Origin: Thermodesulfobacteriota bacterium | Lineage (GTDB): Bacteria; Desulfobacterota_D; UBA1144; Nemesobacterales; Nemesobacteraceae | Direction of reading: 5' to 3' | DNA: 64,000 nt | Assembly: GCA_965200595.1 (NCBI GenBank) | Contig: CBDAUE010000004.1 | Location: 20,796 to 84,795 of the forward strand | Shown here: positions 1 to 64,000 of the stretch, piece by piece | Layout: each line of letters starts with the position of its first letter | Position numbering within the stretch: the first letter of the stretch is position 1 | Made by a program: the position numbers and the translations under genes | The notes under the pieces: generated by a model | What the model saw: the letters and a program-made list of their open reading frames with translations, nothing else | What the model was told of the DNA's origin: nothing | Databases searched by the model: none

Positions 1-676
1 CCGCAGCCCCCATCCTCTGCCAGAAGGGAATAGCCTCGCGGGGATCATACCCAGCTTTTGCCATATATATGAGGCCTATCCTGTCAGCCTCTGATTCCTG
101 CTTTCTTGAAAACGGCAAAGCGACCGCAAGTGCCGTCCCCACTCCGTAGGCTGCAAGAACCCTGGACGTGGTTTTTTCGTCTTTTTTCTCCATGGAAGAC
201 GCAAGTGCCGCAGAGCCTATCTCAAGCAGAATTCCGAGACTGAGCCTCTCCCCTCCGTGGCGCGCCGTCGCATGGGCAACCTCGTGGGCCATCACTGTGG
301 CGAGTCCCGCCTCGGTTCTGGCAACGGGCAGCATCCCGGTGTAAACTCCGATCTTTCCCCCGGGAAACGCGAAGGCATTTACCTGCTTGCTGTCAAAAAC
401 GGTGTACTGCCACTTGAGGTTGGGCGTGTGGGAGACGGCGGCTATGCGCTGTCCGACCCTAGTCACGACCCTGTTGTAGTAAGTATTGCGCGAGACCCTC
501 TCGGTCTCGAGCAGATTTACGTACGCGCTTGCGCCGAGCTGCATTTCGAAGGCCTGCGGAAGGATTATAAACTGCGTCCTGTTGGTAATCGGAGCCTTTG
601 CGCAGGCAGCAATGACGAGCACAAAGAGCAGAACGCCGGCCGGAAAAAGAATCCCTCCTTTAAGTATCGATCTCAA
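1..676 (-). CDS. M48-family zinc metallopeptidase (BepA/YfgC-like), partial; the C-terminus runs off the window start. Absent from the ORF track because there is no in-frame stop inside the window.
   Basis: Manual minus-strand translation gives ...VNAFAFPGGKIGVYTGMLPVARTEAGLATVMAHEVAHATARHGGERL...EADRIGLIYMAKAGYDPREAIPFWQRMGAA. This shows an HExxH zinc motif and the M48 EAD...AGYDP motif. The N-terminus, MRSILKGGILFPAGVLLFVLVIAAC, looks like a lipoprotein signal; a TTG start near 674-676 is assumed. Confidence 0.6.
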   Translation of the reverse strand, partial: MRSILKGGILFPAGVLLFVLVIAACAKAPITNRTQFIILPQAFEMQLGASAYVNLLETERVSRNTYYNRVVTRVGQRIAAVSHTPNLKWQYTVFDSKQVNAFAFPGGKIGVYTGMLPVARTEAGLATVMAHEVAHATARHGGERLSLGILLEIGSAALASSMEKKDEKTTSRVLAAYGVGTALAVALPFSRKQESEADRIGLIYMAKAGYDPREAIPFWQRMGAA

Positions 677-755
677 CTTCCGCTAATCCCCCCGGACCCG
701 CAAGACTGCGAGCCCGGATGCAGGTAAAAACCCCTGGCCTTCTGTGAAAGTGATC

Positions 756-1925
756 TCAGGAAAGATCCGCTTCCTTCATTCTCTTCATGCCTTCGTCTAT
801 ATCGTCGTCAGAACACGCGTAGGTGACCCTTACGTAACCCTCCCCCTGGCTGCCGAAAGCCGTACCGGCAACCACGGCAACCGCCGCGCGCTCGACCAGC
901 CTGTCGGTAAACTCCTGGGATGTAAGTCCCGTTCCGGAGATGTCGGCAAAAGCGTAGAACGCTCCGTCTGGGGTATCGCAGGTTATGCCCGGAACACTGT
1001 TGAGTCCGGCAACCATGCGGTCCCTTTTCTGCTCAAGCAGAACCAGTTTGTTATCGACCCATTCCTGCGGTCCCGTGAGCGCGGCGTGCGCCGCTTTCTG
1101 TATGAACGCCGCCACGTTTGTGATTGAGTCCTGAAGGAATATGGAGAGCTGATCGACAACCGGTTTGGGAGCCACTGTCCAGCCTATTCTCCACCCCGTC
1201 ATCGCCCAGGTCTTTGAGAACGTATCTATGCAGACCACCCTGTCTCGTATGCTCTCCATCGACGAGATCGACAGATGAGGCTTTCCGAAGGTTACCTGGG
1301 AAAATATCTCGTCGGATATGATCATCACCTGGGGATGGCGCTCAAGCATGTCGGCTATCTCCTGAGGGTTCTCCACAAGGTGGCCGTTCGGCCTCTGCGG
1401 CGTGTTTATGATCACAAGCTTTGTTCTCGGGGTGATGAGTTCTTCCAGTTTTTCAACATCAAACTGCCAGTCGGGCTTTGTAAGCGGGGTGTGCTTTATA
1501 ACAGCGTTTGCGTACTTTGCCCATACCTCATCGGGGGGATATCCCGGGTTCGGAAATATCACCTCGTCTCCGTCCCCAAGAAAGGTAAGAAGGTTCATAG
1601 TAAGGGAGTGCTTGGCTCCCGCAGTCACTATTACCTCATCAGGTTCCGTCGGTCTTCCCCGCTCAGCCATCTTCTCCGCTATGGCCTCCCGGAGCTCGGG
1701 GAGTCCCGGTCCCGGATCATACCTTACGTAGCCGTCTCTAAGCGCCTTCTCCGTAGCGTCAAGAACATGCTCCGGCGTATCAAAATCGGGTCCCCGGTAA
1801 TCACCCTTTTCAAAGTGAATGATCTTCTTGCCCGTTTTCTTCTCAAGTTCCCTCGCTACCCTCATGCTCGCCCACTGCTTGGGCGGAACAAAGTGCGAGG
1901 TGCGTGAACTGTAATTATATGACAT
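756..1925 (-). CDS. Pyridoxal-phosphate-dependent aminotransferase, class I/II (aspartate aminotransferase-like).
   Basis: A 389-aa ORF with the aminotransferase fold signature (SFSKTWAMTGWRIGW, with the PLP-lysine context) and NPxGxP-like regions. Confidence 0.85.
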   Translation of the reverse strand: MSYNYSSRTSHFVPPKQWASMRVARELEKKTGKKIIHFEKGDYRGPDFDTPEHVLDATEKALRDGYVRYDPGPGLPELREAIAEKMAERGRPTEPDEVIVTAGAKHSLTMNLLTFLGDGDEVIFPNPGYPPDEVWAKYANAVIKHTPLTKPDWQFDVEKLEELITPRTKLVIINTPQRPNGHLVENPQEIADMLERHPQVMIISDEIFSQVTFGKPHLSISSMESIRDRVVCIDTFSKTWAMTGWRIGWTVAPKPVVDQLSIFLQDSITNVAAFIQKAAHAALTGPQEWVDNKLVLLEQKRDRMVAGLNSVPGITCDTPDGAFYAFADISGTGLTSQEFTDRLVERAAVAVVAGTAFGSQGEGYVRVTYACSDDDIDEGMKRMKEADLS

Positions 1926-1960
1926 AACTCCTTTCCTCCATTAAATTTTTCTCAAAAAAC

Positions 1961-2599
1961 TTAAAGATCCTTGTTTATCAGCAGTCCTGAAGCAAGCTGC
2001 GAGAAAACCGCATCGGCCACCTCTTCTGCGTCCATTGAGAAATCATGATGAACCATTACCGCGCCCACGGCCCCGTAGAGCATCAGGGCGCGAAGTCTCG
2101 GATTCTGTCTCACAAAGCTTCCTTCATGTATGCCTTTTTCTATTATTTTTTCGTAGAGTCTCACCCGCCGGCTTCTCCATTTCTCGGTGAGCTCAAAATG
2201 CTCCTTAAGAAGATGAGTCTCATCCCGGCTCAATATGCGAAGCACCTTCAGGTTCTGTCTGTAAAAAGTGAATATGGCCGCAAGCAGCTTGCGGAGCTTA
2301 AGCACGGCCGGGTCGGAATCCTCCACTTCTTCATGCAGGAGCGCCTCTATGGCTTCAAAGCTTTCCTTAAGAATTTCGAGGTACAGATTTTCCTTGGAGG
2401 AAAAGTAGTTGTAGATGGTTCCCTTAGATACGCCCATCTCCTCCGCTATCTCCTCCATGGTGACTTCGTGGTAGCCCTTCTCGAAAAAAAGATTGGTTGC
2501 GGCCCGAAGTATTTCATCTCGGCGCCTGAATCTTCTAGATGCTTTCGAACTTGGCGTACTTGAATTTGCAACGCTACTGATCTGAACCATATTTCTCAC
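1961..2599 (-). CDS. TetR/AcrR family transcriptional regulator.
   Basis: N-terminal HTH region: FFEKGYHEVTMEEIAEEMGVSKGTIYNYFSSKENLYLEIL. Confidence 0.8.
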   Translation of the reverse strand: MRNMVQISSVANSSTPSSKASRRFRRRDEILRAATNLFFEKGYHEVTMEEIAEEMGVSKGTIYNYFSSKENLYLEILKESFEAIEALLHEEVEDSDPAVLKLRKLLAAIFTFYRQNLKVLRILSRDETHLLKEHFELTEKWRSRRVRLYEKIIEKGIHEGSFVRQNPRLRALMLYGAVGAVMVHHDFSMDAEEVADAVFSQLASGLLINKDL

Positions 2600-2792
2600 T
2601 CATTAACTGACTCGTCAGTCAGAATAACGATTTCTAAAAAAATTGTCAAGAAATTTTAAATCAATGTAAGAAGCAAATTAAGCAGGAGACAAGATCTTTA
2701 TTGTCGATCAGACAGCAGACCTGATCGACACAGTATCCGAGCACCTGCGTTTAGTCCCTAAGGCAGAAACGTAGATTCAGGACAACAACACT

Positions 2793-4721
2793 TCACCCAA
2801 ACGCTTTAGTGAGCACTGAATCAATCCGTTGCTTCAGTTCATTTCCGGTCCGCCCAAATCCGAGAAGACGGGATACAGCACGAATTTTTTCATCCCGTTC
2901 CATGGTTCCATTTTCCCTATCCACTATGGTTGCCGCGGCGAGAATTTCCAGTGGAGCAATGTAGTTCACATCCTTGATTGAGCCTTGCTCAGCGGAACGG
3001 TCTCGTACCGGTGGATTCTCTTTTTGTTCTGCGGTCATCCAAAAATTATAGGACTCCAGAAAAATACGGCCGTGATTTGAAGCTCGATCAAGACCGGAAA
3101 GAATATTGTCCCGTGCCGCCGAACTGAGCCTTGTTTTGGAACAAGCTTCAGCAATTCTCCGCACTACTACATCAGTGTGAACGGGGCCTTCTGTCTTTAC
3201 AATGTCAGCAACGATTTCAGCCATTCTGTCGGTGTCAGTTTCTTCAGGCTCAGCTTTAAGAACCGGCAATGGCTTGGTCTGTTGATAGGGAGGCATCTGG
3301 ATGCCGGGGGGCTTGTCCGGCAAGACTTCCGCCGGCACTAAAGGACTGGGAGGGGACGTGCCGGGGTTAGAGGTTGCTTTAGTTTCGTTGCTGCCCCTGA
3401 TGACATCAGCGGGAGTTGACAGTGAATTAACGGCATCCAGTGCTGCGTGTAATCGGCTGATTTCCGCCGGTCGGCGATAAAACCAGTCCGTGCTCCAAAT
3501 CCGGTGAAATTTCCAGCCAAAAGCTTCCAGAACTTCCTGTCGCAGACGGTCCCGTTCCCTTGCCCAAAGCGAGGAATGCCAGGTTGCACCATCGCACTCC
3601 ACCGCAAGAATATACTGGGCTGGGCGATTCAGATGACGAACACCGATATCAATTCGAAAGCCTGCACTGCAGACTTGTGGATCGGCATGATACCCATAAT
3701 CCTCGATAATGCGCATGACATCCTCCTCAAACTGGCTGTCAGCTCCTTGTCCTGTAGCAATTTTTTCCTCCAGTTCACCACTTTTGGCGAACTGCAGGAA
3801 ACGTTTTAAGATCCTGGGACCTTCCCTGCTGGTACGAGAGAGATCGATATCCGCCGGATCAAATGATGCGAAAATTTCACTTTGCAACCGCGCACGGGTG
3901 AACAGAACATTGAGCCTTCTTTCTCCTCCCTCACCATTGATGGGACCAAAATTCATCGATGACAGGCGTTCATCAGCCCTGTGAGGTCCGTAGCCGACAC
4001 TGATCATGATGACATCGCGCTCATCGCCCTGGACATTTTCTATGTTCTTGACGAACACATCTTCTTCTTTGCCTTCACGCAAAAATGCATCCAGGATTTT
4101 GTCGGTTCGCCGATGCATTTCCAGAACTTCTGTGATCATTTCGCTCTGGGCCTTGGAGAAAGCAACAATACCAACCGACCATGTGGGAAATTTCCGTGCA
4201 TGTGCCGCCAGTGCTTCAGCAATCTTCTCGGCTTCAATACGGTTGGTTCCAGCGCGTCCGCCGCCCTGACTTTTTGAGGAATAGACCCCGGACACCGGGG
4301 TAAATTTCAAACCAAACTCCGGATCGATTTGCAGTGGAGAAGGTGGAATGATCAGGCTGTTTTTGTAAAACTCTTCATTGGATACTCGGATCAGCGACGG
4401 GTCTTTTGACCGGTAATGCCATTTCAGCATGTTTGATCTCACACCGCGTGCCTCGCAAAGTGTCAGAATACTCTCGAGTTCGGTCGCCTTGGCCGTGGCC
4501 AGTTCGCTTGTGTCCTCGTCAGTATCAATATCATCAGCCAGTCTGTTGAAAAAATTAGTGGGCGGCTGCTGCTGCTGATCACCCACCACAACTATTTGAC
4601 TGACCCGCGCAATCGCACCGAGCGCATCTTCCGGCCTCACCTGGGAGGCTTCGTCAATGATGAGGAGATCAAAAGACAATATGCCTGGCGGGAGGAACTG
4701 AGCCACAGAAATAGGGCTCAT
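2793..4721 (-). CDS. C-terminal part of a giant DUF4011/SF1-helicase/Vsr-like endonuclease/DUF3320 protein (Hhe-like). It is frameshifted relative to the upstream part.
   Basis: Helicase motif II LLIIDEASQV, then VVVGDQQQQPP, then a Vsr/DUF559-like block ECDGATWHSS...RDRLRQEVLEAFGWKFHRIWSTDWF. It overlaps the upstream ORF by 53 nt in the +1 frame. Confidence 0.6.
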   Translation of the reverse strand: MSPISVAQFLPPGILSFDLLIIDEASQVRPEDALGAIARVSQIVVVGDQQQQPPTNFFNRLADDIDTDEDTSELATAKATELESILTLCEARGVRSNMLKWHYRSKDPSLIRVSNEEFYKNSLIIPPSPLQIDPEFGLKFTPVSGVYSSKSQGGGRAGTNRIEAEKIAEALAAHARKFPTWSVGIVAFSKAQSEMITEVLEMHRRTDKILDAFLREGKEEDVFVKNIENVQGDERDVIMISVGYGPHRADERLSSMNFGPINGEGGERRLNVLFTRARLQSEIFASFDPADIDLSRTSREGPRILKRFLQFAKSGELEEKIATGQGADSQFEEDVMRIIEDYGYHADPQVCSAGFRIDIGVRHLNRPAQYILAVECDGATWHSSLWARERDRLRQEVLEAFGWKFHRIWSTDWFYRRPAEISRLHAALDAVNSLSTPADVIRGSNETKATSNPGTSPPSPLVPAEVLPDKPPGIQMPPYQQTKPLPVLKAEPEETDTDRMAEIVADIVKTEGPVHTDVVVRRIAEACSKTRLSSAARDNILSGLDRASNHGRIFLESYNFWMTAEQKENPPVRDRSAEQGSIKDVNYIAPLEILAAATIVDRENGTMERDEKIRAVSRLLGFGRTGNELKQRIDSVLTKAFG

Positions 4722-7470
4722 GAGCAGAACAGGCGATCCGACGCATCATCGTTGGAGCCGCCTCTATAATCTTGCGAATCGGCCTGTGTTTGCGTTTTTT
4801 TGCCATCTCGCCGCGCAGAAACCCCATTTCACCGTCAGCACCTTTGGGCAACTGCCCTTGGTGTTGTGCGTGAATGAGGGCACGCACCTCCTCAAACCTG
4901 GTGTGGTCAAGTTCACGAAAAGCAGTGACCAGATCATGGCGGTTAAGTTTGGCGAGATCGTTCAGTTCCGGCTTGACGGTACGGGCGTACTCCCAACGGG
5001 CTTCGGCAACGGCATATCTGAACTCATCCACCATCGCGCTTTCCGCAAGACGTCCTTCCTGCAGAGCAGTGATCAGTGGCATCAGATCGGCTTTGTCCAG
5101 CGCCTTTACGGAATTCATCAGATCAACCCACTCAGAATACCGTTCCATGGATGAATGCATATCCTCAAATCTTTTCTGCAAAGGGACAAGAGAGTGCTGG
5201 CTCCTGTCTTCGGACTGCCTGGCATCCAGATCCAGACGGTTGAATATTGACTGCAAGACGTCTTCAGTTTTCGCAAGGACAGACTCAAGTTTTTGGTGAA
5301 TATCGCCGGCCTGCCGCTTAATGGAGCAGAGAATCGAGATCGTTTCATGACTGACTTCAGGCGCGGCGGCGAGAGCTCCACCTACCCACTTATGGGCTGC
5401 GATCAGGTTATTGAAAGCTGTACTTTCACCGCGCCATTCCGTCCCCAAAACTGTGCGGAGGTATTCCTCTTCCCGGGCAAGCTCTGCGCGCAGTCTGCGG
5501 ACGGATTGCAATTGGTCCACCAGAGCCAACCGTTCAGACGGTTGCTTCGGAAGTGCGATACGAAGCAATGTGGCAAGTTCATTCGAAGCACTCCGATAAC
5601 GGCCAAAAAGTCGAGACCAAAACGAACCTGCACCTTGGGCAATATTGCTGCGAATGTCATCAATCGGGGCTGACCATGCTGCTTCTTGGAATGTGTTCTG
5701 AACCTTGGAGTGTTCTTGCCGCCACTGCTGTCCGATTTCCAAAGCTTGCGGCAGACGGGGTTCGTCTCTGCGGGCAAGAAATGCTTCTACAAGTGTTGCC
5801 GGAATGTCCGGTGCGGATATCGCCATGCCCAACAGAATATGTAACCGCTTCGCTTCGGAGATATTTTCAGGGTGAGGACAGACAAGACGCTGGGCAGCTT
5901 CGGCGGCGGTATCGACAAGGCTCCGGACTGTCTGAATGACATCAGTCAGCTCTTTTTCCAGTCGTTGCAACTCTGTCGGTTGCAAAGCAAGCTCGCCCAC
6001 TCCAAAAAAAGGGTGTTTGTTCACCGCGCCTGCTTTGCGGCGTTTGCTCAGAAAGGATTCGATGACGTTAACTATCTCGTCTCGCTGGGAGTTGCACAGG
6101 TCTGCAAGGCTGCTGTTTTTGAAATCGGGTGCGGAGACATCTCGACTGATAAATCCCGATATATCGTTCATCACCGAAAACGGGCTGTAGTCTCGTTCGG
6201 GCAGGAGTTCATGAATGGTATCGGCAATCTCGTTGAGCCGTTGTCTTGCCGCATGCAACTTGTCCGGCTCATCTGACGCTGCGGTTTTTACGTAGCCGGC
6301 ATCCAGAGTCCTCTTTAACTCCTCCAAGACGGCTTTTTTGTTTGCCTTGCGAGAATGCAGTTCCAAACATATGTCCGCAAGACCGACTTTGTGCAAGCGA
6401 CGATGGACCACCTGCAAGGCTGTCATCTTCTCAGCTATAAACAACACTGATTTGCCGTCATGCACTGCGGCCGCAATCATGTTGGCAATAGTTTGCGATT
6501 TGCCTGTTCCGGGAGGGCCCTGTACCACCAGGCTCATGCCGGCACGTACTTCCTCAATCACTTCAGTTTGGGACGCATCCGCATCCACTACCTGAATCAG
6601 GTCTGTGGGCTTGAATTTTGAATCAAGCCTCTCTCCATCCTGCAGTAATGACGGCTGGTGCGGGAAACCATCTCGCAGGAGGCGCTGCAGCAGTTTGTTT
6701 TCCTGCAAGTTGGATTCTTCCCAATTTTCGGGATCAAGGTCATGCAGCATCAAGAACTTGGCAAACTTGGCAAAAGAGAAAAATCCCAGCTGCATGCCGT
6801 CTGATTCAATCTTCCATCTCTGTTGGGTGGCAATGGCGGCCTTGACGGCGGCAAAATATTCTTCTGGAAACCAGTCGGCACTGTCGTCAATATCGGGAAA
6901 CCTGACTCCGAAGTCTTTTTTCAAGCGTTCCTGCAGCGGCAGATTGGTGGAGATATCGTCATCTAATGAACTTAGCCGAAAGCTGCCGTCACCGTCATTT
7001 CGTACAAGCTTCACGGGCAGGAGAATCAGCGGAGCAGTACGCGGAATCTGTGACGACTTATCCTCGTACCATTCCAAAAAACCCATCGCAAGGTAGAGAA
7101 TATTGACTCCCTGTTCCTCTTCCGCAGTGCGGGCATCTCTGTAGAGTTTTAACAGTTTGCGGTACAACACTTCGGGTCCTAAGGGTGTTTCCAGAACATT
7201 ATCCCGGTAACGGGAAACATCCACCTCGTTATCGGGCGAGATGTGCATATCGTCATCTATTTGGTTGTCGTCCTGGGCCGTACCCAGAAATTTCATAGAC
7301 CTGCCATTGATCCGCAAGATCTCGAAAATATCTTTCGTACGTTCGTTAATCACTTTGATGTCATTGCCCCTGCGGCTTTCTCGGTTTACATGGATTAAAC
7401 GATTTCGCGTACCGGTATCGACCAGTTTTCTCTGCGCATCTCGGAGTAGTTCTTGAATGGTCTTGGTCAT
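4669..7470 (-). CDS. N-terminal part of the same giant helicase: DUF4011-like region plus the Walker A half of an Upf1-like SF1 ATPase.
   Basis: N-terminus MTKTIQELLRDAQRKLVDTGTRNRLIHV is typical of DUF4011 proteins. Walker A is VVQGPPGTGKSQTIANMIAAAV. The ORF ends 22 codons after the other frame opens. Confidence 0.6.
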   Translation of the reverse strand: MTKTIQELLRDAQRKLVDTGTRNRLIHVNRESRRGNDIKVINERTKDIFEILRINGRSMKFLGTAQDDNQIDDDMHISPDNEVDVSRYRDNVLETPLGPEVLYRKLLKLYRDARTAEEEQGVNILYLAMGFLEWYEDKSSQIPRTAPLILLPVKLVRNDGDGSFRLSSLDDDISTNLPLQERLKKDFGVRFPDIDDSADWFPEEYFAAVKAAIATQQRWKIESDGMQLGFFSFAKFAKFLMLHDLDPENWEESNLQENKLLQRLLRDGFPHQPSLLQDGERLDSKFKPTDLIQVVDADASQTEVIEEVRAGMSLVVQGPPGTGKSQTIANMIAAAVHDGKSVLFIAEKMTALQVVHRRLHKVGLADICLELHSRKANKKAVLEELKRTLDAGYVKTAASDEPDKLHAARQRLNEIADTIHELLPERDYSPFSVMNDISGFISRDVSAPDFKNSSLADLCNSQRDEIVNVIESFLSKRRKAGAVNKHPFFGVGELALQPTELQRLEKELTDVIQTVRSLVDTAAEAAQRLVCPHPENISEAKRLHILLGMAISAPDIPATLVEAFLARRDEPRLPQALEIGQQWRQEHSKVQNTFQEAAWSAPIDDIRSNIAQGAGSFWSRLFGRYRSASNELATLLRIALPKQPSERLALVDQLQSVRRLRAELAREEEYLRTVLGTEWRGESTAFNNLIAAHKWVGGALAAAPEVSHETISILCSIKRQAGDIHQKLESVLAKTEDVLQSIFNRLDLDARQSEDRSQHSLVPLQKRFEDMHSSMERYSEWVDLMNSVKALDKADLMPLITALQEGRLAESAMVDEFRYAVAEARWEYARTVKPELNDLAKLNRHDLVTAFRELDHTRFEEVRALIHAQHQGQLPKGADGEMGFLRGEMAKKRKHRPIRKIIEAAPTMMRRIACSAHEPYFCGSVPPARHIVF

Positions 7471-7705
7471 ATTTAGAACATTACGAATGGAATGATTATT
7501 GTGAATAATATTTCTGATTTACATTGACTACGCCACTTGGTTTACCGCCCGGGTGATAGGCACAGAATGAGCCCGTATTTTGCGGAATTCATCACATGAT
7601 TTTTAAGTATCACCAACCGAATGTATATAAGTCCCTATTTTTTGTGTCCTCAAAGATTCCAAGGGGAATTTTTCTGGTACATTCTTTAGTTAGGGAGAAA
7701 ATCAT

Positions 7706-8437
7706 ATGAGCATATGGGGGACAATAATCGGCGGCGCTGCGGGCTTTGCTCTAGGCGGTCCCATAGGAGCGCTGCTGGGAGCCATGGCGGGCCATGCGAT
7801 TGTCGGTACCGGCAAACGGCCGACCGACAAGCGCTCGAGAAAGCAGGTTGCCTTCACGGCCGGAGTCATAGTGCTGGCGGCCAAAATGGCTAAAGCCGAC
7901 GGGGTAGTGAGCAAAGAGGAAATCCTGGCCTTCCGAGAGGTGTTTCATCCGATCCTGAGAGACGAAGTAAAAGAAGCCGAGGTAGCCCGCATCTTCGATA
8001 TCGCCAAGAAAGACCCGGAAGGTTTTGAGTCCTACGCACAGCAGCTTGCCGAGATGTTCAGAGACAACCCCATGGTTCTTGAGGAACTTTTAAACTGTCT
8101 GTTCCTCATTGCCAAGTCCGATAATGTCTACCATCCCAAGGAAAACGAGTATCTTGAGAGCATAGCAAAGATATTCGGACTGAACGAAGCGGCGTTTAGG
8201 CGCATCCGCGCCGCACACGGCGTCGACAAGCCGGATCCGTATCTCATTCTGGGAGTGACAAGAGACATCTCCGATCGCGGACTTAAAAGCAAGTACCGCG
8301 AACTTGTCCGCGCACATCATCCGGACAACCTGATCGCCCAAGGTGTTCCCCAGGAGTTTATTGACACGGCAAACGATAAACTCGCGGTCATAAACGATGC
8401 CTACGACCGAATTGAGAAGGAACGAAAGACGGTCTGA
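7706..8437 (+). CDS. djlA: DjlA-like co-chaperone: N-terminal glycine-rich TM segment, TerB-like middle domain and C-terminal J domain.
   Basis: C-terminal DPYLILGVTRDISDRGLKSKYRELVRAHHPDNL (J domain, HPD motif). N-terminus GGAAGFALGGPIGALLGAMAG. Confidence 0.7.
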   Translation: MSIWGTIIGGAAGFALGGPIGALLGAMAGHAIVGTGKRPTDKRSRKQVAFTAGVIVLAAKMAKADGVVSKEEILAFREVFHPILRDEVKEAEVARIFDIAKKDPEGFESYAQQLAEMFRDNPMVLEELLNCLFLIAKSDNVYHPKENEYLESIAKIFGLNEAAFRRIRAAHGVDKPDPYLILGVTRDISDRGLKSKYRELVRAHHPDNLIAQGVPQEFIDTANDKLAVINDAYDRIEKERKTV

Positions 8438-8785
8438 TTCATTTGAGAACAGGAACGATGCCGGTTTTTACAGCGGCTTCAAGAATTATTTCCTGACTGA
8501 GCATGGGAAGTAATATTGAGGAAGATTCTTAAACTGAATGTGAAGAACTGAAAAACGCCTGCAAATTGGCCGCAAACGGCGTTATAAATTTCCCGAGCGG
8601 CAAAACAAACAATCAAGGCGCTCAGTGAGCGGGATGCGATGGAATCGAATTCAGAACCCTTAGAAAATCCAACCTTTATACAGGCTCAATTGTCGGTACT
8701 GTCCGCTTCCATTTAACCGCAGCTACAAAGCGCCTTTGATTGCTGGTATTTGTGCGCTATATGCCAGTGCAACTGCCCGGAATCT

Positions 8786-9088
8786 TTATTTCTTCTCTTT
8801 GTGCTTTTCTTTCTTGGCAGCCCAGGCATTCTTTACTTCTTCCTTTGTGAGATTGCCATCGCCATCAGCATCCATCTTGGCGAATTTCTCCTCCACGTGG
8901 GCCATAAACTCGGCTTTTGAGATAACACCATCTGAGTTTGCATCTTTTTTCTCAAACATCTTATCCATTTTAGCAGCCTTTCCGGGGCAATCTCTTTTCT
9001 CATCACAAGACCCGCAGTCTGCCGAGGCAACCGTCGCTCCTCCGATGAACAAAACCGCCAATATAGAAAACATAAATATCTTTCTCAT
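8786..9088 (-). CDS. Secreted EF-hand calcium-binding protein.
   Basis: Signal peptide MRKIFMFSILAVLFIGGATVASA. Two EF-hand loops: DANSDGVISKAEF and DADGDGNLTKEEV. Confidence 0.7.
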   Translation of the reverse strand: MRKIFMFSILAVLFIGGATVASADCGSCDEKRDCPGKAAKMDKMFEKKDANSDGVISKAEFMAHVEEKFAKMDADGDGNLTKEEVKNAWAAKKEKHKEKK

Positions 9089-9246
9089 TACACACCTCCA
9101 TGTGGTTTATAATTTCAGAGTTAGTTTACAGTTTATACCAATTAAAAAGCAAGACGGAAAACCTTGCGTGCTATGATTCCGTTTCCCCTTAACGCTTTTG
9201 ATTCAGGCTTTTTCATACATTATGAGGATTGGGGACGGACCTGAAC

Positions 9247-10567
9247 AGAAGTGGACCCCAAAAATCAGACAGCACCTTAAGTGTATTTCCTTGGTATTCT
9301 AAAAGAGTATACAGGAGGTACATAATGAAGAGTAAAAGACGTAATCATTCACCGCAGTTCAAGGCAAAGGTAGCGTTTTTGGCGGTAAAAGGAGACAAGA
9401 CAGTAGCGGAGCTTGCCCGGCAGTTTGAGGTTCATCCCAATCAGATAAGCATGTGGAAGAAGAAGCAGCTCGGCAACGCCGCGGACAAAGTGTTCGGCCA
9501 GGGGGCGGGCAGCAAGGCGGCGGGCGAGAGCAAGTACGTAAACCAGCTTGAATCCAAGGTGGGCCAGCTGACGCTGGAGAACGATTTTTTATCAAAGGCG
9601 CTCGGTCGGCAGCGGCGCAAGAAGTTGGTAGTGCGCGGCCGGGCACTTTCTTTGGTAAGGCAGTGCAAACTGCTGGATATAAATCGCTCAAATATTTACT
9701 ACAAACCTGTGGGGGTATCCCCGCAGGACGAAGAGATTATGAAGAAGATTGACAGGATCTACATTAAGTATCCGTTTAAGGGTTCAAGAAGGATGGTGTA
9801 CGCCCTTAAGGCACAGGGCGTACAGGTGGGCAGAAAGCGTGTTATGAGGCTTATGGGGATACGAGGGCTTGCTCCCGGCCCCCAGACTACAAAGAAAGGG
9901 GGAGCAGAGCACAGGATATACCCGTATCTGCTGCGGGGGAAGACTGTAGAGCTTCCCGGGCAGGTATGGGCGGCAGACATAACGTATATAGAGATGAGCA
10001 GGGGTTTTGTGTATCTGTGTGCGGTAATGGACTGGCACTCGCGCAAGGTTCTTAGCTGGAGAGTGTCTAACACAATGGACAGCAGTTTTTGCGTGGAGGC
10101 TCTGGAAGAAGCGCTTTACAAGTATGATAAGCCCGAGATATTCAACACCGATCAAGGAAGCCAGTTCACAAGTGAAGAGTTTACGGGAGTTCTTAAAGAC
10201 AGAGATATAAAGATAAGCATGGACGGCAAGGGAAGCTGGAGAGACAATGTTTTTGTGGAGAGGCTTTGGAGAAGTGTTAAGTACGAGGAAGTGTATCTGA
10301 TGGCCTATGAATCTGTTGCCTCTGCAAAGGCTGGTATAGGGAAGTGGATAGATTTTTACAATGAAAAAAGACCACATCAGGGGCTTGGAATGAAAACACC
10401 GGATGAGGTTTACTATGGTCTTGGGACAGCACAGAAGAATGTGGCTTGAAGCAATGAGACAAACAGAGCAGAGAGTTTATGGTTTTGGGAGTCTTAAAGA
10501 TGGTTATGCGTTGGTAGGAATACACTTAAGAAAACAAAAATGCTGTCTAAAAAAGGGGACCACCTCT
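9247..10567 (+). mobile_element. IS3-family insertion sequence, copy 1 (1.32 kb). This is an intact simple insertion.
   Basis: Imperfect terminal IRs: AGAAGTGGACCCCAAAAATCAGACAGCA on the left, and the reverse complement of the right end is AGAGGTGGTCCCCTTTTTTAGACAGCA. A 3-bp direct repeat AAC lies at 9244-9246 and 10568-10570. The same element occurs four times in the window. Confidence 0.9.
9325..10449 (+). CDS. IS3-family transposase, with OrfA-like HTH/leucine-zipper and OrfB rve DDE domains in one continuous 374-aa frame.
   Basis: MKSKRRNHSPQFKAKVAFLAVKGDKTVAELARQFEVHPNQISMWKKKQ... then ...WAADITYIEMSRGFVYLCAVMDWHSRKVLSW...NTDQGSQFTSEEF...RLWRSVKYEE. The track ORF starts at 9229, but that is outside the IS; the ATG at 9325 with RBS GGAGG matches the other copies. 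Confidence 0.9.
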   Translation: MKSKRRNHSPQFKAKVAFLAVKGDKTVAELARQFEVHPNQISMWKKKQLGNAADKVFGQGAGSKAAGESKYVNQLESKVGQLTLENDFLSKALGRQRRKKLVVRGRALSLVRQCKLLDINRSNIYYKPVGVSPQDEEIMKKIDRIYIKYPFKGSRRMVYALKAQGVQVGRKRVMRLMGIRGLAPGPQTTKKGGAEHRIYPYLLRGKTVELPGQVWAADITYIEMSRGFVYLCAVMDWHSRKVLSWRVSNTMDSSFCVEALEEALYKYDKPEIFNTDQGSQFTSEEFTGVLKDRDIKISMDGKGSWRDNVFVERLWRSVKYEEVYLMAYESVASAKAGIGKWIDFYNEKRPHQGLGMKTPDEVYYGLGTAQKNVA

Positions 10568-10754
10568 AACAGTGTTTGTCGGTTTCTGAATATACACCGT
10601 CGCATACTTCCTTAATTTAGCGAAAAATGGCCTGGCAAGGTTGTTTTTACCCGGCCAGAAAGTTTTTTTCGGGCTGTTTGCCTAGACCAGATTCATTTCT
10701 TAAGCCCAGACCTGCCCGGTCTTACGCCCGTACCAATCAGTTAGAATTAGCCTA

Positions 10755-11969
10755 ATGAATACGCTTCTTTTGATCGATATATCATACAGGGCGATAAGGA
10801 GCAACAAGGTAAGATCGTTTCTCACCACCCTAGGCATAATCATAGGCGTTGCGGCCGTGATTTCACTGGTGTCCATAACCGGAGGAGCCAAAAACATGAT
10901 AGAGGGCCAGCTTTTGTCTCTCGGCGCTAACTCGCTTGTGATTAAAAGCGGAAAGATAACCAAGAGCGGAAAAACCAACGTTGCCGGGAACATAAAACCC
11001 TTTACCGGAAAGGATGTCGAGGCAATAAAGAGGATAGAGGCTGCAAAGTACGTCTCGGCAATATCGAACACCACAGGGAATGTGGTTTCGGGAAACAGAA
11101 ACGTCTTCACGGCATTGGTCGGAGTAGGAAAAGACTTTATCTTCATAAACGACTGGTTCCCCCAGCAAGGTACATTCTTTAACGATCTTGACGTGAGAGA
11201 AGCATCCCTTGTCTGCGTTTTGGGAGAAACCGTAAAAAACAATCTGTTCGGAAGCCAGAATCCGTTAGGGAAAAATGTCAGGATCGACAGGTACACCTAC
11301 AGGGTTATCGGGGTAATGTCTCCGATAGGCCCCACCCCGAGCGGGAAGGATCAGGACGACATAATACTGCTGCCATACACTTCCGTTCAGAAAAGAATCG
11401 TCGGTGCAAAGTCGCTTAACAGAATCACGGTTTTCGCAGACCCCGCCTACGATCTTTACTACGCCAAGGAACAAATTGAGAAAACCCTGCGCCGCACACA
11501 CGGAATAAAGGACGGAATGGATGATGATTTTTTTGTCAGAACCCAGCAGAACCAGATAAACACCATTAAAAATGTTTCAAGAATCCTAACCGTGCTCCTC
11601 GGAAGCATAGCATCAATCTCGCTTGTGGTCGGAGGAATCGGAATAATGAATATAATGCTGGTTTCGGTCGGGGAGAGAACAAGGGAGATAGGAATTCGGC
11701 TCGCGGTAGGAGCTAAGGAGAAAAGCATACTGGTACAGTTTCTGATTGAATCGGTTCTGCTGTCTCTTGTCGGGGGTGCGGCAGGAACAGTATTGGGAAT
11801 ACTGATCTCAAAGATTGCCTCGGCTTTTACTGGCTGGCCGACCCAGATATCAGTGTTATCCATACTGGTGGCTTTTCTGTTCTCGGCCGTAGTTGGAATC
11901 GTCTTTGGGATATATCCGGCAAAAAAAGCAGCTGCGCTTAATCCAATAGACGCCTTGAGGTATGAATAA
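10755..11969 (+). CDS. MacB/FtsX-type ABC transporter permease (MacB periplasmic domain plus FtsX C-terminal TM bundle). No cognate ATPase gene is adjacent.
   Basis: N-terminus MNTLLLIDISYRAIRSNKVRSFLTTLGIIIGVAAVISLVSI, and the four-TM C-terminus with IRLAVGA, are typical of MacB/LolE-type permeases. Confidence 0.8.
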   Translation: MNTLLLIDISYRAIRSNKVRSFLTTLGIIIGVAAVISLVSITGGAKNMIEGQLLSLGANSLVIKSGKITKSGKTNVAGNIKPFTGKDVEAIKRIEAAKYVSAISNTTGNVVSGNRNVFTALVGVGKDFIFINDWFPQQGTFFNDLDVREASLVCVLGETVKNNLFGSQNPLGKNVRIDRYTYRVIGVMSPIGPTPSGKDQDDIILLPYTSVQKRIVGAKSLNRITVFADPAYDLYYAKEQIEKTLRRTHGIKDGMDDDFFVRTQQNQINTIKNVSRILTVLLGSIASISLVVGGIGIMNIMLVSVGERTREIGIRLAVGAKEKSILVQFLIESVLLSLVGGAAGTVLGILISKIASAFTGWPTQISVLSILVAFLFSAVVGIVFGIYPAKKAAALNPIDALRYE

Positions 11970-12068
11970 AGAAGACCAAGGCTTGATTTTCGCTCTGCCA
12001 TATGTGAATTCCTTAGAGTTGCTCCGCAGACTGAATTCATAATATTCGTCTTCAGAAAGATCTGGAAA

Positions 12069-12488
12069 ATGAAAAAAATTTTCTTTTTATTTTGCTTTTT
12101 TCTCACATTCTCGGTTTTTTCCTACGCAAAAGAAGAAACTTATAAGACATACACCGATATAGGAGAAGTCGAGAAACCGTCTTTAACCATCTCTGAAGTC
12201 ATTTCTTCTGCAGACAAGTTTCACAAAGCAAAAATCATCCTTGAAGGGCAGGTAGGAAAACTGGAATTCAAAGAAATGGGGAACGGAAGAAAATTCACCT
12301 TGTTTCAGCTTTTTGAAGACAGTCCGGAGAAAAGAATAAATGTTTACGCAAGGGGATTTGTGGAAGGAATAGAGGAAGGCAGCAAGATAAGGATCAGAGG
12401 ACGTTACAGCAAACACAAAAGATACTTCCTGATAAAACGCAAGAACATAATGAAAGCACACAAAATACAGTTTCTTTACGACAAGTGA
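12069..12488 (+). CDS. Hypothetical secreted protein (139 aa).
   Basis: Signal peptide MKKIFFLFCFFLTFSVFSYA. No recognisable motifs. Confidence 0.45.
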   Translation: MKKIFFLFCFFLTFSVFSYAKEETYKTYTDIGEVEKPSLTISEVISSADKFHKAKIILEGQVGKLEFKEMGNGRKFTLFQLFEDSPEKRINVYARGFVEGIEEGSKIRIRGRYSKHKRYFLIKRKNIMKAHKIQFLYDK

Positions 12489-12765
12489 GCATTGCAGTTC
12501 TTGCCAGAGATTCCACCCCTTAAATGTCCTTTTTCCTGATCATGCTCTAAGCATGGTTTCTCTGCCACGCCGTACAGCAAGAGCAACCATGCCTGTTAAT
12601 CTGTCCAGATATCCGATGCCTCACTTTATTACAGAATCTGAACAAGCACTTCGGTGCCCCGGTCGACTCTGAGAGCGTGTCCTGCAGAGTTCAGTTCCTA
12701 ACGGATTTCCCTGCAGCTGTATATCCATCCTTTGCAACTTCACCTGTATTCTGAGATTGTCGCTT

Positions 12766-12921
12766 TGAATTGGCCGGCAGGTTCTTTCGAAAAGACAGGC
12801 TGTCGAGATGCCGGGTACCATTAAACATACAACTTCATTTTGGTCTACATAAGCGCGCTGGAGTTATCAGAGTCCCCGTGTGAAAGAATTTCGGTTACGG
12901 AAAAAGAACCTGCCGGCCAAT
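12766..12921. repeat. Perfect 20-bp inverted repeat flanking about 114 bp inside a 480-bp non-coding gap. It is a candidate MITE or the closing stem of a structured RNA.
   Basis: AATTGGCCGGCAGGTTCTTT lies at 12767-12786. Its exact reverse complement, AAAGAACCTGCCGGCCAATT, lies at 12902-12921. Confidence 0.5.
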
Positions 12922-12970
12922 TTCTGTAGCAGATTCGAATGGATGTATGGAAACAGAGCCGGCTGAAAAT

Positions 12971-14128
12971 TTATGTGACGCAAACCTCAATGCTGTCAAT
13001 TATCCTCTCCACCCTTTTTTCCCAAGTGTACTCCGCCGCATCCAACTTAACTGTTTTGGATATCCGCTCACAAAGCCTCTGGTCACTCAACACAAGCCCA
13101 AGAGCCTGAAAAAACTCGTCATCATTGTCGGGGGGGACCAAGACAGAGTTTTCTCCGTGTCTGAGTATTTCAAGAACCGACGGGACTGCGGTTGCAACTA
13201 TAGGCTTTGCGGCGGCCATATATTCAAAAAGCTTAAGCGGAGACGTGAACTCGCTTGCCTCGGTTCCATCTCTTATGGTCACACCGGACGAATAGGGCAT
13301 AACCAGAATATCTGAGCATCGAAGGTAGTCTGAAACTTCTCGCTGCGGTACAAACCCCTCCATTCTGAAATTTCCCACTCCCGAATCTCCAGCCATTTCG
13401 CGCCACAGCAGATTATCCCTCTCTCTGCCCCCTACAACAAGAAACTGGACATCCGGCATTCGGGCTGCAGCACGGACAAGAAGTTCAAGTCCCCTGCCCC
13501 TGTATGTGTTTCCGCAGTAACAGACTATTTTCTTCCCGAGAGGAAGACCCAGGTTCTTTCGCAATGAGGACAAATCATATTTTTCTTCCAGTGTTTTCCG
13601 CTCAACGCCGTTTGGCGCCACAAAAGGGTTTTGTCCGGCTATGCCCAGATTGGAGTATATCCTGCGAAGTCCGTCCGAGTTAAAGGACATTCCAATCAGA
13701 TTAGGAGAATGGGAAAAAGATCCTATTATTTCTGCAGCCAGCCTGTTCACCGGTGGATGGTGAGCATCATAAACGGTCGGAATACCAAAAACCTTCGTAG
13801 AGAAATAAGAAAAAATAAGATCTCTTGTAAGAACGAAATCGTAGTCTTTTCTTTTTTTTCTGGCGTAAAATGCGCTCAGCAGTCCATGCAGAGGACGTCG
13901 GGCAGGTCCACCGGCAATTGGAATTGAGGAGACTTGGAAGTCGGTGGTTATGTCGTAATATTCAAAGAGTTTTTCTTTTTCTACTCGTCCAGGCAGAACG
14001 CACTCCACCGAAATTCCGAGATTTGCCATTGCCTGGCACATCTTAAGAATGTGGATAGCACTCGCCCCTTTGGTAAAAAGCGGGTGATTCCCAACGTAAA
14101 GAGCCCTAAGTCCTGCGTATCTTTCCAT
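12971..14128 (-). CDS. Glycosyltransferase family 4.
   Basis: GT4 C-terminal motif region: VMPYSSGVTIRDGTEASEFTSPLKLFEYMAAAKPIVAT (E-x7-E type). Confidence 0.8.
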   Translation of the reverse strand: MERYAGLRALYVGNHPLFTKGASAIHILKMCQAMANLGISVECVLPGRVEKEKLFEYYDITTDFQVSSIPIAGGPARRPLHGLLSAFYARKKRKDYDFVLTRDLIFSYFSTKVFGIPTVYDAHHPPVNRLAAEIIGSFSHSPNLIGMSFNSDGLRRIYSNLGIAGQNPFVAPNGVERKTLEEKYDLSSLRKNLGLPLGKKIVCYCGNTYRGRGLELLVRAAARMPDVQFLVVGGRERDNLLWREMAGDSGVGNFRMEGFVPQREVSDYLRCSDILVMPYSSGVTIRDGTEASEFTSPLKLFEYMAAAKPIVATAVPSVLEILRHGENSVLVPPDNDDEFFQALGLVLSDQRLCERISKTVKLDAAEYTWEKRVERIIDSIEVCVT

Positions 14129-14410
14129 GCGTGATGAAACTTTATTCCCCAGTTCCCAGATTTACAGCCCCTACAGACATGCGGGAGAAAAACTTGCCTG
14201 CAGAGTGGAGGATGTGGATTTGCAAGTGAACGCGGCGTTATTCTAACCTTAGCACTGAAGATTCTTAAATCCAAACCCGCCTATAATTTCGGCTGTCCAG
14301 TAAAAATACATTTTAAATCGTGGTTTCAATACGAGTTACGCCTTTTTACAAAAGAATTTTCGAATCAGTCCGCGCTGATATAAATAGACCCGTGGAAAAA
14401 CTGCGCCTAG

Positions 14411-15589
14411 TTGTCCGAGTGCCCAGACCGTTATATGCTTAGTCAAGACATGAACGAGAACACCGGCAAGCACCCAAAAAAAATTCTTTTCGTATCCCCG
14501 AACCTGGCGGCTGGAGGAGCTCAGAGGCAGTTAATCAACATCGCTAACGGTTTGCACAAAACAGAGCATAAAGTCTCGGTTTTTTTATTCTATGCCAGAG
14601 GAGATCTCATAAACTATCTTGATGAAAATATAAAAATATTTTTTTCCTCCCGCATAAGGGTTCTGGAAAGACTGAAAGTGTTATGGGTCGTCTATGGGAC
14701 AATCAAGCTCCTCAGGGTCATTCTGGCTGAAAAACCGGATGTGCTATACAGCAGGCAGTGGCCTAAGATACCAGTAGTCATCATAGGAAAAATCCTGAGA
14801 ATCAAAACGGTTTCAGTGGAAGGAAACAACCTTGTGCATTCTCTTGTTTTGCCCAGAAGACCACTGCTGTTTCGCATCAGACGACTATGCGCACAGCTTT
14901 CGGATAAGGTGGTAACCAACTCAAAAAGCCTCGGTCACGAGGTAGAAAAAGTCTTCTGTCTTGACTCTGACGTAACCGTAATACATAACGGAATCGACAT
15001 TGAACATATAAAAAAGAAATCAAAAGAAAAACGTCAGCACAAGTGGTTTGGCAGCAAGACACCCCTGATACTCGCTATTGGTTATCTTAACAAACATGAC
15101 CAGAAGAATTTTCCCCTTCTACTCCAAGCTGTTGAAATCGTAAACAGGAAAAAACCCGCAAGACTTATAATCATCGGAAACGGCAACAAGGAAGAACTGG
15201 AAAAAATATCTGAAGAACTCTCCATAAGAGACAAAACAGACTTTTTCAACACGGTTCCTAACCCTTTTCCCTATATTGCCAAAGCCGACATCTTTGTGTG
15301 TTCCTCATCATATGAGGGACTCTCAAATGTTATCCTCGAAGCTCTGGCCCTAGGAAAGCCGATAGTATCCACGGACCACAAACACGGTGCAGACGAAATT
15401 ATCGAGAACAAAAAAAGCGGAATTCTCGTCCCCGTGGGGGACCCGCAAAAAATGGCGGATGCGATTATAGAGATTCTGGAAAACGAAGAAATGAGAAGAG
15501 ACTTAGGAAAAGAAGCTGAAAAAAGGGCGGAGAACTTCTCGGTAGACAAGATGATCTCCAGATACGAAAAACTTTTCAGCCAGATTTAA
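14411..15589 (+). CDS. Glycosyltransferase family 4. Divergent from the previous GT4 gene.
   Basis: VCSSSYEGLSNVILEALALGKPIVSTD GT4 motif. Confidence 0.8.
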   Translation: MSECPDRYMLSQDMNENTGKHPKKILFVSPNLAAGGAQRQLINIANGLHKTEHKVSVFLFYARGDLINYLDENIKIFFSSRIRVLERLKVLWVVYGTIKLLRVILAEKPDVLYSRQWPKIPVVIIGKILRIKTVSVEGNNLVHSLVLPRRPLLFRIRRLCAQLSDKVVTNSKSLGHEVEKVFCLDSDVTVIHNGIDIEHIKKKSKEKRQHKWFGSKTPLILAIGYLNKHDQKNFPLLLQAVEIVNRKKPARLIIIGNGNKEELEKISEELSIRDKTDFFNTVPNPFPYIAKADIFVCSSSYEGLSNVILEALALGKPIVSTDHKHGADEIIENKKSGILVPVGDPQKMADAIIEILENEEMRRDLGKEAEKRAENFSVDKMISRYEKLFSQI

Positions 15590-16523
15590 CACATACATCG
15601 TCTCCGAGAAAACCCGCTCTCAAGACCGGGAGACTGTCCCACGAAATCCAGAAGACAAACGCCGCAAGCCACTGCGGAAAGGGGGTTCCCAAAACAATCC
15701 CGAAACCCAACAACATGAAAAACAGGCCCGGAACTATAACTCTTCTCAGATGCTTGTTAACCAGAGCCAAAGGCGCACAGCATTCAAGCAATACTTTTAA
15801 GCCCGCCAAAACAGAACACAGCCAGACCTTGCTACCTAACCAGAAGGGCAGAAATTCTATTAGCGGGTCTGCCCTGTCACCCGCAAGCCCTTTGTTTGTG
15901 AACAAAGTCGCCATGTATTCAGAAGTAACCCACTCAAGACCTGAGTTTCTAAGCTTCGACAAGCCAGCCGCGCAGAAAACCAAAGTTATCACTACCCAGA
16001 TCAACCTTACAGGCCATTGATACGCGGAGCTTGCCCTTATTGCGCTCTGCCCAAACGGCCACCACCTGCACCTTTGCTTAAACGCGGCATCTAGCGAAAA
16101 ACCGTCGCCGCAGGAAGAAAAACACATAACACAGAATATGACGAGCATAAGCGATTCCATATGATGTGTTTTCGCGAAACTGTTTTCCATGCCAAGCAGG
16201 TAAAAACCCACCGTAAAAGAGCAAATAACACTGATACGCGTAAAAAGTCCGAAAGCACTTAACAGAAGGCTTGCAATCCACAAAAACCCCAAGAATCCAA
16301 GAATGTTCTCTGAGAAAACCGGTATATGGAAAAAATCGAAGATAAATATTGGATGCCAGAGAACATCGGGGACTTTGGACCACTGGGAAAAATCTTTTCC
16401 CAGGTAAAGACAGAAAATAATCCCGTAGAACGCAGATCTGCATATTCCCAGATTCTGAGGGGAGCGCTCTGTAAAGAAAAAATTTAAAAAAACTGAATTA
16501 AATCTTCTGAAACTATTTTTCAT
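15576..16523 (-). CDS. Polytopic membrane protein, possibly HTTM-domain (vitamin-K-carboxylase-like) family.
   Basis: Multiple TM helices. LGICRSAFYGIIFCLYLG and KTHHMESLMLVIF resemble HTTM conserved blocks. This is an inference from memory of the family. Confidence 0.45.
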   Translation of the reverse strand: MKNSFRRFNSVFLNFFFTERSPQNLGICRSAFYGIIFCLYLGKDFSQWSKVPDVLWHPIFIFDFFHIPVFSENILGFLGFLWIASLLLSAFGLFTRISVICSFTVGFYLLGMENSFAKTHHMESLMLVIFCVMCFSSCGDGFSLDAAFKQRCRWWPFGQSAIRASSAYQWPVRLIWVVITLVFCAAGLSKLRNSGLEWVTSEYMATLFTNKGLAGDRADPLIEFLPFWLGSKVWLCSVLAGLKVLLECCAPLALVNKHLRRVIVPGLFFMLLGFGIVLGTPFPQWLAAFVFWISWDSLPVLRAGFLGDDVCVKSG

Positions 16524-16631
16524 TGCTTAGAAAATCCGTATTCAGATGAATAAACCAGCGTGGTATCAGCAAGGACTTCCTGCGGCGGTGTATTGGTCCA
16601 ATCCCACTTGGCGGAGTAAAGATTCATGGAC

Positions 16632-17953
16632 AGAGGTGGTCCCCTTTTTTAGACAGCATTTTTGTTTTCTTAAGTGTATTCCCACCAACGCATAACCATC
16701 TTTAAGACTCCCAAAACCATAAACTCTCTGCTCTGTTTGTCTCATTGCTTCAAGCCACATTCTTCTGTGCTGTCCCAAGACCATAGTAAACCTCATCCGG
16801 TGTTTTCATTCCAAGCCCCTGATGTGGTCTTTTTTCATTGTAAAAATCTATCCACTTCCCTATACCTGCCTTTGCCGAGGCAACGGATTCATATGCCATC
16901 AGATACACTTCCTCGTACTTAACACTTCTCCAAAGCCTCTCCACAAAAACATTGTCTCTCCAGCTTCCCTTGCCGTCCATGCTTATCTTTATATCTCTGT
17001 CTTTAAGAACTCCCGTAAACTCTTCACTTGTGAACTGACTTCCTTGATCGGTGTTGAATATCTCGGGCTTATCATACTTGTAAAGCGCTTCTTCCAGAGC
17101 CTCCACGCCAAAAACTGCTGTCCATTGTGTTAGACACTCTCCAGCTAAGAACCTTGCGCGAGTGCCAGTCCATTACCGCACACAGATACACAAAACCCCT
17201 GCTCATCTCTATATACGTTATGTCTGCCGCCCATACCTGCCCGGGAAGCTCTACAGTCTTCCCCCGCAGCAGATACGGGTATATCCTGTGCTCTGCTCCC
17301 CCTTTCTTTGTAGTCTGGGGGCCGGGAGCAAGCCCTCGTATCCCCATAAGCCTCATAACACGCTTTCTGCCCACCTGTACGCCCTGTGCCTTAAGGGCGT
17401 ACACCATCCTTCTTGAACCCTTAAACGGATACTTAATGTAGATCCTGTCAATCTTCTTCATAATCTCTTCGTCCTGCGGGGATACCCCCACAGGTTTGTA
17501 GTAAATATTTGAGCGATTTATATCCAGCAGTTTGCACTGCCTTACCAAAGAAAGTGCCCGGCCGCGCACTACCAACTTCTTGCGCCGCTGCCGACCGAGC
17601 GCCTTTGATAAAAAATCGTTCTCCAGCGTCAGCTGGCCCACCTTGGATTCAAGCTGGTTTACGTACTTGCTCTCGCCCGCCGCCTTGCTGCCCGCCCCCT
17701 GGCCGAACACTTTGTCCGCGGCGTTGCCGAGCTGCTTCTTCTTCCACATGCTTATCTGATTGGGATGAACCTCAAACTGCCGGGCAAGCTCCGCTACTGT
17801 CTTGTCTCCTTTTACCGCCAAAAACGCTACCTTTGCCTTGAACTGCGGTGAATGATTACGTCTTTTACTCTTCATTATGTACCTCCTGTATACTCTTTTA
17901 GAATACCAAGGAAATACACTTAAGATGCTGTCTGATTTTTGGGGTCCACTTCT
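16632..17953 (-). mobile_element. IS3-family insertion sequence, copy 2, in inverted orientation. Its transposase is frameshifted.
   Basis: It has the same termini as copy 1: CCACTTCT at 17946-17953 and AGAGGTGG at 16632-16639. There is no target-site duplication (flanks GAC and CTT). Confidence 0.85.
16750..17875 (-). pseudogene. IS3-family transposase, frameshifted copy. The ORF track splits it into 267-aa and 118-aa pieces.
   Basis: Near-identical to the 374-aa transposase. The span is 1126 nt against 1125 nt in intact copies, implying a 1-nt insertion near 17072-17106. Confidence 0.8.
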
Positions 17954-18184
17954 CTTAAAAAGGGCGAAACAACGCTTGTAAGAGGATCTGACGGTGAAGT
18001 TGTCGGTGCCGCGCTAAGAACCAGAGACGGCGTTAAGCCGGTTTTCGTATCTGTTGGAAACAGAACCGATCTTGATACATCAGTTATGATTGCCCTTGAG
18101 TGTTCCCGCGGTCTCAGGATTCCCGAACCCACGAGGGTTGCCGACAAGTATGTTGGGTTGCTCAAAAAAGATGTGTGCGGATAA
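17954..18184 (+). pseudogene. nfi: Endonuclease V (nfi), C-terminal remnant truncated by IS3 copy 2.
   Basis: ...GVKPVFVSVGNRTDLDTSVMIALECSRGLRIPEPTRVADKYV matches the Nfi C-terminus (PLFIATGHR...GYRLPEPTRWAD in the E. coli enzyme). The ORF-track N-terminus is IS-derived. Confidence 0.6.
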
Positions 18185-18205
18185 TTGCGTCTTTGTCCTG
18201 AGTGT

Positions 18206-19333
18206 TCACACTGAAAAATCTTCCATCATCTCGATGAAATTTCTGAAAAGATAAGAGGAGTCATGCGGCCCGGGTGAGGCTTCGGGGTGATACTGGACGC
18301 AGGAGAGGGGATAATCTTTATGCTTCAGTCCCTCGACGGTCTGGTCGTTCAGATTTACATGAGAGACGGCGACATTGCTTTTAAGCGAATCTGGATCAAC
18401 TGCGAAACCGTGATTCTGGGAAGTTATCTCCACTTTTCCGGTCTCAAGATTCTTAACCGGCTGGTTTCCGCCACGATGTCCGAATTTGAGTTTGAAGGTT
18501 TTTCCCCCGAGCGCAAGACCCAGTATCTGGTGTCCCAGGCAGATTCCGAAAATGGGTTTTTTTCCGATGAGGTTTCTTACATTCTTCGAGGCATACTCAA
18601 CCGCGGCCGGGTCTCCGGGTCCGTTTGAGAGAAAAATCCCGTCGGGTTTGAAAGCCAGTATTTCATTAGAGTCCGTTTTCGATGGAAAAACCGTCGTTTC
18701 GCATCCAAGGTCGTGAAGTTCCCTGAGAATGTTTCTCTTTATTCCGAAGTCATAGACGGCGACTTTGAATTTTCTGGAAGGTTCGGAGTTTCTGTCCCTG
18801 CTGTGGCGCCATTTTCCCGTTCCTTCATCCCATACGTAGGGATCGGTGCAGCTTACTTCTGTTACCAGGTCGCGTCCGACTATTCCGGGCGAGGAGTCCA
18901 CTTTTCCGGCAAGAGTCTCGGGGCTTGTCTCGGCAGTTGAGATAATCCCCTTTATGGCTCCGCCAATTCTTATGATCCTTGTAAGTTCTCTGGTATCAAT
19001 TCCCTGTATGCCGGGTATTCCATGCCTTGAAAGAAAACTGTCGAGGTTTTCTTTTGATCTCCAGTTGCTCGGGCGATCCCAGTATTCCTTTACGACAAAA
19101 CCGCTTAGGTGAGGTCTTTCCGATTCAAAATCCTCGGTGTTGATTCCGTAGTTTCCTATTTCGGGATAGGTCATTACTATGATCTGACCGTTGTAGGAAG
19201 GATCTGTGAGTATTTCCTGGTAACCAGTTAGAGAGGTATTGAAAACAACTTCACCGGGTGCCTCTTTCCGGGCTCCGAAGCTTGTGCCTTCAAATACTTT
19301 TCCGCCTTCTAGCGCGAGGTAAGCTTTTTTCAT
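18206..19333 (-). CDS. carA: Carbamoyl-phosphate synthase small (glutamine amidotransferase) subunit.
   Basis: A 375-aa CarA-type N-terminal domain plus a class-I GATase ([15 protein letters not shown] catalytic Cys context). Confidence 0.9.
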
Positions 19334-19482
19334 TGTTCAGGGGGTTAAAATATATACGCCTGTGGCAATGTCAAATGTTCTGCTGCCGCCGAGATTAACG
19401 TAATGGGTTCCGGACTGCTCAAGGCTGGGACCCTGTCTGTTTCAATTAGCAGATTATGTTGTATTATTTGTGACCCTGAGGA

Positions 19483-21324
19483 GTGGTTGCATACGGAAGC
19501 TGGCCGTTTTTGATGCAGAATGAAAATACTGATATGAACTGGGACCTGGCTTCTTACTTTCCCGAATTTCAGGGAGTTGAGTATAAAAAATTCAAAGAGA
19601 ATCTTTCAGCAGGGATAAAGAATCTCGATGAGAAGGCATCGGCTTCTGAACCTTTATCCAAGGAAAACTTTGCGTTCTGGAAAGATGTTCTGATTGAAAC
19701 CGAGAGGCTGATAAGCTGGTATTCCCATATTCGTTCTTATGTCGGATGTCTCAGTGCTTCTGATTCCAACAGGGAGGATTATCTGTGCGAGGAAGCGTCG
19801 ATCTCCCTTCTCGGTTCAGATCTTGAAAAGCTTGAGGTTCAGCTGCAGAGAGCGCTTCGGGATGCGGACGAAGATCTGATCTCCGAGTTTGTCTCTTTTC
19901 CGGATATCGCCTCGGCTTCCTATTATGTAAGGCGCGTCTGGAAAAACTCACGGTTCACCATGTCCGCTCCTAAGGAAATTCTGGCCTCGGAACTCGGAGT
20001 CGACGGGATAAGCGCCTGGGGGAGAATCTACGACACCGTATCTTCTAAGATGACGTTTGAGATGGTCTACCCCGACGGGACGAAAAAAAGGCTTCCGATG
20101 TCCCAGAGAAGATCGCTTATGGAAAGTCCGGACAGACAGATAAGAAAAGCCGCTTTTTACGGGGGCAACAAGGCTTGGGAGAATTCTGAAGACGTTGCAG
20201 CGGGTGCCATAAACGCCATATCGGGAACTAGGCACACGCTTTACAGGCACAGGGATATCCCTCATTTTCTCGACGTAGCGCTTTTTGATGCGGCTGTCTC
20301 AAAACAGACTCTGGATTCCATGATGGAGGCAATACGCGAGACGATCGAGCTTCCAAGGAACATCCTCGCTCTCAAGGCCGAGACGCTGGGTCTTGACGGA
20401 ATTTCATGGTACGACCTGGGAGCTCCCATGAATCTTGGCAAAACGGGCGCAGTCGACTGGAGCGGTGCGAAATCCACGGTCTCCGATTCTTTCTCGGCTG
20501 CCTACTCGAGCCTCGGCGGGTTTTTTGATCACATGTGCCGAAGCGAGTGGATAGACTGGGAAGTAAGGGAAGGGAAAAGACCCGGGGGTTTCTGCACGGG
20601 CTCTCTTCTGACCGGAGAGTCAAGGATATTCATGACTTATAACGGCGGGGTAGGAGACATACTTACGCTTGCTCACGAGGCGGGCCATGCCTTTCACTCT
20701 CACGTGATGAGGAAACTTCGTCCCTATGCGCAGTTCTACCCTATGACGCTTGCCGAAACCGCTTCAACTTTCGGGGAAATGCTGCTTGCCGAGGGACTGC
20801 TGCGAGATCCTTCAACGAGCGTTGAGGACAAGGTGATTGTGAGGGATGCGGAAGTAAACCACGGGGCCATATACCTTCTTGACATTCCCGTAAGATACGA
20901 GTTCGAGAGGAAACTCTATGAACGGCGTGCCGAAGGGGAATTGACGGTGAGCGAGCTAAAGGAGCTTATGACCGCGACTCAGAAGGAGATTTTCGGAGAT
21001 GTGCTTTTGGAATGCGACCCGTTTTTCTGGGCTTCAAAGCTTCATTTTTACATAACCGGCGTCAGTTTCTATAATTTCCCCTACACTTTTGGTTACCTGC
21101 TGAGCAGGGCGCTTTTCGAGAAATTCAGGCGGCACGGGGAGGAATTCATTCCGGTTTATGAAGAGTTCCTTTCTCTGACCGGTTCAGATGATGCGGAAGG
21201 GGCGGTGAAAAGATCCGTCGGGGAAGATATAACGAGCAAAGATTTCTGGAAAGAGGCGATTCTTACCCTCTCAAGGCCTCTTGAAGAGCTAAAAGAGCTT
21301 CTGCCCTCGGTTACTGCTACATAA
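19483..21324 (+). CDS. Oligoendopeptidase F, M3 family.
   Basis: HEAGHAFHS zinc-binding HExxH in an M3B-like context. 613 aa. Confidence 0.85.
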   Translation: MVAYGSWPFLMQNENTDMNWDLASYFPEFQGVEYKKFKENLSAGIKNLDEKASASEPLSKENFAFWKDVLIETERLISWYSHIRSYVGCLSASDSNREDYLCEEASISLLGSDLEKLEVQLQRALRDADEDLISEFVSFPDIASASYYVRRVWKNSRFTMSAPKEILASELGVDGISAWGRIYDTVSSKMTFEMVYPDGTKKRLPMSQRRSLMESPDRQIRKAAFYGGNKAWENSEDVAAGAINAISGTRHTLYRHRDIPHFLDVALFDAAVSKQTLDSMMEAIRETIELPRNILALKAETLGLDGISWYDLGAPMNLGKTGAVDWSGAKSTVSDSFSAAYSSLGGFFDHMCRSEWIDWEVREGKRPGGFCTGSLLTGESRIFMTYNGGVGDILTLAHEAGHAFHSHVMRKLRPYAQFYPMTLAETASTFGEMLLAEGLLRDPSTSVEDKVIVRDAEVNHGAIYLLDIPVRYEFERKLYERRAEGELTVSELKELMTATQKEIFGDVLLECDPFFWASKLHFYITGVSFYNFPYTFGYLLSRALFEKFRRHGEEFIPVYEEFLSLTGSDDAEGAVKRSVGEDITSKDFWKEAILTLSRPLEELKELLPSVTAT

Positions 21325-22237
21325 GGTTCCCGATAACTCTCTGCACGGGGGAGAGCGACTTAACCAGTATGTCAACCACTATGCCGAGCATTATGAGAAG
21401 CATGTAGATAATTGAAGCCGAAAATGCTTTTCCGTAGCCTCGGTTGGCAAAAACACTCTTTACCACCAGGTAATTAAAGTATATTCCCGATATCGCGGCG
21501 AAGACTGCGAAATAGACGGTGTTTGTTCCTGCAAGCCAGAGGGTGAAAGTCAGAGGTATAAGGGAGAGGGAGTAGATGAGTATCAGCATGTTGGTGTACT
21601 TTGTGCCCAGGGCGACAGGAAGAACGTTTATCCCGGCTTTTTCATAATCCTTTCTGTATTTCTGCGCGAGAACCCAGAAGTGGGGAGGCTGCCAGAGCAT
21701 CATGAATATGAATACTATCATCGTGTCGAGCTGCAGAACGGGTTTTATGGCTGTGTAGCCTATAAGAACGGGCAGGGCACCGGGTATTCCCCCCAGTACT
21801 GTGCCGAAAGGGGAAGTTCTTTTGAGAAAAAGGGTGTAAATAAGCGTGTAGCTTAGAATTGCCAGGAGAATAAGCACCGTGTTTATGTAATTGAAGTAAG
21901 AAAACGAAATCAGCAAGGCCACTGCCATCATAAGTATCGAAATTATCCATGCGTTTTGATCTCCGAGAACTCTCAGTGCTTCCACCCTTTTGTTAAGGCG
22001 GCTCATCTTTTTGTCGATTTTCCTGTCGAGCAGATTATTGAGAATTGCAGCTCCGCCGGCACTAAGAAGAAGAGAGACAACACATAAAACAACTGTCTGT
22101 AATGAGGGAAGGGCCTGGTTGGCCACCACCATTCCTGCAAGGCCTGTAAATGCTACGCTCGTTATTATTCCGGGCTTGGAGAGAATAACGGCTGAAACCG
22201 CCATGTTTCCCACGGATTTTTTCTGCGTTTCGCTCAT
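21317..22237 (-). CDS. ctaB: Protoheme IX farnesyltransferase (heme O synthase), UbiA family.
   Basis: UbiA prenyltransferase polytopic pattern. It lies next to ctaA and the cox genes. Confidence 0.85.
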   Translation of the reverse strand: MSETQKKSVGNMAVSAVILSKPGIITSVAFTGLAGMVVANQALPSLQTVVLCVVSLLLSAGGAAILNNLLDRKIDKKMSRLNKRVEALRVLGDQNAWIISILMMAVALLISFSYFNYINTVLILLAILSYTLIYTLFLKRTSPFGTVLGGIPGALPVLIGYTAIKPVLQLDTMIVFIFMMLWQPPHFWVLAQKYRKDYEKAGINVLPVALGTKYTNMLILIYSLSLIPLTFTLWLAGTNTVYFAVFAAISGIYFNYLVVKSVFANRGYGKAFSASIIYMLLIMLGIVVDILVKSLSPVQRVIGNLM

Positions 22238-22239
22238 TG

Positions 22240-23109
22240 CTAAGAAGTTTTTTCGGCGACAGCGTCTTTACTTATATACGTAAACCAAGTGAGGAGGCAG
22301 AGGGAAAGTATAAAAAGACCGATTGCGAGATGGACGGCGGTGACGTAAAAAAGAAGCTTTGAAGTTACCACTAAAAATCCAAGTCCGATCTGAAGCAGGA
22401 GCAGGGCTACCGCCCGAGACATGTTTTTTCGGGCTTGTTTGAGTCTTTCGGATCTTCCGGACAGAATCAGCACGAATATGAATGCTATCGTGAGCAGGTA
22501 GGCGACAGCTCTGTGTGTAAAGTGCGCCAGCACTTTGCCTGACAGCTCAGGGGGAATCCAGTAGCCCAGACACGTCGGAAAATCAGGGCAGGCAAGCCCT
22601 GCTCCCAGGTGTCTTACGTAAGCCCCTAGGGAAGCCTGGATAAATACAAGCAGAAAAAGTGCGAAAAAAAGTCCTGCAGGGCCGGAGAAGCGAAGATCGG
22701 GCTTTCTGGTGATGCCATCGAAGTACACCATGTAAAGGGTAATCGAAAAAATTATTATGGCGTTTGAAAAATGGATTGTAGTCAGGTTTACGGGAAGCTT
22801 GGCAAGAACCACTATTCCTCCAAGCACAATCTGAAACAGAAGAAGCACAACCACGAGCAGGGGAAATATTTTGTAGTTTTTTGCGTAAGTTCGGAATCTT
22901 CTGTAGCAGAGGATGAAAAGTATTATGGACGTTATGCCGCCTATTACTCGATGGGAGAATTCGACGTATATATCCCATCTGAAAGGCGGAATTACCTCCC
23001 CGTGGCAAAGAGGCCAGTCCGGACAGGCGAGTCCAGCCTTAAGTCCCGATACAGCATTTCCCCATATAAGAAGTATGAACAGAAGCCCTAGAGCGGTTTT
23101 TGCAAGCAT
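22240..23109 (-). CDS. ctaA: Heme A synthase (CtaA/COX15).
   Basis: Duplicated half-domains, each with a Cys pair in a periplasmic loop (GLACPDWPLC and GLACPDFPTC) and conserved His. Confidence 0.75.
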   Translation of the reverse strand: MLAKTALGLLFILLIWGNAVSGLKAGLACPDWPLCHGEVIPPFRWDIYVEFSHRVIGGITSIILFILCYRRFRTYAKNYKIFPLLVVVLLLFQIVLGGIVVLAKLPVNLTTIHFSNAIIIFSITLYMVYFDGITRKPDLRFSGPAGLFFALFLLVFIQASLGAYVRHLGAGLACPDFPTCLGYWIPPELSGKVLAHFTHRAVAYLLTIAFIFVLILSGRSERLKQARKNMSRAVALLLLQIGLGFLVVTSKLLFYVTAVHLAIGLFILSLCLLTWFTYISKDAVAEKTS

Positions 23110-23124
23110 GCCTGTCGTGTGTGG

Positions 23125-23433
23125 CTACTTTATTACCGGCACCCTCGTAAAGGTTTCCATCAAGGTAAAACCGATTAGCAGGAAAAGCAGAAAAAGAGGA
23201 TACAGGGCATATATCCACGTGAGCTTGTCTTCAAATTTAAGATGCATGAAATAAAGGGCGACAATCGCTGCCTTTATCGACGCTATTAACATGGCGACGA
23301 CGATGTTGAAGTTGCCGAAATCAAATTTTGTTATGTAGACCGTAACTGCAGTCAGGACGAAGAGCGCAAGACATACAGCCACGTATACCCGAATACCGGT
23401 GTGATGTTCCTCAGTGTGATCGTTTGTGCTCAC
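23125..23433 (-). CDS. Cytochrome c oxidase subunit IV (bacterial caa3-type small subunit).
   Basis: A 102-aa three-TM protein directly downstream of subunit III. Confidence 0.55.
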   Translation of the reverse strand: MSTNDHTEEHHTGIRVYVAVCLALFVLTAVTVYITKFDFGNFNIVVAMLIASIKAAIVALYFMHLKFEDKLTWIYALYPLFLLFLLIGFTLMETFTRVPVIK

Positions 23434-23446
23434 TTTATTTCTCCAT

Positions 23447-24064
23447 CTACCCGATTAGATACAACAGCGGGAACAAGTATATCCAGATCAGATCAACCAG
23501 ATGCCAGTAAAGTCCTCCGACCTCAACAGGGGTATATCTGTTTCCTTCTTTAAATCTTCCCTGCTTGGCCATTATTATCAGAGCGAAGATTATACCCATT
23601 CCCAAAAACACATGGATCATGTGAAGTCCGGTCATCATGAAGTAGAGGGCGAAGAATATGTTCGTATCGGGAAATATGCCGTAGTTAAACTTGGCGCTGT
23701 ACTCAAAGTACTTGTTTACCCCGAAAGCCGCTCCGCATATAAAAGTTACGGAAAGCAATATCATCAGCCATTTTCTGTTTCTTTTCTGCGAGGCTAGAAC
23801 TGCCAGAGCCATTGTGAAACTGCTGAATATGAGCACTATGGTGTTTATGGCGCCCAGAGAAATGTCCAGTTTCTTGTGCGATTCATAGAAAAGATCTGGG
23901 TACTTGGCTCTGAAAAGCGCGTACGCCGCGAAGAGTCCCCCGAAAAGAAGAATTTCCGTTCCGAGGAAAAGCCACATACCGAATTTTGCCGCGTTGTGCG
24001 TTACAGTCTCTCCGAGCCCGTGTCCGTGCGCGTGGCTTTCAGCGTGTTCAGCTGTGCTGCTCAT
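23447..24064 (-). CDS. ctaE: Cytochrome c oxidase subunit III.
   Basis: A 205-aa heme-copper oxidase subunit III TM pattern. Confidence 0.85.
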   Translation of the reverse strand: MSSTAEHAESHAHGHGLGETVTHNAAKFGMWLFLGTEILLFGGLFAAYALFRAKYPDLFYESHKKLDISLGAINTIVLIFSSFTMALAVLASQKRNRKWLMILLSVTFICGAAFGVNKYFEYSAKFNYGIFPDTNIFFALYFMMTGLHMIHVFLGMGIIFALIIMAKQGRFKEGNRYTPVEVGGLYWHLVDLIWIYLFPLLYLIG

Positions 24065-24084
24065 TTTTTACGTTAGCCTCCGAT

Positions 24085-25692
24085 CTATTTTTTCCCGTAA
24101 GCGTAAGTCCAGTCAGTTACAGTTGGTATTTCCTTAAAGTTCTCATGTGGGGGCGGAGAAGGAACCTGCCACTCAAGAGAAAGGGAGCCGTAGGGATTTG
24201 AGGATTCGGGTTGCTGTCCTTTTTTCATAAACGGCATAAGCAGATTCACGGTCATTATTAACATTCCAAGCCCGAGTATCCATGATCCGTAGGTTGAAAG
24301 GGCGTGATAGGATACATACTCTTCCGGGTAAGTCGCATATCTTCTGGGCATACCCTGAAAACCCATGAAAAACTGCGGGAAAAACGTTACATTAAATCCT
24401 ACAAAAATCAGAAACCATGCGGCTTTTGCATTCAGTTCGTTAAATACTTTTCCGAACCATTTCTGATACCAGAAGTGAAGGGCTCCGAAAAACCCCATCA
24501 CAGTTCCTCCTATCATCACATAGTGCATGTGAGCTACTATGAAGTATGTGTCGTGCAGATGCACATCAACGGCCAGAGCTCCTAGGTAAACACCGGTCAG
24601 CCCTCCGACTGTGAAAAGCACTATGAATGACAGCGCGTACAGCATGGATGAATGAAACTCTATTGATCCCTTGTACAGAGTTGCGGTCCAGTTAAACACC
24701 TTTACGGCAGTAGGGATGGCCACAAGCATTGTCAGAAATGAGAATATAGCCGCCGCCGTTTCCGATATGCCGCTTACGAACATGTGGTGCAGCCAGACGA
24801 AAAAGCTTATTATTGCTATCGCAAAGCTTGAATATGCGATTGCCTTGTATCCAAAGATAGGTTTTCTTGCGAACACAGGAATTATCTCGGAGATAATTCC
24901 GAAGGCGGGAATAACCATTATGTAGACTGCGGGATGGGAGTAAAACCAGAAGAAATTCTGGAAGAGTATGGGATCTCCTCCTTTTGCCGGATCGAAAAAG
25001 CCTATGTCAAATGCTCTTTCAGCTATCAGAAGAAGAAGCGTGATTCCCACAACCGGGGTCGCCAGCAGCTGCAGTATTGCGGTTGCGTAGGATGCCCAGA
25101 TGAAAAGCGGCAGTCTTGCCCAGGTCATTCCAGGTGCCCGAAGCTTGTGTATAGTCACTATGAAGTTCATTCCTGTGAGAATCGATGAAAAACCGAGAAC
25201 GAAGACTCCCAAGGTTATCAATATCACCTTGGCCCCTGTCTGAATGCTGTAGGGCGTGTAGAAAGTCCAGCCCGTGTCGGCCGGTTGCGCAAGCGCAAAG
25301 AGCAGTATTGCCGTCCCTGCAAGGTATATCCAGAAACTCAGCAGGTTGAGTCTGGGAAACGCCACATCTCTGGCCCCGATCATAAGCGGTATCAGGAAAT
25401 TGCCGAAGCTCGCTGCGATCCCCGGGACTATGAAGAAGAAAACCATCAGGGAACCGTGGAGAGTAAAAGCTACGTTGTACTCCGTTGCGGTTCTGAAAAA
25501 ATCGAGCTCGGGAGTCATAAGCTCGTACCTCATTCCCAGAGCTGTCAGTCCGGCAATCATGAAGAAAAACGAGATCGTAACGAGATAAAGAATCCCGATA
25601 CGTTTGTGATCCGTTGTCAAAATCCACGACTTTAAACCTTTCTGGGCTAAATACGGTATATGCTGGGTTTGCGCCATGCCTCCGTTTGCCAT
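24085..25692 (-). CDS. ctaD: Cytochrome c oxidase subunit I.
   Basis: A 535-aa, 12-TM protein with heme-copper oxidase histidine ligands (WFFGHPEVY-like block HPAVYIMVIPAFG). Confidence 0.95.
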   Translation of the reverse strand: MANGGMAQTQHIPYLAQKGLKSWILTTDHKRIGILYLVTISFFFMIAGLTALGMRYELMTPELDFFRTATEYNVAFTLHGSLMVFFFIVPGIAASFGNFLIPLMIGARDVAFPRLNLLSFWIYLAGTAILLFALAQPADTGWTFYTPYSIQTGAKVILITLGVFVLGFSSILTGMNFIVTIHKLRAPGMTWARLPLFIWASYATAILQLLATPVVGITLLLLIAERAFDIGFFDPAKGGDPILFQNFFWFYSHPAVYIMVIPAFGIISEIIPVFARKPIFGYKAIAYSSFAIAIISFFVWLHHMFVSGISETAAAIFSFLTMLVAIPTAVKVFNWTATLYKGSIEFHSSMLYALSFIVLFTVGGLTGVYLGALAVDVHLHDTYFIVAHMHYVMIGGTVMGFFGALHFWYQKWFGKVFNELNAKAAWFLIFVGFNVTFFPQFFMGFQGMPRRYATYPEEYVSYHALSTYGSWILGLGMLIMTVNLLMPFMKKGQQPESSNPYGSLSLEWQVPSPPPHENFKEIPTVTDWTYAYGKK

Positions 25693-25711
25693 CTTTTTCT
25701 CCTTGATATTG

Positions 25712-26659
25712 CTACTTCAAAGTCTTTATATACTCGATAAGAGCTGTTACTTCATCCTCGGATAATATACCTTTGAACGAGGGCATGGTCGGCGGATACC
25801 CTTTTACCATTTTCGCTTGGGGTTCATAAATTGATTCTCTAAGGTAGTTCTCGTCCACAAGAACAGAGGAACCGTCTGCAAGATCTTCCGTCTTCCCGTA
25901 AAGATTTTTAAAAGTTGGTCCTATGACTTGCTTTCCGTCTATGCTGTGGCACGCGACGCACCCTCTTTGTGAATGCAGGTCTTTTCCTCTCTCCGCTGGC
26001 GATACGCTGACGGCCATCACAGAGGAAGCTTCTTCAAGTTCATCTCCTTTTTCCCATCTTGTGAACGCCTCTGGGCTCAGGACATTTACCTTGGCAAGCA
26101 TTTGCGAGTGTCCGGAACCACAGTATTCCGCGCACAGAAGGTCAAAGGTTCCGACCTTTGTAGGGGTGAACCAAAGCTGCTGATAGGTGCCTGGAAGAAT
26201 ATCCTGTTTTACCCGGAACTGCGGTACGAAAAAACTGTGAATCACATCATCTGATCTCATTATGAGCCTTACGGGTTTGTTCTGCTGGACAAAAAGTTCA
26301 TTCAGCGATTTTTTTCCGGTGAAATACTCAAACTCCCAAAGCCACTGCTTTGCCACGACATTGACTTCAATTGCTTCCGGAGGAGAGTTTCTGAGTTCCT
26401 TAAAGGCTATCCATCCCCATGCGAAGATGACCATAAGCAGTATGGTGGGGATTATGGTCCAGATGGTTTCAATGATTGGGTTGTGAGTTATGTAGGCGGT
26501 TTCCTGGTCCTCGCTCTTCCTCCTGTACTTGATTGAGAAACCTACGAGTACGGCCGAAATCAGTACGAAGAAAAACACTGATATGATCGTTACGAACAGG
26601 GTTATGTTATCAACACTTGCGGCAAGATTTGAAGCCGATTCCGGTATCCAAGTGGACAT
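25712..26659 (-). CDS. ctaC: Cytochrome c oxidase subunit II with a fused C-terminal cytochrome c domain (caa3 type).
   Basis: CuA site CAEYCGSGH. C-terminal CVACHSIDG heme c motif. Confidence 0.9.
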   Translation of the reverse strand: MSTWIPESASNLAASVDNITLFVTIISVFFFVLISAVLVGFSIKYRRKSEDQETAYITHNPIIETIWTIIPTILLMVIFAWGWIAFKELRNSPPEAIEVNVVAKQWLWEFEYFTGKKSLNELFVQQNKPVRLIMRSDDVIHSFFVPQFRVKQDILPGTYQQLWFTPTKVGTFDLLCAEYCGSGHSQMLAKVNVLSPEAFTRWEKGDELEEASSVMAVSVSPAERGKDLHSQRGCVACHSIDGKQVIGPTFKNLYGKTEDLADGSSVLVDENYLRESIYEPQAKMVKGYPPTMPSFKGILSEDEVTALIEYIKTLK

Positions 26660-26682
26660 TTATAATTTACAACCTCCGCAAT

Positions 26683-27501
26683 TTAATGGGTCTTTCTTTC
26701 CCTTCTCCACATCAGACAGAGAAATGCTACGAGAACCGTAAGAGTCACCACTCCTCCCGCCTTGACGACGTTAAGAGCGGCAAGCGCATATCTTTTCCCC
26801 ACAGGGTCGAACTGGTAACAGAACATAAGCACTTTGTTAAGCAGTTCCGAAGAACCTATCTTTCCTTCAGAAGCCTCTATTAGAGATAATCTGAAGTTGC
26901 GGGGATCATACTGAACTCCGTAAAGATATCGCGAAATTATACCATCCGGCGTGATTATGACTATTCCCGAAGGATGAGCGAATTCCTCTCCGTCTTTTTT
27001 GAAACGGAATCCGACTGAATCGGTAAGTCTCAGTATGTTTTCCGAAGTTGCTGTTAGAAAGTGCCAGTCTTCGGCTTCCTCCACTCCTCCCGCAAGCGCT
27101 TTTTCGTATCGTGCGGATTTCTCTGCGATAACGTCCAAGGGCTCTTCCGGGTCAAAGCTTACGGTCAGGACGGTGTAGTCCTTGCCCGGCCTGAAAGTTT
27201 CCAGCTGGTTTACAGCTTCCAGAACTCCATCCGTTCCAAGAAGGCAGAGCCTTGGGCATGTGAAGTAGGCAAGACTCAGAACCACCGGTTTTTTCTGGCT
27301 GAAAAACGAGGAAATCTTCACCATTTCGCCTCTTTCGTCACGAAATTCTGTTTCAAGGTCTATTGAAGACGCAAGTTTCTCATCAAACCCTATTTTTTCT
27401 ACGTCGTTTACGTTAGAAAGCGCCTGAGCGTCTGATGTGAAAAGAGCCGGAACCGTACTTGGCATATACATAACACTTAGAAAAACGATGAACCTCCACA
27501 T
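26683..27501 (-). CDS. SCO1/SenC copper chaperone (thioredoxin-like).
   Basis: YFTCPRLC CxxxC motif. Membrane-anchored. Downstream of the cox genes. Confidence 0.75.
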   Translation of the reverse strand: MWRFIVFLSVMYMPSTVPALFTSDAQALSNVNDVEKIGFDEKLASSIDLETEFRDERGEMVKISSFFSQKKPVVLSLAYFTCPRLCLLGTDGVLEAVNQLETFRPGKDYTVLTVSFDPEEPLDVIAEKSARYEKALAGGVEEAEDWHFLTATSENILRLTDSVGFRFKKDGEEFAHPSGIVIITPDGIISRYLYGVQYDPRNFRLSLIEASEGKIGSSELLNKVLMFCYQFDPVGKRYALAALNVVKAGGVVTLTVLVAFLCLMWRRERKTH

Positions 27502-27669
27502 GAAAAGGAGCCGATTCTGGCTGGTTTTTAAATGAAAATAGCTGTTTTTAGGCTTCGCATGTGAGGAAAATTTTTCCCTTATGCACCCTCAAGTAGGCGT
27601 AGATTCTATCTGATGTTAATTCTCTGTCAAGAATCCGGGGTTCCCCTTATTTGAGTTCTCCAGCTCCGT

Positions 27670-28788
27670 TTATTTGCTTTGCCTCATGCAAAGAACTATA
27701 CCGATTCCGATAAAGGCCGTAAGAGTTGACGAGCCACCGTAACTGATGAAAAAAAGAGGAGTGCCGATGACCGGCATAAGTCCCATTACCATAGCGATAT
27801 TTATCACGGTGTGCCAGAAAAACATGGCCCCGACTCCAAGGCATGTAATCATCGCAAATCGGTCTTCTAGGGATGTTGCGGTATTGAGAATAAGAAGAAT
27901 TATCGAGAAATATAAAAGGAGGACAAACACCGAACCCCGAAATCCCCATTCCTCGGAAATTACCGAGAATGCAAAATCTGTATGATGCGCGGGGAGAAAG
28001 TTCAAGTTGGATTGCGAACCCAGAGAAAAGCCCTTTCCGTAACCCATGCCGGAACCTATAGCAATCTGGGACTGAATGGAGTTATAGCCTATGCCATAAG
28101 GGTCAGAAGAAGTATCCATAAAGGAATATATTCTTTCTTTCTGGTAGTCTTTTATCAGAAGATACCAGACAGGCACGATGGATATCAGCACTACTATAAT
28201 CATTTTAAACAGTGTTTTTTTTCTGATTCCCATAAGCAGGATAATACTTGCCCCCGTGAGAACAATAGTAATCGCGGTTCCCATGTCGGGCTGAGCAATT
28301 ACCGCCATTACAGGAACAAACAGCAAGCCTGCAGGTTTGAGAATTTCCATCAGGTTGTAATTTTTTTTGATGGACACCTCTTTTGCGTAGTAATCAGCAA
28401 GGACCATTATTATTCCTATCTTAATAAATTCTGAAGGCTGAACCGAAACCGGTCCTATCTGGAACCAGCTTCTGGACCCCGATACCGTTTTTCCGAATAC
28501 GAAAATCAACACCAGCAGCACTAGGAAAAACAGGTAGAAGGCAAACGGGAACTTTCTTAGCGTCGAGGGTTTTGGGCTGCCAATAGCTACTAAAGTCAAA
28601 AAACCCGTGAGGACCCATATGAGTTGTTTTTTGAATACACCTAACCCGGTTGGCAAAGAGATGCTGTAGAGATTTATGAGCCCTGCCGAGCAAACCAAAA
28701 CGGTCAACAGCAACAGCCAGAAATATTTACTCAGATTTGGCAATTCGAGCTTCACCTCGCTGTTTTTTGAGCGTGAAATAGGTTTCAA
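27670..28788 (-). CDS. mrdB: Rod-shape-determining SEDS protein RodA.
   Basis: FtsW/RodA family polytopic protein. It immediately follows PBP2. Confidence 0.85.
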   Translation of the reverse strand: MKPISRSKNSEVKLELPNLSKYFWLLLLTVLVCSAGLINLYSISLPTGLGVFKKQLIWVLTGFLTLVAIGSPKPSTLRKFPFAFYLFFLVLLVLIFVFGKTVSGSRSWFQIGPVSVQPSEFIKIGIIMVLADYYAKEVSIKKNYNLMEILKPAGLLFVPVMAVIAQPDMGTAITIVLTGASIILLMGIRKKTLFKMIIVVLISIVPVWYLLIKDYQKERIYSFMDTSSDPYGIGYNSIQSQIAIGSGMGYGKGFSLGSQSNLNFLPAHHTDFAFSVISEEWGFRGSVFVLLLYFSIILLILNTATSLEDRFAMITCLGVGAMFFWHTVINIAMVMGLMPVIGTPLFFISYGGSSTLTAFIGIGIVLCMRQSK

Positions 28789-30526
28789 TGATTTTTTTTG
28801 CTATCGGGGCGGCGGCAATACTTCCCTCCCCCCCGTTTTCAACTAGAACGGTTACAGATATCTCTGCCGAATCCGATGGCGCATAGGATGTGAACCAGGC
28901 GTGGTCTTGGAACCGTTTTTCTGTAGATTTGTTTTCTAGTGATACAACCTGGGCCGTCCCTGTTTTACCTGAGATTGACGTGATCTTTGATCTTGCATAA
29001 ATTCCGGTAGCTCTATCTTCGTTTACAGCGCCGTAAAGTGCTTTTTGGATGAGAGATACTGACTTTTTGTCAAGCCGCCGGGCCGGGTCGGTTGTATTGG
29101 ATAATTCTTCCTCATCTGTCTTTCTTATCTTCGGTTTGAGTATAATGCCTCCGTTTGCTACTGCTGAAGTCATAAGACTTATCTGAAGAGGAGTTGTGGT
29201 AAGGTATCCCTGTCCTATTGCAAGGATTACAGTTTCACCTAGGTACCATGGTTCTTTTAGGTGCTTTTTTTTCCATGCCTTCGATGGGCTCACTCCCCGT
29301 CTTTCAGGCAGCCCTATGCCGGTTTTTTCTCCCAGTCCGAATTTTTTCAGGTAAGGATAGAGACCGTCAACACCAAGCTTCAAGGAAAGTTTGTAAAAAA
29401 ATACGTCACAGGATTCGACTATAGCCCTGTGGATGTTCATATGACCATGACCCTTTTTCCGCCAGCAGTTAAAACGTTTCTTGTTTATCATATAATAACC
29501 CGGGCAGTATACAGACGACTCCGTATTGGCAATTTCTTCCTCTAGAAAAGCATAGGACGTGATTATTTTGAATACTGATCCGGGCGGATAAGTTCCTTGG
29601 GTTGAGCGGTTTAAAAAGGAAAAAGATCCTTTCTTTTTTGCTTTTTCCCCAGCAGACGGCTTGTTCAATGCATGCTCGGGGAGATAAGACGGACGACTTA
29701 CCATTGTCAGAATCTCTCCGCTTCTTACGTCCATCGCTACTATGGCCCCCTTCTGCTCGCCCAAAGCGTCATAGGCGACCTTTTGCAGCTGTGCATCAAT
29801 AGTGAGTTGTATATCCTCTCCATAAACCATTTCCCTGTTATTGCGAGTTGGCAGCAGTGTGTTAACAGAATTTGAGATTGTCTTTCCGTACGCGTTTACC
29901 ATGACGTATTCAAGACCGTTTTTTCCTTTCAATTCGCTGTCAAAGATCTTTTCAATCCCCGATTTCCCGATTATGTCCCCCGCCTTGACCCAGCTGAAGG
30001 TTCTTACTTCCTCTGCGTCGGCGCTTCCCGTATGTCCCAGCAAAACGGCGGCTGCCTCTCCATGTGGATAGAATCTTTTGTACCCAATTTCAAGAAATAC
30101 CCCCTTTAGTGCTTCCTTGTTCCTTTCGACCAGAAGAAGTTCTTCTCTGCTTATGTCCTTGACGATTGTAACGGGATGGAAACTTCTGAGTTTTACTGCT
30201 TTGTCGAGTTCTTTTAGAAGCTCTTGCTCTGGAACGTTTACCACCTCGGCAAGTTGGTTTGCGAGCTTTCCGGCATCTGTTATTTCTCTGGGAAACACCA
30301 GTATGTTAAAAGACGGTTTGTTGTAGAGAATTTTTTCGCCGTTTCTATCGAAAATGCGTCCTCTGGGTGCGGGAAGTTCAAGTTCTCTCAGGATGTTTTC
30401 CTCCGAAAAACTCCTGTATTCCTCGCCTTTGTATATCTGGAGATAAAGCAGCCTTGCTGAGAAGAAGACAAAAAACAGCACAACCAGGTAAGCGGCTATT
30501 GTTAATCTAGGTTTCAGAAATTCCAT
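28727..30526 (-). CDS. mrdA: Penicillin-binding protein 2 (elongasome transpeptidase).
   Basis: A 599-aa protein with a PBP dimerisation domain and a transpeptidase domain (SVFK, SxN, KTG motifs present: GSVFKII, KTGTAQV). Confidence 0.9.
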   Translation of the reverse strand: MEFLKPRLTIAAYLVVLFFVFFSARLLYLQIYKGEEYRSFSEENILRELELPAPRGRIFDRNGEKILYNKPSFNILVFPREITDAGKLANQLAEVVNVPEQELLKELDKAVKLRSFHPVTIVKDISREELLLVERNKEALKGVFLEIGYKRFYPHGEAAAVLLGHTGSADAEEVRTFSWVKAGDIIGKSGIEKIFDSELKGKNGLEYVMVNAYGKTISNSVNTLLPTRNNREMVYGEDIQLTIDAQLQKVAYDALGEQKGAIVAMDVRSGEILTMVSRPSYLPEHALNKPSAGEKAKKKGSFSFLNRSTQGTYPPGSVFKIITSYAFLEEEIANTESSVYCPGYYMINKKRFNCWRKKGHGHMNIHRAIVESCDVFFYKLSLKLGVDGLYPYLKKFGLGEKTGIGLPERRGVSPSKAWKKKHLKEPWYLGETVILAIGQGYLTTTPLQISLMTSAVANGGIILKPKIRKTDEEELSNTTDPARRLDKKSVSLIQKALYGAVNEDRATGIYARSKITSISGKTGTAQVVSLENKSTEKRFQDHAWFTSYAPSDSAEISVTVLVENGGEGSIAAAPIAKKIIETYFTLKKQRGEARIAKSE

Positions 30527-31007
30527 CTAGTTTTCTCAGAAGCATTATTATAGGAAACCCTACCACTGCATTAGTGATAGCTTGATACAAAACCAGTTCA
30601 ATACCTATCTGCGGTACGCTGTATTGCTTGAACAGAAACAATACAAACAGCAGCAGGTACATCAACAGGGTTCCCGTAAAAAATGTCAGGGGCAGCAAAA
30701 AGATGTTCTCGCTGTTGTAATTAAAATTGCGCATGCCCATTTTGAGAGTCACAAACACGGCGAATCTTGTAAGCGTGTAGAGTCCCAGAGCCCCAATTGA
30801 AAAAATATCCATTAAAAACCCGTTCAACATGGCAAGTGTGAACAGATAGGGTATTTTGGCCCTGATTGCCATGCAGATTATCAGGATCAGATTGAAATCA
30901 GGGGTGAAACTGCCCAGAGAAGATGTCGGGATTACCGATGTCTGGATAATTATGAACAGAAAAGAGCAGAACAGATAGAAAAGAAAAGAGAGGTTTATTA
31001 TAACCAT
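30507..31007 (-). CDS. mreD: Rod-shape-determining protein MreD.
   Basis: A small polytopic protein between mreC and mrdA. Confidence 0.7.
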   Translation of the reverse strand: MVIINLSFLFYLFCSFLFIIIQTSVIPTSSLGSFTPDFNLILIICMAIRAKIPYLFTLAMLNGFLMDIFSIGALGLYTLTRFAVFVTLKMGMRNFNYNSENIFLLPLTFFTGTLLMYLLLFVLFLFKQYSVPQIGIELVLYQAITNAVVGFPIIMLLRKLDGISET

Positions 31008-31033
31008 ATTCCAACTGACTCAGTTGGGGAAAG

Positions 31034-31840
31034 CTAATTGAGGTGTATGAGCACCTCTTCAACCCTGCCTACGTCCATTGCCGGTTTTATAAAGGCCTTT
31101 TTAAGTCCTCTGTCCGGCTCAATTCTCGTTACGGTTCCTATAACCATATTTTTTGGGAAAACGTTGTCTTTTCCGGATGATATGATTTTGTCTCCGACTA
31201 TGATGTCGTCTTCTTGCTCAATGTACTTCATAATGTAAAGATTTCCTGCTCCGGTGACTATACCCCGTGTGCGGCTCCTCTGCACAATCGCATCCGTCAC
31301 GCTTGAGGGATTTGTCATCAGCATTACCATGGAGTTTTTTTCGCTTACCGAGTGTACGGTTCCTATGGCCCTGACGTTATTAAGCACTGGCGACCCCGCC
31401 TTTACCCCGACAGATGATCCTTTGTCCACTATAAGAAACCCTGGCCCCACCAGAGAAGGGTTGCTCCCTATAACGCTTGCTCCAACAATTTCTCCCTCAA
31501 GAGAGTTTTTATAGTTAAGAAGAGTTCTCAGCCTTTCATTTTCAAGCTGTATTTCCGTTAACATAAGATTCTTTGCTTCCATTTGCTGCAGCTGAGTCTT
31601 CAGATTGGAGTTTTCAACGCTTGTATTGACAAGATCAATATAATGGTCCCAGTAGTATCTTATTCCGTCTTTCACGTAGTCTGCCAAGGCGCCGGAACCG
31701 TAATTAACACTAAGCATCAGCTTTGTAGTGTAAACATCTCCTCTTTTCGCCAAGTCATAACTTACGGGCAACAGATGAGTCAGAACGATTATTAGGATAA
31801 AGGACAGAAAGAGCTGATTCTTGCTAAAGAACTTCTTCAT
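31034..31840 (-). CDS. mreC: Rod-shape-determining protein MreC.
   Basis: N-terminal TM helix, a coiled coil, and an MreC beta domain. Confidence 0.85.
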   Translation of the reverse strand: MKKFFSKNQLFLSFILIIVLTHLLPVSYDLAKRGDVYTTKLMLSVNYGSGALADYVKDGIRYYWDHYIDLVNTSVENSNLKTQLQQMEAKNLMLTEIQLENERLRTLLNYKNSLEGEIVGASVIGSNPSLVGPGFLIVDKGSSVGVKAGSPVLNNVRAIGTVHSVSEKNSMVMLMTNPSSVTDAIVQRSRTRGIVTGAGNLYIMKYIEQEDDIIVGDKIISSGKDNVFPKNMVIGTVTRIEPDRGLKKAFIKPAMDVGRVEEVLIHLN

Positions 31841-31897
31841 TAAGTTTTCTTTGCGGCCGGAAGCACTTACGGAAGCACTTAATCGATATTGTAGAAT

Positions 31898-32938
31898 TTA
31901 TATGGCAACTGAGTTCAGAAGATCTGTATCTTCAAGAACTTTTCCGGAACCCCTGACTACGCAGTCAAGAGGCTGCTCGGCCCTTTTTATCTTTATGCCG
32001 GTTTTTTGCTCTATGCGTCTGCGCAGTCCTCTTAGAAGCGATCCGCCTCCGGCCAGCATGATTCCCGATTCATATACATCTGCAGAGAGTTCCGGCGGGG
32101 TTCTCTCCAAAGTCTGTAAAATTGCATCAACTATCTGATTTATAGTTTCTTCCAGTGCTTCTCCGACCTCTTCGGTATCAATTGTAATCATTGAAGGAAC
32201 ACCGGAAATACTGTTTCTTCCGGTTACTTTTATTTGCATTTTCCTGGCGGTGCTTAAGTCCGGGTTTGCAGAGAACTTTTTCTTGAGCTCTTCTGCTGTC
32301 CTAGATCCGATTATTGCGTTGTGATTTTTTCTCAGCCACTGCTGTATGGCTTCATCCATTTTGTCTCCGCCAATTCTGATTGATTTGCTCACAACTATCC
32401 CGGACAGTGCGATAACGCCTATTCCCGTGGTTCCGCCTCCTACGTCAACCACCATACTGCCCGAGGGTTTGTCCACCTCTATCCCAGACCCTATTGCGGC
32501 GCAAATTGTTTCCTCAATGAGATATACTTTCCTTGCTCCCGCCGCCTCGGCCGACTCTCTTACAGCTCTTTTCTCTACTTCTGTGATCTCAAGGGGAACC
32601 GATATTATTACTTTGGGGCGGATTAGGCTTACTTTGCTGTCGCCGGATTTTTTTATGAAGTACTCGATCATTCTCTGCGCCGCTTCAAAATCGGCGATAA
32701 CACCGTCGCGAAGAGGTCTTATGGCTTTAATAGACTCAGGGGTTCTTCCTACCATTTCTCTGGCCTGTTTTCCTACGGCGATGAGTTTTGACTGGTGTCC
32801 CGGGAGAGTTTGGACTGCCACCACGGAGGGTTCGTTAGACACTATCCCGTGGCCTTTGAGGTATACAAGGGTATTTGCAGTTCCTAAATCAATTGCCAGA
32901 TCTCTTGAGAAAAATCCTAAAATTTTATCCAGTACCAT
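31898..32938 (-). CDS. mreB: Rod-shape-determining actin homologue MreB.
   Basis: DLGTANTLVY and GGGTTGIGVI actin-fold phosphate motifs. Confidence 0.95.
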   Translation of the reverse strand: MVLDKILGFFSRDLAIDLGTANTLVYLKGHGIVSNEPSVVAVQTLPGHQSKLIAVGKQAREMVGRTPESIKAIRPLRDGVIADFEAAQRMIEYFIKKSGDSKVSLIRPKVIISVPLEITEVEKRAVRESAEAAGARKVYLIEETICAAIGSGIEVDKPSGSMVVDVGGGTTGIGVIALSGIVVSKSIRIGGDKMDEAIQQWLRKNHNAIIGSRTAEELKKKFSANPDLSTARKMQIKVTGRNSISGVPSMITIDTEEVGEALEETINQIVDAILQTLERTPPELSADVYESGIMLAGGGSLLRGLRRRIEQKTGIKIKRAEQPLDCVVRGSGKVLEDTDLLNSVAI

Positions 32939-33068
32939 TGTTTACAGTTACCTCAATTCTTTTAAGTTAAAGCATGATCAAACCTTCAAATACCCGCTAT
33001 GTGAACCCTTGGACTAGGCAAATAATAACTAAGTACAGTTAACATTAAAGGATAACATTTTTTTTGAA

Positions 33069-34160
33069 TTATTCAAAGTGGTTATAAAAGGGTTTTTCCG
33101 CTATTTTTACGGCGTTGGGAGTTTTTTCTGCCTGGTCTTTCCCTCCGACAGATATTTCTCCACGAAAACCGGAAAATCCCCTCCTTATGTAGCCGATGGA
33201 GATGTTTTTTCCCGCAGAGGGGGAGTATGTCGAAGAAGTGATTCTCCCCACTTTTTTCTTGTCAATCCATAGTGTGTCTCCCGGCAGCGCACTGCCGTTT
33301 TGCTGCATCTCGAAATACGCAAGGTGCCAGTTCACCCTTCCTCTCCACTTTATTCTCGCTATTACTTCCTGCCCAACATAGCAGCCCTTTTCAAAGTCAA
33401 GGGCATTCCATATGCCGGCTTCAATCGGTATGGTGGAGATGTCCATATCCTTTCCGTAAACGGGTATGCCGGCTTCTATTCTCAGGGTCTCCAGGGCTTC
33501 ATGTCCGCAAAGCCGCGGAACAGGCGGATTTTCAATAAGAAGTTCCCAGATTTTATCTGCACTGCGATTTTCAAAAAGAACGTCAAAACCGGTTTCCCCG
33601 GTTCTGTTGACCTTCATTACGATTGCTTCGCCGCAAGTGCGGTGATCATATTCCTTCATATGTTTAACATTGGCGCTGAGACGGCTTTCGATTAACTCCA
33701 CACATCCGGGACCGCACACATGAAAAACACAGTAATCTTCAGTAACGTCAGCAATCTCGGCTTTGTATGAAAGTCTGAATCTGCAAAGAAGTTTCTCTAT
33801 ATTAGCGCTCATGTCCGGTTCTGTATCAATGTAGACTGAGTCTTCGTTTTTAAACACTCTCATGTCTGAAGTCATTTTCCCCTTGGGAGTGAGTATTGCG
33901 GCGTACGCACCTGTGCCGGGAATTTTTTCCTTTACGTCGTTTGTAATCATCCCCTGCAGGAATTTTATGTGGTCGGCTCCGGACAGCATAAGTTTTCCTC
34001 TGTCTGAGATGTCTATGACGGCTGCAGATTCCCTTACGGCTTTTGCTTCTCCCTGCGGGTCACCGTAGCTTTTCGGAAGAAAAAAACCTCCAATCTCGCC
34101 GAACACAGCTCCCCGGGCTGCGTGTCTGTCATAAAGCGGAGTTTTCTTTGCGGATTCCAT
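33069..34160 (-). CDS. Aminomethyltransferase-family folate-binding protein (GcvT/YgfZ-like). The track ORF extends to 34259, but the start at M34 (MESAKKTPLYDRH) is more plausible.
   Basis: GcvT N-terminal domain pattern (LYDRHAARGAVFGEIGGFFLP...AVIDISDRGKLMLSGADHIKFLQGMITNDV). Confidence 0.65.
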   Translation of the reverse strand: MESAKKTPLYDRHAARGAVFGEIGGFFLPKSYGDPQGEAKAVRESAAVIDISDRGKLMLSGADHIKFLQGMITNDVKEKIPGTGAYAAILTPKGKMTSDMRVFKNEDSVYIDTEPDMSANIEKLLCRFRLSYKAEIADVTEDYCVFHVCGPGCVELIESRLSANVKHMKEYDHRTCGEAIVMKVNRTGETGFDVLFENRSADKIWELLIENPPVPRLCGHEALETLRIEAGIPVYGKDMDISTIPIEAGIWNALDFEKGCYVGQEVIARIKWRGRVNWHLAYFEMQQNGSALPGDTLWIDKKKVGRITSSTYSPSAGKNISIGYIRRGFSGFRGEISVGGKDQAEKTPNAVKIAEKPFYNHFE

Positions 34161-34281
34161 TGGCGTAAGCACTTGCGGAGGAGCTTTTTGCCGCCTCCTT
34201 GCTTTGTTTTGTCTCTTGAAAAACCAATGCCTGAATGTAGTATAAAGCCCCTGTTCCAAAAAGAAATTGCAGGGGTGTTAA

Positions 34282-35226
34282 GTGAAAGAATTGAAAGGAA
34301 ACTACAGTGTGGTCATAATGGGTTCCGGCCCTGCCGGACTGACCGCGGCCCTCTACACGGCGCGGGCGAATCTTGAGCCGCTTGTATTTGAAGGTCCAGA
34401 AGCCGGAGGGCAGCTTACCACGACTACAGATGTTGAGAACTTCCCGGGGTTTCCAAGCGGAATCATGGGTCCTGAACTTATGGATCTTATGAGGGAACAG
34501 TCCGAACGTTTCGGCGCGCAGTGCGTACACAAGGCTGTAACGGCTGTCGATTTCTCACAAAGGCCGTTTCGCATATCGACTGAAGACGAACAGATACTGG
34601 CTTCCACATTCATCATTTCTTCGGGCGCCACGGCAAGGATGCTCGGTTTGCCTTCCGAACGCGAGCTTGTGGGCTACGGGGTTTCCACATGCGCCACATG
34701 CGACGGATTTTTCTTCAGGGACAAGGAGCTTGTGGTTGTCGGGGGAGGAGACAGCGCTATGGAGGAGTCCGTCTTCCTTACTAAGTTTGCCACTCGGGTT
34801 TCGGTGATTCACAGGCGCGACAGGCTCAGGGCGTCGGCAATAATGCAGCAGCGCGCCGAGGAAAATGAAAAAATAGATTTTATATGGAACAGCGTTGTTG
34901 AAGAAGTGCTGGGGTCAAAAGAGGACGGAGTAACGGGGGTACAGATAAAGGATATCGTTACTGGGCAGAGCCATGTCAAGCAGTGCCAGGGTATGTTCGT
35001 AGCGATCGGGCACACTCCCAACAGCGGTATTTTCAAAGGACAGCTTGATATGGATGATAACGGCTACCTTGCGACTAATAACGGCACCTCTGAGACGAGC
35101 GTTGCCGGCGTTTTTGCCGCCGGAGACATACAGGATACAAGATACAAACAGGCTATAACGGCGGCGGGAAGCGGATGCATGGCGGCTATAGACGCGGAGA
35201 AATTCATAGAAGAGCATGGACTTTAA
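34282..35226 (+). CDS. trxB: Thioredoxin-disulfide reductase.
   Basis: Redox-active CATCDGFF. FAD and NADPH Rossmann motifs (GSGPAGLTAALY, VVGGGDSAMEE). Confidence 0.9.
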   Translation: MKELKGNYSVVIMGSGPAGLTAALYTARANLEPLVFEGPEAGGQLTTTTDVENFPGFPSGIMGPELMDLMREQSERFGAQCVHKAVTAVDFSQRPFRISTEDEQILASTFIISSGATARMLGLPSERELVGYGVSTCATCDGFFFRDKELVVVGGGDSAMEESVFLTKFATRVSVIHRRDRLRASAIMQQRAEENEKIDFIWNSVVEEVLGSKEDGVTGVQIKDIVTGQSHVKQCQGMFVAIGHTPNSGIFKGQLDMDDNGYLATNNGTSETSVAGVFAAGDIQDTRYKQAITAAGSGCMAAIDAEKFIEEHGL

Positions 35227-35295
35227 CTGTTTCGCGTCTTAAAAGTCTTGGACAAAGAGTTTTTATTCGGTTATACAGATTGCCTGTTTTTTTGC

Positions 35296-35370
35296 GGGCG
35301 GTTAGCTCAGCGGGAGAGCACCTGCCTTACAAGCAGGGGGTCACAGGTTCGAATCCTGTACCGCCCACCA
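35296..35370 (+). tRNA. tRNA-Val (anticodon TAC).
   Basis: GGGCGGTTAGCTCAGCGGGAGAGCACCTGCCTTACAAGCAGGGGGTCACAGGTTCGAATCCTGTACCGCCCACCA. Cloverleaf with anticodon loop CTTACAA and an encoded CCA. Confidence 0.9.
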
Positions 35371-35387
35371 TCTGAATTGATTTAAAC

Positions 35388-35465
35388 GGGGCCGTAGTTC
35401 AGCCTGGTTAGAACGCTGGCCTGTCAAGCCAGAGGTCGCGGGTTCAAATCCCGTCGGTCCCGCCA
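35388..35465 (+). tRNA. tRNA-Asp (anticodon GTC).
   Basis: GGGGCCGTAGTTCAGCCTGGTTAGAACGCTGGCCTGTCAAGCCAGAGGTCGCGGGTTCAAATCCCGTCGGTCCCGCCA. Confidence 0.9.
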
Positions 35466-35568
35466 CCCCGATTGAAAAACTGCACGGAATCTGGAGCTGT
35501 GTGTGTGGGGTTCCAGCTTTTTTGTGTATAGTTTTCGCGTTAGATTCCGTTGCGGGAAATTCATATCA

Positions 35569-37029
35569 TTGGATATTCAAAAACAGATTGAACGGTTCGA
35601 AACGGGTTACCCGTTTCGCCGGCTCCTTCGCCCTGCGACAATAGGCGACGGCATAAGAAAACTGGGAGAGGAAGAATCCCGGTTCCTTCAGCGGGAATAC
35701 GACAGTTCTCTTTCCGAAATGAGTGTGTGCAAGTTTGTTCCGGCATCGGGAGCGGCCTCGAGAATGTTCCGGGATCTTGGTGTGCTTCAGGAAGTTTTTT
35801 CCTCAAAAAGAGCGGTTATGAATTCCGAAGAGGAAAAAATACTTGATAAATTACTCTCAAACGTAACAAGATTTCCTTTTGCGGATCTGCTTGAAGAGAA
35901 GCTGGGCAAAAGCCTTGAAAAGGTTGTCTGTTCGGGGGACTTCAGGTCCATTGTTGACACGCTTTTGGGAAACGACGCTATGGGTTATGGAAACGCTCCG
36001 AAAGGACTTGTTCCTTTTCACAGCTACGGCGGGGAGAGGAGAACGGCTTTTTGTGAGCATTTCAAAGAAGCCCTTGAATATATAAGTTCGCGTGGCACGG
36101 CTTCCATGCATTTTACTATTTCTCCCGCATTTGCCGAGCAGTTTGCTCAGCAAGAGGAGAAGACTGTATCTTTTTTTTCCTCTGAGGGGGTCTCGTTTGA
36201 TGTGACTTACTCGGTTCAGGATCCCGAAACGGACACAATTGCGGTCGCAATGGACGGCACTCCCGTTACAGACACCGACGGATCTCTGCTCAGACGGCCT
36301 GCGGGACATGGAGCGCTGCTCAAGAATCTGAACGAACTCTGCTATGACTGCATTTTTATAAAAAACATAGATAACGTGGCAAAAGAGGCGCTTCTTCCCG
36401 ATACGGTTAAGTGGAAAAAGACCCTTGGCGGACTTCTGCTTTCCATCCAGAGAAAGATTTTCCGATATGCAGAGGCCCTTTCTTGCGGCCGGACCTCAGA
36501 ATCGCTTGAGCGGGAAATAGTTTCTTTCTGCAGGGAAGAGCTTTTAATGGATCTTTCAGGGCTCTCTCAAGCCGAAAGAAGCAAACACCTGCTCCAGGCG
36601 CTTGACAGACCCGTAAGGGTATGCGGGATTGTGGAGAACCTCGGCGAACCGGGCGGCGGTCCTTTCTGGGTACAAGAAAAAGAAACGGAATCTCTTCAGA
36701 TAGTTGAAAGCGCTGAGGTCGATCATGGCTCTTCTTCCCAGAGACGTATATGGGAGAGTTCAACCCATTTTAATCCTGTGGATATTGTCTGCGGAGTGAA
36801 AAATTTTAAGGCAGAGAAATTCAATTTGCCTGATTTTGTTGATTCCGAAGCCGGGATTATAACCGAAAAGACATTCGGTACTGTAAAAATAAAAACGCTT
36901 GAACTCCCAGGGCTGTGGAACGGTTCCATGTCCGGATGGATAACGGTTTTCGTGGAAGTTGCTTCTACAACGTTTAATCCTGTGAAAACTGTATGGGATC
37001 TTCTAAAGGAGCCGCATCAAGCAGGTTAA
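35569..37029 (+). CDS. DUF4301-like protein (predicted nucleotidyltransferase-fold). The start is set at the in-frame TTG at 35569; the track ORF begins at 35503.
   Basis: N-terminus (M)DIQKQIERFETGYPFRRLLRPATIGDGI resembles DUF4301 family N-termini. It is co-directional with and upstream of manC. Confidence 0.45.
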   Translation: MDIQKQIERFETGYPFRRLLRPATIGDGIRKLGEEESRFLQREYDSSLSEMSVCKFVPASGAASRMFRDLGVLQEVFSSKRAVMNSEEEKILDKLLSNVTRFPFADLLEEKLGKSLEKVVCSGDFRSIVDTLLGNDAMGYGNAPKGLVPFHSYGGERRTAFCEHFKEALEYISSRGTASMHFTISPAFAEQFAQQEEKTVSFFSSEGVSFDVTYSVQDPETDTIAVAMDGTPVTDTDGSLLRRPAGHGALLKNLNELCYDCIFIKNIDNVAKEALLPDTVKWKKTLGGLLLSIQRKIFRYAEALSCGRTSESLEREIVSFCREELLMDLSGLSQAERSKHLLQALDRPVRVCGIVENLGEPGGGPFWVQEKETESLQIVESAEVDHGSSSQRRIWESSTHFNPVDIVCGVKNFKAEKFNLPDFVDSEAGIITEKTFGTVKIKTLELPGLWNGSMSGWITVFVEVASTTFNPVKTVWDLLKEPHQAG

Positions 37030-37064
37030 AATCAGAAACTGTTCTATGGAACTTGGTTCTCAAA

Positions 37065-38417
37065 ATGTCTAAAGAAAATCTTTACTGCCTTACCCTTGCC
37101 GGGGGACGGGGAACCAGACTCTGGCCTCTGTCAACAGAATCTTTGCCCAAGCAGTTTCTCAGCATAAACGGAGACGAGACTCTTTTGCTTGGAACGCTTA
37201 AGCGTGCCGCCCGACTTGTCGCCGAAGAAAACATACTGGTCGTGCTTGAGGAAAAACAGCGCCCGCTTATTGAACAGAACCTTGCCGACACGGATTTTTT
37301 GGGAAAGATAAAAATTGTGACCGAGCCTGTCGGCAGAAATACTGCTCCGGCGATTCTGCTTGGGACACTCGGGATTTCCTCGAAAGACGAAGATGCGGTG
37401 ATAATGGTTTTCCCCTCGGATCATCTCCTTGAAGACGACGATGATTTCTGTGATCACATACGAAGGGCAGTTTTCCTTGCCGAAGACGATTACATCGTGT
37501 GTTTCGGGATAACCCCTTCCGCCCCTGAGACCGGATACGGCTACATTGAGGGAGGAGAACCCCTTCGCGAAGGCGGGCTTAAGATAAAAAGATTCGTCGA
37601 AAAACCCAGCGCCGAAGTTGCAGGACAATACCTGCTTTCGGGGAACTTTTTCTGGAACAGCGGAATGTTCGTTTTCCGGGCCCGTACCATGGTCGAGGAA
37701 TATGCGGCTCTTTGCCCTGATGTGTATCAGCCGATACGCAAAGCTTCCTGCGGTAAAATCGACAGGGACATCTATTCCCGGCTTCCTTCCGTTCCAGTTG
37801 ACCGGGCTGTAATGGAGAGAACCTTGCGAGGAGCCGTGCTGCCGTCTTCTTTTCGCTGGAGCGACATAGGGTCATGGCGGCTTTTCTATGAATTTTTCCC
37901 AAAAGACTCCGAGGGCAATGTGCTTTCGGGAGACGTAATTTTGAAAGACACTGAGACTTCTCTTATAAAAAGTAGTTCGAGACTTGTCTGTGCAGCAGGT
38001 CTGCGCAACATTGCGGTAATAGAAACTCCCGACAGCGTTTTTGTTTCTGGTCTTGAACGCTCAAGCGAGGCGGGCGAATTTGCAAATGAATTAAAGGGAA
38101 AGGGAAGGAGTGAGGCAAGCCATCCGAGTATAGTTCACTATCCTTGGGGCAGCAGGGAAGATGTTGAAAAACGAAAACTATCAAGAGTGATGAAAACAAC
38201 TGTTTTTCCCGGAAAATCAGCGAAAACAGAAAATGCCTCTTCTGAGAACTTGTTATTGGTGGTTTTCGAGGGAGAGGCCCTTATAATCAGCAAGGAGGTC
38301 AGCCATGAACTGGCTTCCGGACAGACCGTTTTTTTTGAAAACGGAGCGAACTGCACTGTCGAAAACAAAACAGATAATATCCTGATCATTCTTGAGATTT
38401 TCTTCGTCAGGAGTTGA
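37065..38417 (+). CDS. manC: Mannose-1-phosphate guanylyltransferase / mannose-6-phosphate isomerase (nucleotidyltransferase plus cupin).
   Basis: LAGGRGTRLWPLS nucleotidyltransferase motif. C-terminal cupin region. Confidence 0.85.
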   Translation: MSKENLYCLTLAGGRGTRLWPLSTESLPKQFLSINGDETLLLGTLKRAARLVAEENILVVLEEKQRPLIEQNLADTDFLGKIKIVTEPVGRNTAPAILLGTLGISSKDEDAVIMVFPSDHLLEDDDDFCDHIRRAVFLAEDDYIVCFGITPSAPETGYGYIEGGEPLREGGLKIKRFVEKPSAEVAGQYLLSGNFFWNSGMFVFRARTMVEEYAALCPDVYQPIRKASCGKIDRDIYSRLPSVPVDRAVMERTLRGAVLPSSFRWSDIGSWRLFYEFFPKDSEGNVLSGDVILKDTETSLIKSSSRLVCAAGLRNIAVIETPDSVFVSGLERSSEAGEFANELKGKGRSEASHPSIVHYPWGSREDVEKRKLSRVMKTTVFPGKSAKTENASSENLLLVVFEGEALIISKEVSHELASGQTVFFENGANCTVENKTDNILIILEIFFVRS

Positions 38418-38482
38418 AAAAAACGGGCAGGACGGAGTTTTGACTATGGTTTCCGTTGAGTTATCATTTCTTCACCGAACGG

Positions 38483-38574
38483 GGAGAGGTGGCCGAGTGG
38501 TCGAAGGCGCTCGATTGCTAATCGAGTAAGGGGTGAAAGCCCCTTCGTGGGTTCGAATCCCACTCTCTCCGCCA
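38483..38574 (+). tRNA. tRNA-Ser (anticodon GCT), long variable arm.
   Basis: GGAGAGGTGGCCGAGTGGTCGAAGGCGCTCGATTGCTAATCGAGTAAGGGGTGAAAGCCCCTTCGTGGGTTCGAATCCCACTCTCTCCGCCA. Confidence 0.9.
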
Positions 38575-38640
38575 CTTCTGCTTTGTATTCCACATTAATG
38601 AGGGCTTTATACCAAGGTAACGTTTGAAGGAATTGTTGCG

Positions 38641-38795
38641 TCCGCACTTGGTCGAAACTGGCAATTCATTTAGGGAGATCGGCGCTGAATCCCGCCTGAA
38701 TCAGACAATTCGGCTTTGAAATTGCCGGAATACCCCCTCCCGCTGTGTGGTTCCAAAAATCTCAACCTCGAAAAACCCCCTACTACGCAAATGCC
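38641..38795 (+). repeat. Copy A of a roughly 160-bp repeated intergenic element (X), just downstream of tRNA-Ser.
   Basis: About 75% identical to the reverse complement of 47322-47486. Conserved blocks: GGCTTTGAAATTGCCGGAATACCCCC and CCAAAAATCTCAA.C..CGAAAAACCC..TACTACGCAAATGC. Confidence 0.6.
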
Positions 38796-38945
38796 TTTCT
38801 TTCTTGCATTTTTGCAGAAATTTTGTTACTCTACATTTGGTAGTTTCAAACCTGAAACGCAACTTTTGGTGTATTGATTTATGTGGGAATTATAGCGATA
38901 ATTAGACAAACTTAGCAGGAGGTCATTTGCTAAGCTAAGGGACTG

Positions 38946-39158
38946 CTATTTCTTCACCTTGATTTTTCTTGAGGCTTGAAGGTCTCTGTCCGCATTGCGG
39001 AAGATTGCCTTTGCCAGTTCCTCCGGCGTTGTGTCTATGCGGGGTATCTTCCGGATCTCGGGTCTGCCTCGGGGATTTTTAATCCGGGATTTGTTCTTTT
39101 TCATGATTCTTACCCAAGGGTGTTTTTCATTCTCAGGGCAATGATAACAGCAATTCAA
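38946..39158 (-). CDS. Small ORF (70 aa) inside the IS1595 3' region. It is translationally coupled (ATGA overlap) to the transposase stop. Possible passenger, or spurious.
   Basis: Basic protein MNCCYHCPENEKHPWVRIMKKNKSRIKNPRGRPEIRKIPRIDTTPEELAKAIF. It lies inside the IS inverted repeats. Confidence 0.25.
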   Translation of the reverse strand: MNCCYHCPENEKHPWVRIMKKNKSRIKNPRGRPEIRKIPRIDTTPEELAKAIFRNADRDLQASRKIKVKK

Positions 39159-39570
39159 GATACAAGCTCTTTATAGGGAAGCTTCTTGCCAACCAACCCC
39201 TTGGCCAACAGCGCCATCTGCTCTATAGTGTCCATCTCTCTTGCATTATGCCTGCCCGCAAACTCCGTAACATAGCGGTCCAGATGTTTCTCGCTCATGT
39301 GATGGTAAGTTCCGTAGTACCCTCTGTTCAAAGCAGCCCAGAAGGATTCCACGCCGTTTACATGGGCTTTTTCTCTTACATACTCTCCCACACTGTGATT
39401 AACCGCTTCATGTCTGTAGTTCTTCTTCCCAAGACCCATATACCCCCTGTTCTGATCGGTGTATACCGTAGAACCTTCTTTCACAGCCTCCTCTACCATG
39501 CGTTGAAGTGTGATGCTCGATACCGGCCTAGTCACTTTTGCCCTGATCTTGCTGCCCCCACGCTCCTTAA
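39155..39570 (-). pseudogene. IS1595-family transposase, C-terminal fragment (DDE_Tnp_IS1595).
   Basis: ...KERGGSKIRAKVTRPVSSITLQRMVEEAVKEGSTVYTDQNRGYMGL...HEAVNHSVGEYVREKAHVNGVESFWAALNRGYYGTYHHMSEKHLDRYVTEFAGRHN is the ISXO2-like conserved core. Confidence 0.8.
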
Positions 39571-40890
39571 AGAAGTGGACCCCAAAAATCAGACAGCACC
39601 TTAAGTGTATTTCCTTGGTATTCTAAAAGAGTATACAGGAGGTACATAATGAAGAGTAAAAGACGTAATCATTCACCGCAGTTCAAGGCAAAGGTAGCGT
39701 TTTTGGCGGTAAAAGGAGACAAGACAGTAGCGGAGCTTGCCCGGCAGTTTGAGGTTCATCCCAATCAGATAAGCATGTGGAAGAAGAAGCAGCTCGGCAA
39801 CGCCGCGGACAAAGTGTTCGGCCAGGGGGCGGGCAGCAAGGCGGCGGGCGAGAGCAAGTACGTAAACCAGCTTGAATCCAAGGTGGGCCAGCTGACGCTG
39901 GAGAACGATTTTTTATCAAAGGCGCTCGGTCGGCAGCGGCGCAAGAAGTTGGTAGTGCGCGGCCGGGCACTTTCTTTGGTAAGGCAGTGCAAACTGCTGG
40001 ATATAAATCGCTCAAATATTTACTACAAACCTGTGGGGGTATCCCCGCAGGACGAAGAGATTGTGAAGAAGATTGACAGGATCTACATTAAGTATCCGTT
40101 TAAGGGTTCAAGAAGGATGGTGTACGCCCTTAAGGCACAGGGCGTACAGGTGGGCAGAAAGCGTGTTATGAGGCTTATGGGGATACGAGGGCTTGCTCCC
40201 GGCCCCCAGACTACAAAGAAAGGGGGAGCAGAGCACAGGATATACCCGTATCTGCTGCGGGGGAAGACTGTAGAGCTTCCCGGGCAGGTATGGGCGGCAG
40301 ACATAACGTATATAGAGATGAGCAGGGGTTTTGTGTATCTGTGTGCGGTAATGGACTGGCACTCGTGCAAGGTTCTTAGCTGGAGAGTGTCTAACACAAT
40401 GGACAGCAGTTTTTGCGTGGAGGCTCTGGAAGAAGCGCTTTACAAGTATGATAAGCCCGAGATATTCAACACCGATCAAGGAAGTCAGTTCACAAGTGAA
40501 GAGTTTACGGGAGTTCTTAAAGACAGAGATATAAAGATAAGCATGGACGGCAAGGGAAGCTGGAGAGACAATGTTTTTGTGGAGAGGCTTTGGAGAAGTG
40601 TTAAGTACGAGGAAGTGTATCTGATGGCATATGAATCCGTTGCCTCGGCAAAGGCAGGTATAGGGAAGTGGATAGATTTTTACAATAAAAAAAGACCACA
40701 TCAGGGGCTTGGAATGAAAACACCGGATGAGGTTTACTATGGTCTTGGGACAGCACAGAAGAATGTGGCTTGAAGCAATGAGACAGACAGAGCAGAGAGT
40801 TTATGGTTTTGGGAGTCTTAAAGATGGTTATGCGTTGGTGGGAATACACTTAAGAAAACAAAAATGCTGTCTAAAAAAGGGGACCACCTC
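39571..40890 (+). mobile_element. IS3-family insertion sequence, copy 3.
   Basis: Same IRs as the other copies. Flanks are TAA and GTC, so there is no target-site duplication. The left flank is the IS1595 fragment and the right flank is the cas9 remnant. Confidence 0.9.
39649..40773 (+). CDS. IS3-family transposase (374 aa, intact).
   Basis: Near-identical to the copy at 9325-10449. Confidence 0.9.
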   Translation: MKSKRRNHSPQFKAKVAFLAVKGDKTVAELARQFEVHPNQISMWKKKQLGNAADKVFGQGAGSKAAGESKYVNQLESKVGQLTLENDFLSKALGRQRRKKLVVRGRALSLVRQCKLLDINRSNIYYKPVGVSPQDEEIVKKIDRIYIKYPFKGSRRMVYALKAQGVQVGRKRVMRLMGIRGLAPGPQTTKKGGAEHRIYPYLLRGKTVELPGQVWAADITYIEMSRGFVYLCAVMDWHSCKVLSWRVSNTMDSSFCVEALEEALYKYDKPEIFNTDQGSQFTSEEFTGVLKDRDIKISMDGKGSWRDNVFVERLWRSVKYEEVYLMAYESVASAKAGIGKWIDFYNKKRPHQGLGMKTPDEVYYGLGTAQKNVA

Positions 40891-41124
40891 TGTCTATGCA
40901 ACCGTCATACAGACGCACTGTTGAATCCTCAAATTCAGCATTGAGTCCGTTAAAAACCACAAATTGTCTACCCGAATAGGTGATCACATAAAAATATATC
41001 TCCCCTGATTTCCAGGGAGCTTTTCTCCAGCAGGGCCTGAATCGAGTCAATGCTCTGGATAGAACCTCTGCTTGCAGCAATTGCGAGAGCCCTAGCGGAG
41101 TAATAGAGTTGACAATCTTCCTAG
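40891..41124 (-). pseudogene. cas9: Degenerate continuation of the cas9 remnant between IS1182 copy A and IS3 copy 3.
   Basis: Minus-strand frames read RAKALGRLSTLLLR(stop) and ...QLYYSARALAIAASRGSIQS. These are co-linear with Cas9 residues about 125-160 (NmeCas9 [27 protein letters not shown]; SpyCas9 LIYLALAHMIKFRG). Low complexity, so this is tentative. Confidence 0.35.
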
Positions 41125-42660
41125 GAGTCTGTCGGGCTTTAGCGGTCATTTAATGTTAAAACAACGGTATCAAGATGTCTGAGAAGGAGAAGACAATGAG
41201 ACGGAGGTTTGTATCAGCAGACCGCAAGACGCCGCAGATGTTTCCGCCTACAATAGAAGAGTATCTGCCCGAAGACCATCTTGCCCGGTTTGTGGTGGAG
41301 ATAGTTGAGCAGCTGGATCTGAGAAGGCTGACGGAAGCGTATTCGGGCAGGGGGTCGGCAGCGTATCATCCGGGAATGAAGGTGGCTCTTCTGTTCTACG
41401 GATACGCGACGGGGACATTCTCTTCCCGGAAGCTTGAGAAGGCAACATATGACAGTGTGGCGTACAGGTATATATGCGCTAACAGCAATCCGGATCATGA
41501 CAGCATAAACAGGTTCCGCAAGAGGTTTGGCAAGGAGCTTGGGGTATTGTTTGTACAGATACTGCAGATAGCGGGACAGATAGGGATGGGCACGGTGAGT
41601 GTGGATGGCACGAAGATAAAGGCTAATGCGAGCAGGCATAAGGCACTGAGCTGGAAGAGGGCAAGGAAGATAGAAAAGCAGCTGAACAAAGAAGTGAAGG
41701 AACTGATGAGACTTGCACGGGAGGCTGACAACTCTAAACTGCCAGAGGATATGAATGTTCCCGAAGAACTTCAGAGACGGGAAGCGAAGCGTGAGATACA
41801 GGAGCGGGCAAAGCACAGGTATGAGCGGGAGTCAGAAGTGTACGGGGAGAAGGTAGAGAAGCGGGAACAGTATGAGAAGCAAAGCGGGAAGAAGGCAGGA
41901 GGGAGCAGACCGAGGGATAAGGATCAGGTGAATCTTGTGGACGGAGATTCGCGGATAATGCCTTCGGGAGGGGGATTTGAGCAGGCATACAACGCTCAGG
42001 GTGCAGTGGATGTGGAGAGCAGACTTATAGTGACCAGGCATGTAACGCAGAACACAAACGACAAGCGTGAGATGGAGCCCGTGCTTGAGCAGTTAAAGGA
42101 GAATGAGCAGAGGCTTGGCAAGGCTGAGAATCTGCTTGCCGACAGCGGATATTACAGTGCAAGCAACGTTAACTTATGTGACAGGGCGGGGATAAAGCCT
42201 TATATATCCAAACGCAGGGAGAAGCACAACAGACCGTTTTGGGAGAGATTCGCACAGTGCAATGAGGAGGAGAAAGAGCCGGCAACACCGGTTGAAGACA
42301 TGCAGAGGAGGCTTGGAACATCCGCAGGCAAAAAGATGTACTCAAAACGCAAGTCAACGATAGAGCCTGTGTTCGGAATAATGAAGCAGGTGATGGGATT
42401 CCGGCAGTTTATGGTGCGGGGGCTTGAAGCTGTGCGCGGAGAGTGGAATCTTGTGTGCATAGGGTACAACCTGAAGAGAATGTATGCGTTGAAGGGCTGA
42501 CAAAGAGGTGAGAGAGCAGAGAATATTGGGGATTTGAGGTAAAAACAGCTCCCCGAAGCTTAGCTGAACCCCCAAAATCAAGGATTTTTGCCGATATGAC
42601 TTTCACCAGCTCTGAATCAGTTGGATTTCCCCTCAATTGTTCGCTAAGAGCGACAGACTC
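41125..42660 (+). mobile_element. IS1182/IS5-like insertion sequence, copy A (about 1.54 kb). It is inserted into cas9.
   Basis: Terminal IRs GAGTCTGTCGGGCTTTAGCG on the left, with GAGTCTGTCGCTCTTAGCG as the reverse complement of the right end. Flanking CTAG at 41121-41124 and CTTG at 42661-42664 form a probable 4-bp target duplication with one mismatch. A second, inverted copy is at 54730-56265. Confidence 0.85.
41175..42500 (+). CDS. IS1182-family (IS5-like) transposase with a DUF772/InsH N-terminal domain.
   Basis: EDHLARFVVEIVEQLDL...AYSGRGSAAYHPGMKVALLFYGYATGTFSSRKLEKATYDSVAYRYICANSNPDHDSINRFRKRF. 441 aa. Confidence 0.85.
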   Translation: MSEKEKTMRRRFVSADRKTPQMFPPTIEEYLPEDHLARFVVEIVEQLDLRRLTEAYSGRGSAAYHPGMKVALLFYGYATGTFSSRKLEKATYDSVAYRYICANSNPDHDSINRFRKRFGKELGVLFVQILQIAGQIGMGTVSVDGTKIKANASRHKALSWKRARKIEKQLNKEVKELMRLAREADNSKLPEDMNVPEELQRREAKREIQERAKHRYERESEVYGEKVEKREQYEKQSGKKAGGSRPRDKDQVNLVDGDSRIMPSGGGFEQAYNAQGAVDVESRLIVTRHVTQNTNDKREMEPVLEQLKENEQRLGKAENLLADSGYYSASNVNLCDRAGIKPYISKRREKHNRPFWERFAQCNEEEKEPATPVEDMQRRLGTSAGKKMYSKRKSTIEPVFGIMKQVMGFRQFMVRGLEAVRGEWNLVCIGYNLKRMYALKG

Positions 42661-43036
42661 CTTGGGCTTTTGCTCTTGCTTTTGCTTTTGCTCTTATAGT
42701 GTAGGGGTCTCCAAGTCTGTTGAGTTCTTTTTCTGGAGAGAGATTGTTTTTAAGTTCTTCAGGAAGAAAACCTTTTAGAATCAGATAATTTCTGATGCGG
42801 CCTTTACGTCTGTTGCGGCGCTGTATCTGCCTCCTCTGAAGTCGCGATTCTCTTCGTTTCCTGTTCTTTGGGGTAGAAGATTTGTCTTCAATGGACCTGA
42901 TAAATATACGGCTTCCGCAGTCAATAAATTTCACGGGTTCTTTATTCTTTTCTTCTATAACGCTCCAGCCAATCGAATTTGTTCCTACGTCAAGTCCTAT
43001 AACATATTCTGGCAATTTACATCCTTTAGTACTCAT
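42661..43036 (-). pseudogene. cas9: Cas9 N-terminal fragment (about 125 codons: RuvC-I motif plus arginine-rich bridge helix), truncated by IS1182 copy A.
   Basis: MSTKGCKLPEYVIGLDVGTNSIGWSVIEEKNKEPVKFIDCGSRIFIRSIEDKSSTPKNRKRRESRLQRRQIQRRNRRKGRIRNYLILKGFL...LGDPYTIRAKA. Compare NmeCas9 [39 protein letters not shown]...ARRLARSVRRLTRRRAHRLLRARRLLKREGVL...NTPWQLRAAAL. RBS GAGGT precedes the ATG at 43034-43036. The last 7 residues of the track ORF are IS sequence. Confidence 0.75.
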
Positions 43037-43039
43037 TTT

Positions 43040-43216
43040 CTGACCTCAGACTCTGAATTCTGGTTGCTTTTTCAGCTATGCTCTTATAGCATAACACAAG
43101 GGGTTTATAAAACTGGCTGAATGTGCCACGAATTTGCTATTCATAACAAGAAGCAAATGCTTCGTAGGCAATCTCTAAGGAGAACCAAAGGCCTCGCATC
43201 GGGGCCTTTTTTTTAG
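43040..43216 (+). ncRNA. Candidate orphan tracrRNA-like small RNA, transcribed divergently from the cas9 start and ending in an intrinsic terminator.
   Basis: A non-coding 335-nt gap lies between the cas9 start and era. Stable hairpins: CAGCTATGCT-CTTAT-AGCATA at 43073-43097, and ATTTGCT...AGCAAAT. The terminator AAAGGCCTCGCATCGGGGCCTTTTTTTT lies at about 43187-43216. The location (upstream of and antisense to cas9) matches the type II-A/II-C tracrRNA position. It is unverified without a repeat array. Confidence 0.35.
43187..43216 (+). terminator. Rho-independent terminator (GC stem, 9-nt loop, T8).
   Basis: AAAGGCC TCGCATCGG GGCCTTT followed by TTTTTTTT. An A-tract upstream makes it potentially bidirectional. 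Confidence 0.6.
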
Positions 43217-43372
43217 TTTTCCTCAGTTCCGGCAAGGTTAGCGTTTTGAGAATCAAGCTTTTATTCGGATAATGAAGATAAAGCTGTTTCGCTCTTCGGT
43301 AGTTTCAAATTTGAAAGCAGGACTTATAAAGAGCAGAATTGTCTGCAAAAAAAAGGGGAGGAGTAGTTTTTC

Positions 43373-44278
43373 ATGCCGGATGAGCACTTAAAAGATAACT
43401 TCAGATCTGGATTTATCTCCGTGATAGGACGGCCCAACGTGGGCAAATCCACCCTTGTGAACTCCATTGTCGGAGAAAAAGTTTCGGCAGTATCAGATAA
43501 GCCGAGCACTACCAGAAACAGAATCTTGGGAGTGAAGACTTTTGATGATTCCCAGCTGGTTTTTCTTGATACCCCGGGTGTCTACAGGGAGAAAAGCAGA
43601 CTTGGAAAATCCATGGCCCGAGCGGTAAACGGTGCTCTCTCAGACGCTGATCTGGTGGCATTTGTTACAGATGTTGAAAAACCTTTCGGAGCGGCTGATG
43701 AATCCATACTGAAAATGCTAAGAAAGCCCTCCTTGTTTGTTGTAAACAAGATCGACAAGATGAAAAAATCAAAACTCCTGTCGATACTTTCGGCTGCCGA
43801 GAGATTTTCCGAGAAGTTCCTCGAGATAGTTCCCATCTCGGCTCTTAACAACGACGGAGTGGAAGAGCTAACGCAGCTTTTAAAAAAACACCTACCCGAA
43901 GGGCCTAAATATTTCCCCGACGACATTTTCACGGATCAGCCTGAAATTTTCTACGTAAGCGAACTCATAAGGGAGAAGGTGTTTAACCTTACGAGAAAGG
44001 AAATTCCTTATAAAGTGGCGGTGGTGGTCTCGGGATTCAGCGAGGATGCGGAACGGAATCTGATCAGGATAAGCGCGGAAATCTATGTTGAAAGAAAAAG
44101 TCATAAGGGGATTCTTATAGGAAAGGGCGGGGCAATGCTAAAGCAGATTGGTTCTGAGGCCAGGGTTGATATTGAAAGGATTCTGGGAGTTAAGCTGTTC
44201 CTTGAGCTTTGGGTTAAGGTTAAAGAGAACTGGACTCAGAGCGATTTCCTGATAAATGAATTCGGTTACGGAAACTGA
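43373..44278 (+). CDS. era: GTPase Era.
   Basis: G1 GRPNVGKST, G3 DTPG, G4 NKID, and a C-terminal KH domain (GKGGAMLKQIG). Confidence 0.95.
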   Translation: MPDEHLKDNFRSGFISVIGRPNVGKSTLVNSIVGEKVSAVSDKPSTTRNRILGVKTFDDSQLVFLDTPGVYREKSRLGKSMARAVNGALSDADLVAFVTDVEKPFGAADESILKMLRKPSLFVVNKIDKMKKSKLLSILSAAERFSEKFLEIVPISALNNDGVEELTQLLKKHLPEGPKYFPDDIFTDQPEIFYVSELIREKVFNLTRKEIPYKVAVVVSGFSEDAERNLIRISAEIYVERKSHKGILIGKGGAMLKQIGSEARVDIERILGVKLFLELWVKVKENWTQSDFLINEFGYGN

Positions 44279-44291
44279 ACCGCAAGAGTCT

Positions 44292-45077
44292 TTATTCTCC
44301 CTTAAAAAAAGCTTTTCTTTTCTCAAGAAAAGCTTTTTTCCCTTCCCTGGAGTCGCTGCTTTGCCTCACATCGGCGAAGGCAGACTTTATGAGTTTTTCA
44401 TCCTCTTCTGATAGTCGCCTTCCTTGTTCCCAGATGTTTATCATTTTTTTTATCGAGATCATGGAAAGCGGGGCGTTTGTGCTTATTCCGTCGGCAAGCC
44501 CGTAGGTGAATTCTTCAAGGCTTTGTCTTTTCACAATATGGTCGACGAGCCCTTTTTCCAAAGCTCTTTGGGCGTTAACCGGGTTTCCGGTGAGAAAAAG
44601 CTCTCTGGTGAAGCCGGGACCTACCAGGTTGAGGAACTGCTTTATTCCGCTGTAGTGATAAGTGACTCCGAGCTTTACGGGCGGGATTGCAAGTTTTACG
44701 TCATCGGCGCATACTCTCAGATCGCAAGTAACTGCGAGTTCAAGTCCGGCCCCGAAGGCATGACCGTTTATCATTGCTATTACGGGAAGAGGGTAGGATT
44801 TGACTGCACGCATTGCTTCGGTCAGGGGATGACTGTTTTCTATTGCAGTTTCTTCTTCGGATATTGCGGCTATATCGTATCCTGAGCAGAAAGCTCTTTT
44901 ACCGCTTCCAGTTATAACAACGCACCTGATTTCAGTTGTTTTTCCCAGCCGTAAAAATTCCTCGGTTAAAGATTTTAGAATTTCGGGGGTGAGGGAATTT
45001 CTTTTCCGAGGTCGATTAATAGTAAGGGTGCAGACTGAATCTTCGGTTTTTACGAGAATCTCTTCGCTCTTGATCAT
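44292..45077 (-). CDS. Enoyl-CoA hydratase/isomerase (crotonase) family protein.
   Basis: Crotonase fold: INGHAFGAGLELAVTCDLRV...; C-terminal KAFLEKRKAFFKGE. Confidence 0.85.
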   Translation of the reverse strand: MIKSEEILVKTEDSVCTLTINRPRKRNSLTPEILKSLTEEFLRLGKTTEIRCVVITGSGKRAFCSGYDIAAISEEETAIENSHPLTEAMRAVKSYPLPVIAMINGHAFGAGLELAVTCDLRVCADDVKLAIPPVKLGVTYHYSGIKQFLNLVGPGFTRELFLTGNPVNAQRALEKGLVDHIVKRQSLEEFTYGLADGISTNAPLSMISIKKMINIWEQGRRLSEEDEKLIKSAFADVRQSSDSREGKKAFLEKRKAFFKGE

Positions 45078-45421
45078 AGAGATATTATTATATATTTCAT
45101 CAGTTTAGATATTAATACTATGCCTTCGGCATAGCAATTGGAAAGGGAAAACAGTGGAAGATGATGGTGAGGGTTCTTTAGATTTTCGGAAGATCTCATC
45201 TTCCCGAGCATCGCGGCCGCCTAGGGTCTGGGAGAAGTTAACGGTAAGAGTTAATACACGGCTTAAGCAGATTATGAAAAAACAGAATTTCGTGAGAAAC
45301 CTGAAGAAGTAGGAAATTTTGGATCCGCAACGGACGGAGGATAACAATTGGCGCTCTAGGCGTCCATGTCCGACTGCGGTAGAAGACCCGAAGTTGTTCT
45401 GACTTTCAGGCGGAGGCATTT

Positions 45422-45895
45422 ATGACGAAACGAAAAACCCTTTATCTGGCTAATCCCTACGGTTTTTCTGCACAACAGCGCGAAGGACCTCTGGCGGTTC
45501 TTGTCGGGGTCCTGGAATCGGTGGGAGCTGAAGTATGGGAGCCGTTTTCCCGGAATAATCAGATTGATAAGGCGGTTGCCGGTTGGGCCTACCGAGTTGG
45601 ACAGTCGGATCTTAGGGATGTGCGTGAGGCCGATGGGTTGTTTGCGGTTGTAAACGGATGTCCGCCTGATGAAGGAGTTATGGTGGAACTGGGAATGGCT
45701 CTTGCCTGGGATAAGCCTGTATTTCTGTTCAGGGACGACTTCCGCAGATGCACTGACAGTGAAGTCTATCCGCTTAATCTGATGCTGTTTGCAGGCATGC
45801 CTGAGTATGGCTGGGAAGCTTACTTGTATGGTTCCGTGGAAGAACTTTCCGATCCTGACAAAGCACTTGTCAGGTGGCTCAAAGACGCAGAATGA
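45422..45895 (+). CDS. Nucleoside 2-deoxyribosyltransferase-like protein (157 aa).
   Basis: N-terminal LYLANPYGFS and the acidic catalytic region GVMVELGMA are typical of the NDT-like Rossmann family. Inference. Confidence 0.5.
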   Translation: MTKRKTLYLANPYGFSAQQREGPLAVLVGVLESVGAEVWEPFSRNNQIDKAVAGWAYRVGQSDLRDVREADGLFAVVNGCPPDEGVMVELGMALAWDKPVFLFRDDFRRCTDSEVYPLNLMLFAGMPEYGWEAYLYGSVEELSDPDKALVRWLKDAE

Positions 45896-46008
45896 CTTCT
45901 GTTCTGTATTGAGCATTGGGCCATTCCAGAATTTACCGGTCTGCTGCTCTTAAGTATTCTGGCTATCCTGCCTGCTTTTACGGAATTACGGAACGGACAG
46001 ATGGGGAG

Positions 46009-47232
46009 TTATTGCTCCTTATTACTTCGCATCTTCCACCAAATTACCCCTAATATGAAAAGTAAAACAATACATACGGTAATGACTCCACGTATAATTC
46101 TGCTTTTCGGTTCCGTTAGGTACGCCTCTCCTTCCTCTGGGTAAAAACCCGAGCCAAGAACATACATATCATCACCGAGTGTTACCTTCTTAACATAGCC
46201 TACCTTGAATGAAGTTCCCTTTGCCTTGCCGACTTCATCAATTTCATCTCCCTCAATCGCCGGATTGTCCCACAGATAATAAACAAAACCTCCCCCCTGC
46301 TCTGCTACTCTGAGCATTTCCTTGCCAACCTCAACGCCGTTTTCGTCTACTAAATTATAAGTGGGTGTTCTGAGGAGGCTCGGATCGTTACCATTAAACA
46401 CTACTAGACCCTGCCTTGTGAAGGCGAAGAGATAAATTTCATTGTATTTCCAAGTTTTGTTTTTGTTGCTTGCCGTCAGCAGGTTTGTGATGTCCATTTT
46501 GCCCTGAGAGATTTCATAAACGTGACTTAAGAATTCGGCAGCTTTCTCCACAAAATTCTTCAGAGTGTCGGGATCTTTTACCGAATCTGCTCTCACTTCG
46601 GGCGCGTATCTTTTCACGATTTCAGGCACGGTCGGTACCACTTCATCGTGATGAAGACCCCCGATCAGGACAAGTTCAATTCCAAGCGCAGAGACTGAAC
46701 AGTTGATTGCGTAAGCCCACCTGCGCAAGGTGTTGCTGTCTGATGGATCATTTGGGTCATCCCAGTAATAATCAACAAATCCTCCCCGTTTATTTGCTTG
46801 AGCGGCGTTGATAAGTTTCTGCACTACGTCGGTTCCTTTTGCGTCCCGCCAAGTGCTTATGTCGGTGCCGGTTGCCGATTCATAATATCCGTGAGCTACG
46901 GATCTGCCTTGTTTGTCAACTAAAATCAGGTAGTTGGAACCGGACTTCCAGTCCTCATGAAAATATATTTCTCCCAGTATCTTCTGCCATAGATCAAGGC
47001 TCTGTTCGTGCGGATCCTGAAGCTCCCAGTGCGCTTTTGCGTGCAGTACAAATTCCCTTATGGCACTTCGGCTGTTTCTTGCTTTGTCGGCCGTTACAGT
47101 TTCTTTACTGGCATTTGCATGCTTGCCGTGGGCCGAGGCCGAATGCATGTGAAAAAAAACGCATATGAATACCAGTACGCAAACAAAGACTCCCTTTAAT
47201 ACCGAGATTTTAAAATTATGACTTTTCAGCAT
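46009..47232 (-). CDS. Membrane-anchored periplasmic double Cache-like ligand-binding protein with no output domain. Start set at MLKSHNF; the track ORF extends to 47307.
   Basis: Two Cache-like modules each carrying GGFVDYYWDDPNDP / GGGFVYYLWDNPAI. N-terminal signal/TM, C-terminal TM helix ITVCIVLLFILGVIWW, then stop. Confidence 0.55.
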   Translation of the reverse strand: MLKSHNFKISVLKGVFVCVLVFICVFFHMHSASAHGKHANASKETVTADKARNSRSAIREFVLHAKAHWELQDPHEQSLDLWQKILGEIYFHEDWKSGSNYLILVDKQGRSVAHGYYESATGTDISTWRDAKGTDVVQKLINAAQANKRGGFVDYYWDDPNDPSDSNTLRRWAYAINCSVSALGIELVLIGGLHHDEVVPTVPEIVKRYAPEVRADSVKDPDTLKNFVEKAAEFLSHVYEISQGKMDITNLLTASNKNKTWKYNEIYLFAFTRQGLVVFNGNDPSLLRTPTYNLVDENGVEVGKEMLRVAEQGGGFVYYLWDNPAIEGDEIDEVGKAKGTSFKVGYVKKVTLGDDMYVLGSGFYPEEGEAYLTEPKSRIIRGVITVCIVLLFILGVIWWKMRSNKEQ

Positions 47233-47321
47233 GGTGTTTGTGGCAACTCTAGCGAATCGGATTAAAGAAAAATAAAGTAATAACGTACCGGTTTTTTCTA
47301 AAGTCACAACAGGTCAAGCGA

Positions 47322-47486
47322 AGCATTTGCGTAGTAAAGGGTTTTTCGGGGTTTGAGATTTTTGGAATAACGTAGCGGGGGGGGGTATTCCGGCAATTTC
47401 AAAGCCGGATAGCCTGATCCAGGCCGATTCAGACACAACTCAGCGTCGATTCACCTGAGAATCGCCATTTCCGACCAAGCGCGGAT
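47322..47486 (-). repeat. Copy B of the roughly 160-bp X element, in the 5' region of the double-Cache gene.
   Basis: The reverse complement aligns with 38641-38795, including the GGCTTTGAAATTGCCGGAATACCCCC hairpin block and the ...TACTACGCAAATGC end. Confidence 0.6.
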
Positions 47487-47661
47487 ACAGCAGTCCCTTC
47501 AAGGTTAATTTCTCTTTAATTTTTCTGTGAACAATTAAGAGACGCTAACTAGTATCGGCGTAAAGGTATCTCATAAAAAGTTGCGTTTCGAACTTGAAAC
47601 CACGGATAAATTCACCGCAATCAGCGGGTTCTGGCGAGTCCGATCTCTGCTATCGCTTCTT

Positions 47662-48273
47662 TTACTCTTGACCGACCCCCAGGTTCAGTAGCCCGTTTAT
47701 TCCGAGTTTAGTATCCGCATGTGCCCTCAAAACAATTTCCGCTGCGGCTCTTGCATCTTCTCCGGCATCGTGGTGGCGGAAGTTAATACCGAGATCGCAG
47801 GCAATATTCCCGAGATTGTAACCCCTAAGAGCGTATTTGTCCGGCCAAGCGCGTCGCGCTACCTGCGCACTGTCAATCCAGATTTCATAACGAAGAGATT
47901 TTCCGCATTCTTCAAATGCTTTTGAGACTGCCCTGCGGTCAAAAAATGTATGGCTTATGACGATTCCTTCCAGATATAGTGCGATTCTGTCGCATATATC
48001 TTCAAACCGGGGGCAGCCTTTTACCATGTTATGGTCTATGCCGTGTATGGCGACATTGTGAGGATCAAAAAAATCATGCGGATCAATAAATTGAACCCAG
48101 ACCTGTTTTATTTCCGCCTCTCTGACCACGGCGATTCCCACCTGACAGATACTTGAAACGTTTGAATTGGCGGTCTCGACGTCAACGGCGACAAAATCCA
48201 GATTTTTAATCGTAGGGAGATCGATTTTTCCGTTTTGTCCGCCTAGTGTTTCCGTCTTTCTGCCCTTTTTCAT
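47662..48273 (-). CDS. DEDDh 3'-5' exonuclease (DnaQ / Pol III epsilon-like), stand-alone.
   Basis: Exo I FVAVDVETAN, Exo II HNVAIHGIDH region, Exo III HHDAGEDARAAAEI. Confidence 0.75.
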   Translation of the reverse strand: MKKGRKTETLGGQNGKIDLPTIKNLDFVAVDVETANSNVSSICQVGIAVVREAEIKQVWVQFIDPHDFFDPHNVAIHGIDHNMVKGCPRFEDICDRIALYLEGIVISHTFFDRRAVSKAFEECGKSLRYEIWIDSAQVARRAWPDKYALRGYNLGNIACDLGINFRHHDAGEDARAAAEIVLRAHADTKLGINGLLNLGVGQE

Positions 48274-48403
48274 TATCTTCTGTATTATGAACCATAATCG
48301 GTATTTTTCAGCAATGTTTCAGACGTTAAGGCGGCTTCGGGCTTTAAACTCAGATTATATTGTTTATAATTTCCTAAATTAGAGATTTTTCCGGAGACAT
48401 AAA

Positions 48404-48907
48404 GTGCCGTTATACGAATATGAATGCGACAGTTGCATGGAGAGTTACAATGCGGATATAGACAATTTGGTTGCCAAGCTTACGAAGACAAACGCAAAGA
48501 AGGTTTTCAAGCAGAACCCTAATTTCTGTTACGCTGAAGTAACAAGTGACAAAAACGGAAAACTGTTTTTTGAACTGGGAGAGAAAGGGGTAGGCGGTGC
48601 GAGGAGGTTTCGTTACAAGCTTGACAACGGGAAGGTTCTTTACCTTGAGCTTAAGGATTTTCGTTTCAACCACCTTGTGTATGGGGATGACGACCAGGAT
48701 GAAGTCAGATGCCCTCTCTGCGACGGTTCGGATACTGTGAGAAGGGTTTTTTCCACCTTCAAGGCCATATTTGACGACAAGAGCAAAAGAGCTCCGGGTC
48801 CGGGGGATGAACTTAGATGGCATCTTGAATACAAGCAGCAAAAGGACGAAGAAATAGCGAGCGACTGGGTCGGGCAGGATCACCTGAACCAGTATTTCAA
48901 TAGATAG
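48404..48907 (+). CDS. FmdB-like split zinc-ribbon protein with an internal insertion of about 85 aa (167 aa). GTG start.
   Basis: MPLYEYECDSC ... RCPLCDGSDTVRRVFS. This is the FmdB-family zinc-ribbon pattern interrupted by an extra domain. Confidence 0.5.
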   Translation: MPLYEYECDSCMESYNADIDNLVAKLTKTNAKKVFKQNPNFCYAEVTSDKNGKLFFELGEKGVGGARRFRYKLDNGKVLYLELKDFRFNHLVYGDDDQDEVRCPLCDGSDTVRRVFSTFKAIFDDKSKRAPGPGDELRWHLEYKQQKDEEIASDWVGQDHLNQYFNR

Positions 48908-48916
48908 GAGACGCAA

Positions 48917-49420
48917 ATGCCCCTCTATGAATTTGAATGTGCCAAATGCAGAGATAATGTTGAGAGATCACTCAAGGCTCTTGAGAAAAAGCGGGACAAG
49001 AAAACCGTAAAAAACCTTGTGGAGAAATATGAAAATATTTACGCAATAGAAATTATTGACCTTGAGTCCGAAAAGATAGTTGCAAGGCACGGAAGGAAGG
49101 GGAAAGACTCCGTGTTTAACGATTTCTATCTTAATGACGGAACTCTTCTTGCGCTTTTCAATATGCGGAACTACAGGTTCTCCGAGCTTATATACGAAGA
49201 GGGAGACGAGAAAAACGTAAAGTGTTACTGCGGGGAGAAAAAGAAAGTGGAGAAAGTTATATCGACTTTTGCTTTTACCAGGGACCTTTCAACCGATATG
49301 CCGAAGCCCGATCTTTCGAACCTGCCGCCTTCGGTAAGAAACAGAACTTTCGTAGGAGACTATATAGAGGAAAAGGACAGGCCTAAGAAGCACAGGCCCA
49401 CCATGGGTAGAAAAGAGTAA
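48917..49420 (+). CDS. Paralogue of the preceding zinc-ribbon protein (167 aa).
   Basis: MPLYEFECAKC ... KCYCGEKKKVEKVISTF. Same length and architecture as its neighbour, but low identity. Confidence 0.5.
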   Translation: MPLYEFECAKCRDNVERSLKALEKKRDKKTVKNLVEKYENIYAIEIIDLESEKIVARHGRKGKDSVFNDFYLNDGTLLALFNMRNYRFSELIYEEGDEKNVKCYCGEKKKVEKVISTFAFTRDLSTDMPKPDLSNLPPSVRNRTFVGDYIEEKDRPKKHRPTMGRKE

Positions 49421-49455
49421 GGGCCGTCTAGTCCTCCCTATCCCTTCCCATGCTG

Positions 49456-50145
49456 CTATTTTTTCTGTGCGTATTCTTCCTTGCGCCTGCCGAACCTTCT
49501 CTCAAGTTCATCCGATATATCCTGAGGGCTGAGGCCCGCTTCACATAGAAGCACCATGGAATGAAACCACAAATCGGTAAGTTCGTAGACGAGTTCGTCT
49601 TTATCTCCGTTCTTGGCGGCTATTACCACTTCGCCCGCCTCTTCTCCGATTTTTTTAAGTATTCTGTCAAGCCCGCCCTTCATAAGGGCGCTTACGTAGG
49701 AACCTTCCGTAGGGTTGCGTTTCCTGTTTTCTATTACGGAGAATACTTTTGTGAGTGAAGATTCCTCAAACAGGGGGGCAGCATTTTCTTGCATGTCTGC
49801 CGATCTGTAAAAGCATGTCGGCTCTCCGGTGTGACAGGCCACTCCGGTCTGCTCTACTGTTATCAGCACCGTATCTGAGTCGCAGTCAATGAAGATTTCT
49901 TTTACATCCTGAAAGTGGCCTGATTCCTCCCCTTTGTTCCAGATTTTTCTTCTTGATCTGCTCCAGAAATGGGTTCTTCCGGTTTTTACTGTCATTTCAA
50001 GAGCCTCTTTGTTTGCATATGCGAGCATAAGTACCTGCCCGCTTGAAGCTTCCTGCACTATCACGGGCAGAAGACCCTGCTCGTTGAACTTGAGTTTTTC
50101 CATGTCCATATCCACCGGGATTCCATTTGGCTGAAAGTACGTCAA
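49456..50145 (-). CDS. hisI: Bifunctional phosphoribosyl-AMP cyclohydrolase / phosphoribosyl-ATP pyrophosphatase.
   Basis: HisI block [26 protein letters not shown]...[17 protein letters not shown]...CHTGEPTCF, followed by the HisE region. Confidence 0.9.
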
Positions 50146-50280
50146 GATAATAATTGCAAAGCTTTGGTTGTCAAAAAGCAGGCGGGGTGGAGAAACGGGT
50201 AGTACATTTGAGCTTGGGTCCGGTATTTTTCCGTCCTGACAGTTTTTCCCTTAACTGCTGCTGATTTTATATGTACAATT

Positions 50281-52050
50281 GTGAGACTGCTTTGCACGGG
50301 AGGAATTGAATCTTTGTCTTTAATAAAATATTTTGCTAATGTCTCAACCGCACTGCTTTTTGGCTTTTTCCTTGTCGCTGTTGGTTTTTCGCTCTCACTT
50401 TCTTGCAGCTCGGACTCGGAGGAGCGCGTGAGTTTTGATCATGGAGTCGCAAGCGGCGACCCTCTGGAGAACAGGGTTATCCTCTGGACGAGAGTCACTC
50501 CGCAGGAATCTCAGGAAACAGTCAGTGTAAAAGTCGAAGTTGCTTCGGATAAGGAGTTTGGAACCATCGTTTACAGCTCCGCTAAGCAGGCTACAGCCGA
50601 GAGCGACTACACCGTGAAAATTGATGCCGAGGGGCTTTCGCCCGGGACGGTTTACTATTACCGGTTCCGCTCAGGCGAGGCTGAGTCCGTTATCGGCCGT
50701 ACCAAGACCTTGCCCCGGGGCGATGTGGATTTGGTCAGGCTGGCAGTGGTTTCATGTGCAAACTATCCTCTCTCCCATGGTGGTTACTTTAACGTTTACG
50801 GCCATGCGGCGGAGGCAGATGTCGATGCCGTGGTTCATCTGGGCGATTATATCTACGAGTACGGCAGGGCCCCGGGTTCAGGAGACGACAATCCCGAAGC
50901 AGCAGAAAGGGATTTTCCGGAAGGCAGCGGGGAGATCATAACGCTTGATGACTACAGGGGTCGCTACGCTCTATACAGAACCGATCCGCAGCTTCAGGCC
51001 ATTCACGCCGCGCATCCGTTTATCGCTGTCTGGGATGATCACGAGGTCGCAGATAACGCTTATGCTGGTGGTGCACTGAACCATAATGAGGGTGAAGGCA
51101 GTTTCGATGCCAGAAAGCAGGCTGCGCTTCAGGCCTATTACGAGTGGATGCCGATTCGTCCCGCAGAAGACAATGATTCCCAACGTATCTACGGCAGTTT
51201 TTCCTTCGGAAATCTGGTTGACCTTTTTATGCTCGACACCCGACTTGCCGGACGGGAAAAACAACTTGCTTACGAAGATTATTTCGACCAAACCGGTTTT
51301 AACATTTTGTGTTTCACTCAGGATGTCGGTTCTGTGGACCGAACGCTACTTGGTTCCGAGCAGCTGCTTTGGCTTCAGGAAAACCTTGTCGGCTCAACCT
51401 CTGTCTGGCAGGTTCTGGGCCAGCAGGTGCTTATGGGCAGAATGAACGTTCCCGCTGAACTGCTTTCCCATTTTGCCAATCCGACACCGCAGGTAGTGGA
51501 TATTGTTGATGAGCTGGCTGGGATTAAAGAGAGGGTGCTTCAAGGTGATCCTTCCGTGACTCAAACGGAGCGGGGGCGTGTAAGCTTCGGGCTTCCGTAT
51601 AACCTTGATGCTTGGGACGGTTACCCCGCAGAGAGGGAAGCGGTGCTCGGAACAGCTTACAGTGAGGATAAAAATCTTGTGGTTCTTTCCGGAGATTCGC
51701 ATAACGGATGGGCGAACAACCTAAAAGATATAAATGGCAACCAGGTAGGCGTTGAGTTTGCCGGTCCGGCTGTGTCCTCAGAAGGGCTTGCAGTTATTCT
51801 CGGACTTGGATCCGATCCAGAAAGGTCTGGAGAACTTGCCCGAAGTCTGGAAGTGCTGGTCGACGACCTTGTCTACTCTAACATATATGACTACGGATAT
51901 ATGATAGTAAGTTTTACCCCGGAAAAGGCTCAGTCTCAATGGATATACGTGGATACGATAAAGCAGCCGGAATTCATGGAACTTAAGTCAAGCGCAAAGA
52001 CGCTCAGTGTGCTTGCGGGAGAAGGGAACCGCAGCGTTGTTTCTGACTGA
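50281..52050 (+). CDS. PhoD-like alkaline phosphatase / phosphodiesterase.
   Basis: FIAVWDDHEVADN and PhoD metallophosphatase blocks. N-terminal signal / lipobox-like LSLSCSS. Confidence 0.85.
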   Translation: MRLLCTGGIESLSLIKYFANVSTALLFGFFLVAVGFSLSLSCSSDSEERVSFDHGVASGDPLENRVILWTRVTPQESQETVSVKVEVASDKEFGTIVYSSAKQATAESDYTVKIDAEGLSPGTVYYYRFRSGEAESVIGRTKTLPRGDVDLVRLAVVSCANYPLSHGGYFNVYGHAAEADVDAVVHLGDYIYEYGRAPGSGDDNPEAAERDFPEGSGEIITLDDYRGRYALYRTDPQLQAIHAAHPFIAVWDDHEVADNAYAGGALNHNEGEGSFDARKQAALQAYYEWMPIRPAEDNDSQRIYGSFSFGNLVDLFMLDTRLAGREKQLAYEDYFDQTGFNILCFTQDVGSVDRTLLGSEQLLWLQENLVGSTSVWQVLGQQVLMGRMNVPAELLSHFANPTPQVVDIVDELAGIKERVLQGDPSVTQTERGRVSFGLPYNLDAWDGYPAEREAVLGTAYSEDKNLVVLSGDSHNGWANNLKDINGNQVGVEFAGPAVSSEGLAVILGLGSDPERSGELARSLEVLVDDLVYSNIYDYGYMIVSFTPEKAQSQWIYVDTIKQPEFMELKSSAKTLSVLAGEGNRSVVSD

Positions 52051-52487
52051 TTCCGCGTATCGTGCGCCTGCGATAAAACCTTTAATGAAGCTGTGAAGCG
52101 CGATTAATTAATTGAGCCTGTTTATAAGTAGAAGCCGCAACAGGTGGATCATTGCCAAGTAATACCTGATTCAGGGCTTTGAGGGCAAGGCATTGTCATT
52201 GTCTCAGTCTGCTTCAGTTTTCCATAGTTCTGTCAGCATCTTTCTGTGACAGTATTGCAAAGTCCATTTCCTTGGGGAAGTACTGCCTTACAAGCCCGGT
52301 TGCGTTCAGTCTGACCGAAGCCTCGACAAGCGAAACAAAAAAGTGTGAACGGATGGCTGACAAGCTGTTCGGGAAGGACTCGGGGCTTGCCGGGCGGTGT
52401 AAATACTTCACAGCGGGCAGGGAACTTGAAACCACGAATTGTTACACTGATACGTGTTTTAAAGGAAAAAAGAGGAAGTTTATATTT

Positions 52488-53808
52488 AGAAGTGGACCCC
52501 AAAAATCAGACAGCATCTTAAGTGTATTTCCTTGGTATTCTAAAAGAGTATACAGGAGGTACATAATGAAGAGTAAAAGACGTAATCATTCACCGCAGTT
52601 CAAGGCAAAGGTAGCGTTTTTGGCGGTAAAAGGAGACAAGACAGTAGCGGAGCTTGCCCGGCAGTTTGAGGTTCATCCCAATCAGATAAGCATGTGGAAG
52701 AAGAAGCAGCTCGGCAACGCCGCGGACAAAGTGTTCGGCCAGGGGGCGGGCAGCAAGGCGGCGGGCGAGAGCAAGTACGTAAACCAGCTTGAATCCAAGG
52801 TGGGCCAGCTGACGCTGGAGAACGATTTTTTATCAAAGGCGCTCGGTCGGCAGCGGCGCAAGAAGTTGGTAGTGCGCGGCCGGGCACTTTCTTTGGTAAG
52901 GCAGTGCAAACTGCTGGATATAAATCGCTCAAATATTTACTACAAACCTGTGGGGGTATCCCCGCAGGACGAAGAGATTATGAAGAAGATTGACAGGATC
53001 TACATTAAGTATCCGTTTAAGGGTTCAAGAAGGATGGTGTACGCCCTTAAGGCACAGGGCGTACAGGTGGGCAGAAAGCGTGTTATGAGGCTTATGGGGA
53101 TACGAGGGCTTGCTCCCGGCCCCCAGACTACAAAGAAAGGGGGAGCAGAGCACAGGATATACCCGTATCTGCTGCGGGGGAAGACTGTAGAGCTTCCCGG
53201 GCAGGTATGGGCGGCAGACATAACGTATATAGAGATGAGCAGGGGTTTTGTGTATCTGTGTGCGGTAATGGACTGGCACTCGTGCAAGGTTCTTAGCTGG
53301 AGAGTGTCTAACACAATGGACAGCAGTTTTTGCGTGGAGGCTCTGGAAGAAGCGCTTTACAAGTATGATAAGCCCGAGATATTCAACACCGATCAAGGAA
53401 GCCAGTTCACAAGTGAAGAGTTTACGGGAGTTCTTAAAGACAGAGATATAAAGATAAGCATGGACGGCAAGGGAAGCTGGAGAGACAATGTTTTTGTGGA
53501 GAGGCTTTGGAGAAGTGTTAAGTACGAGGAAGTGTATCTGATGGCATATGAATCCGTTGCCTCGGCAAAGGCAGGTATAGGGAAGTGGATAGATTTTTAC
53601 AATGAAAAAAGACCACATCAGGGGCTTGGAATGAAAACACCGGATGAGGTTTACTATGGTCTTGGGACAGCACAGAAGAATGTGGCTTGAAGCAATGAGA
53701 CAAACAGAGCAGAGAGTTTATGGTTTTGGGAGTCTTAAAGATGGTTATGCGTTGGTGGGAATACACTTAAGAAAACAAAAATGCTGTCTAAAAAAGGGGA
53801 CCACCTCT
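52488..53808 (+). mobile_element. IS3-family insertion sequence, copy 4.
   Basis: Same IRs as the other copies. Flanks are TTT and ATC, so there is no target duplication. The right flank is the N-terminal half of the IS1595 element. Confidence 0.9.
52566..53690 (+). CDS. IS3-family transposase (374 aa, intact). The track ORF is extended upstream to 52179 through the non-IS flank.
   Basis: Identical N-terminus MKSKRRNHSPQF, with ATG at 52566 after GGAGG. Confidence 0.9.
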   Translation: MKSKRRNHSPQFKAKVAFLAVKGDKTVAELARQFEVHPNQISMWKKKQLGNAADKVFGQGAGSKAAGESKYVNQLESKVGQLTLENDFLSKALGRQRRKKLVVRGRALSLVRQCKLLDINRSNIYYKPVGVSPQDEEIMKKIDRIYIKYPFKGSRRMVYALKAQGVQVGRKRVMRLMGIRGLAPGPQTTKKGGAEHRIYPYLLRGKTVELPGQVWAADITYIEMSRGFVYLCAVMDWHSCKVLSWRVSNTMDSSFCVEALEEALYKYDKPEIFNTDQGSQFTSEEFTGVLKDRDIKISMDGKGSWRDNVFVERLWRSVKYEEVYLMAYESVASAKAGIGKWIDFYNEKRPHQGLGMKTPDEVYYGLGTAQKNVA

Positions 53809-54354
53809 ATCTTGTCTTGAGTCCCCGCCCCCATCATCCTGGGTTTTTTCGACCTGTGCATATTGCCATACTTCCCGCCCATATAGGTTTCGTCCACCTC
53901 CACCGCTCCGCCCAGCTTCTCATCCCTTATCCATCCCTGCCTTATCTTCTCCCTGCCTTATCTTCTGAGCTAAAGTCCATGCCGTTGACCGAGCTATCCC
54001 CAAATCCCTGTGAAGCTTCATGCTGGACACGCCTTTAAGATTTGTTGTCATCAAGTACAAAGCCACCACCCACTTGCGCAATGGCGTCTTGCTGCTTCTC
54101 ATTACAGTTCCAGTCCTCACACTGAAATACTTTCGGCAATCCTTGCAGTGATAAGGCATTTTATGCTTCGCCCCGGCAGTACGAGTCCCTGCGCAGTGCG
54201 GACAATGCCTCTGCCCGTTCGGCCAGCGCTGATCCTCAAACCACTTTGTCGCAGATCCCTCATCGGGAAACATCTCAAGCAGTTCCATAACCCCTATTCC
54301 TTTTCTGTGAAACCTTCCAGGGGCCTTGTACTTCCTCTCAGACATTCCTAACAC
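53809..54354 (-). pseudogene. IS1595-family transposase, N-terminal fragment (Zn-ribbon, HTH, start of the DDE domain).
   Basis: GQRHCPHCAGTRTAGAKHKMPYHCKDCRKYFSVRTGTVM...KWVVALYLMTTNLKGVSSMKLHRDLGIARSTAWTL. Downstream, in a second frame, ...VEVDETYMGGKYGNMHRSKKPRMMGAGTQDK runs up to the IS3 junction. Confidence 0.75.
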
Positions 54355-54466
54355 TCCTTAATTACTCTATTTACCTGTCTAATATATTAACTAAAATAGA
54401 GAAAATACCAAGGTTCTAGAAAAAGCTTTTAGGGCTTTGTCTAATTATCGCTATAATTCCCTACAT
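53809..54466 (-). mobile_element. IS1595-family element, left (N-terminal) half.
   Basis: IR TTTGTCTAATTATCGCTATAATTCCCTACAT at 54436-54466. It abuts the right end of IS3 copy 4. Confidence 0.8.
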
Positions 54467-54472
54467 TTTTCG

Positions 54473-54502
54473 TTGACAAGGGTTAGACAATTGACTTATA
54501 AT
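54473..54502 (+). promoter_or_regulatory. Sigma-70-like promoter (TTGACA, 18-nt spacer, TATAAT) for the downstream small secreted-protein gene.
   Basis: TTGACAagggttagacaattgactTATAAT lies immediately outside the IS1595 end. Start codon plus RBS at 54535-54547. Confidence 0.5.
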
Positions 54503-54544
54503 CGGATTAGACTCGTTTTGGTTTGCCCATACATTAAGGAGGGA

Positions 54545-54725
54545 GAAATGAAAACCACCGTTTGCGCTGTTTCGACATTGATCTTGCTCTTCACTAGCGT
54601 GTTGGCCCACGGTCAGCTACGGCCGGACAATCCTGTTTCGACCTTGAACTTGACTGTGGGGAAGAGTTTCAGCACTACGCTCCCTGAAGTTTTGGGGGCC
54701 AACGGGGCGGTGCGTTATTTCTTCC
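54545..54725 (+). pseudogene. Small secreted protein gene (originally about 76 codons), interrupted by IS1182 copy B.
   Basis: MKTTVCAVSTLILLFTSVLAHG signal peptide. The reading frame resumes after the IS at 56266 (…FFPRECKSAQKTNRNSTA) when the 4-bp CTAG duplication is removed. Confidence 0.4.
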
Positions 54726-54729
54726 CTAG

Positions 54730-56265
54730 GAGTCTGTCGCTCTTAGCGAACAATTGAGGGGAAATCCAACTGATTCAGAGCTGGTGAAAGTCATATCGGC
54801 AAAAATCCTTGATTTTGGAGGTTCAGCTAAGCTTCGGGGAGCTGTTTTTACCTCAAATCCCCAATATTCTCTGCTCTCTCACCTCTTTGTCAGCCCTTCA
54901 ACGCATACATTCTCTTCAGGTTGTACCCTATGCACACAAGATTCCACTCTCCGCGCACAGCTTCAAGCCCCCGCACCATAAACTGCCGGAATCCCATCAC
55001 CTGCTTTATTATTCCGAACACAGGCTCTATCGTTGACTTGCGTTTTGAGTACATCTTTTTGCCTGCGGATGTTCCAAGCCTCCTCTGCATGTCTTCAACC
55101 GGTGTTGCCGGCTCTTTCTCCTCCTCATTGCACTGTGCGAATCTCTCCCAAAACGGTCTGTTGTGCTTCTCCCTGCGTTTGGATATATAAGGCTTTATCC
55201 CCGCCCTGTCACATAAGTTAACGTTGCTTGCACTGTAATATCCGCTGTCGGCAAGCAGATTCTCAGCCTTGCCAAGCCTCTGCTCATTCTCCTTTAACTG
55301 CTCAAGCACGGGCTCCATCTCACGCTTGTCGTTTGTGTTCTGCGTTACATGCCTGGTCACTATAAGTCTGCTCTCCACATCCACTGCACCCTGAGCGTTG
55401 TATGCCTGCTCAAATCCCCCTCCCGAAGGCATTATCCGCGAATCTCCGTCCACAAGATTCACCTGATCCTTATCCCTCGGTCTGCTCCCTCCTGCCTTCT
55501 TCCCGCTTTGCTTCTCATACTGTTCCCGCTTCTCTACCTTCTCCCCGTACACTTCTGACTCCCGCTCATACCTGTGCTTTGCCCGCTCCTGTATCTCACG
55601 CTTCGCTTCCCGTCTCTGAAGTTCTTCGGGAACATTCATATCCTCTGGCAGTTTAGAGTTGTCAGCCTCCCGTGCAAGTCTCATCAGTTCCTTCACTTCT
55701 TTGTTCAGCTGCTTTTCTATCTTCCTTGCCCTCTTCCAGCTCAGTGCCTTGTGCCTGCTCGCATTAGCCTTTATCTTCGTGCCATCCACACTCACCGTGC
55801 CCATCCCTATCTGTCCCGCTATCTGCAGTATCTGTACAAACAATACCCCAAGCTCCTTGCCAAACCTCTTGCGGAACCTGTTTATGCTGTCATGATCCGG
55901 ATTGCTGTTAGCGCATATATACCTGTACGCCACACTGTCATATGTTGCCTTCTCAAGCTTCCGGGAAGAGAATGTCCCCGTCGCGTATCCGTAGAACAGA
56001 AGAGCCACCTTCATTCCCGGATGATACGCTGCCGACCCCCTGCCCGAATACGCTTCCGTCAGCCTTCTCAGATCCAGCTGCTCAACTATCTCCACCACAA
56101 ACCGGGCAAGATGGTCTTCGGGCAGATACTCTTCTATTGTAGGCGGAAACATCTGCGGCGTCTTGCGGTCTGCTGATACAAACCTCCGTCTCATTGTCTT
56201 CTCCTTCTCAGACATCTTGATACCGTTGTTTTAACATTAAATGACCGCTAAAGTCCAACAGACTC
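54730..56265 (-). mobile_element. IS1182/IS5-like insertion sequence, copy B. It is inverted relative to copy A.
   Basis: Same IRs as copy A. Perfect CTAG direct repeats at 54726-54729 and 56266-56269. Confidence 0.85.
54890..56215 (-). CDS. IS1182-family transposase (441 aa).
   Basis: Identical to the copy at 41175-42500, except for one substitution near the C-terminus (GIIKQ vs GIMKQ). Confidence 0.85.
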   Translation of the reverse strand: MSEKEKTMRRRFVSADRKTPQMFPPTIEEYLPEDHLARFVVEIVEQLDLRRLTEAYSGRGSAAYHPGMKVALLFYGYATGTFSSRKLEKATYDSVAYRYICANSNPDHDSINRFRKRFGKELGVLFVQILQIAGQIGMGTVSVDGTKIKANASRHKALSWKRARKIEKQLNKEVKELMRLAREADNSKLPEDMNVPEELQRREAKREIQERAKHRYERESEVYGEKVEKREQYEKQSGKKAGGSRPRDKDQVNLVDGDSRIMPSGGGFEQAYNAQGAVDVESRLIVTRHVTQNTNDKREMEPVLEQLKENEQRLGKAENLLADSGYYSASNVNLCDRAGIKPYISKRREKHNRPFWERFAQCNEEEKEPATPVEDMQRRLGTSAGKKMYSKRKSTIEPVFGIIKQVMGFRQFMVRGLEAVRGEWNLVCIGYNLKRMYALKG

Positions 56266-56587
56266 CTAGAGAGTGTAAAAGTGCACAAAAAACCAACAGA
56301 AATAGTACGGCATGAACAAGCTGATCAAGACCCGTCTCCCATCCAAGTCACCGTTGAAGAAGGCAACCACTGGTGGCCGGATTTATGTTGCCGACCCCGA
56401 CTGGCCACAGTTCATCGCATCGGCACTCGCATCCGCTGGGTGGAGACCGGCCGTGCGGGATGACGGCGACGCATGGCCGTGTGGCTCACCCCCACTGATT
56501 GGATCACTATCCTCAAAAACAATAAAGGAAAAGGGTAAAACATGAAAAATTCATGATACACACGAATTAAGCTGATTAAGGAGAAAA

Positions 56588-57520
56588 TCAGTCAAAAAAT
56601 CCGGAACACGCACCAAGAAGCAAATCTTTCCCTTCTGCAGGATCAAACCAGTTAATCTCCTCATCCGCACGAAGCCATGTGGACTGTCTTTTGGAAAACC
56701 TCGCGGTGTCCGTCTTTATGCTTTTCGCGGTCGTGTTAAAATCCCGTAGACCATCCAGAAATTCGTTTATTCTCCTGTAGCCTATGGACTTCATAGGTTT
56801 CAGCTCCGGTCCGTATCCCATGGCCCTTATGGATTTCACTTCTTCAACCCAACCGCGGGTAATCATCGCGTCGACCCTGTGGCTTATGTCGAGGCGCAAC
56901 CGCTCCCGGTCCCGGAAAAGACCTATCTTAAGTGCGTTAAACTTGTGTTCTGCAAAACCGTGGCGGCGCTGATGATCCGATATTCGCTCTCCCGTTATGT
57001 GGTAAACCTCAAGTGCACGCTCGATTCTCACGTAATCGTTCGGATTTATCCGGCCTGCGGACACTGGATCTAAAGCCTCAAGTTTTTTGTGAAGAGATGC
57101 GACCCCTTCTGCGTCTTTTTGTCGTGCGAGGTGCTCTCTGAACTCCCGATCAGTCCCAATACCTTCGAGAAGCCCGTAAAGAAGAGCTTTGGCATAAAGA
57201 AAAGTTCCCCCAACCACAACTATTTTCCTACCTTCCTCAACGAGCTTTCCGATGCGGTCAAGGGCAAGTTTCATGTACGTTCCGGCGTTAAAATCCTCAT
57301 CGGGATCCACAACATCTATCAGGAAATGGGGGATTGCACGTCTCTGCTCCCGGGTAGGTTTGGCGCTTCCTATATCGAAATGCCTGTAGACCTGAACGGA
57401 ATCGGCGCTTAATATGCAAGCACCGGTTCTGTCAGCTATTTCCAGTGCGATTTCGGTCTTGCCCGAAGCTGTTGGTCCCAAAACAACAATCAGCTTCGGT
57501 TTTTCCCGGGAAAGACTCAA
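56588..57520 (-). CDS. miaA: tRNA dimethylallyltransferase.
   Basis: P-loop VVLGPTASGKTEIALEIA and the MiaA fold. Confidence 0.9.
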   Translation of the reverse strand: MSLSREKPKLIVVLGPTASGKTEIALEIADRTGACILSADSVQVYRHFDIGSAKPTREQRRAIPHFLIDVVDPDEDFNAGTYMKLALDRIGKLVEEGRKIVVVGGTFLYAKALLYGLLEGIGTDREFREHLARQKDAEGVASLHKKLEALDPVSAGRINPNDYVRIERALEVYHITGERISDHQRRHGFAEHKFNALKIGLFRDRERLRLDISHRVDAMITRGWVEEVKSIRAMGYGPELKPMKSIGYRRINEFLDGLRDFNTTAKSIKTDTARFSKRQSTWLRADEEINWFDPAEGKDLLLGACSGFFD

Positions 57521-57529
57521 CTGTGCGTG

Positions 57530-59638
57530 TCAGTCAGAAGTTCTGTAGTCTTCTATGTTCTGGTCAAGCGCAGCTTTTCTGCTGAGCCTCACCCGGCCGT
57601 CACGTTCAACCGCAAGACACTTTACCAAAACCTCATCTTTTTCGTTAAGAATATCAGTCACATTCGCAACTCTGCGGTTTTCAAGCTCGGAGATATGCAG
57701 AAGCCCATCTTTTCCGGGACCCAGTTCAACTATGGCTCCGAAATCAAGAATGCGTTTGACAACACCGACGTAGAACTTGCCGGCAACTATATCCTCAACG
57801 ATTTTCTTTATGATGTTCTCGGCCTTTTTGCAGGCTTCGTAGTCCGGGGAGAAAATCTTTACTGTACCATCATCCTGTATGTCTATCTGCGCCCCGGTGT
57901 CCTCGACTATTTTCTTTATGGTTTTGCCCCCAGAACCTATCACGACCTTGACCTTGTCGGGCTTGAGCTGCATAGTGAGAATTCTCGGCGCATAGTCGGA
58001 TAGCTCCTCTCTAGGCCCGCTTATTATATCTTCCATCTTCCCGAGAATATGCATCCTGCCGTCTCTTGCCTGGGCGAGTGCAGTCGTGAGAATATCCTCA
58101 GTTATGCCGGTTATCTTAATATCCATCTGCAAGGCGGTAATACCGCTTTTAGTGCCGGCCACCTTAAAATCCATATCCCCAAGATGATCCTCATCGCCGA
58201 GAATGTCGGAGAGAATAACAAAATTATCCCCTTCCTTTATAAGCCCCATAGCTATTCCGGCCACGGGGGCACTTATGGGCACACCTGCGTCCATAAGAGA
58301 CATTGAGGAACCGCAAACGGTCGCCATTGAAGAAGAGCCATTCGACTCAAGGATCTCGGAGACAACCCTTATGGTGTAGGGAAAGTCCTCCTTGCTAGGT
58401 AAAACGGGTTTTACGGCTCTTGCGGCAAGCGCGCCGTGTCCTATCTCTCTTCTGCCCGGACCCAGTCTGTTGCTGGTCTCCCCAACAGAATAAGGGGGGA
58501 AATTATAATGCAGCATGAAACTTCTGGTCTGATCGCCTTCAAGCGCGTCGATTCTCTGTTCGTCGTATGAAGTTCCAAGAGTCGCAACAACTATAGCCTG
58601 GGTTTCTCCGCGGGTAAAAAGAGCCGAACCGTGAGTTCTCTCAAGAAGTCCCGCTTCACCCCATATGGACCTCACAGTCGTGTAGTCCCTTCCGTCGGGT
58701 CTGGTGCCCTCAACTATCTTGCTTCTAACCGAGTCTTTGATCAACTCGTTAAATGTTTTGTCAATTCTGGATTTGTCTTCCGGGCGGTCCTCAACAAGCT
58801 TTTTTACCGTTTCTTCGTAGGTGCGTTTTATCAGCTCCTTTCTGGCGTCTTTTGAATCGGCAACTATTCCCCGCTCCAAGTATGGCATAACAGAAGAACT
58901 TACCTCACTCTCTAGCGCATCGTCCGTTGCAACTGCGGCAATCTGTCTTTTTTCCCTGCCGATTCCTTCAACAAAACTATTCTCAAAAGAAACGATTTCC
59001 TTGATTCCGGCATGGGCGAACATAAGGGCTTCGACCACCTCGGCCTCGCTAACTTCCTTCGCACCGCCTTCGACCATCACGATTGCATCTTCGGTGCCGG
59101 CGACTGTTATCTCCATAGTGCTGGATTCAAGCTGCTCTGGAGAGGGATTTACAACAAGGTTGCCGTCGATCTTTCCGACCGTTAGAGCCGCTATCGGCCC
59201 CGCAAACGGAATATCCGACACCATAATTGCCGCCGAAGACGCTATCACCGACAAAACGTCCGTGGCATTTTCGCCGTCAGCGGAAATAACCGTAATTATA
59301 ACCTGGGTGGGGTAAGAAAACCCCTTGGGTATCAGCGGCCTTACAGGCCTGTCAATAAGCCTTGACGTAAGAATTTCTTTTTCGCTGGGACGCCCTTCCC
59401 TCTTAAAATAACCCCCGGGGATTTTCCCAGCCGCGTAAGATTTCTCCTGATAGTTAATGGTAAGGGGCAGGAAATCATCTTCTATTTTTTCTTCCGATGC
59501 CACTACCGTAGCAAGCACGGTAGTTCCTCCACAGGAAGCGAGCACAGCCCCGCTTGCCTGCCTGGCAAGCCTTTCGGTTTCAAGACGCAGCTTTTTTCCA
59601 AACAGCTCCGCTTCCATTTGTCTTATTTGTTCAGTCAA
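57530..59638 (-). CDS. pnp: Polynucleotide phosphorylase.
   Basis: Two RNase PH domains, a KH domain, and an S1 domain (GKFYVGVVKRILDFGAIVEL). Confidence 0.95.
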   Translation of the reverse strand: MTEQIRQMEAELFGKKLRLETERLARQASGAVLASCGGTTVLATVVASEEKIEDDFLPLTINYQEKSYAAGKIPGGYFKREGRPSEKEILTSRLIDRPVRPLIPKGFSYPTQVIITVISADGENATDVLSVIASSAAIMVSDIPFAGPIAALTVGKIDGNLVVNPSPEQLESSTMEITVAGTEDAIVMVEGGAKEVSEAEVVEALMFAHAGIKEIVSFENSFVEGIGREKRQIAAVATDDALESEVSSSVMPYLERGIVADSKDARKELIKRTYEETVKKLVEDRPEDKSRIDKTFNELIKDSVRSKIVEGTRPDGRDYTTVRSIWGEAGLLERTHGSALFTRGETQAIVVATLGTSYDEQRIDALEGDQTRSFMLHYNFPPYSVGETSNRLGPGRREIGHGALAARAVKPVLPSKEDFPYTIRVVSEILESNGSSSMATVCGSSMSLMDAGVPISAPVAGIAMGLIKEGDNFVILSDILGDEDHLGDMDFKVAGTKSGITALQMDIKITGITEDILTTALAQARDGRMHILGKMEDIISGPREELSDYAPRILTMQLKPDKVKVVIGSGGKTIKKIVEDTGAQIDIQDDGTVKIFSPDYEACKKAENIIKKIVEDIVAGKFYVGVVKRILDFGAIVELGPGKDGLLHISELENRRVANVTDILNEKDEVLVKCLAVERDGRVRLSRKAALDQNIEDYRTSD

Positions 59639-59664
59639 TTCATTTCCTCCAGAATATTACTTCC

Positions 59665-59934
59665 TCATTTCCTTAGCCCAAGGGTCTTAATCAATTCTCC
59701 GTACTCCTGCGGTCTTACCCTTTTTACATAATTGAGCAGCTTCCTTCTTTTTGCAACCATTGAAACCAGTCCTTTTCTTGAATGGTTATCCTTAGGCGCT
59801 CTTTTCACATGCTCGGACAGTTCCTGTATCTTCCCGTTCAGAATTCCTATCTGAACTTCGGCCGAACCAACGTCATTTTCATGTTTTTGAAACTGGCTTA
59901 TGATTCGTGCTTTTTCTTCTTTCTGCAGAGACAT
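59665..59934 (-). CDS. rpsO: 30S ribosomal protein S15.
   Basis: 89 aa with ...HVKRAPKDNHSRKGLVSMVAKRRKLLNYVK. Confidence 0.95.
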   Translation of the reverse strand: MSLQKEEKARIISQFQKHENDVGSAEVQIGILNGKIQELSEHVKRAPKDNHSRKGLVSMVAKRRKLLNYVKRVRPQEYGELIKTLGLRK

Positions 59935-59964
59935 AGATTACTTTCCTCCTAGACCCTTGCCTGA

Positions 59965-60879
59965 TCAGTTAAACACTCTTAAATGCCGAAACACTATATC
60001 CTTATCTCCCATATACTCAAATTCATCCGAGTCAGCCATTGCCTCGCAGATGGAAAGAATCTTTTTCCGGCAAAATAAGGTGATTGTATCCCTATTTTTG
60101 AATTCAGGCAATTCCATGCCTGAAAGAACCTCCCGGCAGACAGGCATTCCGTTGCGCACACTCTCGCACAGAACCTCTTCCAGATGAACACATGGATAGT
60201 CACAGAGAACGTCTTCTATGGGAAGAACATTGCAGTTTCCGGATTCCACATCCTCAATACTGCTGGCTTCGCTAAGAGTGAAAGGACCACTTCTTAGTCT
60301 TCTCAGCTCGCAGAGATGGGCTCCGCAACCAAGTTTCTGCCCGATATCGGACGCAATCACCCTTACGTACGTTCCTCGGTAACACTTCACGTAAAAAGTC
60401 GCTTTGGGATAGGAAAAATCAATAAGTCTTATTTCCTGTATGGTGACTCTTTTCGGTTTTCTATCAACTTCCTTGCCGGCTCTTGCGAGGGCATAGAGCT
60501 TAGTACCCGAAACCTTGGCGGCGGAATACATCGGGGGAACCTGCATTATATCCCCCGCAAATCCTTCAACAACCTCTTTAACCTCATCCCTGTCCAGATG
60601 CTGCGCATCCACCCGGCCGATTACCGCACCGGTCTCGTCCATTGTATCGGTTGATACTCCAAGAGTCATCTCGGCCTCGTATTCCTTTATATCATCGCCC
60701 AGGTAGGGAATGACTTTTGTCGCCTGATTAAAACACACGGGCAATACACCTGTTGCAAACGGATCCAGGGTGCCTGTATGACCGGCCCTTTTTGCTCCCA
60801 AAACTCTTTTCACCCTGTTAAGCACCTGAGCGGATGTATACCCCTTGGGCTTGTCGAGAATCATAACTCCATCCATCAC
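59965..60879 (-). CDS. truB: tRNA pseudouridine(55) synthase.
   Basis: GHTGTLDPFATGVLPV catalytic Asp motif. C-terminal PUA-like region. Confidence 0.9.
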   Translation of the reverse strand: MMDGVMILDKPKGYTSAQVLNRVKRVLGAKRAGHTGTLDPFATGVLPVCFNQATKVIPYLGDDIKEYEAEMTLGVSTDTMDETGAVIGRVDAQHLDRDEVKEVVEGFAGDIMQVPPMYSAAKVSGTKLYALARAGKEVDRKPKRVTIQEIRLIDFSYPKATFYVKCYRGTYVRVIASDIGQKLGCGAHLCELRRLRSGPFTLSEASSIEDVESGNCNVLPIEDVLCDYPCVHLEEVLCESVRNGMPVCREVLSGMELPEFKNRDTITLFCRKKILSICEAMADSDEFEYMGDKDIVFRHLRVFN

Positions 60880-61838
60880 ATAGCTTCCTGAATGGAACTG
60901 CGAAGTCTGCGCTTAACAGTGGAGAGCGGTGCGTCAATCACACATCCGGCCGCCTTGCGGTGACCCCCGCCGCCGTACCGTGCGGCAATCTGCGCCACGT
61001 CCACATATTCTTTGGATCTGAGGCTCACCTTCCAGCCCAGAGCCGATTCCTGCCTGAGAAAAACCGCAACCTCCACCCCTTCAATTGATCTCGCCATGCT
61101 CACAATACCTTCTGTGTGCTCCTTTTCCGTGCCGGTCTGCCGGAACATTTCACTTGACACGTGAAGAAAAGCGACTTTTCCGTCTACCTCAAGGGTGTTC
61201 ATTGCCAGAGTCCTGAGCATAATCTTGCTTAGGGGCTCGTTATCATAAATGAATCTTGAGATCTTCTCGGGGCTGGCTCCGGAGTCGACCAGATCAGCAG
61301 CGATGATAAACGTCTCAGAACAGGTGTTTGAATACCTAAACGATCCCGTATCCCCGACTATGGTGGAAAAAAGACACTCCGCGACATCCGCGGTTATGGA
61401 AATCCCGAGCCGCTTTATCATCCTGTAGAGAATAACTCCGGTGGAAGATGCGTCCTCATCCACAAAGCAGTACTCAGAACCCGTGCTGTTAGTCGCGTGG
61501 TGGTCTACAAACGCAAACACGGGACCGTCTTTTTGGGCAAAGGCTTTAAATTCTTTGCCGGGCCGGGAAACATCGGCACAGTCAAGCAGCATGACCACAT
61601 CCACTTTATCCGCAACGCCATCGAGGGAATCGACAACACCGGAACATCCGGGAAGAAATTCCAAGTGCTCAGGAACCCCGTCTGCGTTGTACATGATCAC
61701 AGACTTTCCAAGCTGGCTAAGAACCAGCGCCATGGCTATGGTGGAACCCAGAGCGTCACAGTCCGGATTCTCGTGGGAAACGATAAGGAAGCTTCGGTTC
61801 GCCTTTATGAGGTTAAGGATATTATCAAGCTTATCCAT
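60876..61838 (-). CDS. nrnA: DHH/DHHA1-family phosphoesterase (NrnA-like oligoribonuclease / pAp phosphatase).
   Basis: SHENPDCDALGS, DHH (VDHHATN) and GGGH (GGGGHRKAAG) motifs. Confidence 0.8.
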   Translation of the reverse strand: MDKLDNILNLIKANRSFLIVSHENPDCDALGSTIAMALVLSQLGKSVIMYNADGVPEHLEFLPGCSGVVDSLDGVADKVDVVMLLDCADVSRPGKEFKAFAQKDGPVFAFVDHHATNSTGSEYCFVDEDASSTGVILYRMIKRLGISITADVAECLFSTIVGDTGSFRYSNTCSETFIIAADLVDSGASPEKISRFIYDNEPLSKIMLRTLAMNTLEVDGKVAFLHVSSEMFRQTGTEKEHTEGIVSMARSIEGVEVAVFLRQESALGWKVSLRSKEYVDVAQIAARYGGGGHRKAAGCVIDAPLSTVKRRLRSSIQEAM

Positions 61839-62187
61839 CCGACAGATCCTTTATCAGTTCGTCAATTCTGGCGCGCTTTTCCACCAAAGCGTCGTACTCA
61901 AACTCCATGTCGGGAATTTTCTTTATTCTCAGTCTTCTCGAGAGAGTGCTTTTTATGTAGCCGGCAGCATTCCTTAATCCCTCAAGCATCTCCTCGGTAT
62001 CTGAGTGTTCGTCAAAGGAGGTGAAATAAATTTTGGCGTAACTCATATCGTCCGTAACCCTCACGGCAGTTATGCTTGCCGAAGACACTCTGGGGTCTTT
62101 GATTTTGCCGCGCACCAGCATCTCAGATATCTCTTCTATAAGAAGATCGGATATCCTCGCGGATCTTTTGTAGCTGTGAGAAGACAT
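61831..62187 (-). CDS. rbfA: Ribosome-binding factor A.
   Basis: KH-like RbfA core ...DPRVSSASITAVRVTDDMSYAKIYFT. Confidence 0.9.
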   Translation of the reverse strand: MSSHSYKRSARISDLLIEEISEMLVRGKIKDPRVSSASITAVRVTDDMSYAKIYFTSFDEHSDTEEMLEGLRNAAGYIKSTLSRRLRIKKIPDMEFEYDALVEKRARIDELIKDLSDG

Positions 62188-62251
62188 TTTCGGTCACTCA
62201 GAAATGGATAATCTCCACCTCTTTTTCTCCCATACGGAAATTTCCCGTGCT

Positions 62252-62488
62252 CTATATATATAAAGTCATTTTTTCCAGAACAGAATTTACCAGGGAAACA
62301 TCGTTGGAAACATAGCCAAGTCCTATGGTGGCTTTGTTCTTGAGGTCCAGGGAATCAACCTCGGTCAGTGACAGACTCGGGAATTTTGACCTCCCCCTCT
62401 CCACAAGGCTTCTTATCAGGCGTCTTTTATCCTTTAAAGACCTGTTGCCCGACATGTAGAGTTCAAATCTGGCTATGCCCACTACCAT
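62252..62488 (-). CDS. DUF503 (YlxP-like) protein between infB and rbfA.
   Basis: A 78-aa protein in the conserved infB-ylxP-rbfA context. Confidence 0.65.
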   Translation of the reverse strand: MVVGIARFELYMSGNRSLKDKRRLIRSLVERGRSKFPSLSLTEVDSLDLKNKATIGLGYVSNDVSLVNSVLEKMTLYI

Positions 62489-62502
62489 TTAAAATCCAGA
62501 CA

Positions 62503-64000
62503 TCAAAGCTCCTGCTTTATCTCTTCAAGCTTGTAGAGCTCAAACACATCCCCCTGCTTCACGTCGTTAAAATTCTCTATCGTTATACCGCATTCATAGC
62601 CCGACTGGACTTCCTTCACGTCGTCTTTAAAACGCCTAAGAGAACTTACCTTGCCGTCAAAGACAACTGTGCCGTCCCGAACCACCCTGATGCTGTTGTC
62701 CCTGCTTACCTTGCCGTCAGAAACCATACATCCGGCTATAGTCCCTACTCTTGACACGTGGAAAAGTTCCCTCACGTCCATATGGGCCACCACGACCTCT
62801 TTGCGAATGGGCTCTAAAAGTCCCTCCATCGCGCTTTTCACCCTGTTTACCACATCGTAAATTATCGAATGAAGTTCAAGGGAAACCCCTTCTTTTTCAG
62901 AAATCCTAAGCGCGTTAGCATCCGGCCTGACGTTAAACCCTACCACCACGGCGTTTGACGCGCTGGCCAGGACCACATCCGTTTCGTTTATTCCTCCGGC
63001 TCCTGAGTGAACGATCTTCACCCTGCACTTCTCGGTAGAGAGCTTCTCCAAAGACTCCCTGAGAGCTTCAACCGATCCCTGGGTATCTGCCTTTATAATA
63101 AGTGAAAGCTCCTTGGCTTCCTCGTTTTCAATAGAGCTGAACAGGTCTTCGAGCGAAAGCTTCGGAGCGGCAACAACCTTTCGGGACCTGACCTTGTCCA
63201 GACGGTGAGAAGTTATCTCTCTTGCCGTCTTATCATCCTTCACCACATGGAATTTTTCCCCGGCTTCGGCAACCCCCGAAAGACCCATGATTTTAACGGG
63301 CGTTGAAGGACCGACACTTTTTACCGTCTTACCCCTGTCATCGGTAAGAGCCCTTATTTTCCCGCTGTGAACCCCCGACACGACGCAATCTCCGACCCTG
63401 AGAGTCCCTTCCTTGACAATGACAGTGCAGACCGCTCCTCTGCCCTTGTCAAGTTCGGCTTCCACAACCACGCCGTTTGCTCTTTTATCGGGCGAAGCAC
63501 TGAGCTCAAGTATATCGGCCTGCAGCAGGACAATTTCGAGGAGTTCGCTTATACCTTTTTTCTTTTTCGCCGAAACCTCGGCAAAAAGAGTGTCTCCTCC
63601 CCACTGCTCCGATATGAGTCCTATCTCGGAGAGCTCTCTTCTGATTTTTTCAATATCGGCGCCTTCTTTGTCCACTTTGTTTATGGCAACTATTATGGGA
63701 ACCTGGGCTGCTCTTGCATGGTTAACCGCTTCAACAGTCTGGGGCATCACTCCGTCATCTGCCGCCACGACCAGAATGACTATATCCGTTATACTCGCCC
63801 CCCGAGCTCTCATTGAAGTAAACGCCTCGTGTCCCGGCGTATCCACAAAAGCTATTGTTGAATCCTTTATCTTTACCGAATAGGCACCTATGTGCTGCGT
63901 TATTCCGCCGGCTTCACCCGCAACAACATCCGTCTCCCTTATGGAATCAAGCAGAGTGGTCTTGCCGTGATCAACATGCCCCATGACCGTAACGACAGGC
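62503..64000 (-). CDS. infB: Translation initiation factor IF-2, C-terminal approximately 500 aa. The N-terminus lies beyond the window end.
   Basis: GTPase G1 MGHVDHGKTTLLD, DTPGHEAF, NKVD; IF-2 beta-barrel and C2 domains. Confidence 0.95.
   Translation of the reverse strand, partial: PVVTVMGHVDHGKTTLLDSIRETDVVAGEAGGITQHIGAYSVKIKDSTIAFVDTPGHEAFTSMRARGASITDIVILVVAADDGVMPQTVEAVNHARAAQVPIIVAINKVDKEGADIEKIRRELSEIGLISEQWGGDTLFAEVSAKKKKGISELLEIVLLQADILELSASPDKRANGVVVEAELDKGRGAVCTVIVKEGTLRVGDCVVSGVHSGKIRALTDDRGKTVKSVGPSTPVKIMGLSGVAEAGEKFHVVKDDKTAREITSHRLDKVRSRKVVAAPKLSLEDLFSSIENEEAKELSLIIKADTQGSVEALRESLEKLSTEKCRVKIVHSGAGGINETDVVLASASNAVVVGFNVRPDANALRISEKEGVSLELHSIIYDVVNRVKSAMEGLLEPIRKEVVVAHMDVRELFHVSRVGTIAGCMVSDGKVSRDNSIRVVRDGTVVFDGKVSSLRRFKDDVKEVQSGYECGITIENFNDVKQGDVFELYKLEEIKQEL

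Follow-up and report, generated by a model that had tools for sequence, protein, structure and literature searches.

A frameshifted PDC-S37-type helicase–nuclease gene, probably a pseudogene, in a Candidatus Dadabacteria-like genome

The 64-kb window, by which we mean the whole stretch of DNA analysed, carries on its minus strand a stand-alone helicase–nuclease gene that has, at a probability of about 0.8, genuinely become a pseudogene. It represents a known candidate defence family, PADLOC PDC-S37, and not a new system. The window copy is a member of this family by descent, not a functional member, and the locus has most likely ceased to serve any function.

Gene layout and the site of the break

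Two minus-strand open reading frames, of 933 aa (ORF1; 4669..7470) and 642 aa (ORF2; 2793..4721), overlap by 53 nt; both had been listed, with these lengths and positions, in a preliminary description made from the letters alone. When joined they yield a protein of approximately 1,559 aa, which is less than the approximately 1,870 aa given in that description, a figure that suits Hhe or ProA. Pfam matches are to DUF4011 (E=9e-40) and the N-terminal part of AAA_11 in ORF1, and to the C-terminal end of AAA_11, AAA_12, MTES_1575 (E=9e-34) and DUF3320 in ORF2. This supports the order proposed beforehand, namely DUF4011, Upf1-like SF1 helicase, Vsr-like nuclease and DUF3320, and the four motifs on which attention had been focused (GPPGTGKSQT, LLIIDEASQ, ECDGATWHSS and GWKFHRIW) were all found.

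The N-terminal 912 codons (4735..7470, minus strand) are homologous to the family, as judged by PDC-S37 profile positions 1-916, Pfam and an AF2 model (pLDDT 80.8). They specify the DUF4011 domain (aa 15-183; 6922..7428, minus strand; PF13195, E=9.4e-40, profile positions 1-158 of 158), the half of RecA1 that carries Walker A, and an insertion of approximately 480 aa that is entirely helical. Walker A itself (GPPGTGKSQT, aa 318-327; 6490..6519, minus strand) is intact and occupies invariant alignment columns. The C-terminal 646 codons plus stop (2793..4733, minus strand) lie in the +1 frame and specify motifs II–VI, RecA2, the nuclease and a wHTH tail; ORF2 as called starts at an internal ATG (4721). 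Motif II/Walker B (DEAS; 4644..4655, minus strand) is intact in this second frame. The Vsr-like PD-(D/E)xK nuclease domain (MTES_1575; 3438..3731, minus strand) keeps all of the conserved ECDG...H...RERDR...W.F.R.WS.DW residues, and the DUF3320/winged-helix C-terminal region (2802..3254, minus strand) is recognized by a match to PF11784 and by the ORF2 model, in which residues 490-640 are confidently helical. DUF3320 is known to overlap wHTH domains (PMC3710099). The motor possesses the features of Upf1-like SF1B helicases, that is, Walker A, motifs II, III, V and VI, and the RecA1/RecA2 fold; the nuclease is characterized as Vsr-like by the MTES_1575 match, the acidic and histidine core, and the Vsr fold.

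ORF1 aligns with positions 1-916 and ORF2 with positions 922-1532 of the single 1,550-position PDC-S37 profile. Among the 120 best homologues, 118 are single polypeptides of approximately 1,550-1,850 aa, the two exceptions being ORF1 itself and a 1,400-aa protein on a short contig; a split gene is thus atypical of the family. These data bear out the earlier proposal that the two ORFs are one frameshifted gene, and do not bear out a reading in which they are ordinarily separate genes. The frame switch had been placed near 4669-4745, between Walker A and motif II, and alignment with homologues pins it to 4734. Here, as three-frame translation also reveals, the conserved Lys913 codon has been reduced to a lone G, a net change of -2, which lies between the Ile912 and Pro914 codons (ATC-G-CCT; 4731..4737, minus strand). 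Lysine is conserved at this position in at least 90% of 109 homologues. Across the junction all homologues read ...QRIKPVxLMSP..., whereas the window reads RRI-(g)-PVLLMSP; a 2-bp deletion (AAG to G) is the most parsimonious event. From this point ORF1 continues out of frame as ACSAHEPYFCGSVPPARHIVF before a stop (4669..4734, minus strand); three-frame translation reveals no homology for this tail in its own frame, where homologues have KPVxLMSPISVAQFLPPG. The frameshift at 4734 supports the earlier statement that a single-chain helicase cannot be produced from this locus.

Genomic slot and the question of an immune role

The gene is the sole occupant of a 5.0-kb lineage-specific slot (2653..7654), which was delimited by blastn against the related loci L004, L006 and L007 and by gene maps. 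Homology to related genomes ends at 2652 on the tetR side and restarts at 7655 on the djlA side, the slot being situated between djlA and a tetR-aminotransferase pair. In these relatives, which share 82-84% nucleotide identity in the flanks, the slot contains DUF4403 and PIN/Phd toxin-antitoxin genes, and near it are found HipA, DndB, and an SNF2/SWIM helicase or a giant DEAD/UvrD helicase. The GC content of the slot (50.5%) is barely different from that of the whole window (47.8%). No direct or inverted repeats were found at the ends of the 5-kb slot, and there is therefore no sign of a transposon or an integrase-borne cassette. The djlA-tetR slot may represent a defence hotspot of Dadabacteria. 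The affiliation of the genome, which is that of an uncultured marine-type bacterium, was deduced indirectly from PNPase, whose closest named matches (87-90% identity) come from "Candidatus Dadabacteria bacterium".

The TetR gene does lie immediately downstream, as previously described. It was considered as a regulator of the helicase and rejected, since relatives without the helicase keep it together with the aminotransferase. It possesses its own promoter (TTGACA-17-TATTCT) and an operator-like palindrome, both within the conserved flank. To judge from the sequence comparison, TetR is a core neighbour and not a partner of the helicase gene.

A cas9 remnant and IS-rich surroundings had also been reported, and both were confirmed in the window, where the cas9 stump proves to have been cut by an IS; housekeeping genes look intact. 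No CRISPR array is present in the 64-kb window, and an Rfam search of the window returned three tRNAs only and no RNA element near the gene. The loss of immunity functions suggested in the preliminary description is plausible, but it rests on two genes in one window. An IS-laden lineage may be actively shedding immunity during a change of lifestyle, with its cas9 cut by an IS and its PDC-S37 gene frameshifted.

One question is whether the family is immune at all. If PDC-S37 proteins serve instead in DNA repair, recombination or mobile-element maintenance, the locus would still be a pseudogene, and its loss would say nothing about immunity. PDC-S37 is a candidate only, for which our literature search found no functional study or other experimental paper; its nearest named relatives, by comparison, have either been annotated as anti-phage or validated as such (Hhe and ProA). 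The large DUF4011 gene of Pseudomonas aeruginosa is a conserved core gene, present in every isolate and not island cargo (PMC10250203). The family has a very wide distribution (more than 7,600 homologues). Homologues are carried by 434 plasmids, which fits an accessory over a core role. One of five neighbourhoods (L012) is without recognisable defence genes, whereas four of the five intact homologues examined adjoin defence, toxin-antitoxin or mobile-element genes (KAP NTPase, GmrSD, integrases, RES-Xre and JetD), a location in defence or accessory islands that is in keeping with PDC-S37, and in the relatives the slot discussed here holds toxin-antitoxin cargo. A non-immune family is a rather unlikely reading.

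Authenticity of the frameshift and signs of decay

The frameshift could also have arisen through sequencing or assembly, the organism itself having an intact PDC-S37-type gene. The sequence comes from a contig of 450,856 bp assembled from a metagenome, a single lesion breaks the frame, the joined sequence scores as high as intact homologues, and a GATC site, on which some long-read basecallers err, overlaps the lesion. Yet two nucleotides are lost, outside any homopolymer; the ORF overlap has a single homopolymer (TTTT, 4671-4674), and this lies 60 nt away from the lesion. The Logan assembly of SRR33960554 (three samples), which is k-mer-based and built from raw reads, contains the exact 933-aa product including its out-of-frame tail, on a contig that matches the window at 100% identity over 9,273 bp, although this contig and the NCBI contig are not proven independent because the Logan run may be the source data of the latter. 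At the level of assemblies, the disruption relative to 109 aligned intact homologues is reproducible. Among 5.8 billion protein clusters there was no allele more than 56% identical, and no intact one. With the further oddities described below, which do not break the frame and fit relaxed constraint, we consider it quite improbable that the organism has an intact gene.

The first of these oddities is a perfect 9-nt tandem duplication (TTTGCCAAG x2; 6757..6774, minus strand), revealed by alignment, which adds FAK in frame within a conserved segment; of 110 sequences, only this one has it. The second concerns motif III (4566..4577, minus strand), which alignment reveals to consist of (CAG)4, giving GDQQQQPP where homologues have GDxKQLPP; both of the replaced residues (K967Q and L969Q) are at least 98% conserved. 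At invariant columns the window gene deviates six times, whereas homologues do so at most 4 times (median 0); at columns that are at least 98% conserved it deviates 17 times, versus 6.7 predicted from nearest-neighbour identity (z=4.6). Judged by sequence, the duplication, the motif III changes and the excess of replacements at conserved sites indicate relaxed constraint of the kind expected of a pseudogene, extending beyond the disabling lesion; the excess of unusual residues could come in part from the isolated position of the gene in the tree. Every catalytic motif but motif III is kept in the joined protein. Any decay is recent and mild, because the joined protein scores like intact homologues and only this one motif has suffered. 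The additional unique lesions, the lack of a homopolymer and the agreement of the second assembly together make a sequencing error an unlikely source of the frameshift.

It is highly improbable that the split gene still functions, whether by +1 ribosomal frameshifting (for instance at UUU-UGA, 4669-4674, with re-pairing of tRNA-Phe) or by reassembly of two chains. The GUC UUU UGA U at the ORF1 stop does resemble a prfB-type +1 site, and a shift at UUU-UGA would join the frame of ORF2 just before DLLIIDEASQ, but only by exchanging the near-invariant KPVxLMSPISVAQFLPPGxxxF for 21 unrelated residues; moreover, no Shine-Dalgarno-like stimulator lies upstream of UUU-UGA, and no slippery sequence exists at the true lesion. 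A prfB-like programmed +1 frameshift was rejected, the site being 60 nt downstream of the lesion and the conserved segment not being restored; programmed frameshifting and transcriptional slippage were likewise rejected because the lesion has no slippery run. ORF2 does start with an ATG, but no other homologue among those listed is split, RecA1 is interrupted by the break, and the orphan RecA1 fragment is modelled poorly in ORF2 alone (pLDDT 30-60). A living locus, in the form of a +1 fusion with a remodelled 21-aa linker or of a reassembled or regulated split PDC-S37 effector, or else the defence-hotspot or immunity-shedding reading, has but a slender chance of being correct.

If the locus is a genuine pseudogene, as we favour, the intact protein of approximately 1,559 aa would have comprised DUF4011, an Upf1-like SF1B helicase with the RecA1 insertion of approximately 480 aa, a Vsr-like nuclease and winged-helix modules for DNA binding (DUF3320). 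Intact members would likely act alone, the helicase motor presumably loading on and tracking along foreign nucleic acid, which the Vsr-like nuclease would cut. Absence of the gene from relatives suggests horizontal gain into a variable accessory slot of a Candidatus Dadabacteria-like host. Inactivation came through the 2-bp deletion in the Lys913 codon, which parts Walker A from motifs II–VI, and neither split product has a complete ATPase domain; the 9-nt duplication, the motif III substitutions and the conserved-site replacements arose later than, or alongside, the deletion.

For annotation, the locus should be entered as one PDC-S37-type (Hhe/ProA-related) pseudogene, not as two hypothetical proteins nor as an active defence system, and it should not be credited in DefenseFinder or PADLOC tallies for this genome. 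The lesion is recent and single, and restoring two bases gives a full-length PDC-S37 sequence of an uncultured phylum that might be synthesised for a test of this candidate family. With the IS-truncated cas9 there is a further anecdotal case of decay among accessory immune genes in a genome rich in IS copies whose housekeeping genes stay intact; a genome-wide trend is beyond the reach of one 64-kb window. Outside annotation the significance is slight.

Comparison with PDC-S37, Hhe, ProA and Upf1-like helicases

The PADLOC search called for in the preliminary description gives as best match PDC-S37 (PDLC05009), a single-gene "phage defence candidate", to which the joined protein aligns collinearly over the full profile (1,720.7 bits; positions 1-1532 of 1,550). 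This is indistinguishable from the scores of intact homologues (1,720-1,839 bits), and the length class (approximately 1,550-1,590 aa) and Pfam architecture are common to both. The window copy differs in its frameshift, its 3-aa duplication and its degenerate motif III, and thus lacks the single uninterrupted ORF of approximately 1,550 aa. Phage genomes contain only three weak partial homologues, and a search of genome contigs with ORF1 retrieved only two distant loci (33-38% identity), in a Bdellovibrionales MAG and a Sericytochromatia MAG.

The architecture had earlier been equated with that of Hhe (NCBIfam NF042953, "DUF4011 domain-containing anti-phage protein Hhe"; PADLOC PDLC02194). The likeness stands insofar as Hhe also unites DUF4011, an Upf1-like SF1 helicase and a Vsr-type nuclease in one gene; the identification does not, the NCBIfam Hhe score being 914.6 bits, where the curated cut-off is 2,000, with the best stretch covering only approximately positions 1063-1688 of the 1,797-position profile. 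The window protein is also some 250-350 aa shorter. Intact members of its clade miss the cut-off as well (930-944 bits); the clade is sister to Hhe and is not Hhe. Hhe protects against lambda, T3, T7 and PhiV-1, and its nuclease-site mutant E1731A is inactive (bioRxiv 10.1101/2022.06.16.496414).

The best NCBIfam match is to ProA (NF058533, "anti-phage protein ProA"), at 1,318.6 bits and collinear over positions 355-1903. The helicase, nuclease and DUF3320 regions of the window protein all align with it, but the score is under the 1,500-bit cut-off and approximately 350 N-terminal ProA positions are missing here. A literature search did not find the paper defining ProA.

Among eukaryotic and archaeal Upf1-like SF1B helicases (Upf1, Sen1/SETX, IGHMBP2 and Dna2), sequence matches in the PDB are to SMUBP-2, Upf1, Sen1 and Dna2, of which Dna2 is, like the window gene, a helicase-nuclease fusion. 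The Vsr-like nuclease is here fused to a motor protein, and it gives no sign of T:G mismatch specificity. The window gene differs from the helicase group in the Vsr-like type and C-terminal place of its nuclease and in the helical insertion of approximately 480 aa in RecA1, and its DUF4011 and wHTH modules are without counterpart in these helicases.

A helicase-nuclease gene divided between two frames

Two overlapping minus-strand ORFs of 933 aa (ORF1; 4669..7470) and 642 aa (ORF2; 2793..4721) were recovered by ORF listing with the positions and sizes of the preliminary description, and the motifs quoted there are all present in their translations. ORF1 matches the Pfam families DUF4011 (E=9.4e-40) and AAA_11 (helicase profile positions 3-74), and ORF2 matches AAA_11 (positions 213-253), AAA_12, the REase domain MTES_1575 (E=9.2e-34) and DUF3320. 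Since the N-terminal part of AAA_11 lies in ORF1 and the C-terminal part in ORF2, a single helicase domain is shared out over both. The PADLOC profile PDC-S37 (1,550 positions), a single-gene defence candidate, is covered at 1-916 by ORF1 and at 922-1532 by ORF2. The protein obtained by joining the frames across the junction is ~1,559 aa, and not ~1,870 aa as first proposed, a figure which probably corresponds to the size of Hhe.

This split is abnormal for the family: among the best 120 of more than 7,600 homologues in a protein search, 118 are single polypeptides, usually of 1,550-1,600 aa (~1,840 aa in a subgroup with an internal repeat), the exceptions being ORF1 itself and a 1,400-aa protein on a short contig. 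Over the junction the homologue consensus is M-V-Q-R-I-K-P-V-x-L-M-S-P-I-S-V-A-Q-F-L-P-P-G; here frame 0 reads TMMRRI and thereafter nonsense (ACSAHEPYFCGSVPPARHIVF, then a stop), while frame +1, starting at the next base but one, reads PVLLMSPISVAQFLPPG. The DNA is CGG ATC G CCT GTT (4740-4728), with a lone G at 4734 in place of the near-invariant Lys913 codon; aligning the ORFs to their homologues, the check proposed earlier, pinpoints the indel. The most parsimonious lesion is a 2-bp deletion (AAG to G), and it is the only one in the gene that breaks the frame.

No homopolymer is found at the lesion; the sole one in the ORF overlap (TTTT, 4671-4674) lies 60 nt away. The identical 933-aa product, including its out-of-frame tail, is present on a 450,856-bp NCBI/ENA contig, and the exact product is also carried by a Logan contig from run SRR33960554, found in three samples. 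The latter shares 100% identity with window positions 9273..1 and stops at the start of an IS copy, as expected of k-mer assembly. Neither an intact allele nor any match above 56% identity was found among 5.8 billion protein clusters. As this support is at the assembly level, and the two assemblies may share one sample, there is a small residual chance that the frameshift is an artefact. The UUU-UGA that closes ORF1 (4669-4674, minus strand) would formally permit slippage by +1 into the frame of ORF2, and is judged coincidental because it stems from Phe-Asp codons conserved in the true frame.

Decay within the gene and across the window

The joined protein was aligned with 109 intact homologues (110 sequences). 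Of the 233 otherwise invariant columns, 6 are changed in it (homologue median 0, maximum 4), as are 17 of the 353 columns at least 98% conserved (median 2, maximum 12). Because the window sequence forms the outgroup to the homologues, deviations were regressed on nearest-neighbour identity; for the latter columns 6.7 are predicted (z=4.6), and equally isolated sequences have 6-12. Among the deviations are K967Q and L969Q in helicase motif III (GDQQQQPP vs GDQKQLPP in homologues), the QQQQ being encoded by a (CAG)4 repeat at 4566-4577. A perfect 9-nt tandem duplication (TTTGCCAAG twice; 6757-6774) adds FAK within a conserved segment, an insertion found in no other of the 110 sequences. The remaining catalytic motifs are all preserved and the profile scores match those of intact homologues, so inactivation was recent. 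We conclude that the locus is a true pseudogene, inactivated not long ago, from a family catalogued as a defence candidate.

The cas9 remnant reported earlier is real. This 5′ stump is a 130-aa ORF (42644-43036, minus strand) in which the first ~120 aa supply the Arg-rich bridge helix and RuvC-I (DVGTNSIGW) and match TIGR01865 at positions 1-100 of 1,070 (E=2.8e-24). The stump is cut off at 42666 by a 1,546-bp IS, the remainder of cas9 is missing, and no CRISPR array occurs within the 64-kb window. This IS (DDE_Tnp_1/DUF772 transposase) is present as two inverted, 100% identical copies (41121-42666 and 54724-56269), which could permit inversion of the intervening 12 kb. Four copies of an IS3-family element (~1.33 kb; HTH_Tnp_1 and rve) lie at 9244-10567, 16625-17956 (reverse complement), 39571-40898 and 52488-53811; they are 99-100% identical, indicating recent transposition. 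The second has a small discontinuity near 17109-17113, and its transposase ORF is shortened. The six copies make up ~13% of the window, in line with the IS richness described before. A short minus-strand ORF (53920-54354) matching only an IS1595-type transposase zinc ribbon is probably a transposase remnant.

Full-length matches to Pfam families were obtained for approximately 35 housekeeping ORFs, including the cox operon, mreBC, PBP2, rodA, pnp, truB, infB, era, hisIE, miaA and carA; decay within the window is therefore limited to accessory genes. This pattern, observed in one window, is consistent with the proposed loss of immunity and fits it without proving it.

A variable slot between djlA and tetR

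The window PNPase is 87-90% identical to proteins labelled 'Candidatus Dadabacteria bacterium'. Related genomes (contigs of 1.66-1.92 Mb; flanks of 82-84% nucleotide identity) share an aminotransferase-TetR pair at one flank and DjlA at the other, homology ending at 2652 and restarting at 7655. In all five related loci examined (L004-L008, ~6880-9041 in locus coordinates) the slot holds DUF4403 and a PIN/PhdYeFM toxin-antitoxin pair, and the helicase is absent; the DUF4403 gene encodes 476-500 aa. Farther along, the relatives possess HipBA and differing large helicase or Dnd genes, which marks the region as a variable accessory/defence area. Between the EF-hand gene and djlA, relatives (L004, 2744-6068) carry a sigma-70 factor, a small ORF, a Metal_resist protein and HipBA, where the window has merely 263 nt (8438-8701), a second accessory-content difference adjoining the helicase slot.

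The tetR gene belongs to the core and has a putative promoter of its own upstream, a sigma-70-like TTGACA-17-TATTCT (2649-2621, minus strand) followed by a palindrome, CTGACTgacgAGTCAG, which is probably the TetR operator; both (2611-2649) fall in the flank conserved with relatives. A hairpin with a 10-bp stem (TGTCGATCAG n9 CTGATCGACA; 2698-2726), ~70 nt 3′ of the helicase stop codon, lacks a well-defined T-tract and is possibly what remains of a terminator. Elsewhere, intact homologues neighbour KAP NTPases and integrases, GmrSD and Fic, a methylase, DUF1156/DUF499-HEPN, RES-Xre or JetD; one neighbourhood (L012) was uninformative. Homologues of ORF2 occur on 434 PLSDB plasmids at <60% identity.

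Putative function and relation to Hhe and ProA

The ORF2 structure was predicted with a pLDDT of 73.7, the RecA2, nuclease and winged-helix regions being confident and the orphan RecA1 fragment (residues 1-130) poor. The component domains and the break are directly visible; comparison with Hhe and with enzymes of the Upf1 and Dna2 types suggests that the intact protein would be a stand-alone effector whose SF1B motor would move along nucleic acid and whose Vsr-like nuclease would cut DNA, the wHTH modules presumably adding DNA binding. For DUF4011 and the helical insertion, sensing or regulation is a possible role. Here DUF4011, Walker A and the insertion would reside in the ORF1 product, and motifs II-VI, the nuclease and wHTH in that of ORF2, should it be translated at all; the ATPase site is incomplete in both.

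MTES_1575 was introduced as a new type of REase with a Vsr fold, and an overlap of DUF3320 with wHTH domains is described (PMC3710099). Hhe is active against lambda, T3, T7 and PhiV-1, as summarised in a preprint, and its E1731A mutant loses weak T7 protection (10.1101/2022.06.16.496414). A large DUF4011 gene in P. aeruginosa is a core gene beside a defence hotspot (PMC10250203), which counsels caution in a defence reading. A literature search found no papers on PDC-S37 or ProA.

The joined protein was scored alongside intact homologues (P0002, P0012, P0045 and P0120). With the PADLOC profiles, which have no curated cut-off, it reached 1,720.7 bits for PDC-S37 (1-1532 of 1,550; intact homologues 1,720-1,839) and 642.7 bits for Hhe at partial coverage (636-654). 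In longer homologues (P0034, P0049, P0120 and others; ~1,835-1,846 aa) the ~280 additional residues appear to be an internal repeat in the helical insertion, as PDC-S37 matches them in two stretches. For NCBIfam ProA (NF058533; cut-off 1,500) the score was 1,318.6 bits, over profile positions 355-1903 only (intact homologues 1,292-1,345), and for NCBIfam Hhe (NF042953; cut-off 2,000) 914.6 bits, the best stretch being 1063-1688 of 1,797 (930-944). The preliminary reading as a frameshifted Hhe-like gene is partly right, its observations holding except for the length. Judged by these profiles, the clade is catalogued solely as the candidate defence family PDC-S37. Because intact homologues likewise fall below both NCBIfam cut-offs, it represents a shorter sister of the longer ProA and Hhe proteins.

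Follow-up and report, generated by a model that had tools for sequence, protein, structure and literature searches.

A short non-coding repeat in two intergenic spacers of a Candidatus Dadabacteria genome

Introduction

Why should two unrelated intergenic spacers of one bacterial genome carry the same short segment of non-coding DNA? The segment considered here lies behind a tRNA-Ser gene and again ahead of a gene for a double-Cache protein, within a contig of the uncultured phylum Candidatus Dadabacteria. The organism, known from a metagenome assembly, is assigned to this phylum by the names that members of the Cache and Era protein clusters bear. The whole stretch of DNA that was analysed, 64 kb in length, is called the window below. 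The first-pass annotation of this DNA recognized the pair and proposed to explain it in one of three ways: as a gene for a small RNA, as a mobile leader or regulatory cassette, or as an element of the MITE type.

Extent and divergence of the two copies

Comparison of the window with itself by blastn yields one such pair, at 38624-38794 (+) and 47502-47323 (-). It aligns at 76.9% identity over 182 columns (E ~4e-35) and is the sole sizeable dispersed repeat in the window besides insertion sequences. An nhmmer profile constructed from both copies matches two places in the 64-kb window, both of which are the known copies. The initial description of an element that occurs twice, with about 75% identity over about 160 nt, is borne out, with the adjustment that homology begins 17 nt further 5' (at 38624 rather than 38641, and at 47502 rather than 47486). 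The parts of the element are as follows.

38624-38794, + strand: copy A, 171 nt, as defined by blastn, nhmmer and alignment
47323-47502, - strand: copy B, 180 nt, as defined by blastn, nhmmer and alignment
38711-38737, + strand (in copy B, 47381-47407, - strand): 27-nt block CGGCTTTGAAATTGCCGGAATACCCCC, identical in both copies, which includes a 5-bp hairpin
38751-38794, + strand (in copy B, 47323-47367, - strand): better conserved 3' block, TTCCAAAAATCTCAA..CGAAAAACCC..TACTACGCAAATGC

When gaps are counted as single events, the alignment has 172 columns with 29 substitutions and three indels (2, 10 and 1 nt), which corresponds to 81% identity. The substitutions are distributed along the element and consist of 24 transitions and 5 transversions. 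There are 22 differences in the 5' half and 10 in the 3' half (Fisher p=0.03), such that the 3' half is mildly better conserved, and the 3' block that had been described as common to the two copies is indeed found in both. The 27-nt block is the longest identical run and is mildly unusual in length (p=0.07).

Both copies are non-coding, as had been proposed. No reading frame is open across both of them, no indel has a length divisible by three, every frame is broken by the indels, and six-frame translations of the element find no match in predicted-protein sets, even at E<=10. The indel lengths and the frames rule out a protein-coding relic. Homology between the copies ends at approximately 38617/47509 and 38801/47316, and the flanks beyond these points are unrelated, with one 25-nt motif, separate from the element, as the sole similarity between the two loci. 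Because the flanks are otherwise unrelated and homology stops short of the flanking genes, a segmental duplication that includes genes, which the first-pass annotation had likewise not seen, is ruled out.

Genomic settings

The two copies reside beside different kinds of genes. Copy A begins 50 nt past the end of tRNA-Ser(GCT), at 38574, and ends 86 nt ahead of the terminal inverted repeat of an IS1595/ISXO2-like element. Copy B is located between the genes for an RNase T-like exonuclease and a double-Cache protein, in the sense orientation of both. Public assemblies place the start of the Cache gene at 47232, on the same strand and 90 nt after copy B; the product of this gene is a signal-peptide protein. 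With the revised boundaries, these distances of 50 and 90 nt agree with the placement given originally, beside tRNA-Ser and upstream of the Cache start codon in the sense orientation. The neighbours of the element are listed here.

38483-38574, + strand: tRNA-Ser(GCT), upstream neighbour of copy A
38881-38911, + strand: terminal inverted repeat of a truncated IS1595/ISXO2-like element, right bound of the copy A locus
46009-47232, - strand: gene for a double-Cache periplasmic protein, downstream of copy B
47662-48273, - strand: gene for an RNase T-like (DEDDh) exonuclease, upstream of copy B

The interval between the copies contains an IS3-family copy, an IS4/IS1182-like (DDE_Tnp_1) copy, the 5' part of cas9 (~130 codons), era, and genes for an enoyl-CoA hydratase and a nucleoside deoxyribosyltransferase. 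The cas9 remnant (42644-43036, - strand) is an N-terminal fragment, spanning RuvC-I and an arginine-rich helix, with matches to type II-C Cas9 structures (E ~2e-9). The IS4/IS1182-like copy at 41109-42666 has cut it short, and the window contains neither a CRISPR array nor cas1 or cas2. The spacer upstream of the remnant (43080-43215, + strand) ends in a strong intrinsic terminator, AAAGGCCTCGCATCGGGGCCTTTTTTTT. This spacer could be a leftover tracrRNA gene, a candidate that reaches only 15.7 bits (E 4.8) with the Rfam tracrRNA model.

A second, shorter repeat accompanies the element at both loci. It is 25 nt long with a palindromic core, and its three copies in the window are always intergenic.

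38843-38867, + strand: companion repeat GTTTCA-N4-TGAAAC-GCAACTTTT, 48 nt downstream of copy A
47576-47600, - strand: companion repeat, 73 nt upstream of copy B
43302-43317: third, partial copy of the companion repeat, upstream of era

The order of the companion repeat and the element is opposite at the two sites, and no copy occurs in 105 kb of related Dadabacteria loci. This sequence could be an operator for a regulator or a second tiny dispersed repeat. A different arrangement is seen in the cytochrome oxidase cluster, where a 32-nt inverted repeat with 88% complementarity (21032-21063 and 22333-22364) flanks a UbiA-family (haem O synthase-like) gene.

Comparison with related genomes

The closest relatives compared have proteins that are 70-79% identical to those of the window. 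Three of these loci (L023, L024 and L025) retain the gene order PhoD, HisIE, two zinc-ribbon genes, RNase T-like gene and Cache gene. The spacer between the last two genes measures 241-344 nt in these relatives versus 429 nt here, making it 85-188 nt longer in the window, and the relatives' spacers have no similarity to the element. Two further loci (L034 and L035) retain the order DUF4301, ManC and tRNA-Ser. In L034, the tRNA gene is followed at a distance of 162 nt by the start of a gene for an outer-membrane efflux protein, and the spacer does not contain the element. The corresponding spacer of the window would be ~385 nt long if the IS1595-like element is removed and the sequence from 54467 onward is its continuation. 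This reconstruction rests on the two halves of the IS1595-like element (39155-39535 and 53920-54354) and on their matching terminal repeats; if it is accepted, the tRNA-Ser site exceeds that of the relative by ~220 nt.

None of the five related loci, three of which represent the Cache site and two the tRNA-Ser site, has the element in its orthologous spacer. A profile of the relatives' spacers matches neither copy A nor copy B, and copy B is therefore not merely a diverged form of the ancestral spacer. To judge from these comparisons, the element is, at both sites, extra DNA that was acquired in this lineage. The idea of an inserted or dispersed element thus survives in its general form, supported by absence from five orthologous spacers, whereas each of the specific options that had been attached to it is without support, as described below.

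Two features near these sites are of separate interest. The zinc-ribbon genes of the window (48404-48907 and 48917-49420, + strand) are tandem paralogues that encode 167-aa proteins with N-terminal CxxC zinc-ribbon motifs and faint Zn_ribbon_8 matches, and the pair is kept in all relatives examined. On the far side of the split IS1595-like element, the segment 54467-54723 (+ strand) carries a near-consensus promoter (TTGACA-N18-TATAAT) and a ribosome-binding site ahead of an open reading frame (ORF) at 54548. This ORF begins with a signal peptide and is cut after 59 codons by an IS1182-like copy. Its location suggests that it may be the beginning of the outer-membrane efflux gene found behind tRNA-Ser in L034; the protein match is weak (E 0.37).

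Search for further copies

The two-copy nhmmer profile has no match in 135 kb of related Dadabacteria loci. Exact-word scans also identify no true copy among GTDB species-representative genomes (with a 20-mer from the element) or JGI metagenomes (with a 22-mer). The GTDB scan returns 20 single matches in unrelated phyla, each only 20-23 nt long and attributable to chance, and the one JGI match, inside a long ORF, is also a chance match. Exact-word scans of this type would miss diverged copies. Three scans of viral contigs and distant-mode searches of plasmid and phage collections likewise yield no copy. A chimeric six-frame protein query, designed to reveal additional copies through spurious ORF calls on them, has no match either, even at E<=10. 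The copy number of two applies to the 64-kb window, the remainder of the source genome being outside the search.

Short-read assemblies provide one hint of additional copies. Logan contigs from the same strain stop at 47511 (the end of L022) and restart at 47449 (the start of L030), with breaks at the 5' edge of copy B and within its 5' half in five to six samples each. A break at this position is as expected for a segment that is repeated or variable in length. The pattern suggests either that another near-identical copy exists elsewhere or that an array of 11-nt repeats within the element varies in length (see below).

RNA structure and transcription signals

An element that encodes a small RNA might be expected to match a known family, to fold stably or to carry signals of its own. 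When the window is searched with Rfam 15, only tRNAs reach the gathering score and nothing relevant appears in either locus at E<=10; no covariance-model match places the element in a described RNA family. No sigma-70-like promoter or terminator-like site is present inside or at the edges of either copy. tRNA-Ser(GCT) has a promoter-like site at 38440-38467, and no terminator-like site is found near this gene or copy A in the scanned region 38400-39000, nor between the RNase T-like gene and copy B. Clear intrinsic terminators exist elsewhere in the genome, for example, at 43188-43215.

Predicted structure likewise gives no signal. Folding z-scores relative to shuffled sequences are -0.28 and -0.82 for the sense strands and +1.40 and +0.17 for the antisense strands, such that neither strand outperforms its shuffled versions. 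Taken over its full length, the element is not an imperfect palindrome or a stable hairpin. The only hairpin common to both copies is the 5-bp CCGGC-N9-GCCGG, in which four pairs are invariant and one changes on one side only, from C-G to U-G. A hairpin with compensatory context had been reported for the pair. Although the hairpin itself is preserved in both copies, it contains no compensatory change, and it gives no compensatory evidence because it lies within a near-identical block that has no double change.

RNAalifold, supplied with the two sequences, predicts 36 pairs with two double changes for the sense strand and 35 pairs with none for the antisense strand. One of the double changes falls in an alternative hairpin, GCCTGRATCAGRCWATYCGGC. 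By our own estimate, 19% divergence would produce approximately one double change by chance, such that the two observed in 36 pairs are near chance level. The first-pass annotation had staked its proposal on the existence of further copies and of covariation, and neither was found in anything that was searched.

TGAATC units

The largest indel between the copies, that of 10 nt, corresponds to one TGAATC-like unit. These units are arranged as follows.

38686-38702, + strand: in copy A, a pair of perfect TGAATC direct repeats at a distance of 11 nt; the sole perfect match in the window
47415-47464, - strand: three to five degenerate TGAATC-like units in copy B, spaced by 10-11 nt

Autocorrelation at a lag of 11 reaches 0.36 in copy B and is at background in copy A. 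When two mismatches are allowed, the window contains the TGAATC pair no more often than shuffled sequences do. The units, a weak signal, resemble arrays of sites for winged-helix response regulators and also resemble a small degenerate tandem repeat.

A riboswitch or 5' leader of the downstream gene would have the promoter on one side and the start codon on the other. For the reconstructed ORF next to site A, the best promoter (TTGACA-N18-TATAAT, 54473-54502) is downstream of the element. At site B, no sigma-70-like promoter is recognizable downstream of copy B.

Insertion sequences and rearrangement of the region

The region that surrounds the element has been extensively rearranged. An IS3-family element of 1.33 kb is present in four copies (9244-10567, 16625-17956, 39571-40898 and 52488-53811), and an IS4/IS1182-like element (DDE_Tnp_1) of 1.55 kb is present in two (41109-42666 and 54724-56279). 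Copies are >=99% identical within families (99-100% for both the IS3-like and the IS1182-like elements), which implies recent activity. A single IS1595/ISXO2-like element is split into a C-terminal half at 38881-39535 and an N-terminal half at 53920-54466, with a 97% match between their terminal repeats over 31 nt. An IS3-family copy adjoins each half, and these two copies (39571-40898 and 52488-53811) are in direct orientation. As a consequence of this arrangement, 11.6 kb of syntenic core genes, from PhoD to Era, lie inside the split IS1595-like element and between two IS3 copies.

Elsewhere in the window, two overlapping long ORFs at 2793-7470 (- strand) carry DUF4011 and AAA_11 in one, and AAA_12, an MTES_1575 endonuclease domain and DUF3320 in the other. 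They may represent one large helicase-nuclease gene that has been split by a frameshift.

Origin of the repeat

The element is short (171-180 nt), non-coding, and present or absent between relatives, as is typical of MITE-type elements. The more specific marks of a MITE, which the first-pass annotation had listed among its options, are not found. On inspection, no terminal inverted repeats are kept in both copies at the ends of the homology, and the predicted folds contain no long terminal stem. No matching short direct repeats are seen to flank either copy, with boundaries that derive from comparison of the two copies only. Alignments of the element to both ends of the IS3-, IS1182- and IS1595-like elements score no better than shuffles (Smith-Waterman p = 0.09-0.78), and derivation from the ends of resident insertion sequences is rejected. 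A 40-nt similarity inside the IS1182-like gene is marginal (E 0.02).

Two other known systems were also considered. A template and variable repeat (TR/VR) pair of a DGR is rejected, as mismatches are symmetric over all four bases and no RT domain is present among the window ORFs scanned, which were part of the total. A CRISPR leader or tracrRNA, which came into question on account of the Cas9 remnant between the copies, is rejected as well. The window has no array, and the element has no BLAST similarity to the spacer upstream of cas9, where a 12-nt chance match is the only resemblance.

We tentatively prefer to explain the element as a non-coding dispersed repeat that is specific to this lineage and most probably represents what is left of a small non-autonomous mobile element. 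A DNA segment of ~175 bp would have entered two unrelated intergenic spacers after this lineage split from its sequenced relatives, either by transposition or by illegitimate recombination associated with insertion sequences. The ends of the element would by now no longer be recognizable, and the copies would be drifting almost neutrally. Because promoter-like and terminator-like signals are absent from both copies, transcription would be passive only, with read-through from tRNA-Ser into copy A and from the exonuclease gene into copy B.

Several observations are consistent with such a relic. Small non-autonomous elements are typically of this size and located between genes, and the 24:5 ratio of transitions to transversions, spread along the element, fits drift. 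The companion repeat, with three copies in the window, indicates that this genome has other small dispersed repeats. The orthologous spacers of relatives are without the element, and active insertion sequences and rearrangements abound in the genome. The breaks of the Logan contigs at copy B also fit a repeated or variable segment. On the other side are the missing terminal inverted repeats and target duplications, the lack of similarity to the ends of insertion sequences, and the failure to find a third copy in the collections searched. In addition, the relatives are distant (70-79% protein identity) and their spacers too diverged to align, such that exact empty sites are not definable from them. 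The better-conserved 3' half (10 versus 22 differences, p=0.03) could mean constraint, and both copies share the orientation of the downstream gene, an agreement with a chance probability of 0.5.

Alternative explanations

The repeat might never have been mobile as a unit. In a one-off ectopic duplication, illegitimate recombination or repair would have placed a duplicate of ~175 bp of one spacer in the other amid the IS-driven rearrangements of this region. Such an event would account for the presence of two copies only among all sequences searched and for the absence of terminal repeats and target duplications. Copy A is situated 86 nt from an IS1595 end in a heavily rearranged block, and the second short block common to both loci, in differing order, suggests a messy recombination history. 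However, the two copies are ~19-23% different, whereas copies of the insertion sequences are 99-100% identical, and the duplication must therefore long predate current IS activity. Neither copy is like the ancestral spacer of the relatives, which means that no donor site is evident, and inverted copying of a short patch between spacers is uncommon in bacteria. On balance an ectopic duplication seems unlikely. The chances are slightly poorer for a cis-regulatory DNA cassette that acts upstream of envelope genes. Here the TGAATC repeats, phased at 10-11 bp, would be putative sites for a winged-helix response regulator of the OmpR/PhoB type, and the A-tract-rich 3' block would bend or position DNA by the promoter of the downstream gene. 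Both copies are upstream of, and co-oriented with, genes for signal-peptide proteins (the Cache gene, and the ORF at 54548 if the IS1595-like element is removed). The perfect TGAATC pair in copy A, the three to five degenerate units in copy B, the indel of exactly one unit and the better-conserved 3' half all accord with this function. Against it, the periodicity is weak by both measures given above, and the spacing is not maintained, with ~90 nt to the -35 element at site A versus 90 nt to the ATG at site B. Orthologous genes are expressed in relatives that do not have the element, copy B is not followed by a recognizable sigma-70-like promoter, and no regulator is assignable. The proposal of a mobile leader or regulatory cassette receives no specific support.

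A function at the RNA level is improbable. The two sibling copies would be small RNAs, or RNAs processed from read-through transcripts, with copy A forming the 3' trailer of tRNA-Ser and copy B an intergenic RNA between the exonuclease and Cache genes. Because the flanking genes are co-directional and no terminator precedes the element, both copies are probably transcribed. The sole change in the common hairpin makes a G-U pair on the sense strand only, and both double changes predicted by RNAalifold, including that in the alternative hairpin, are on this strand. Yet the element has neither a promoter of its own nor an intrinsic terminator in a genome that uses clear ones, its folding z-scores are unremarkable on either strand, it has no Rfam match even at E<=10, its double changes are as frequent as chance predicts, and it is missing from relatives. 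With two sequences only, the RNA reading is unsupported, and the small RNA gene suggested at the outset remains without backing. Equally hard to credit is a combination of these ideas, in which a mobile cis-acting cassette specific to this lineage, bearing either phased sites for a response regulator or a regulatory RNA that is processed, would have been co-opted ahead of genes for envelope or sensor proteins and would rewire their expression in this IS-rich genome. The genes in question are those for the Cache protein and for the signal-peptide protein next to tRNA-Ser.

By itself the element amounts to little: one more small dispersed repeat for an uncultured phylum, and another sign of the extent to which mobile DNA has remodelled this lineage. 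If many genomic copies exist, they would define a new small mobile-element family and make a proper covariation test possible. The element would also gain weight if it were found to affect expression of the Cache sensor-like protein.

Comparison with known systems

Sibling small RNAs such as Qrr1-5, OmrA/OmrB and PrrF1/2 have their own promoters and Rho-independent terminators and are kept across related species. The element resembles these RNAs in that it exists as two paralogous non-coding copies with ~80% identity, parts of which are unevenly conserved, and in that the copies are intergenic, one of them beside a tRNA gene. It differs from them in having no promoter, no terminator and no conservation across species.

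Arrays of sites for OmpR/PhoB-family regulators offer a different parallel. The Pho box consists of 7-bp repeats every 11 bp. A similar arrangement is seen in copy A, where a pair of perfect 6-7-bp direct repeats is spaced by exactly 11 bp, and in copy B, where several degenerate repeats with 10-11 bp spacing lie upstream of a gene. Unlike the Pho box, the sequence of these repeats is unrelated, their signal is statistically weak, their spacing from the promoter is not conserved and no cognate regulator is identified.

A third comparison is with MITEs and other small dispersed repeats, such as Correia/NEMIS in Neisseria, RUP and BOX in Streptococcus pneumoniae, and ERIC/IRU in enterobacteria, each of which occurs in tens to hundreds of copies. 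Only two copies of the element are seen here, and it differs from these families in having no terminal inverted repeats, target duplication or long imperfect palindrome and no related autonomous insertion sequence in the window. What it shares with them is a size within the 100-200 bp range, a non-coding sequence, an intergenic location that often entails co-transcription with neighbouring genes, presence in one lineage but not at the orthologous sites of relatives, and a host genome that is rich in insertion sequences.

Follow-up and report, generated by a model that had tools for sequence, protein, structure and literature searches.

In the 64,000-nucleotide window analyzed here, two pieces of an IS1595-family transposase with a common orientation are separated by about 13 kb, and each abuts a copy of an IS3-family insertion sequence (IS). 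This arrangement raises the question of whether the two pieces are parts of one kind of element, how 11.6 kb of other DNA came to lie between the IS3 copies, and whether the whole assemblage could be mobile. Mis-joins at 1.3-kb repeats during assembly, which the first-pass annotation named as a possible explanation of the juxtapositions, would be favored by how densely near-identical repeats are packed here, the 64 kb containing four copies of IS3 and two of IS1182. However, an independent 24-kb contig from another assembly (L001; ERZ25068762, ∼3× coverage) carries all four junctions, matches window positions 34519 to 54274 with 0 mismatches and 5 single-site indels, and has identical copy-specific IS3 single-nucleotide polymorphisms (SNPs). 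A short-read contig also stops 34 bp inside the first IS1182 copy, as a real junction would give, and we regard an assembly artifact as extremely improbable.

Two parts of one kind of IS1595-family element

The C-terminal part, comprising the catalytic DDE half and the right-end inverted repeat, occupies positions 38885 to 39570 on the minus strand, and the N-terminal part, comprising the zinc ribbon, the start of the DDE domain, and the left-end inverted repeat, occupies 53809 to 54461 on the same strand. Both carry the domains of an IS1595-family transposase in profile searches. The open reading frame (ORF) at 39155 to 39535 (minus strand) matches PF12762 (DDE_Tnp_IS1595; E = 1.4e-26) and positions 119 to 215 of NF033547, while the ORF at 53920 to 54354 (minus strand) matches PF12760 (zinc ribbon) and positions 1 to 49 of NF033547. 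The outer boundaries are a perfect 26-bp inverted repeat pair (38885 to 38910 and 54436 to 54461), identical to the ends of an uninterrupted sibling copy, L093. The matching repeats reported previously are therefore real, but the true ends are 38885 and 54461 rather than 38881 and 54466. The junctions with IS3 at 39570 and 53809 had been placed correctly to within 1 nucleotide (nt).

The proposal that the two halves are co-linear holds in alignments to seven intact relatives, to the DNA of the intact relative L006, and to L093. The seven relatives have exactly six codons (TPVVAI) between ...GAGTQDK and KERGGS... that are absent from the halves, and compared with L006, 14 nt are missing between the two. 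The closest reference is L093 (L093:9298-10651), a 1,354-bp copy that the organism carries on a different contig and that is 99.7% identical to the C-terminal part (L093:9965-10651) and 99.85% identical to the N-terminal part (L093:9298-9951). Measured against this copy, the gap is 13 to 15 nt (ACCTGTAGTTGCCA[T]), with one ambiguous base per junction; bases are indeed absent, as first described, although the earlier figure of about 18 bp was slightly high. Window positions 39570 to 38885 are thus the C-terminal part, and 54461 to 53809 the N-terminal part, of one kind of IS1595 element.

Both known copies of this element are defective. A 16-bp tandem duplication at 53935 to 53966 shifts the reading frame of the N-terminal half; the same duplication is present in L093 and missing from L006, so that neither the split copy nor L093 has the intact transposase frame of an autonomous IS1595 element. 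Members of the IS1595 family generate 8-bp target duplications that are often A/T-rich (PMC12561309), and L093 carries such a duplication (CTTTTTTT). No 8-bp duplication was found at the split element, whose outer flanks, in element orientation, are AAAATGTA and ACATAAAT, in agreement with the initial reading of the sequence.

IS3 copies and the displaced era-to-phoD block

The IS3 copy next to the C-terminal part, c3 (39571 to 40890, plus strand; 1,320 bp), was delineated by repeat family, BLAST, and NF033516 and encodes a single 374-amino-acid (aa) transposase at 39649 to 40773. The copy next to the N-terminal part, c4 (52488 to 53808, plus strand), is in direct orientation to c3 and differs from it at 5 sites. 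The family assignment is supported by NF033516 (307 bits; cutoff, 160) together with PF01527, PF13276, PF00665, and PF13683. IS3 family transposases are typically produced from two overlapping ORFs through a programmed −1 frameshift; in c1, c3, and c4, one ORF of 374 aa spans the whole profile instead. Two further copies lie elsewhere in the window. Copy c1 (9247 to 10566, plus strand) is a simple insertion with the 3-bp duplication AAC and serves as the reference for normal behavior; another simple insertion, in L095, likewise carries a 3-bp duplication (AGG). Both agree with the 3 to 4 bp that IS3 family members duplicate at their targets. Copy c2 (16633 to 17953, minus strand) has an extra G at 17109 that reduces its transposase to 267 aa. 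No target duplication was found at c2, at c3 (flanks TAA and GTC), or at c4 (flanks TTT and ATC), nor is there a 3-bp duplication across the two IS1595 junctions (TAA versus ATC), as the first-pass annotation had noted. IS positions 29, 796, and 916 display all three possible two-plus-two groupings among the four copies, and these mosaic SNPs indicate exchange by recombination among them.

The 11.6 kb between c3 and c4 carries the cas9 remnant, era, hisIE, and phoD genes, as described before, and in addition a complete IS1182. It begins with an orphan fragment of 230 bp (40891 to 41120) with no Pfam or NCBIfam match and none in relatives. The IS1182 copy that follows (IS1182a; 41121 to 42666, plus strand; 1,546 bp) encodes a 441-aa transposase (NF033551, 350 bits; cutoff, 270); it went unmentioned in the first reading and truncates the cas9 remnant. 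The latter (42667 to 43036, minus strand) retains about 120 N-terminal codons and matches positions 1 to 100 of 1070 in TIGR01865 (E = 2.8e-24), with a score under the cutoff because it is truncated. The native chromosomal block, from era to phoD (43373 to 52050), contains era, enoyl-CoA hydratase, nucleoside deoxyribosyltransferase, a Cache protein, an RNase T-like exonuclease, two zinc-ribbon genes, hisIE, and phoD, in a gene order conserved in relatives. The last segment is a 437-bp orphan fragment (52051 to 52487), in which a minus-strand ORF (52214 to 52435) is a weak candidate for an IS30-family C-terminal remnant (NF033563 positions 231 to 257 of 267, E = 0.0044).

The era-to-phoD genes occur in identical content and order in L089 and L091 at 70 to 92% amino acid identity, and gene tables give an equal order in L088 and L090. 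In relatives, the phoD side is adjoined by rpoZ-hydantoinase-NUDIX-SSB-glmU, and those genes are absent from the window. The block is conserved elsewhere and stands here without its usual neighbors, so it has been displaced. The suggestion that positions 40891 to 52487 might sit elsewhere is supported for the era-to-phoD core, which has another neighborhood in relatives. The hydantoinase gene that adjoins the block in relatives lies outside the window, on a contig equal in length (450,856 bp) to the one with this hisIE gene and presumably identical to it. On the left flank, synteny with relatives stops just past the tRNA-Ser gene at 38574. The GTDB genome set contained no sister genome of the same species (best relative, ∼79% amino acid identity), and the exact era and hisIE proteins were found by protein look-up only in the present arrangement. 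The native phoD-rpoZ junction was not recovered from the one contig read for it, L094, which begins 283 bp upstream of rpoZ and shows no match to IS3 or to the window.

Beyond the N-terminal IS1595 part lies an orphan fragment of 262 bp (54462 to 54723) with no family match; it contains the start of a signal-peptide ORF, which is cut by a second IS1182 copy (IS1182b; 54724 to 56269, minus strand), inverted relative to IS1182a and differing from it at 6 sites. If a presumed inversion between IS1182a and IS1182b is reversed, the 230-bp and 262-bp fragments join in frame, which is only a one-in-three coincidence; no homology supports the joined fragments, no usable target duplication accompanies them, and no continuation of the cas9 remnant was found beyond 56270. 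We also considered the 262-bp fragment as a native neighbor of the left flank, on the basis of weak tblastn matches 1 to 3.5 kb downstream of tRNA-Ser in six relatives. This was rejected because the matches fall out of frame in a MiaB-like gene whose real protein is unlike the window.

Possible histories of the split element

With moderate confidence, we interpret the locus as a scar of IS activity in an IS-rich, Dadabacteria-like chromosome, left by an IS3 insertion into an IS1595 copy and subsequent IS3-IS3 recombination, and not as a functional unit. A 1,354-bp IS1595, already defective through its 16-bp duplication, would have been interrupted by a 1,320-bp IS3. That site would then have lost 13 to 15 bp of the IS1595 along with the 3-bp duplication that IS3 should leave, likely through insertion of another IS3 within a few bases and recombination between the two IS3 copies, or through a short adjacent deletion. 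Homologous recombination among near-identical IS3 copies may subsequently have set 11.6 kb of chromosome and edge IS debris between two of them, either by two successive inversions or by excision and reintegration of a circle consisting of the 11.6 kb and one IS3; either route would push the IS1595 parts 13 kb apart and keep their orientation. The order and type of these recombination events, and the origin of both halves from one copy, are what we infer.

The simplest reading in the first-pass annotation, one IS3 insertion into IS1595 followed by homologous recombination, agrees with the co-linearity, the displaced core, and the SNP exchange among IS3 copies but does not account for the gap and the lost duplication. 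One insertion and homologous recombination alone would leave every IS1595 base and the 3-bp duplication in place, so an extra event is needed. Ngan et al. 2024 (PMC11708052) explain the absence of such duplications by recombination involving identical IS copies or by adjacent deletions. Compared with typical adjacent deletions, the loss of 13 to 15 nt is very short, and two IS3 insertions within about 20 bp would require a local preference; alignments of flanks against IS3 ends for five copies, which would reveal a preference for targets like its own ends, were no better than shuffles. Under a single-copy history with two insertions, an IS3-IS3 pair or a single IS3 beside the 21-nt piece TAAATGGCAACTACAGGTATC would be expected. 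No reciprocal product of the recombination, which would show the missing 13 to 15 nt with IS3 on either side or IS3 copies next to the partner flanks, turned up in the contigs examined. JGI metagenomes were scanned for two IS3 copies in tandem, at most 30 nt apart, and for IS1595 sequence unbroken at the breakpoint; each scan gave 0 matches, so the organism is not in that collection. The lack of an 8-bp duplication at the outer ends also means that a single-copy history needs one more event, or else two source copies; in PMC12561309, the IS1595-family copies that had no 8-bp repeats were likewise the ones taking part in an inversion or a compound transposon.

The possibility that two IS1595 copies contributed one part each is less likely. 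Each copy would have been hit by IS3 at sites 13 to 15 nt apart, and IS3-IS3 recombination would have joined the parts around the 11.6 kb, with the complementary parts elsewhere or lost. Such a history directly explains the absent 8-bp duplication outside the inverted repeats; in its favor, too, the 3-bp IS3 flanks at the two junctions are unlike, and at least one further copy of the element (L093) exists. It nevertheless calls for two independent IS3 insertions within 15 nt where no target preference is detectable, the halves share one orientation and are only 13 kb apart, and the contigs examined contained no orphan complementary halves, the sole other copy retrieved being uninterrupted. Entry of the two IS3 copies and their passenger into IS1595 as one unit, through transposase activity on a compound transposon or by fusion of an IS3-junction circle, is improbable. 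Passenger DNA does lie between two direct IS3 repeats, and the same target element adjoins them on both outer sides. However, an IS3-bounded compound transposon is expected to leave a 3-bp duplication without target loss, while here the flanks are TAA and ATC and 13 to 15 nt are gone; besides IS debris, the passenger carries era and hisIE, which one would expect to be essential or single copy, and look-up of the exact era and hisIE proteins gave no second copy of the unit, only the present arrangement. More improbable still is a single transposition-linked event that made no duplication, removed 13 to 15 nt, and relocated 11.6 kb simultaneously, a kind of duplication-free, rearrangement-coupled movement that has been proposed for IS5 and IS481 (Ngan et al. 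2024, PMC11708052). A weaker variant of that reading would give this IS3 a preferred insertion site within IS1595.

Mobility and comparison with known systems

The idea that the 15.6 kb bounded by IS1595 inverted repeats could be mobilized in trans is unsupported. A unit moved by these ends should show a flanking 8-bp duplication and a source of cognate transposase; no such duplication is present, both known copies are frameshifted, and a search among 5.8 billion proteins found no intact cognate transposase, the closest being 84% identical and from other metagenomes.

The locus is a rearrangement scar produced by ordinary IS biology and not a new system. With nested ISs and IS-mediated rearrangements it shares an IS within an IS, copies without target duplications, mosaic SNPs, and a displaced native block bracketed by identical ISs, which fits the causes discussed in PMC11708052; nothing essential differs, and the locus-specific features are the insertion of IS3 in a defective IS1595 and the loss of 13 to 15 nt. 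The resemblance to compound or pseudo-compound transposons such as Tn7560, which is bounded by two copies of ISApl4 of the IS1595 family (PMC12561309), lies in a passenger between direct IS repeats and in bounding copies without direct repeats of their own. In contrast to that type, the passenger here is housekeeping chromosome, there is no unit duplication, target bases are missing, look-up of the exact era and hisIE proteins gave no sign of movement, and the IS1595 from which the outer inverted repeats derive is split and defective. As in other (ISXO2-like) members of the IS1595 family, the element has a zinc ribbon and DDE_Tnp_IS1595 transposase, terminal inverted repeats, and, in L093, an 8-bp duplication, whereas the window copy is split, frameshifted, and without that duplication, and its nearest intact protein is only 84% identical.

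The locus shows that a small number of very active IS families are reshuffling this uncultured Dadabacteria-like genome, so that gene order near era, hisIE, and phoD says nothing reliable about operons or islands. The cas9 fragment is debris rather than a component of any mobile cassette. The value of the case is mostly practical, and it raises no new mechanistic question. For annotation it is a clear example: missing target duplications mark recombination breakpoints, and two transposase pseudogenes 13 kb apart are one kind of element.

IS1595 halves and the insertion sequences around them

Insertion sequences form a patchwork across the region. Four IS3-family copies of 1,320/1,321 bp, c1 (9247-10566, +), c2 (16633-17953, -), c3 (39571-40890, +), and c4 (52488-53808, +), share 99.2 to 99.8% identity, and two 1,546-bp IS1182-family copies with 6 differences between them lie in inverted orientation (IS1182a, 41121-42666; IS1182b, 54724-56269). 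Both families were confirmed by profile search (IS3, NF033516, 307 bits; IS1182, NF033551, 350 bits). The transposase of c1, c3, and c4 is a single 374-aa ORF without the orfA/orfB frameshift arrangement; in c2, an extra G at IS position 845 (window 17109) cuts it to 267 aa. The third family, IS1595, is represented by a C-part (38885-39570, -; ORF at 39155-39535, -; PF12762; NF033547 positions 119-215) and an N-part (53809-54461, -; ORF at 53920-54354, -; PF12760; NF033547 positions 1-49). All three kinds of element are new, unnamed members of their families from an uncultured lineage.

The first-pass annotation described the two parts as halves of one IS1595 with an IS3 at the junctions; they are confirmed as co-linear parts of one kind of element, with small corrections to the gap and the ends. 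Joined and aligned with seven full-length relatives from the protein database (best, 84% identical), the translated pieces are co-linear, with six codons (TPVVAI) absent between ...GAGTQDK and KERGGS...; the DNA gap relative to an intact relative is 14 nt. The best reference for gap and ends, retrieved by exact match to the 126-aa ORF of the C-half, is a copy of this element that has no interruption (L093; contig ctg105220, 9298-10651, 1,354 bp). This copy is 99.85% identical to the N-part and 99.7% to the C-part, carries a perfect 8-bp A/T-rich duplication (CTTTTTTT), and lies in a gene neighborhood different from that of the window. It places the true ends at 38885 and 54461, with perfect 26-bp inverted repeats, and shows that 13 to 15 nt (ACCTGTAGTTGCCA[T]) are absent from the window element; one base per junction is assignable to either IS3 or IS1595.

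A 16-bp tandem duplication in the N-part (53935-53966; CCCTGCCTTATCTTCT twice, + strand) frameshifts the transposase. The element was defective before the window and L093 copies diverged, since L093 has the same duplication (about 9800). An extra T in L093 would make a second frameshift, and may be a read error at ~2x long-read coverage.

The four-junction arrangement is not an artifact. Exact look-up of the Era protein retrieved a 24,232-bp contig of another assembly (L001; ctg136593, about 3x coverage), from the same sample as L093, that spans all four junctions, keeps the copy-specific IS3 SNPs, and matches window 34519-54274 with 0 mismatches and five single-site indels. A short-read contig starts 34 bp inside IS1182a, as a real repeat boundary would give. 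At the c4/IS1595 junction, L001 (19293-19300) reads ATGCTTG where the window (53809-53815) and L093 read ATCTTG; a long-read indel at low coverage is the probable cause, though the difference falls exactly at the junction.

Origin of the 11.6 kb between c3 and c4

The organism is Dadabacteria-like, and its relatives are Thermodesulfobacteriota or Candidatus Dadabacteria MAGs at NCBI (~79% amino-acid identity). These relatives conserve a block of era, enoyl-CoA hydratase, nucleoside deoxyribosyltransferase, Cache protein, RNase T-like exonuclease, two zinc-ribbon genes, hisIE, and phoD, with variable genes on the era side and rpoZ, hydantoinase, NUDIX, SSB, glmU, glmS, purD, and rpsL on the phoD/hisIE side. 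The block occupies 43373-52050 in the window (70 to 92% amino-acid identity), and the window has none of the genes that adjoin it in relatives; the hydantoinase ortholog of this genome (P0264) lies outside the window, presumably on the 450,856-bp contig of hisIE. On the left flank, synteny with relatives starts at about 27.2 kb and breaks off shortly after tRNA-Ser (38483-38574), and no gene of the block occurs within 10 kb downstream of that point in 21 relatives. Hence the core of the c3-c4 segment is native chromosome displaced relative to its surroundings.

The edges of the segment are IS debris. On the c3 side there is a 230-bp orphan and then IS1182a, which truncates a cas9 remnant; on the c4 side there is a 437-bp orphan, which contains, directly left of c4, a weak IS30-family transposase C-terminus remnant (52214-52435, -; NF033563 positions 231-257, E = 0.0044; motif GLVRQYFPK). 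The cas9 remnant is N-terminal (42644-43036, -; TIGR01865 positions 1-100), and no continuation was found beyond either IS1182 copy; its position looks like a variable defense-gene site, since Cas_GSU0053 and Cas_GSU0054 family genes adjoin era in one relative (L090). The zinc-ribbon genes are tandem 167-aa FmdB-like paralogs (48404-49420), a pair kept in L090 and a further relative (L091). An 86-nt intergenic repeat in two inverted copies (38694-38779 and 47339-47424; 84 to 87% identity), its first ~50 nt recurring upstream of rpoZ on another contig (L094, about 90-140; 40/50 identical), has the look of a small dispersed element of the REP or MITE type. Just past the second copy, the short-read contig ends.

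Target duplications and the history of the locus

A simple insertion of this IS3 gives a 3-bp duplication, as at c1 (AAC) and at a copy inside a McrBC locus on another contig (AGG). No such duplication flanks c2, c3, or c4 (left/right AAG/GTC, TAA/GTC, and TTT/ATC), and cross-pairing of these flanks restores none. The split IS1595 likewise has no 8-bp duplication (AAAATGTA versus ACATAAAT). Where duplications are absent, the usual cause is either an adjacent deletion or recombination of identical IS copies with each other (Ngan et al. 2024, PMC11708052). In an IS1595-family study (PMC12561309), every copy had its 8-bp repeats except those at an inversion or belonging to a compound transposon. 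IS3 positions 29, 796, and 916 support all three possible 2+2 groupings of the four copies, which, absent repeated mutation, requires exchange among them.

We lean toward a single IS1595 copy as the source of both halves. Derivation from two copies is less probable, though it would agree with the lack of any 8-bp duplication flanking the entire unit. We consider a compound-transposon or fusion event driven by the transposase unlikely, because such an event should produce a duplication and keep every base, neither of which is seen. Starting from a single copy, an IS3 would have inserted into the already defective IS1595; the 3-bp duplication and 13 to 15 nt would then have been lost, either through a second IS3 insertion within a few bases and IS3-IS3 recombination or through a short deletion next to the IS3. 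In the last step, IS3 copies would have recombined homologously and set the era-phoD block between two of them; two inversions among three IS3 copies would lead to the same outcome as a circle of the block and one IS3 that was excised and then re-integrated. Such recombination, as initially proposed, is retained as the last step, and the first interpretation is in part correct; alone, it predicts a kept duplication and no missing bases, contrary to observation. The locus is of an already well-known kind, nested IS insertion with IS-mediated rearrangement.

The suggestion that the whole 15.6 kb could be mobilized in trans has intact 26-bp ends in its favor but is not upheld, given the missing flanking duplication, the frameshifts in both known copies, and a passenger that includes era and hisIE. 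No intact cognate transposase was found, the best being 84% identical and from unrelated metagenomes. The 16-bp lesion in two copies, one with a proper 8-bp duplication, suggests that another source once helped to copy the defective 1.35-kb IS1595, or that gene conversion homogenized it; this concerns that element and not the 15.6 kb.

The inverted IS1182 copies bracket 12 kb (42667-54723) holding the cas9 remnant, the era-phoD block, c4, and the IS1595 N-half. Flipping this stretch back joins fragments 40891-41120 and 54462-54723 in frame, a 1-in-3 coincidence without homology support; the stretch is potentially invertible between the two copies.

Follow-up and report, generated by a model that had tools for sequence, protein, structure and literature searches.

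The window examined here (the whole stretch of DNA that was analysed, 64 kb in length) stems from a marine member of the Dadabacteria (Thermodesulfobacteriota). It harbours the 5' end of a cas9 gene and a divergently oriented tracrRNA gene, next to era on one side and to several insertion sequences on the other. The features relevant to this study are listed below, with positions referring to the window.

38881–39570, minus strand: 3' half of an IS1595-family element, with a terminal repeat (38881–38910) and the C-terminal part of the transposase (39155–39570; profile positions ~105–215)
39571–40891, plus strand: IS3-family element, copy B, 1321 bp, with a transposase ORF at 39649–40773; bordered on the left by the C-terminal half of IS1595
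40892–41120: 229-bp segment that separates IS3 copy B from IS1182 copy a and cannot be recognised as cas9
41121–42666, plus strand: IS1182-family element, copy a, with the termini CTAGGAGTCTGTCG... and ...CGACAGACTCCTTG(GG), flanked by CTAG and CTTG; transposase at 41175–42500 (NF033551, E 1.6e-104, above the cut-off)
42667–42682: junction filler of 16 nt within a run of 4.5 GCTTTT units (42666–42692), delimited by Tandem Repeats Finder, alignment and sequence
42644–43036, minus strand: present ORF of 130 aa, made up of 118 Cas9 codons, KARAKAQ from the hexamer run, and GVCRS plus the stop codon, which are read from the IS1182 terminal repeat
42683–43036, minus strand: cas9 remnant, codons 1–118, with RuvC-I (IGLDVGTNSIGWS), the Arg-rich bridge helix and the first REC residues, recognised by TIGR01865 and by DNA identity to relatives
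43064–43092, plus strand: putative tracrRNA promoter with −35 TTGCTT (43064–43069), a 17-nt spacer and −10 TAGCAT (43087–43092), read from the alignment and the sequence of locus L016
~43099–43214, plus strand: tracrRNA gene between cas9 and era, divergent from cas9, recognised by conservation, covariation, repeat pairing and its terminator, with the 5' end placed according to the promoter; anti-repeat at 43104–43147, hairpins at 43150–43163 and 43165–43188, intrinsic terminator at 43187–43209 with a T-tract at 43207–43214 (terminator scan)
43373–44278, plus strand: era GTPase gene, the synteny anchor and a conserved neighbour of the tracrRNA-cas9 locus of relatives
52488–53808, plus strand: copy C of the IS3-family element, oriented like copy B
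53809–54466, minus strand: 5' half of an IS1595-family element, with the N-terminal part of the transposase (zinc ribbon, profile positions 1–84, one frameshift) and a terminal repeat (54436–54466)

Identification of the minus-strand ORF starting at 43036 as a cas9 fragment is based on several independent comparisons. The ORF opens with RuvC-I including the catalytic Asp (IGLD.G..S.GW) and continues with the Arg-rich bridge helix, as an earlier note on this DNA had pointed out. It matches the NCBIfam profile TIGR01865 with an E value of 2.8e-24 and 85.5 bits at profile positions 1–100 of 1070; that this score is lower than the full-length cut-off of 100 bits is due to the fact that only 100 of the 1070 positions exist. 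Five PADLOC Cas9 models also recognise the ORF (best E 1.2e-17). By contrast, IscB and RuvC reach E values of 0.0035 and 0.006, respectively, with 16.5 bits each, and a better affiliation with one of these families, which had been considered as a possible objection, is contradicted by a lead of about 70 bits for Cas9. All 61 PDB matches of the stub are Cas9 proteins, aligned at residues ~2–95. An exhaustive HMMER search yielded 2154 matches; the best 150 all align at or near the N-terminus of the matched protein, many of which are ~1000–1100 aa long, and the top match among them is an intact Cas9 of 1042 aa with 73% identity. Compared with the intact ~1040-aa type II-C Cas9s of related Dadabacteria the stub is 73–82% identical, and the full-length Cas9s closest to it in the exhaustive search and the clade alignment share 73–79% of its residues.

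The end of the homology can be located precisely. At the DNA level the stub aligns without gaps to nucleotides 1–353 of cas9 in locus L018 (81.9% identity), homology to L001, L004, L016 and L008 stops at 42683/42684, and a breakpoint at 42683 is in agreement across five independent comparisons. Together with the Cas9 profile matches, the end of homology at codon 118 upholds the previous interpretation as a remnant of a type II CRISPR-Cas locus of which only the 5' end of cas9 is left, although the number of surviving codons is 118 and not ~125. The 130-aa product is devoid of REC, RuvC-II/III, HNH and the PAM-interacting domain.

The transition from cas9 into the adjacent IS1182 element is more complex than anticipated. 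The frame does end in the terminal repeat of the element; however, it does not run straight into it, as had been proposed, but passes through 16 nt of the hexamer run. This filler partly re-duplicates cas9 codons 115–118 and is without homology to cas9 of the relatives, and thus the junction does not represent a textbook clean insertion. The 1.54-kb element that had been suspected to cut cas9 is itself well defined by its transposase model, terminal repeats of ~21 bp and a near-identical, inverted copy b at 54724–56269. Both copies measure 1546 bp and differ at three positions, two in the left and one in the right terminal repeat. Copy b is flanked by CTAG on either side, and the CTAG/CTTG flanks of copy a represent an imperfect, hence ambiguous target duplication.

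Beyond the IS1182 element, Cas9-like residues had been perceived in the ~230 bp that extend to IS3 copy B, a claim which our data contradict. Blastx of 40892–41120 against the closest Cas9s gave no match. The scores of local DNA alignments to the expected cas9 continuation of four relatives were reached by 245, 82, 248 and 133 of 500 shuffled sequences; in the control, the retained part of cas9 scored 255 and 89, whereas its shuffles did not exceed 31 and 28, respectively. Likewise, protein alignments to Cas9 were at shuffle level in all three frames, and NCBIfam profiles provided no credible match in six frames (best E 0.2, to an unrelated family). Judged by sequence comparison, this segment has no relationship with cas9, and blastn comparisons with the window and with every locus included in this study did not reveal where it comes from. 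A Gfo/Idh/MocA-like identity of its longest frame was rejected as a chance result, as the metagenome scan gave only a pattern-forced match of 40 aa. Nor does the segment represent the missing N-terminal part of the IS1595 transposase, which is located at 53809–54466.

The elements that surround the stub point to a larger rearrangement. Four IS3 copies with terminal repeats are present in the window (transposase NF033516, E 1.8e-91). A 3-bp target duplication (AAC) is associated with copy A, and its absence from copies B, C and D is consistent with later recombination. Copies B and C bracket a block of 11.6 kb (40892–52487) which comprises the cas9 stub, the tracrRNA gene and the genes from era through PhoD, and which sits downstream of tRNA-Ser. 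The right end of copy C is directly abutted by the 5' half of IS1595. Copy B is flanked by TAA and GTC, which agrees with the previously noted lack of a target duplication; however, the adjacent deletion deduced from it probably explains the flanks less well than an IS3-mediated flank exchange, because one IS1595 is split into complementary halves, to which copies B and C are joined. The two halves do not fit together perfectly: ~14 profile positions are missing between them, they are out of frame, and neither a 3-bp nor any other clean target duplication joins them. More than one event must therefore have taken place, and the halves might conceivably originate from two different IS1595 copies.

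Synteny breaks coincide with this arrangement. Colinearity between the window and the genomes of relatives extends up to position 38587 and, on the other side, from 50999 down to 42683. ManC and cas9 lie ~580 kb apart in the related complete chromosome OZ219878.1 (2.01 Mb), and so do tRNA-Ser and era, which are not neighbours in the relatives; consequently, the expectation of an intact locus between the latter two did not hold. These findings are relevant to a model of in-situ decay between tRNA-Ser and era, by insertion of IS1182 into cas9, degradation of the codons in the following ~230 bp and a subsequent IS3-adjacent deletion that eliminated what was left together with cas1, cas2 and the array. 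Such a course of events would agree with the stub abutting IS1182, with the missing target duplication of IS3 copy B, and with the GAAGA that follows the distal CTAG as expected from ..GATGAAGAA.. in the relatives, a match of 5 nt only. It is very unlikely nonetheless, given the distance between tRNA-Ser and era in OZ219878.1, the IS3 flanks that are halves of one IS1595, and a 229-bp segment without similarity to cas9 when the equally old retained part aligns far above shuffles.

The same junctions occur in an independent long-read contig from a different sample (L002), and a short-read contig found in five samples (L003) ends within IS1182. Contig ctg136593 of ERZ25068762 shows this arrangement, as do Logan assemblies of the runs SRR33960551 and SRR33960554. 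Given the contigs L002 and L003, an assembly artefact does not account for the junctions.

No other components of the locus were detected in the 64 kb: tblastn with the C-terminal part of the relatives' Cas9 gave nothing, Cas1 and Cas2 of L001 and L004 had no match at E<0.01, and no CRISPR array was found by Tandem Repeats Finder, with the 36-nt repeats of relatives or with the repeat predicted from the window's anti-repeat. These results corroborate the previously stated lack of cas1, cas2 and an array in the window. A TraT-like gene, the array-distal neighbour in relatives, was likewise absent from it.

What a complete locus looks like is evident from the relatives, whose intact loci consist of era, a divergent tracrRNA gene, cas9 (~1040 aa), cas1, cas2 and an array of 36-nt repeats. 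Locus L013 is of the type era-tracr-cas9(1042 aa)-cas1-cas2-array, and L001, L004, L016 and L018 are similar, being intact or near-intact. The arrays in L001, L004, L013 and L016 contain 17 to ~24 repeats. The repeat, of the form GTTGTG[AG]ATAGCGGGG...CAGTCAGTTAAA, ends in a −10-like TAAAT, a property reminiscent of the repeat-embedded promoters described for Neisseria. The Cas9 proteins of the relatives are 1033–1050 aa long, cas9 is followed by cas1 and cas2 only, and the closest solved structures, at E values of about 1e-68 to 1e-71, are Cas9 chains of ~1082–1092 aa, which we take to be Nme/Geo-type enzymes. Subtype II-C differs from II-A and II-B by the lack of csn2 and cas4, respectively, and has a compact Cas9 of ~1000–1100 aa akin to those of Nme, Cje and Geo. 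Judged by the relatives' gene content, their compact Cas9 and the nearest structures, the locus is assigned to this subtype among the three affinities (II-A, II-B or II-C) named in the earlier note.

The tracrRNA gene, which had been overlooked, is apparently intact and, as far as its conservation tells, has survived better than any other part of the remnant. Seven loci share it in conserved form, and in L001, L013, L004, L016, L005 and L008 it is located upstream of cas9. In the alignment 94.9% of the cells are paired and six pairs show compensatory changes, a result that none of 500 shuffles equalled. The gene combines an anti-repeat, a structured 3' scaffold and a terminator with a position next to cas9. 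Pairing of the anti-repeat was computed against the repeats of relatives only, because the cognate repeat of this lineage is lost; it amounts to −34 to −37 kcal/mol, compared with −39 to −42 for the relatives' own pairs and ~−13 for shuffled sequences. The putative −10 element is weaker than its counterparts in L004 (TATAAT) and L001 (TAAAAT) and resembles that of L016 (TAGTAT), and the promoter scored below the threshold of the promoter scan. No Rfam family, tracrRNA included, matched 42600–43450; evidently, the known II-A-based models do not cover this II-C tracrRNA.

The loss of cas9 may be recent. The scaffold of the tracrRNA shows no window-specific change, and dN/dS between the stub and its relatives is low (0.07–0.13, as between intact genes), although this ratio mostly reflects the time before truncation because dS is saturated. 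Recency of this kind would also be compatible with the stub being a recently duplicated, secondary cas9 fragment, for instance on an IS-bounded segment, with a complete and functional type II-C locus elsewhere in the genome. The location of the stub and an intact tracrRNA gene on an IS3-bracketed segment that has moved or exchanged its flanks would suit this idea as well. However, the segment carries era, hisIE and phoD, which are single-copy genes, in the order of the relatives' CRISPR neighbourhood and thus represents the native locus rather than a copy. Moreover, a word-indexed search of 5.8 billion clustered proteins retrieved only five short proteins of 86–185 aa (73–100% identical), so that the full-length Cas9 with a near-identical N-terminus that would have spoken for a duplicate was not present in this collection; the best full-length proteins elsewhere are those of 73–79% identity. 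Finally, no truncated C-terminal part of Cas9 from this lineage was found among the homologues of relatives. A duplicated fragment is therefore very unlikely.

Three homologues of the relatives' Cas9 (943, 766 and 972 aa) were considered as the lost 3' part of cas9, and the two that were inspected belong to other lineages: P0138 (L016) is explained by a frameshift in a low-coverage contig, and P0153 (L018) by a 10-N scaffold gap. P0149 (972 aa) is encoded on a 2.28-Mb contig whose ManC is only 74% identical to that of the window.

It is tempting to ask whether the tracrRNA and the 130-aa RuvC-I/bridge-helix peptide persist as a functional mini-module, e.g. as an RNA-binding regulator. The unchanged scaffold, the low dN/dS, the retention of all 40 clade-invariant residues (with D16 present in the clade alignment) and the occurrence of the truncated arrangement in several samples would be in line with this proposal. 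So would locus L001, where an unrelated, ISLre2-like element sits in cas9 no more than ~3 nt from the equivalent point, leaving an N-terminal ORF of 133 aa. By contrast, RuvC-I is just one strand-set of the split RuvC fold and cannot fold alone, the dN/dS values date mostly from before the truncation, and at three of the 16 near-invariant positions (G32K, L81I and P101L) no protein other than the stub deviates. The insertion in L001 is clean, has a 10-bp duplication and lies next to a locus that is complete in all other respects, pointing to a recent knock-out. Database Cas9 N-terminal fragments, among the best 150 of the 2154 HMMER matches, vary widely in length and do not cluster around 130 aa. 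A mini-module is thus extremely improbable. Because the insertion in L001 is independent and at the same spot, one might alternatively speculate that codons ~118–122 of this Cas9 clade are a hotspot for repeated cas9 knock-out by various mobile elements, sparing the tracrRNA and the N-terminal peptide; we would give hardly any credence to this reading either.

In our preferred interpretation, which we consider very probable, the region is a non-functional stump of a type II-C CRISPR-Cas9 locus shaped by an IS3-mediated translocation or flank exchange and at least one IS1182-associated event. The surviving parts are the tracrRNA gene and cas9 codons 1–118. Given the established domain requirements of Cas9, interference and adaptation are impossible at this locus because the domains and the array are missing. 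The ancestral state would have been era, divergent tracrRNA gene, cas9, cas1, cas2 and array, as in the intact relatives. An IS3-mediated translocation or flank exchange may then have placed the 40892–52487 block within one IS1595 downstream of tRNA-Ser; direct IS3 copies with outer IS1595 halves imply that the stump did not arise from one local deletion. At least one further IS1182-associated deletion or recombination probably eliminated or relocated what is missing of cas9, together with cas1, cas2 and the array, as the DNA beyond IS1182 is unrelated to cas9.

The case is one of ordinary immune-system loss, a decayed type II-C locus of an already known kind, and the stub opens no new biological question. 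Yet, it documents IS-driven loss of Cas9 immunity in an IS-rich lineage of the Dadabacteria and illustrates that a tracrRNA can outlast its effector. Database 'hypothetical proteins' of 86–185 aa (P0001–P0005) are Cas9 N-terminal fragments, which calls for caution in annotation. The relatives supply a defined set of tracrRNA, repeat and Cas9 from a clade of II-C Cas9s that are compact (~1040 aa) and uncharacterised; for tool mining it is these intact relatives, not the stub, that are of value.

IscB and the IS200/IS605 OMEGA nucleases (~400–500 aa) have an N-terminal RuvC-I and an arginine-rich bridge helix in common with the stub, which differs from them by its preference for Cas9 over IscB profiles (85.5 versus 16.5 bits), its conserved synteny with full-length Cas9s and the lack of an omega-RNA/TnpA context. 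The type II-C systems of Neisseria meningitidis and Geobacillus, with cas9-cas1-cas2, a Cas9 of ~1050–1090 aa, a tracrRNA adjacent to cas9 and 36-nt repeats, correspond in gene content and Cas9 size to the intact loci of the relatives. By contrast, the window retains only the tracrRNA gene and 11% of cas9, without cas1, cas2 or an array, and its tracrRNA is divergent, with the putative promoter lying immediately ahead of the cas9 start. Loss of type II immunity via IS activity and deletion is a phenomenon shared with vestigial systems of Mollicutes, where at least eight of 21 type II systems are predicted to be inactivated or degraded (PMC6882279), and of Flavobacterium psychrophilum, where truncated Fp1Cas9 alleles and an IS256 within a II-C array have been reported (PMC10309648). 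Unlike these, the stump described here resides in a member of the Dadabacteria, is unusually minimal, and lies at an IS-mediated synteny breakpoint composed of nested IS1595, IS3 and IS1182 elements, and not in surroundings that are otherwise intact.

What survives of a type II CRISPR-Cas locus in the window is a cas9 stub and a tracrRNA gene, located as follows:

43036..42644, minus strand: cas9 stub, open reading frame of 130 aa
~43099-43214, plus strand: tracrRNA gene, ~116 nt, between cas9 and era, divergent from cas9
43104-43147: anti-repeat, 5' part of the tracrRNA (..AACTGGCTGAATGTGCCACGAATTTGCTATTCATAAC)

The stub was correctly recognized in the earlier note as the N-terminus of a Cas9. 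Its residues 11-118 align with positions 1-100 of the 1070 in the Cas9 equivalog model TIGR01865 (E 2.8e-24, 85.5 bits) as against 16.5 bits each for the IscB (E 0.0035) and RuvC (E 0.006) models, and five Cas9 models of PADLOC match it (top E 1.2e-17). Searched exhaustively with HMMER (E<=0.001), 1.84 billion representative proteins yielded 2154 matches; the best 150 all align at or near the N-terminus of their targets, many of which are ~1000-1100 aa long. The top match is an intact 1042-aa Cas9 (P0126; 73% identity, query 7-119 on protein 5-117). All 61 solved structures matching the stub are Cas9, with II-C Geo/Nme-type chains ranking first (residues ~2-95), followed by II-A SpCas9. Five database entries named hypothetical proteins (P0001-P0005, 86-185 aa) are themselves Cas9 N-terminal fragments.

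Intact loci are found in relatives. In L013 (OZ219878.1, a 2.01-Mb Thermodesulfobacteriota MAG) the order is era, tracrRNA, cas9 (1042 aa), cas1, cas2 and array, and four further loci (L001, L004, L016, L018) have a similar layout. Since cas9 of the relatives is accompanied only by cas1 and cas2, Cas9 size across the clade is 1033-1050 aa, and the nearest solved structures are Cas9 chains of ~1082-1092 aa, which we take to be Nme/Geo-type II-C enzymes, the subtype, judged on these loci and structures, is II-C. Candidatus Dadabacteria and Candidatus Mycalebacterium are among the source names in the clade, Dadabacteria being a class of Thermodesulfobacteriota. Repeat arrays of three relatives are located as follows:

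L001, 16295-17385: repeat array
L004, ~13230-14360: repeat array
L016, ~4700-5540: repeat array

In L013 an insertion of ~2.7 kb at 13210-15959, with ORFs of 219 aa and 606 aa, divides the array into two parts (12446-13209, 15960-16718). The 36-nt repeats of the clade, in crRNA sense, finish with a -10-like TAAAT/TAAAGT. Neisseria II-C arrays have been described as carrying promoters within their repeats, of which these ends are reminiscent; in the clade, transcription of the arrays would run in the direction opposite to that of cas9. Apparent splits of cas9 in L004 (8786-11923) and L016 (287-3402), which are single-base frameshifts in low-coverage long-read contigs (7x for L004), and in L018 (5217-8301), a 10-N scaffold gap, are probably artefacts.

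The tracrRNA gene had been omitted from the inventory in the earlier note. It corresponds to a block of ~115 nt that is near-identical between the window and L001, although the Cas9 N-termini share only 76% identity, and that each of the seven loci examined carries upstream of cas9. Duplexes of the L001 and L004 anti-repeats with the 36-nt repeat of their own locus (GTTGTGAATAGCGGGGCTTTCTCAGTCAGTTAAATT) reach -39 to -42 kcal/mol, compared with about -13 kcal/mol for shuffled anti-repeats; the window anti-repeat pairs with the L001 and L004 repeats at -34 to -37 kcal/mol. The 3' part consists of two hairpins and an intrinsic terminator. Over seven sequences 94.9% of cells pair in this structure and six pairs show compensatory changes, a signal equalled by none of 500 shuffles and abolished by sliding the partners. 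No Rfam family matches the region. A putative promoter (-35 TTGCTT, 17 nt, -10 TAGCAT) has TATAAT, TAAAAT or TAGTAT at the -10 site in relatives. As it lies under the threshold of the promoter scan, we can only infer from this plausible promoter that the tracrRNA would be expressed.

A short junction segment and several mobile elements adjoin the stub or bracket its surroundings:

42667-42682: junction segment, 16 nt, within a GCTTTT x4.5 hexamer run, partly re-duplicating codons 115-118
41121-42666: IS1182-family element, copy a, inverted relative to copy b (54724-56269)
39571-40891: IS3 copy B, direct orientation with copy C
52488-53808: IS3 copy C, direct orientation with copy B
38881-39570: IS1595 half, transposase C-terminal part and terminal repeat (38881-38910)
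53809-54466: IS1595 half, zinc-ribbon N-terminal part and matching inverted terminal repeat (54436-54466)

DNA homology to five relatives (L001, L004, L008, L016, L018) is lost at 42683/42684, exactly after cas9 codon 118 (..IRAKA); up to there, 353 nt of the stub align ungapped with L018 at 81.9% identity. The IS1182 terminal repeat contributes the end of the stub's reading frame, namely five codons plus the stop. IS1182 copy a (transposase NF033551, E 1.6e-104) differs from copy b at two positions of its left terminal repeat and one at its right end; copy a is flanked by CTAG and CTTG, copy b by CTAG and CTAG. These near-identical inverted copies flank 12 kb, and joining the left flank of copy a to the 54723-side flank of copy b gives the palindrome TCTTCC-TAG-GGAAGA, which hints that the segment between them was inverted.

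Cas9-like residues had also been reported in the stretch of ~230 bp that separates IS1182 from the IS3 copy (40892-41120), a part of the earlier observation that did not stand up in our searches. Blastx against the closest Cas9s gave chance matches only, six frames had no credible NCBIfam match (top E 0.2, an unrelated family), and blastn found no match in any of the relatives' loci. In local DNA alignments with the expected cas9 continuation, shuffles scored equally or better in 245 (L004), 82 (L008), 248 (L001) and 133 (L018) of 500 cases, and all three protein frames aligned to Cas9 residues 113-230 at shuffle level. By contrast, the final 222 nt of the surviving stub, used as control, scored 255 and 89 with shuffle maxima of 31 and 28. 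Because both sides would be released from selection together, we regard this contrast as decisive for reading the 229-bp stretch as not cas9. With the far flank of IS1182 thus not being cas9, one more deletion or recombination linked to IS1182 must have cut the stub off from the other parts of the locus, which may have been destroyed or moved elsewhere.

That cas1, cas2 and an array are absent from the 64 kb was borne out: tblastn queries taken from the relatives (Cas1, Cas2 and the C-terminal part of Cas9) gave no match, and neither a CRISPR array, nor repeat-like sequence, nor the relatives' array-distal neighbour was found in the window. The stub product keeps RuvC-I and the bridge helix and lacks REC, RuvC-II/III, HNH and the PAM-interacting domain. 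Given these missing domains and no crRNA source in the window, the remnant cannot, by established Cas9 requirements, interfere or adapt. We know of no Cas9-independent role for a tracrRNA.

The reading of a type II remnant lacking cas1, cas2 and array therefore stands, but not that of a locus in place between tRNA-Ser and era, which synteny contradicts. Window positions 27322 to 38576/38587, ending just past tRNA-Ser, are colinear in L011 and L012, which then carry on with genes absent from the window; colinearity with L001 spans 50999 to 42683, and with L004 48441 to 42684. In OZ219878.1 the ManC/tRNA-Ser block lies at ~120 kb and cas9 at ~700 kb. Between the synteny blocks lie 4.1 kb, made up of mobile elements, the 229-bp orphan and, next to tRNA-Ser, 293 bp of uncharacterised DNA. 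Nor does a simple deletion adjacent to the IS3 copy, as once assumed, fit the outer flanks of IS3 copies B and C, which complement each other as the two halves of a single IS1595-family element; joined, they match the family model from position 44 to 215. An 11.6-kb block (PhoD through era, tracrRNA, cas9 stub and IS1182) thus has IS3 on both sides and lies within a copy of IS1595, which is the signature of IS3-mediated translocation or flank exchange. The layout resembles a composite transposon or translocation. The IS1595 join is imperfect (~14 profile positions missing, no duplication), and more than one event is involved. Among the four IS3 copies in the 64 kb (9247-10567, 16633-17953(-), 39571-40891, 52488-53808) only 9247-10567 has a target duplication (AAC/AAC); copies B and D have six of seven bases in common just past the right end (GTCTATG, GTCCATG). 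Insertion sequences are dense in this genome, which has undergone repeated rearrangement. An element of ~180 nt, perhaps a MITE or a regulatory region that was duplicated, occurs twice, inverted, at 77-84% identity, just downstream of tRNA-Ser (38624-38794) and upstream of a dCache sensor gene (47323-47502). A lysine/arginine-rich ORF of 70 aa (38946-39158, minus strand) in the IS1595 3' part, just downstream of the transposase stop, has no match in Pfam.

The arrangement is not an assembly chimera, since L002, an independent long-read contig from another sample, has identical junctions at 100% identity, and L003, a short-read contig from five samples, stops within IS1182. Paired with its relatives, the stub gives dN/dS values of 0.07-0.13, with dS saturated, compared with 0.04-0.17 for intact-gene pairs excluding the barely diverged L013-L001 pair (0.34). 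All 40 clade-invariant residues are kept, and among 16 near-invariant positions there are three (G32K, L81I, P101L) at which only the stub deviates. Taken together with a tracrRNA scaffold free of lineage-specific changes, this suggests that truncation was recent relative to the split from the sampled relatives.

In L001 (OZ242322.1) cas9 is interrupted at codons 119-122 by an IS unrelated to those of the window (~1.8 kb, 10359-12190; terminal repeats GGTGCACGACAAATTTGTGGG; DUF6788 and UPF0236/ISLre2-like ORFs, broken transposase), with a 10-bp duplication CTTGATGAAG. The insertion is clean and the locus otherwise a complete II-C system with 17 repeats. Because this site lies at most ~3 nt from the window's breakpoint, one might think of functional retention of tracrRNA and stub or of a knock-out hotspot at codons ~118-122. 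The chance of such proximity in a 3.1-kb gene is roughly 0.3%, a figure reckoned post hoc, and Cas9 N-terminal fragments in the database show no length peak at this position. We consider retention or a hotspot highly improbable and treat the proximity as chance or local target preference.

Degraded type II systems are known from other bacteria. In Mollicutes, inactivation or degradation has been predicted for at least eight of 21 (PMC6882279), and in Flavobacterium psychrophilum there are truncated alleles of Fp1Cas9 as well as an IS256 within a II-C array (PMC10309648). The locus described here is a degraded system like these, in a Dadabacteria lineage, to which the surviving tracrRNA and the nested-IS rearrangement are modest additions.
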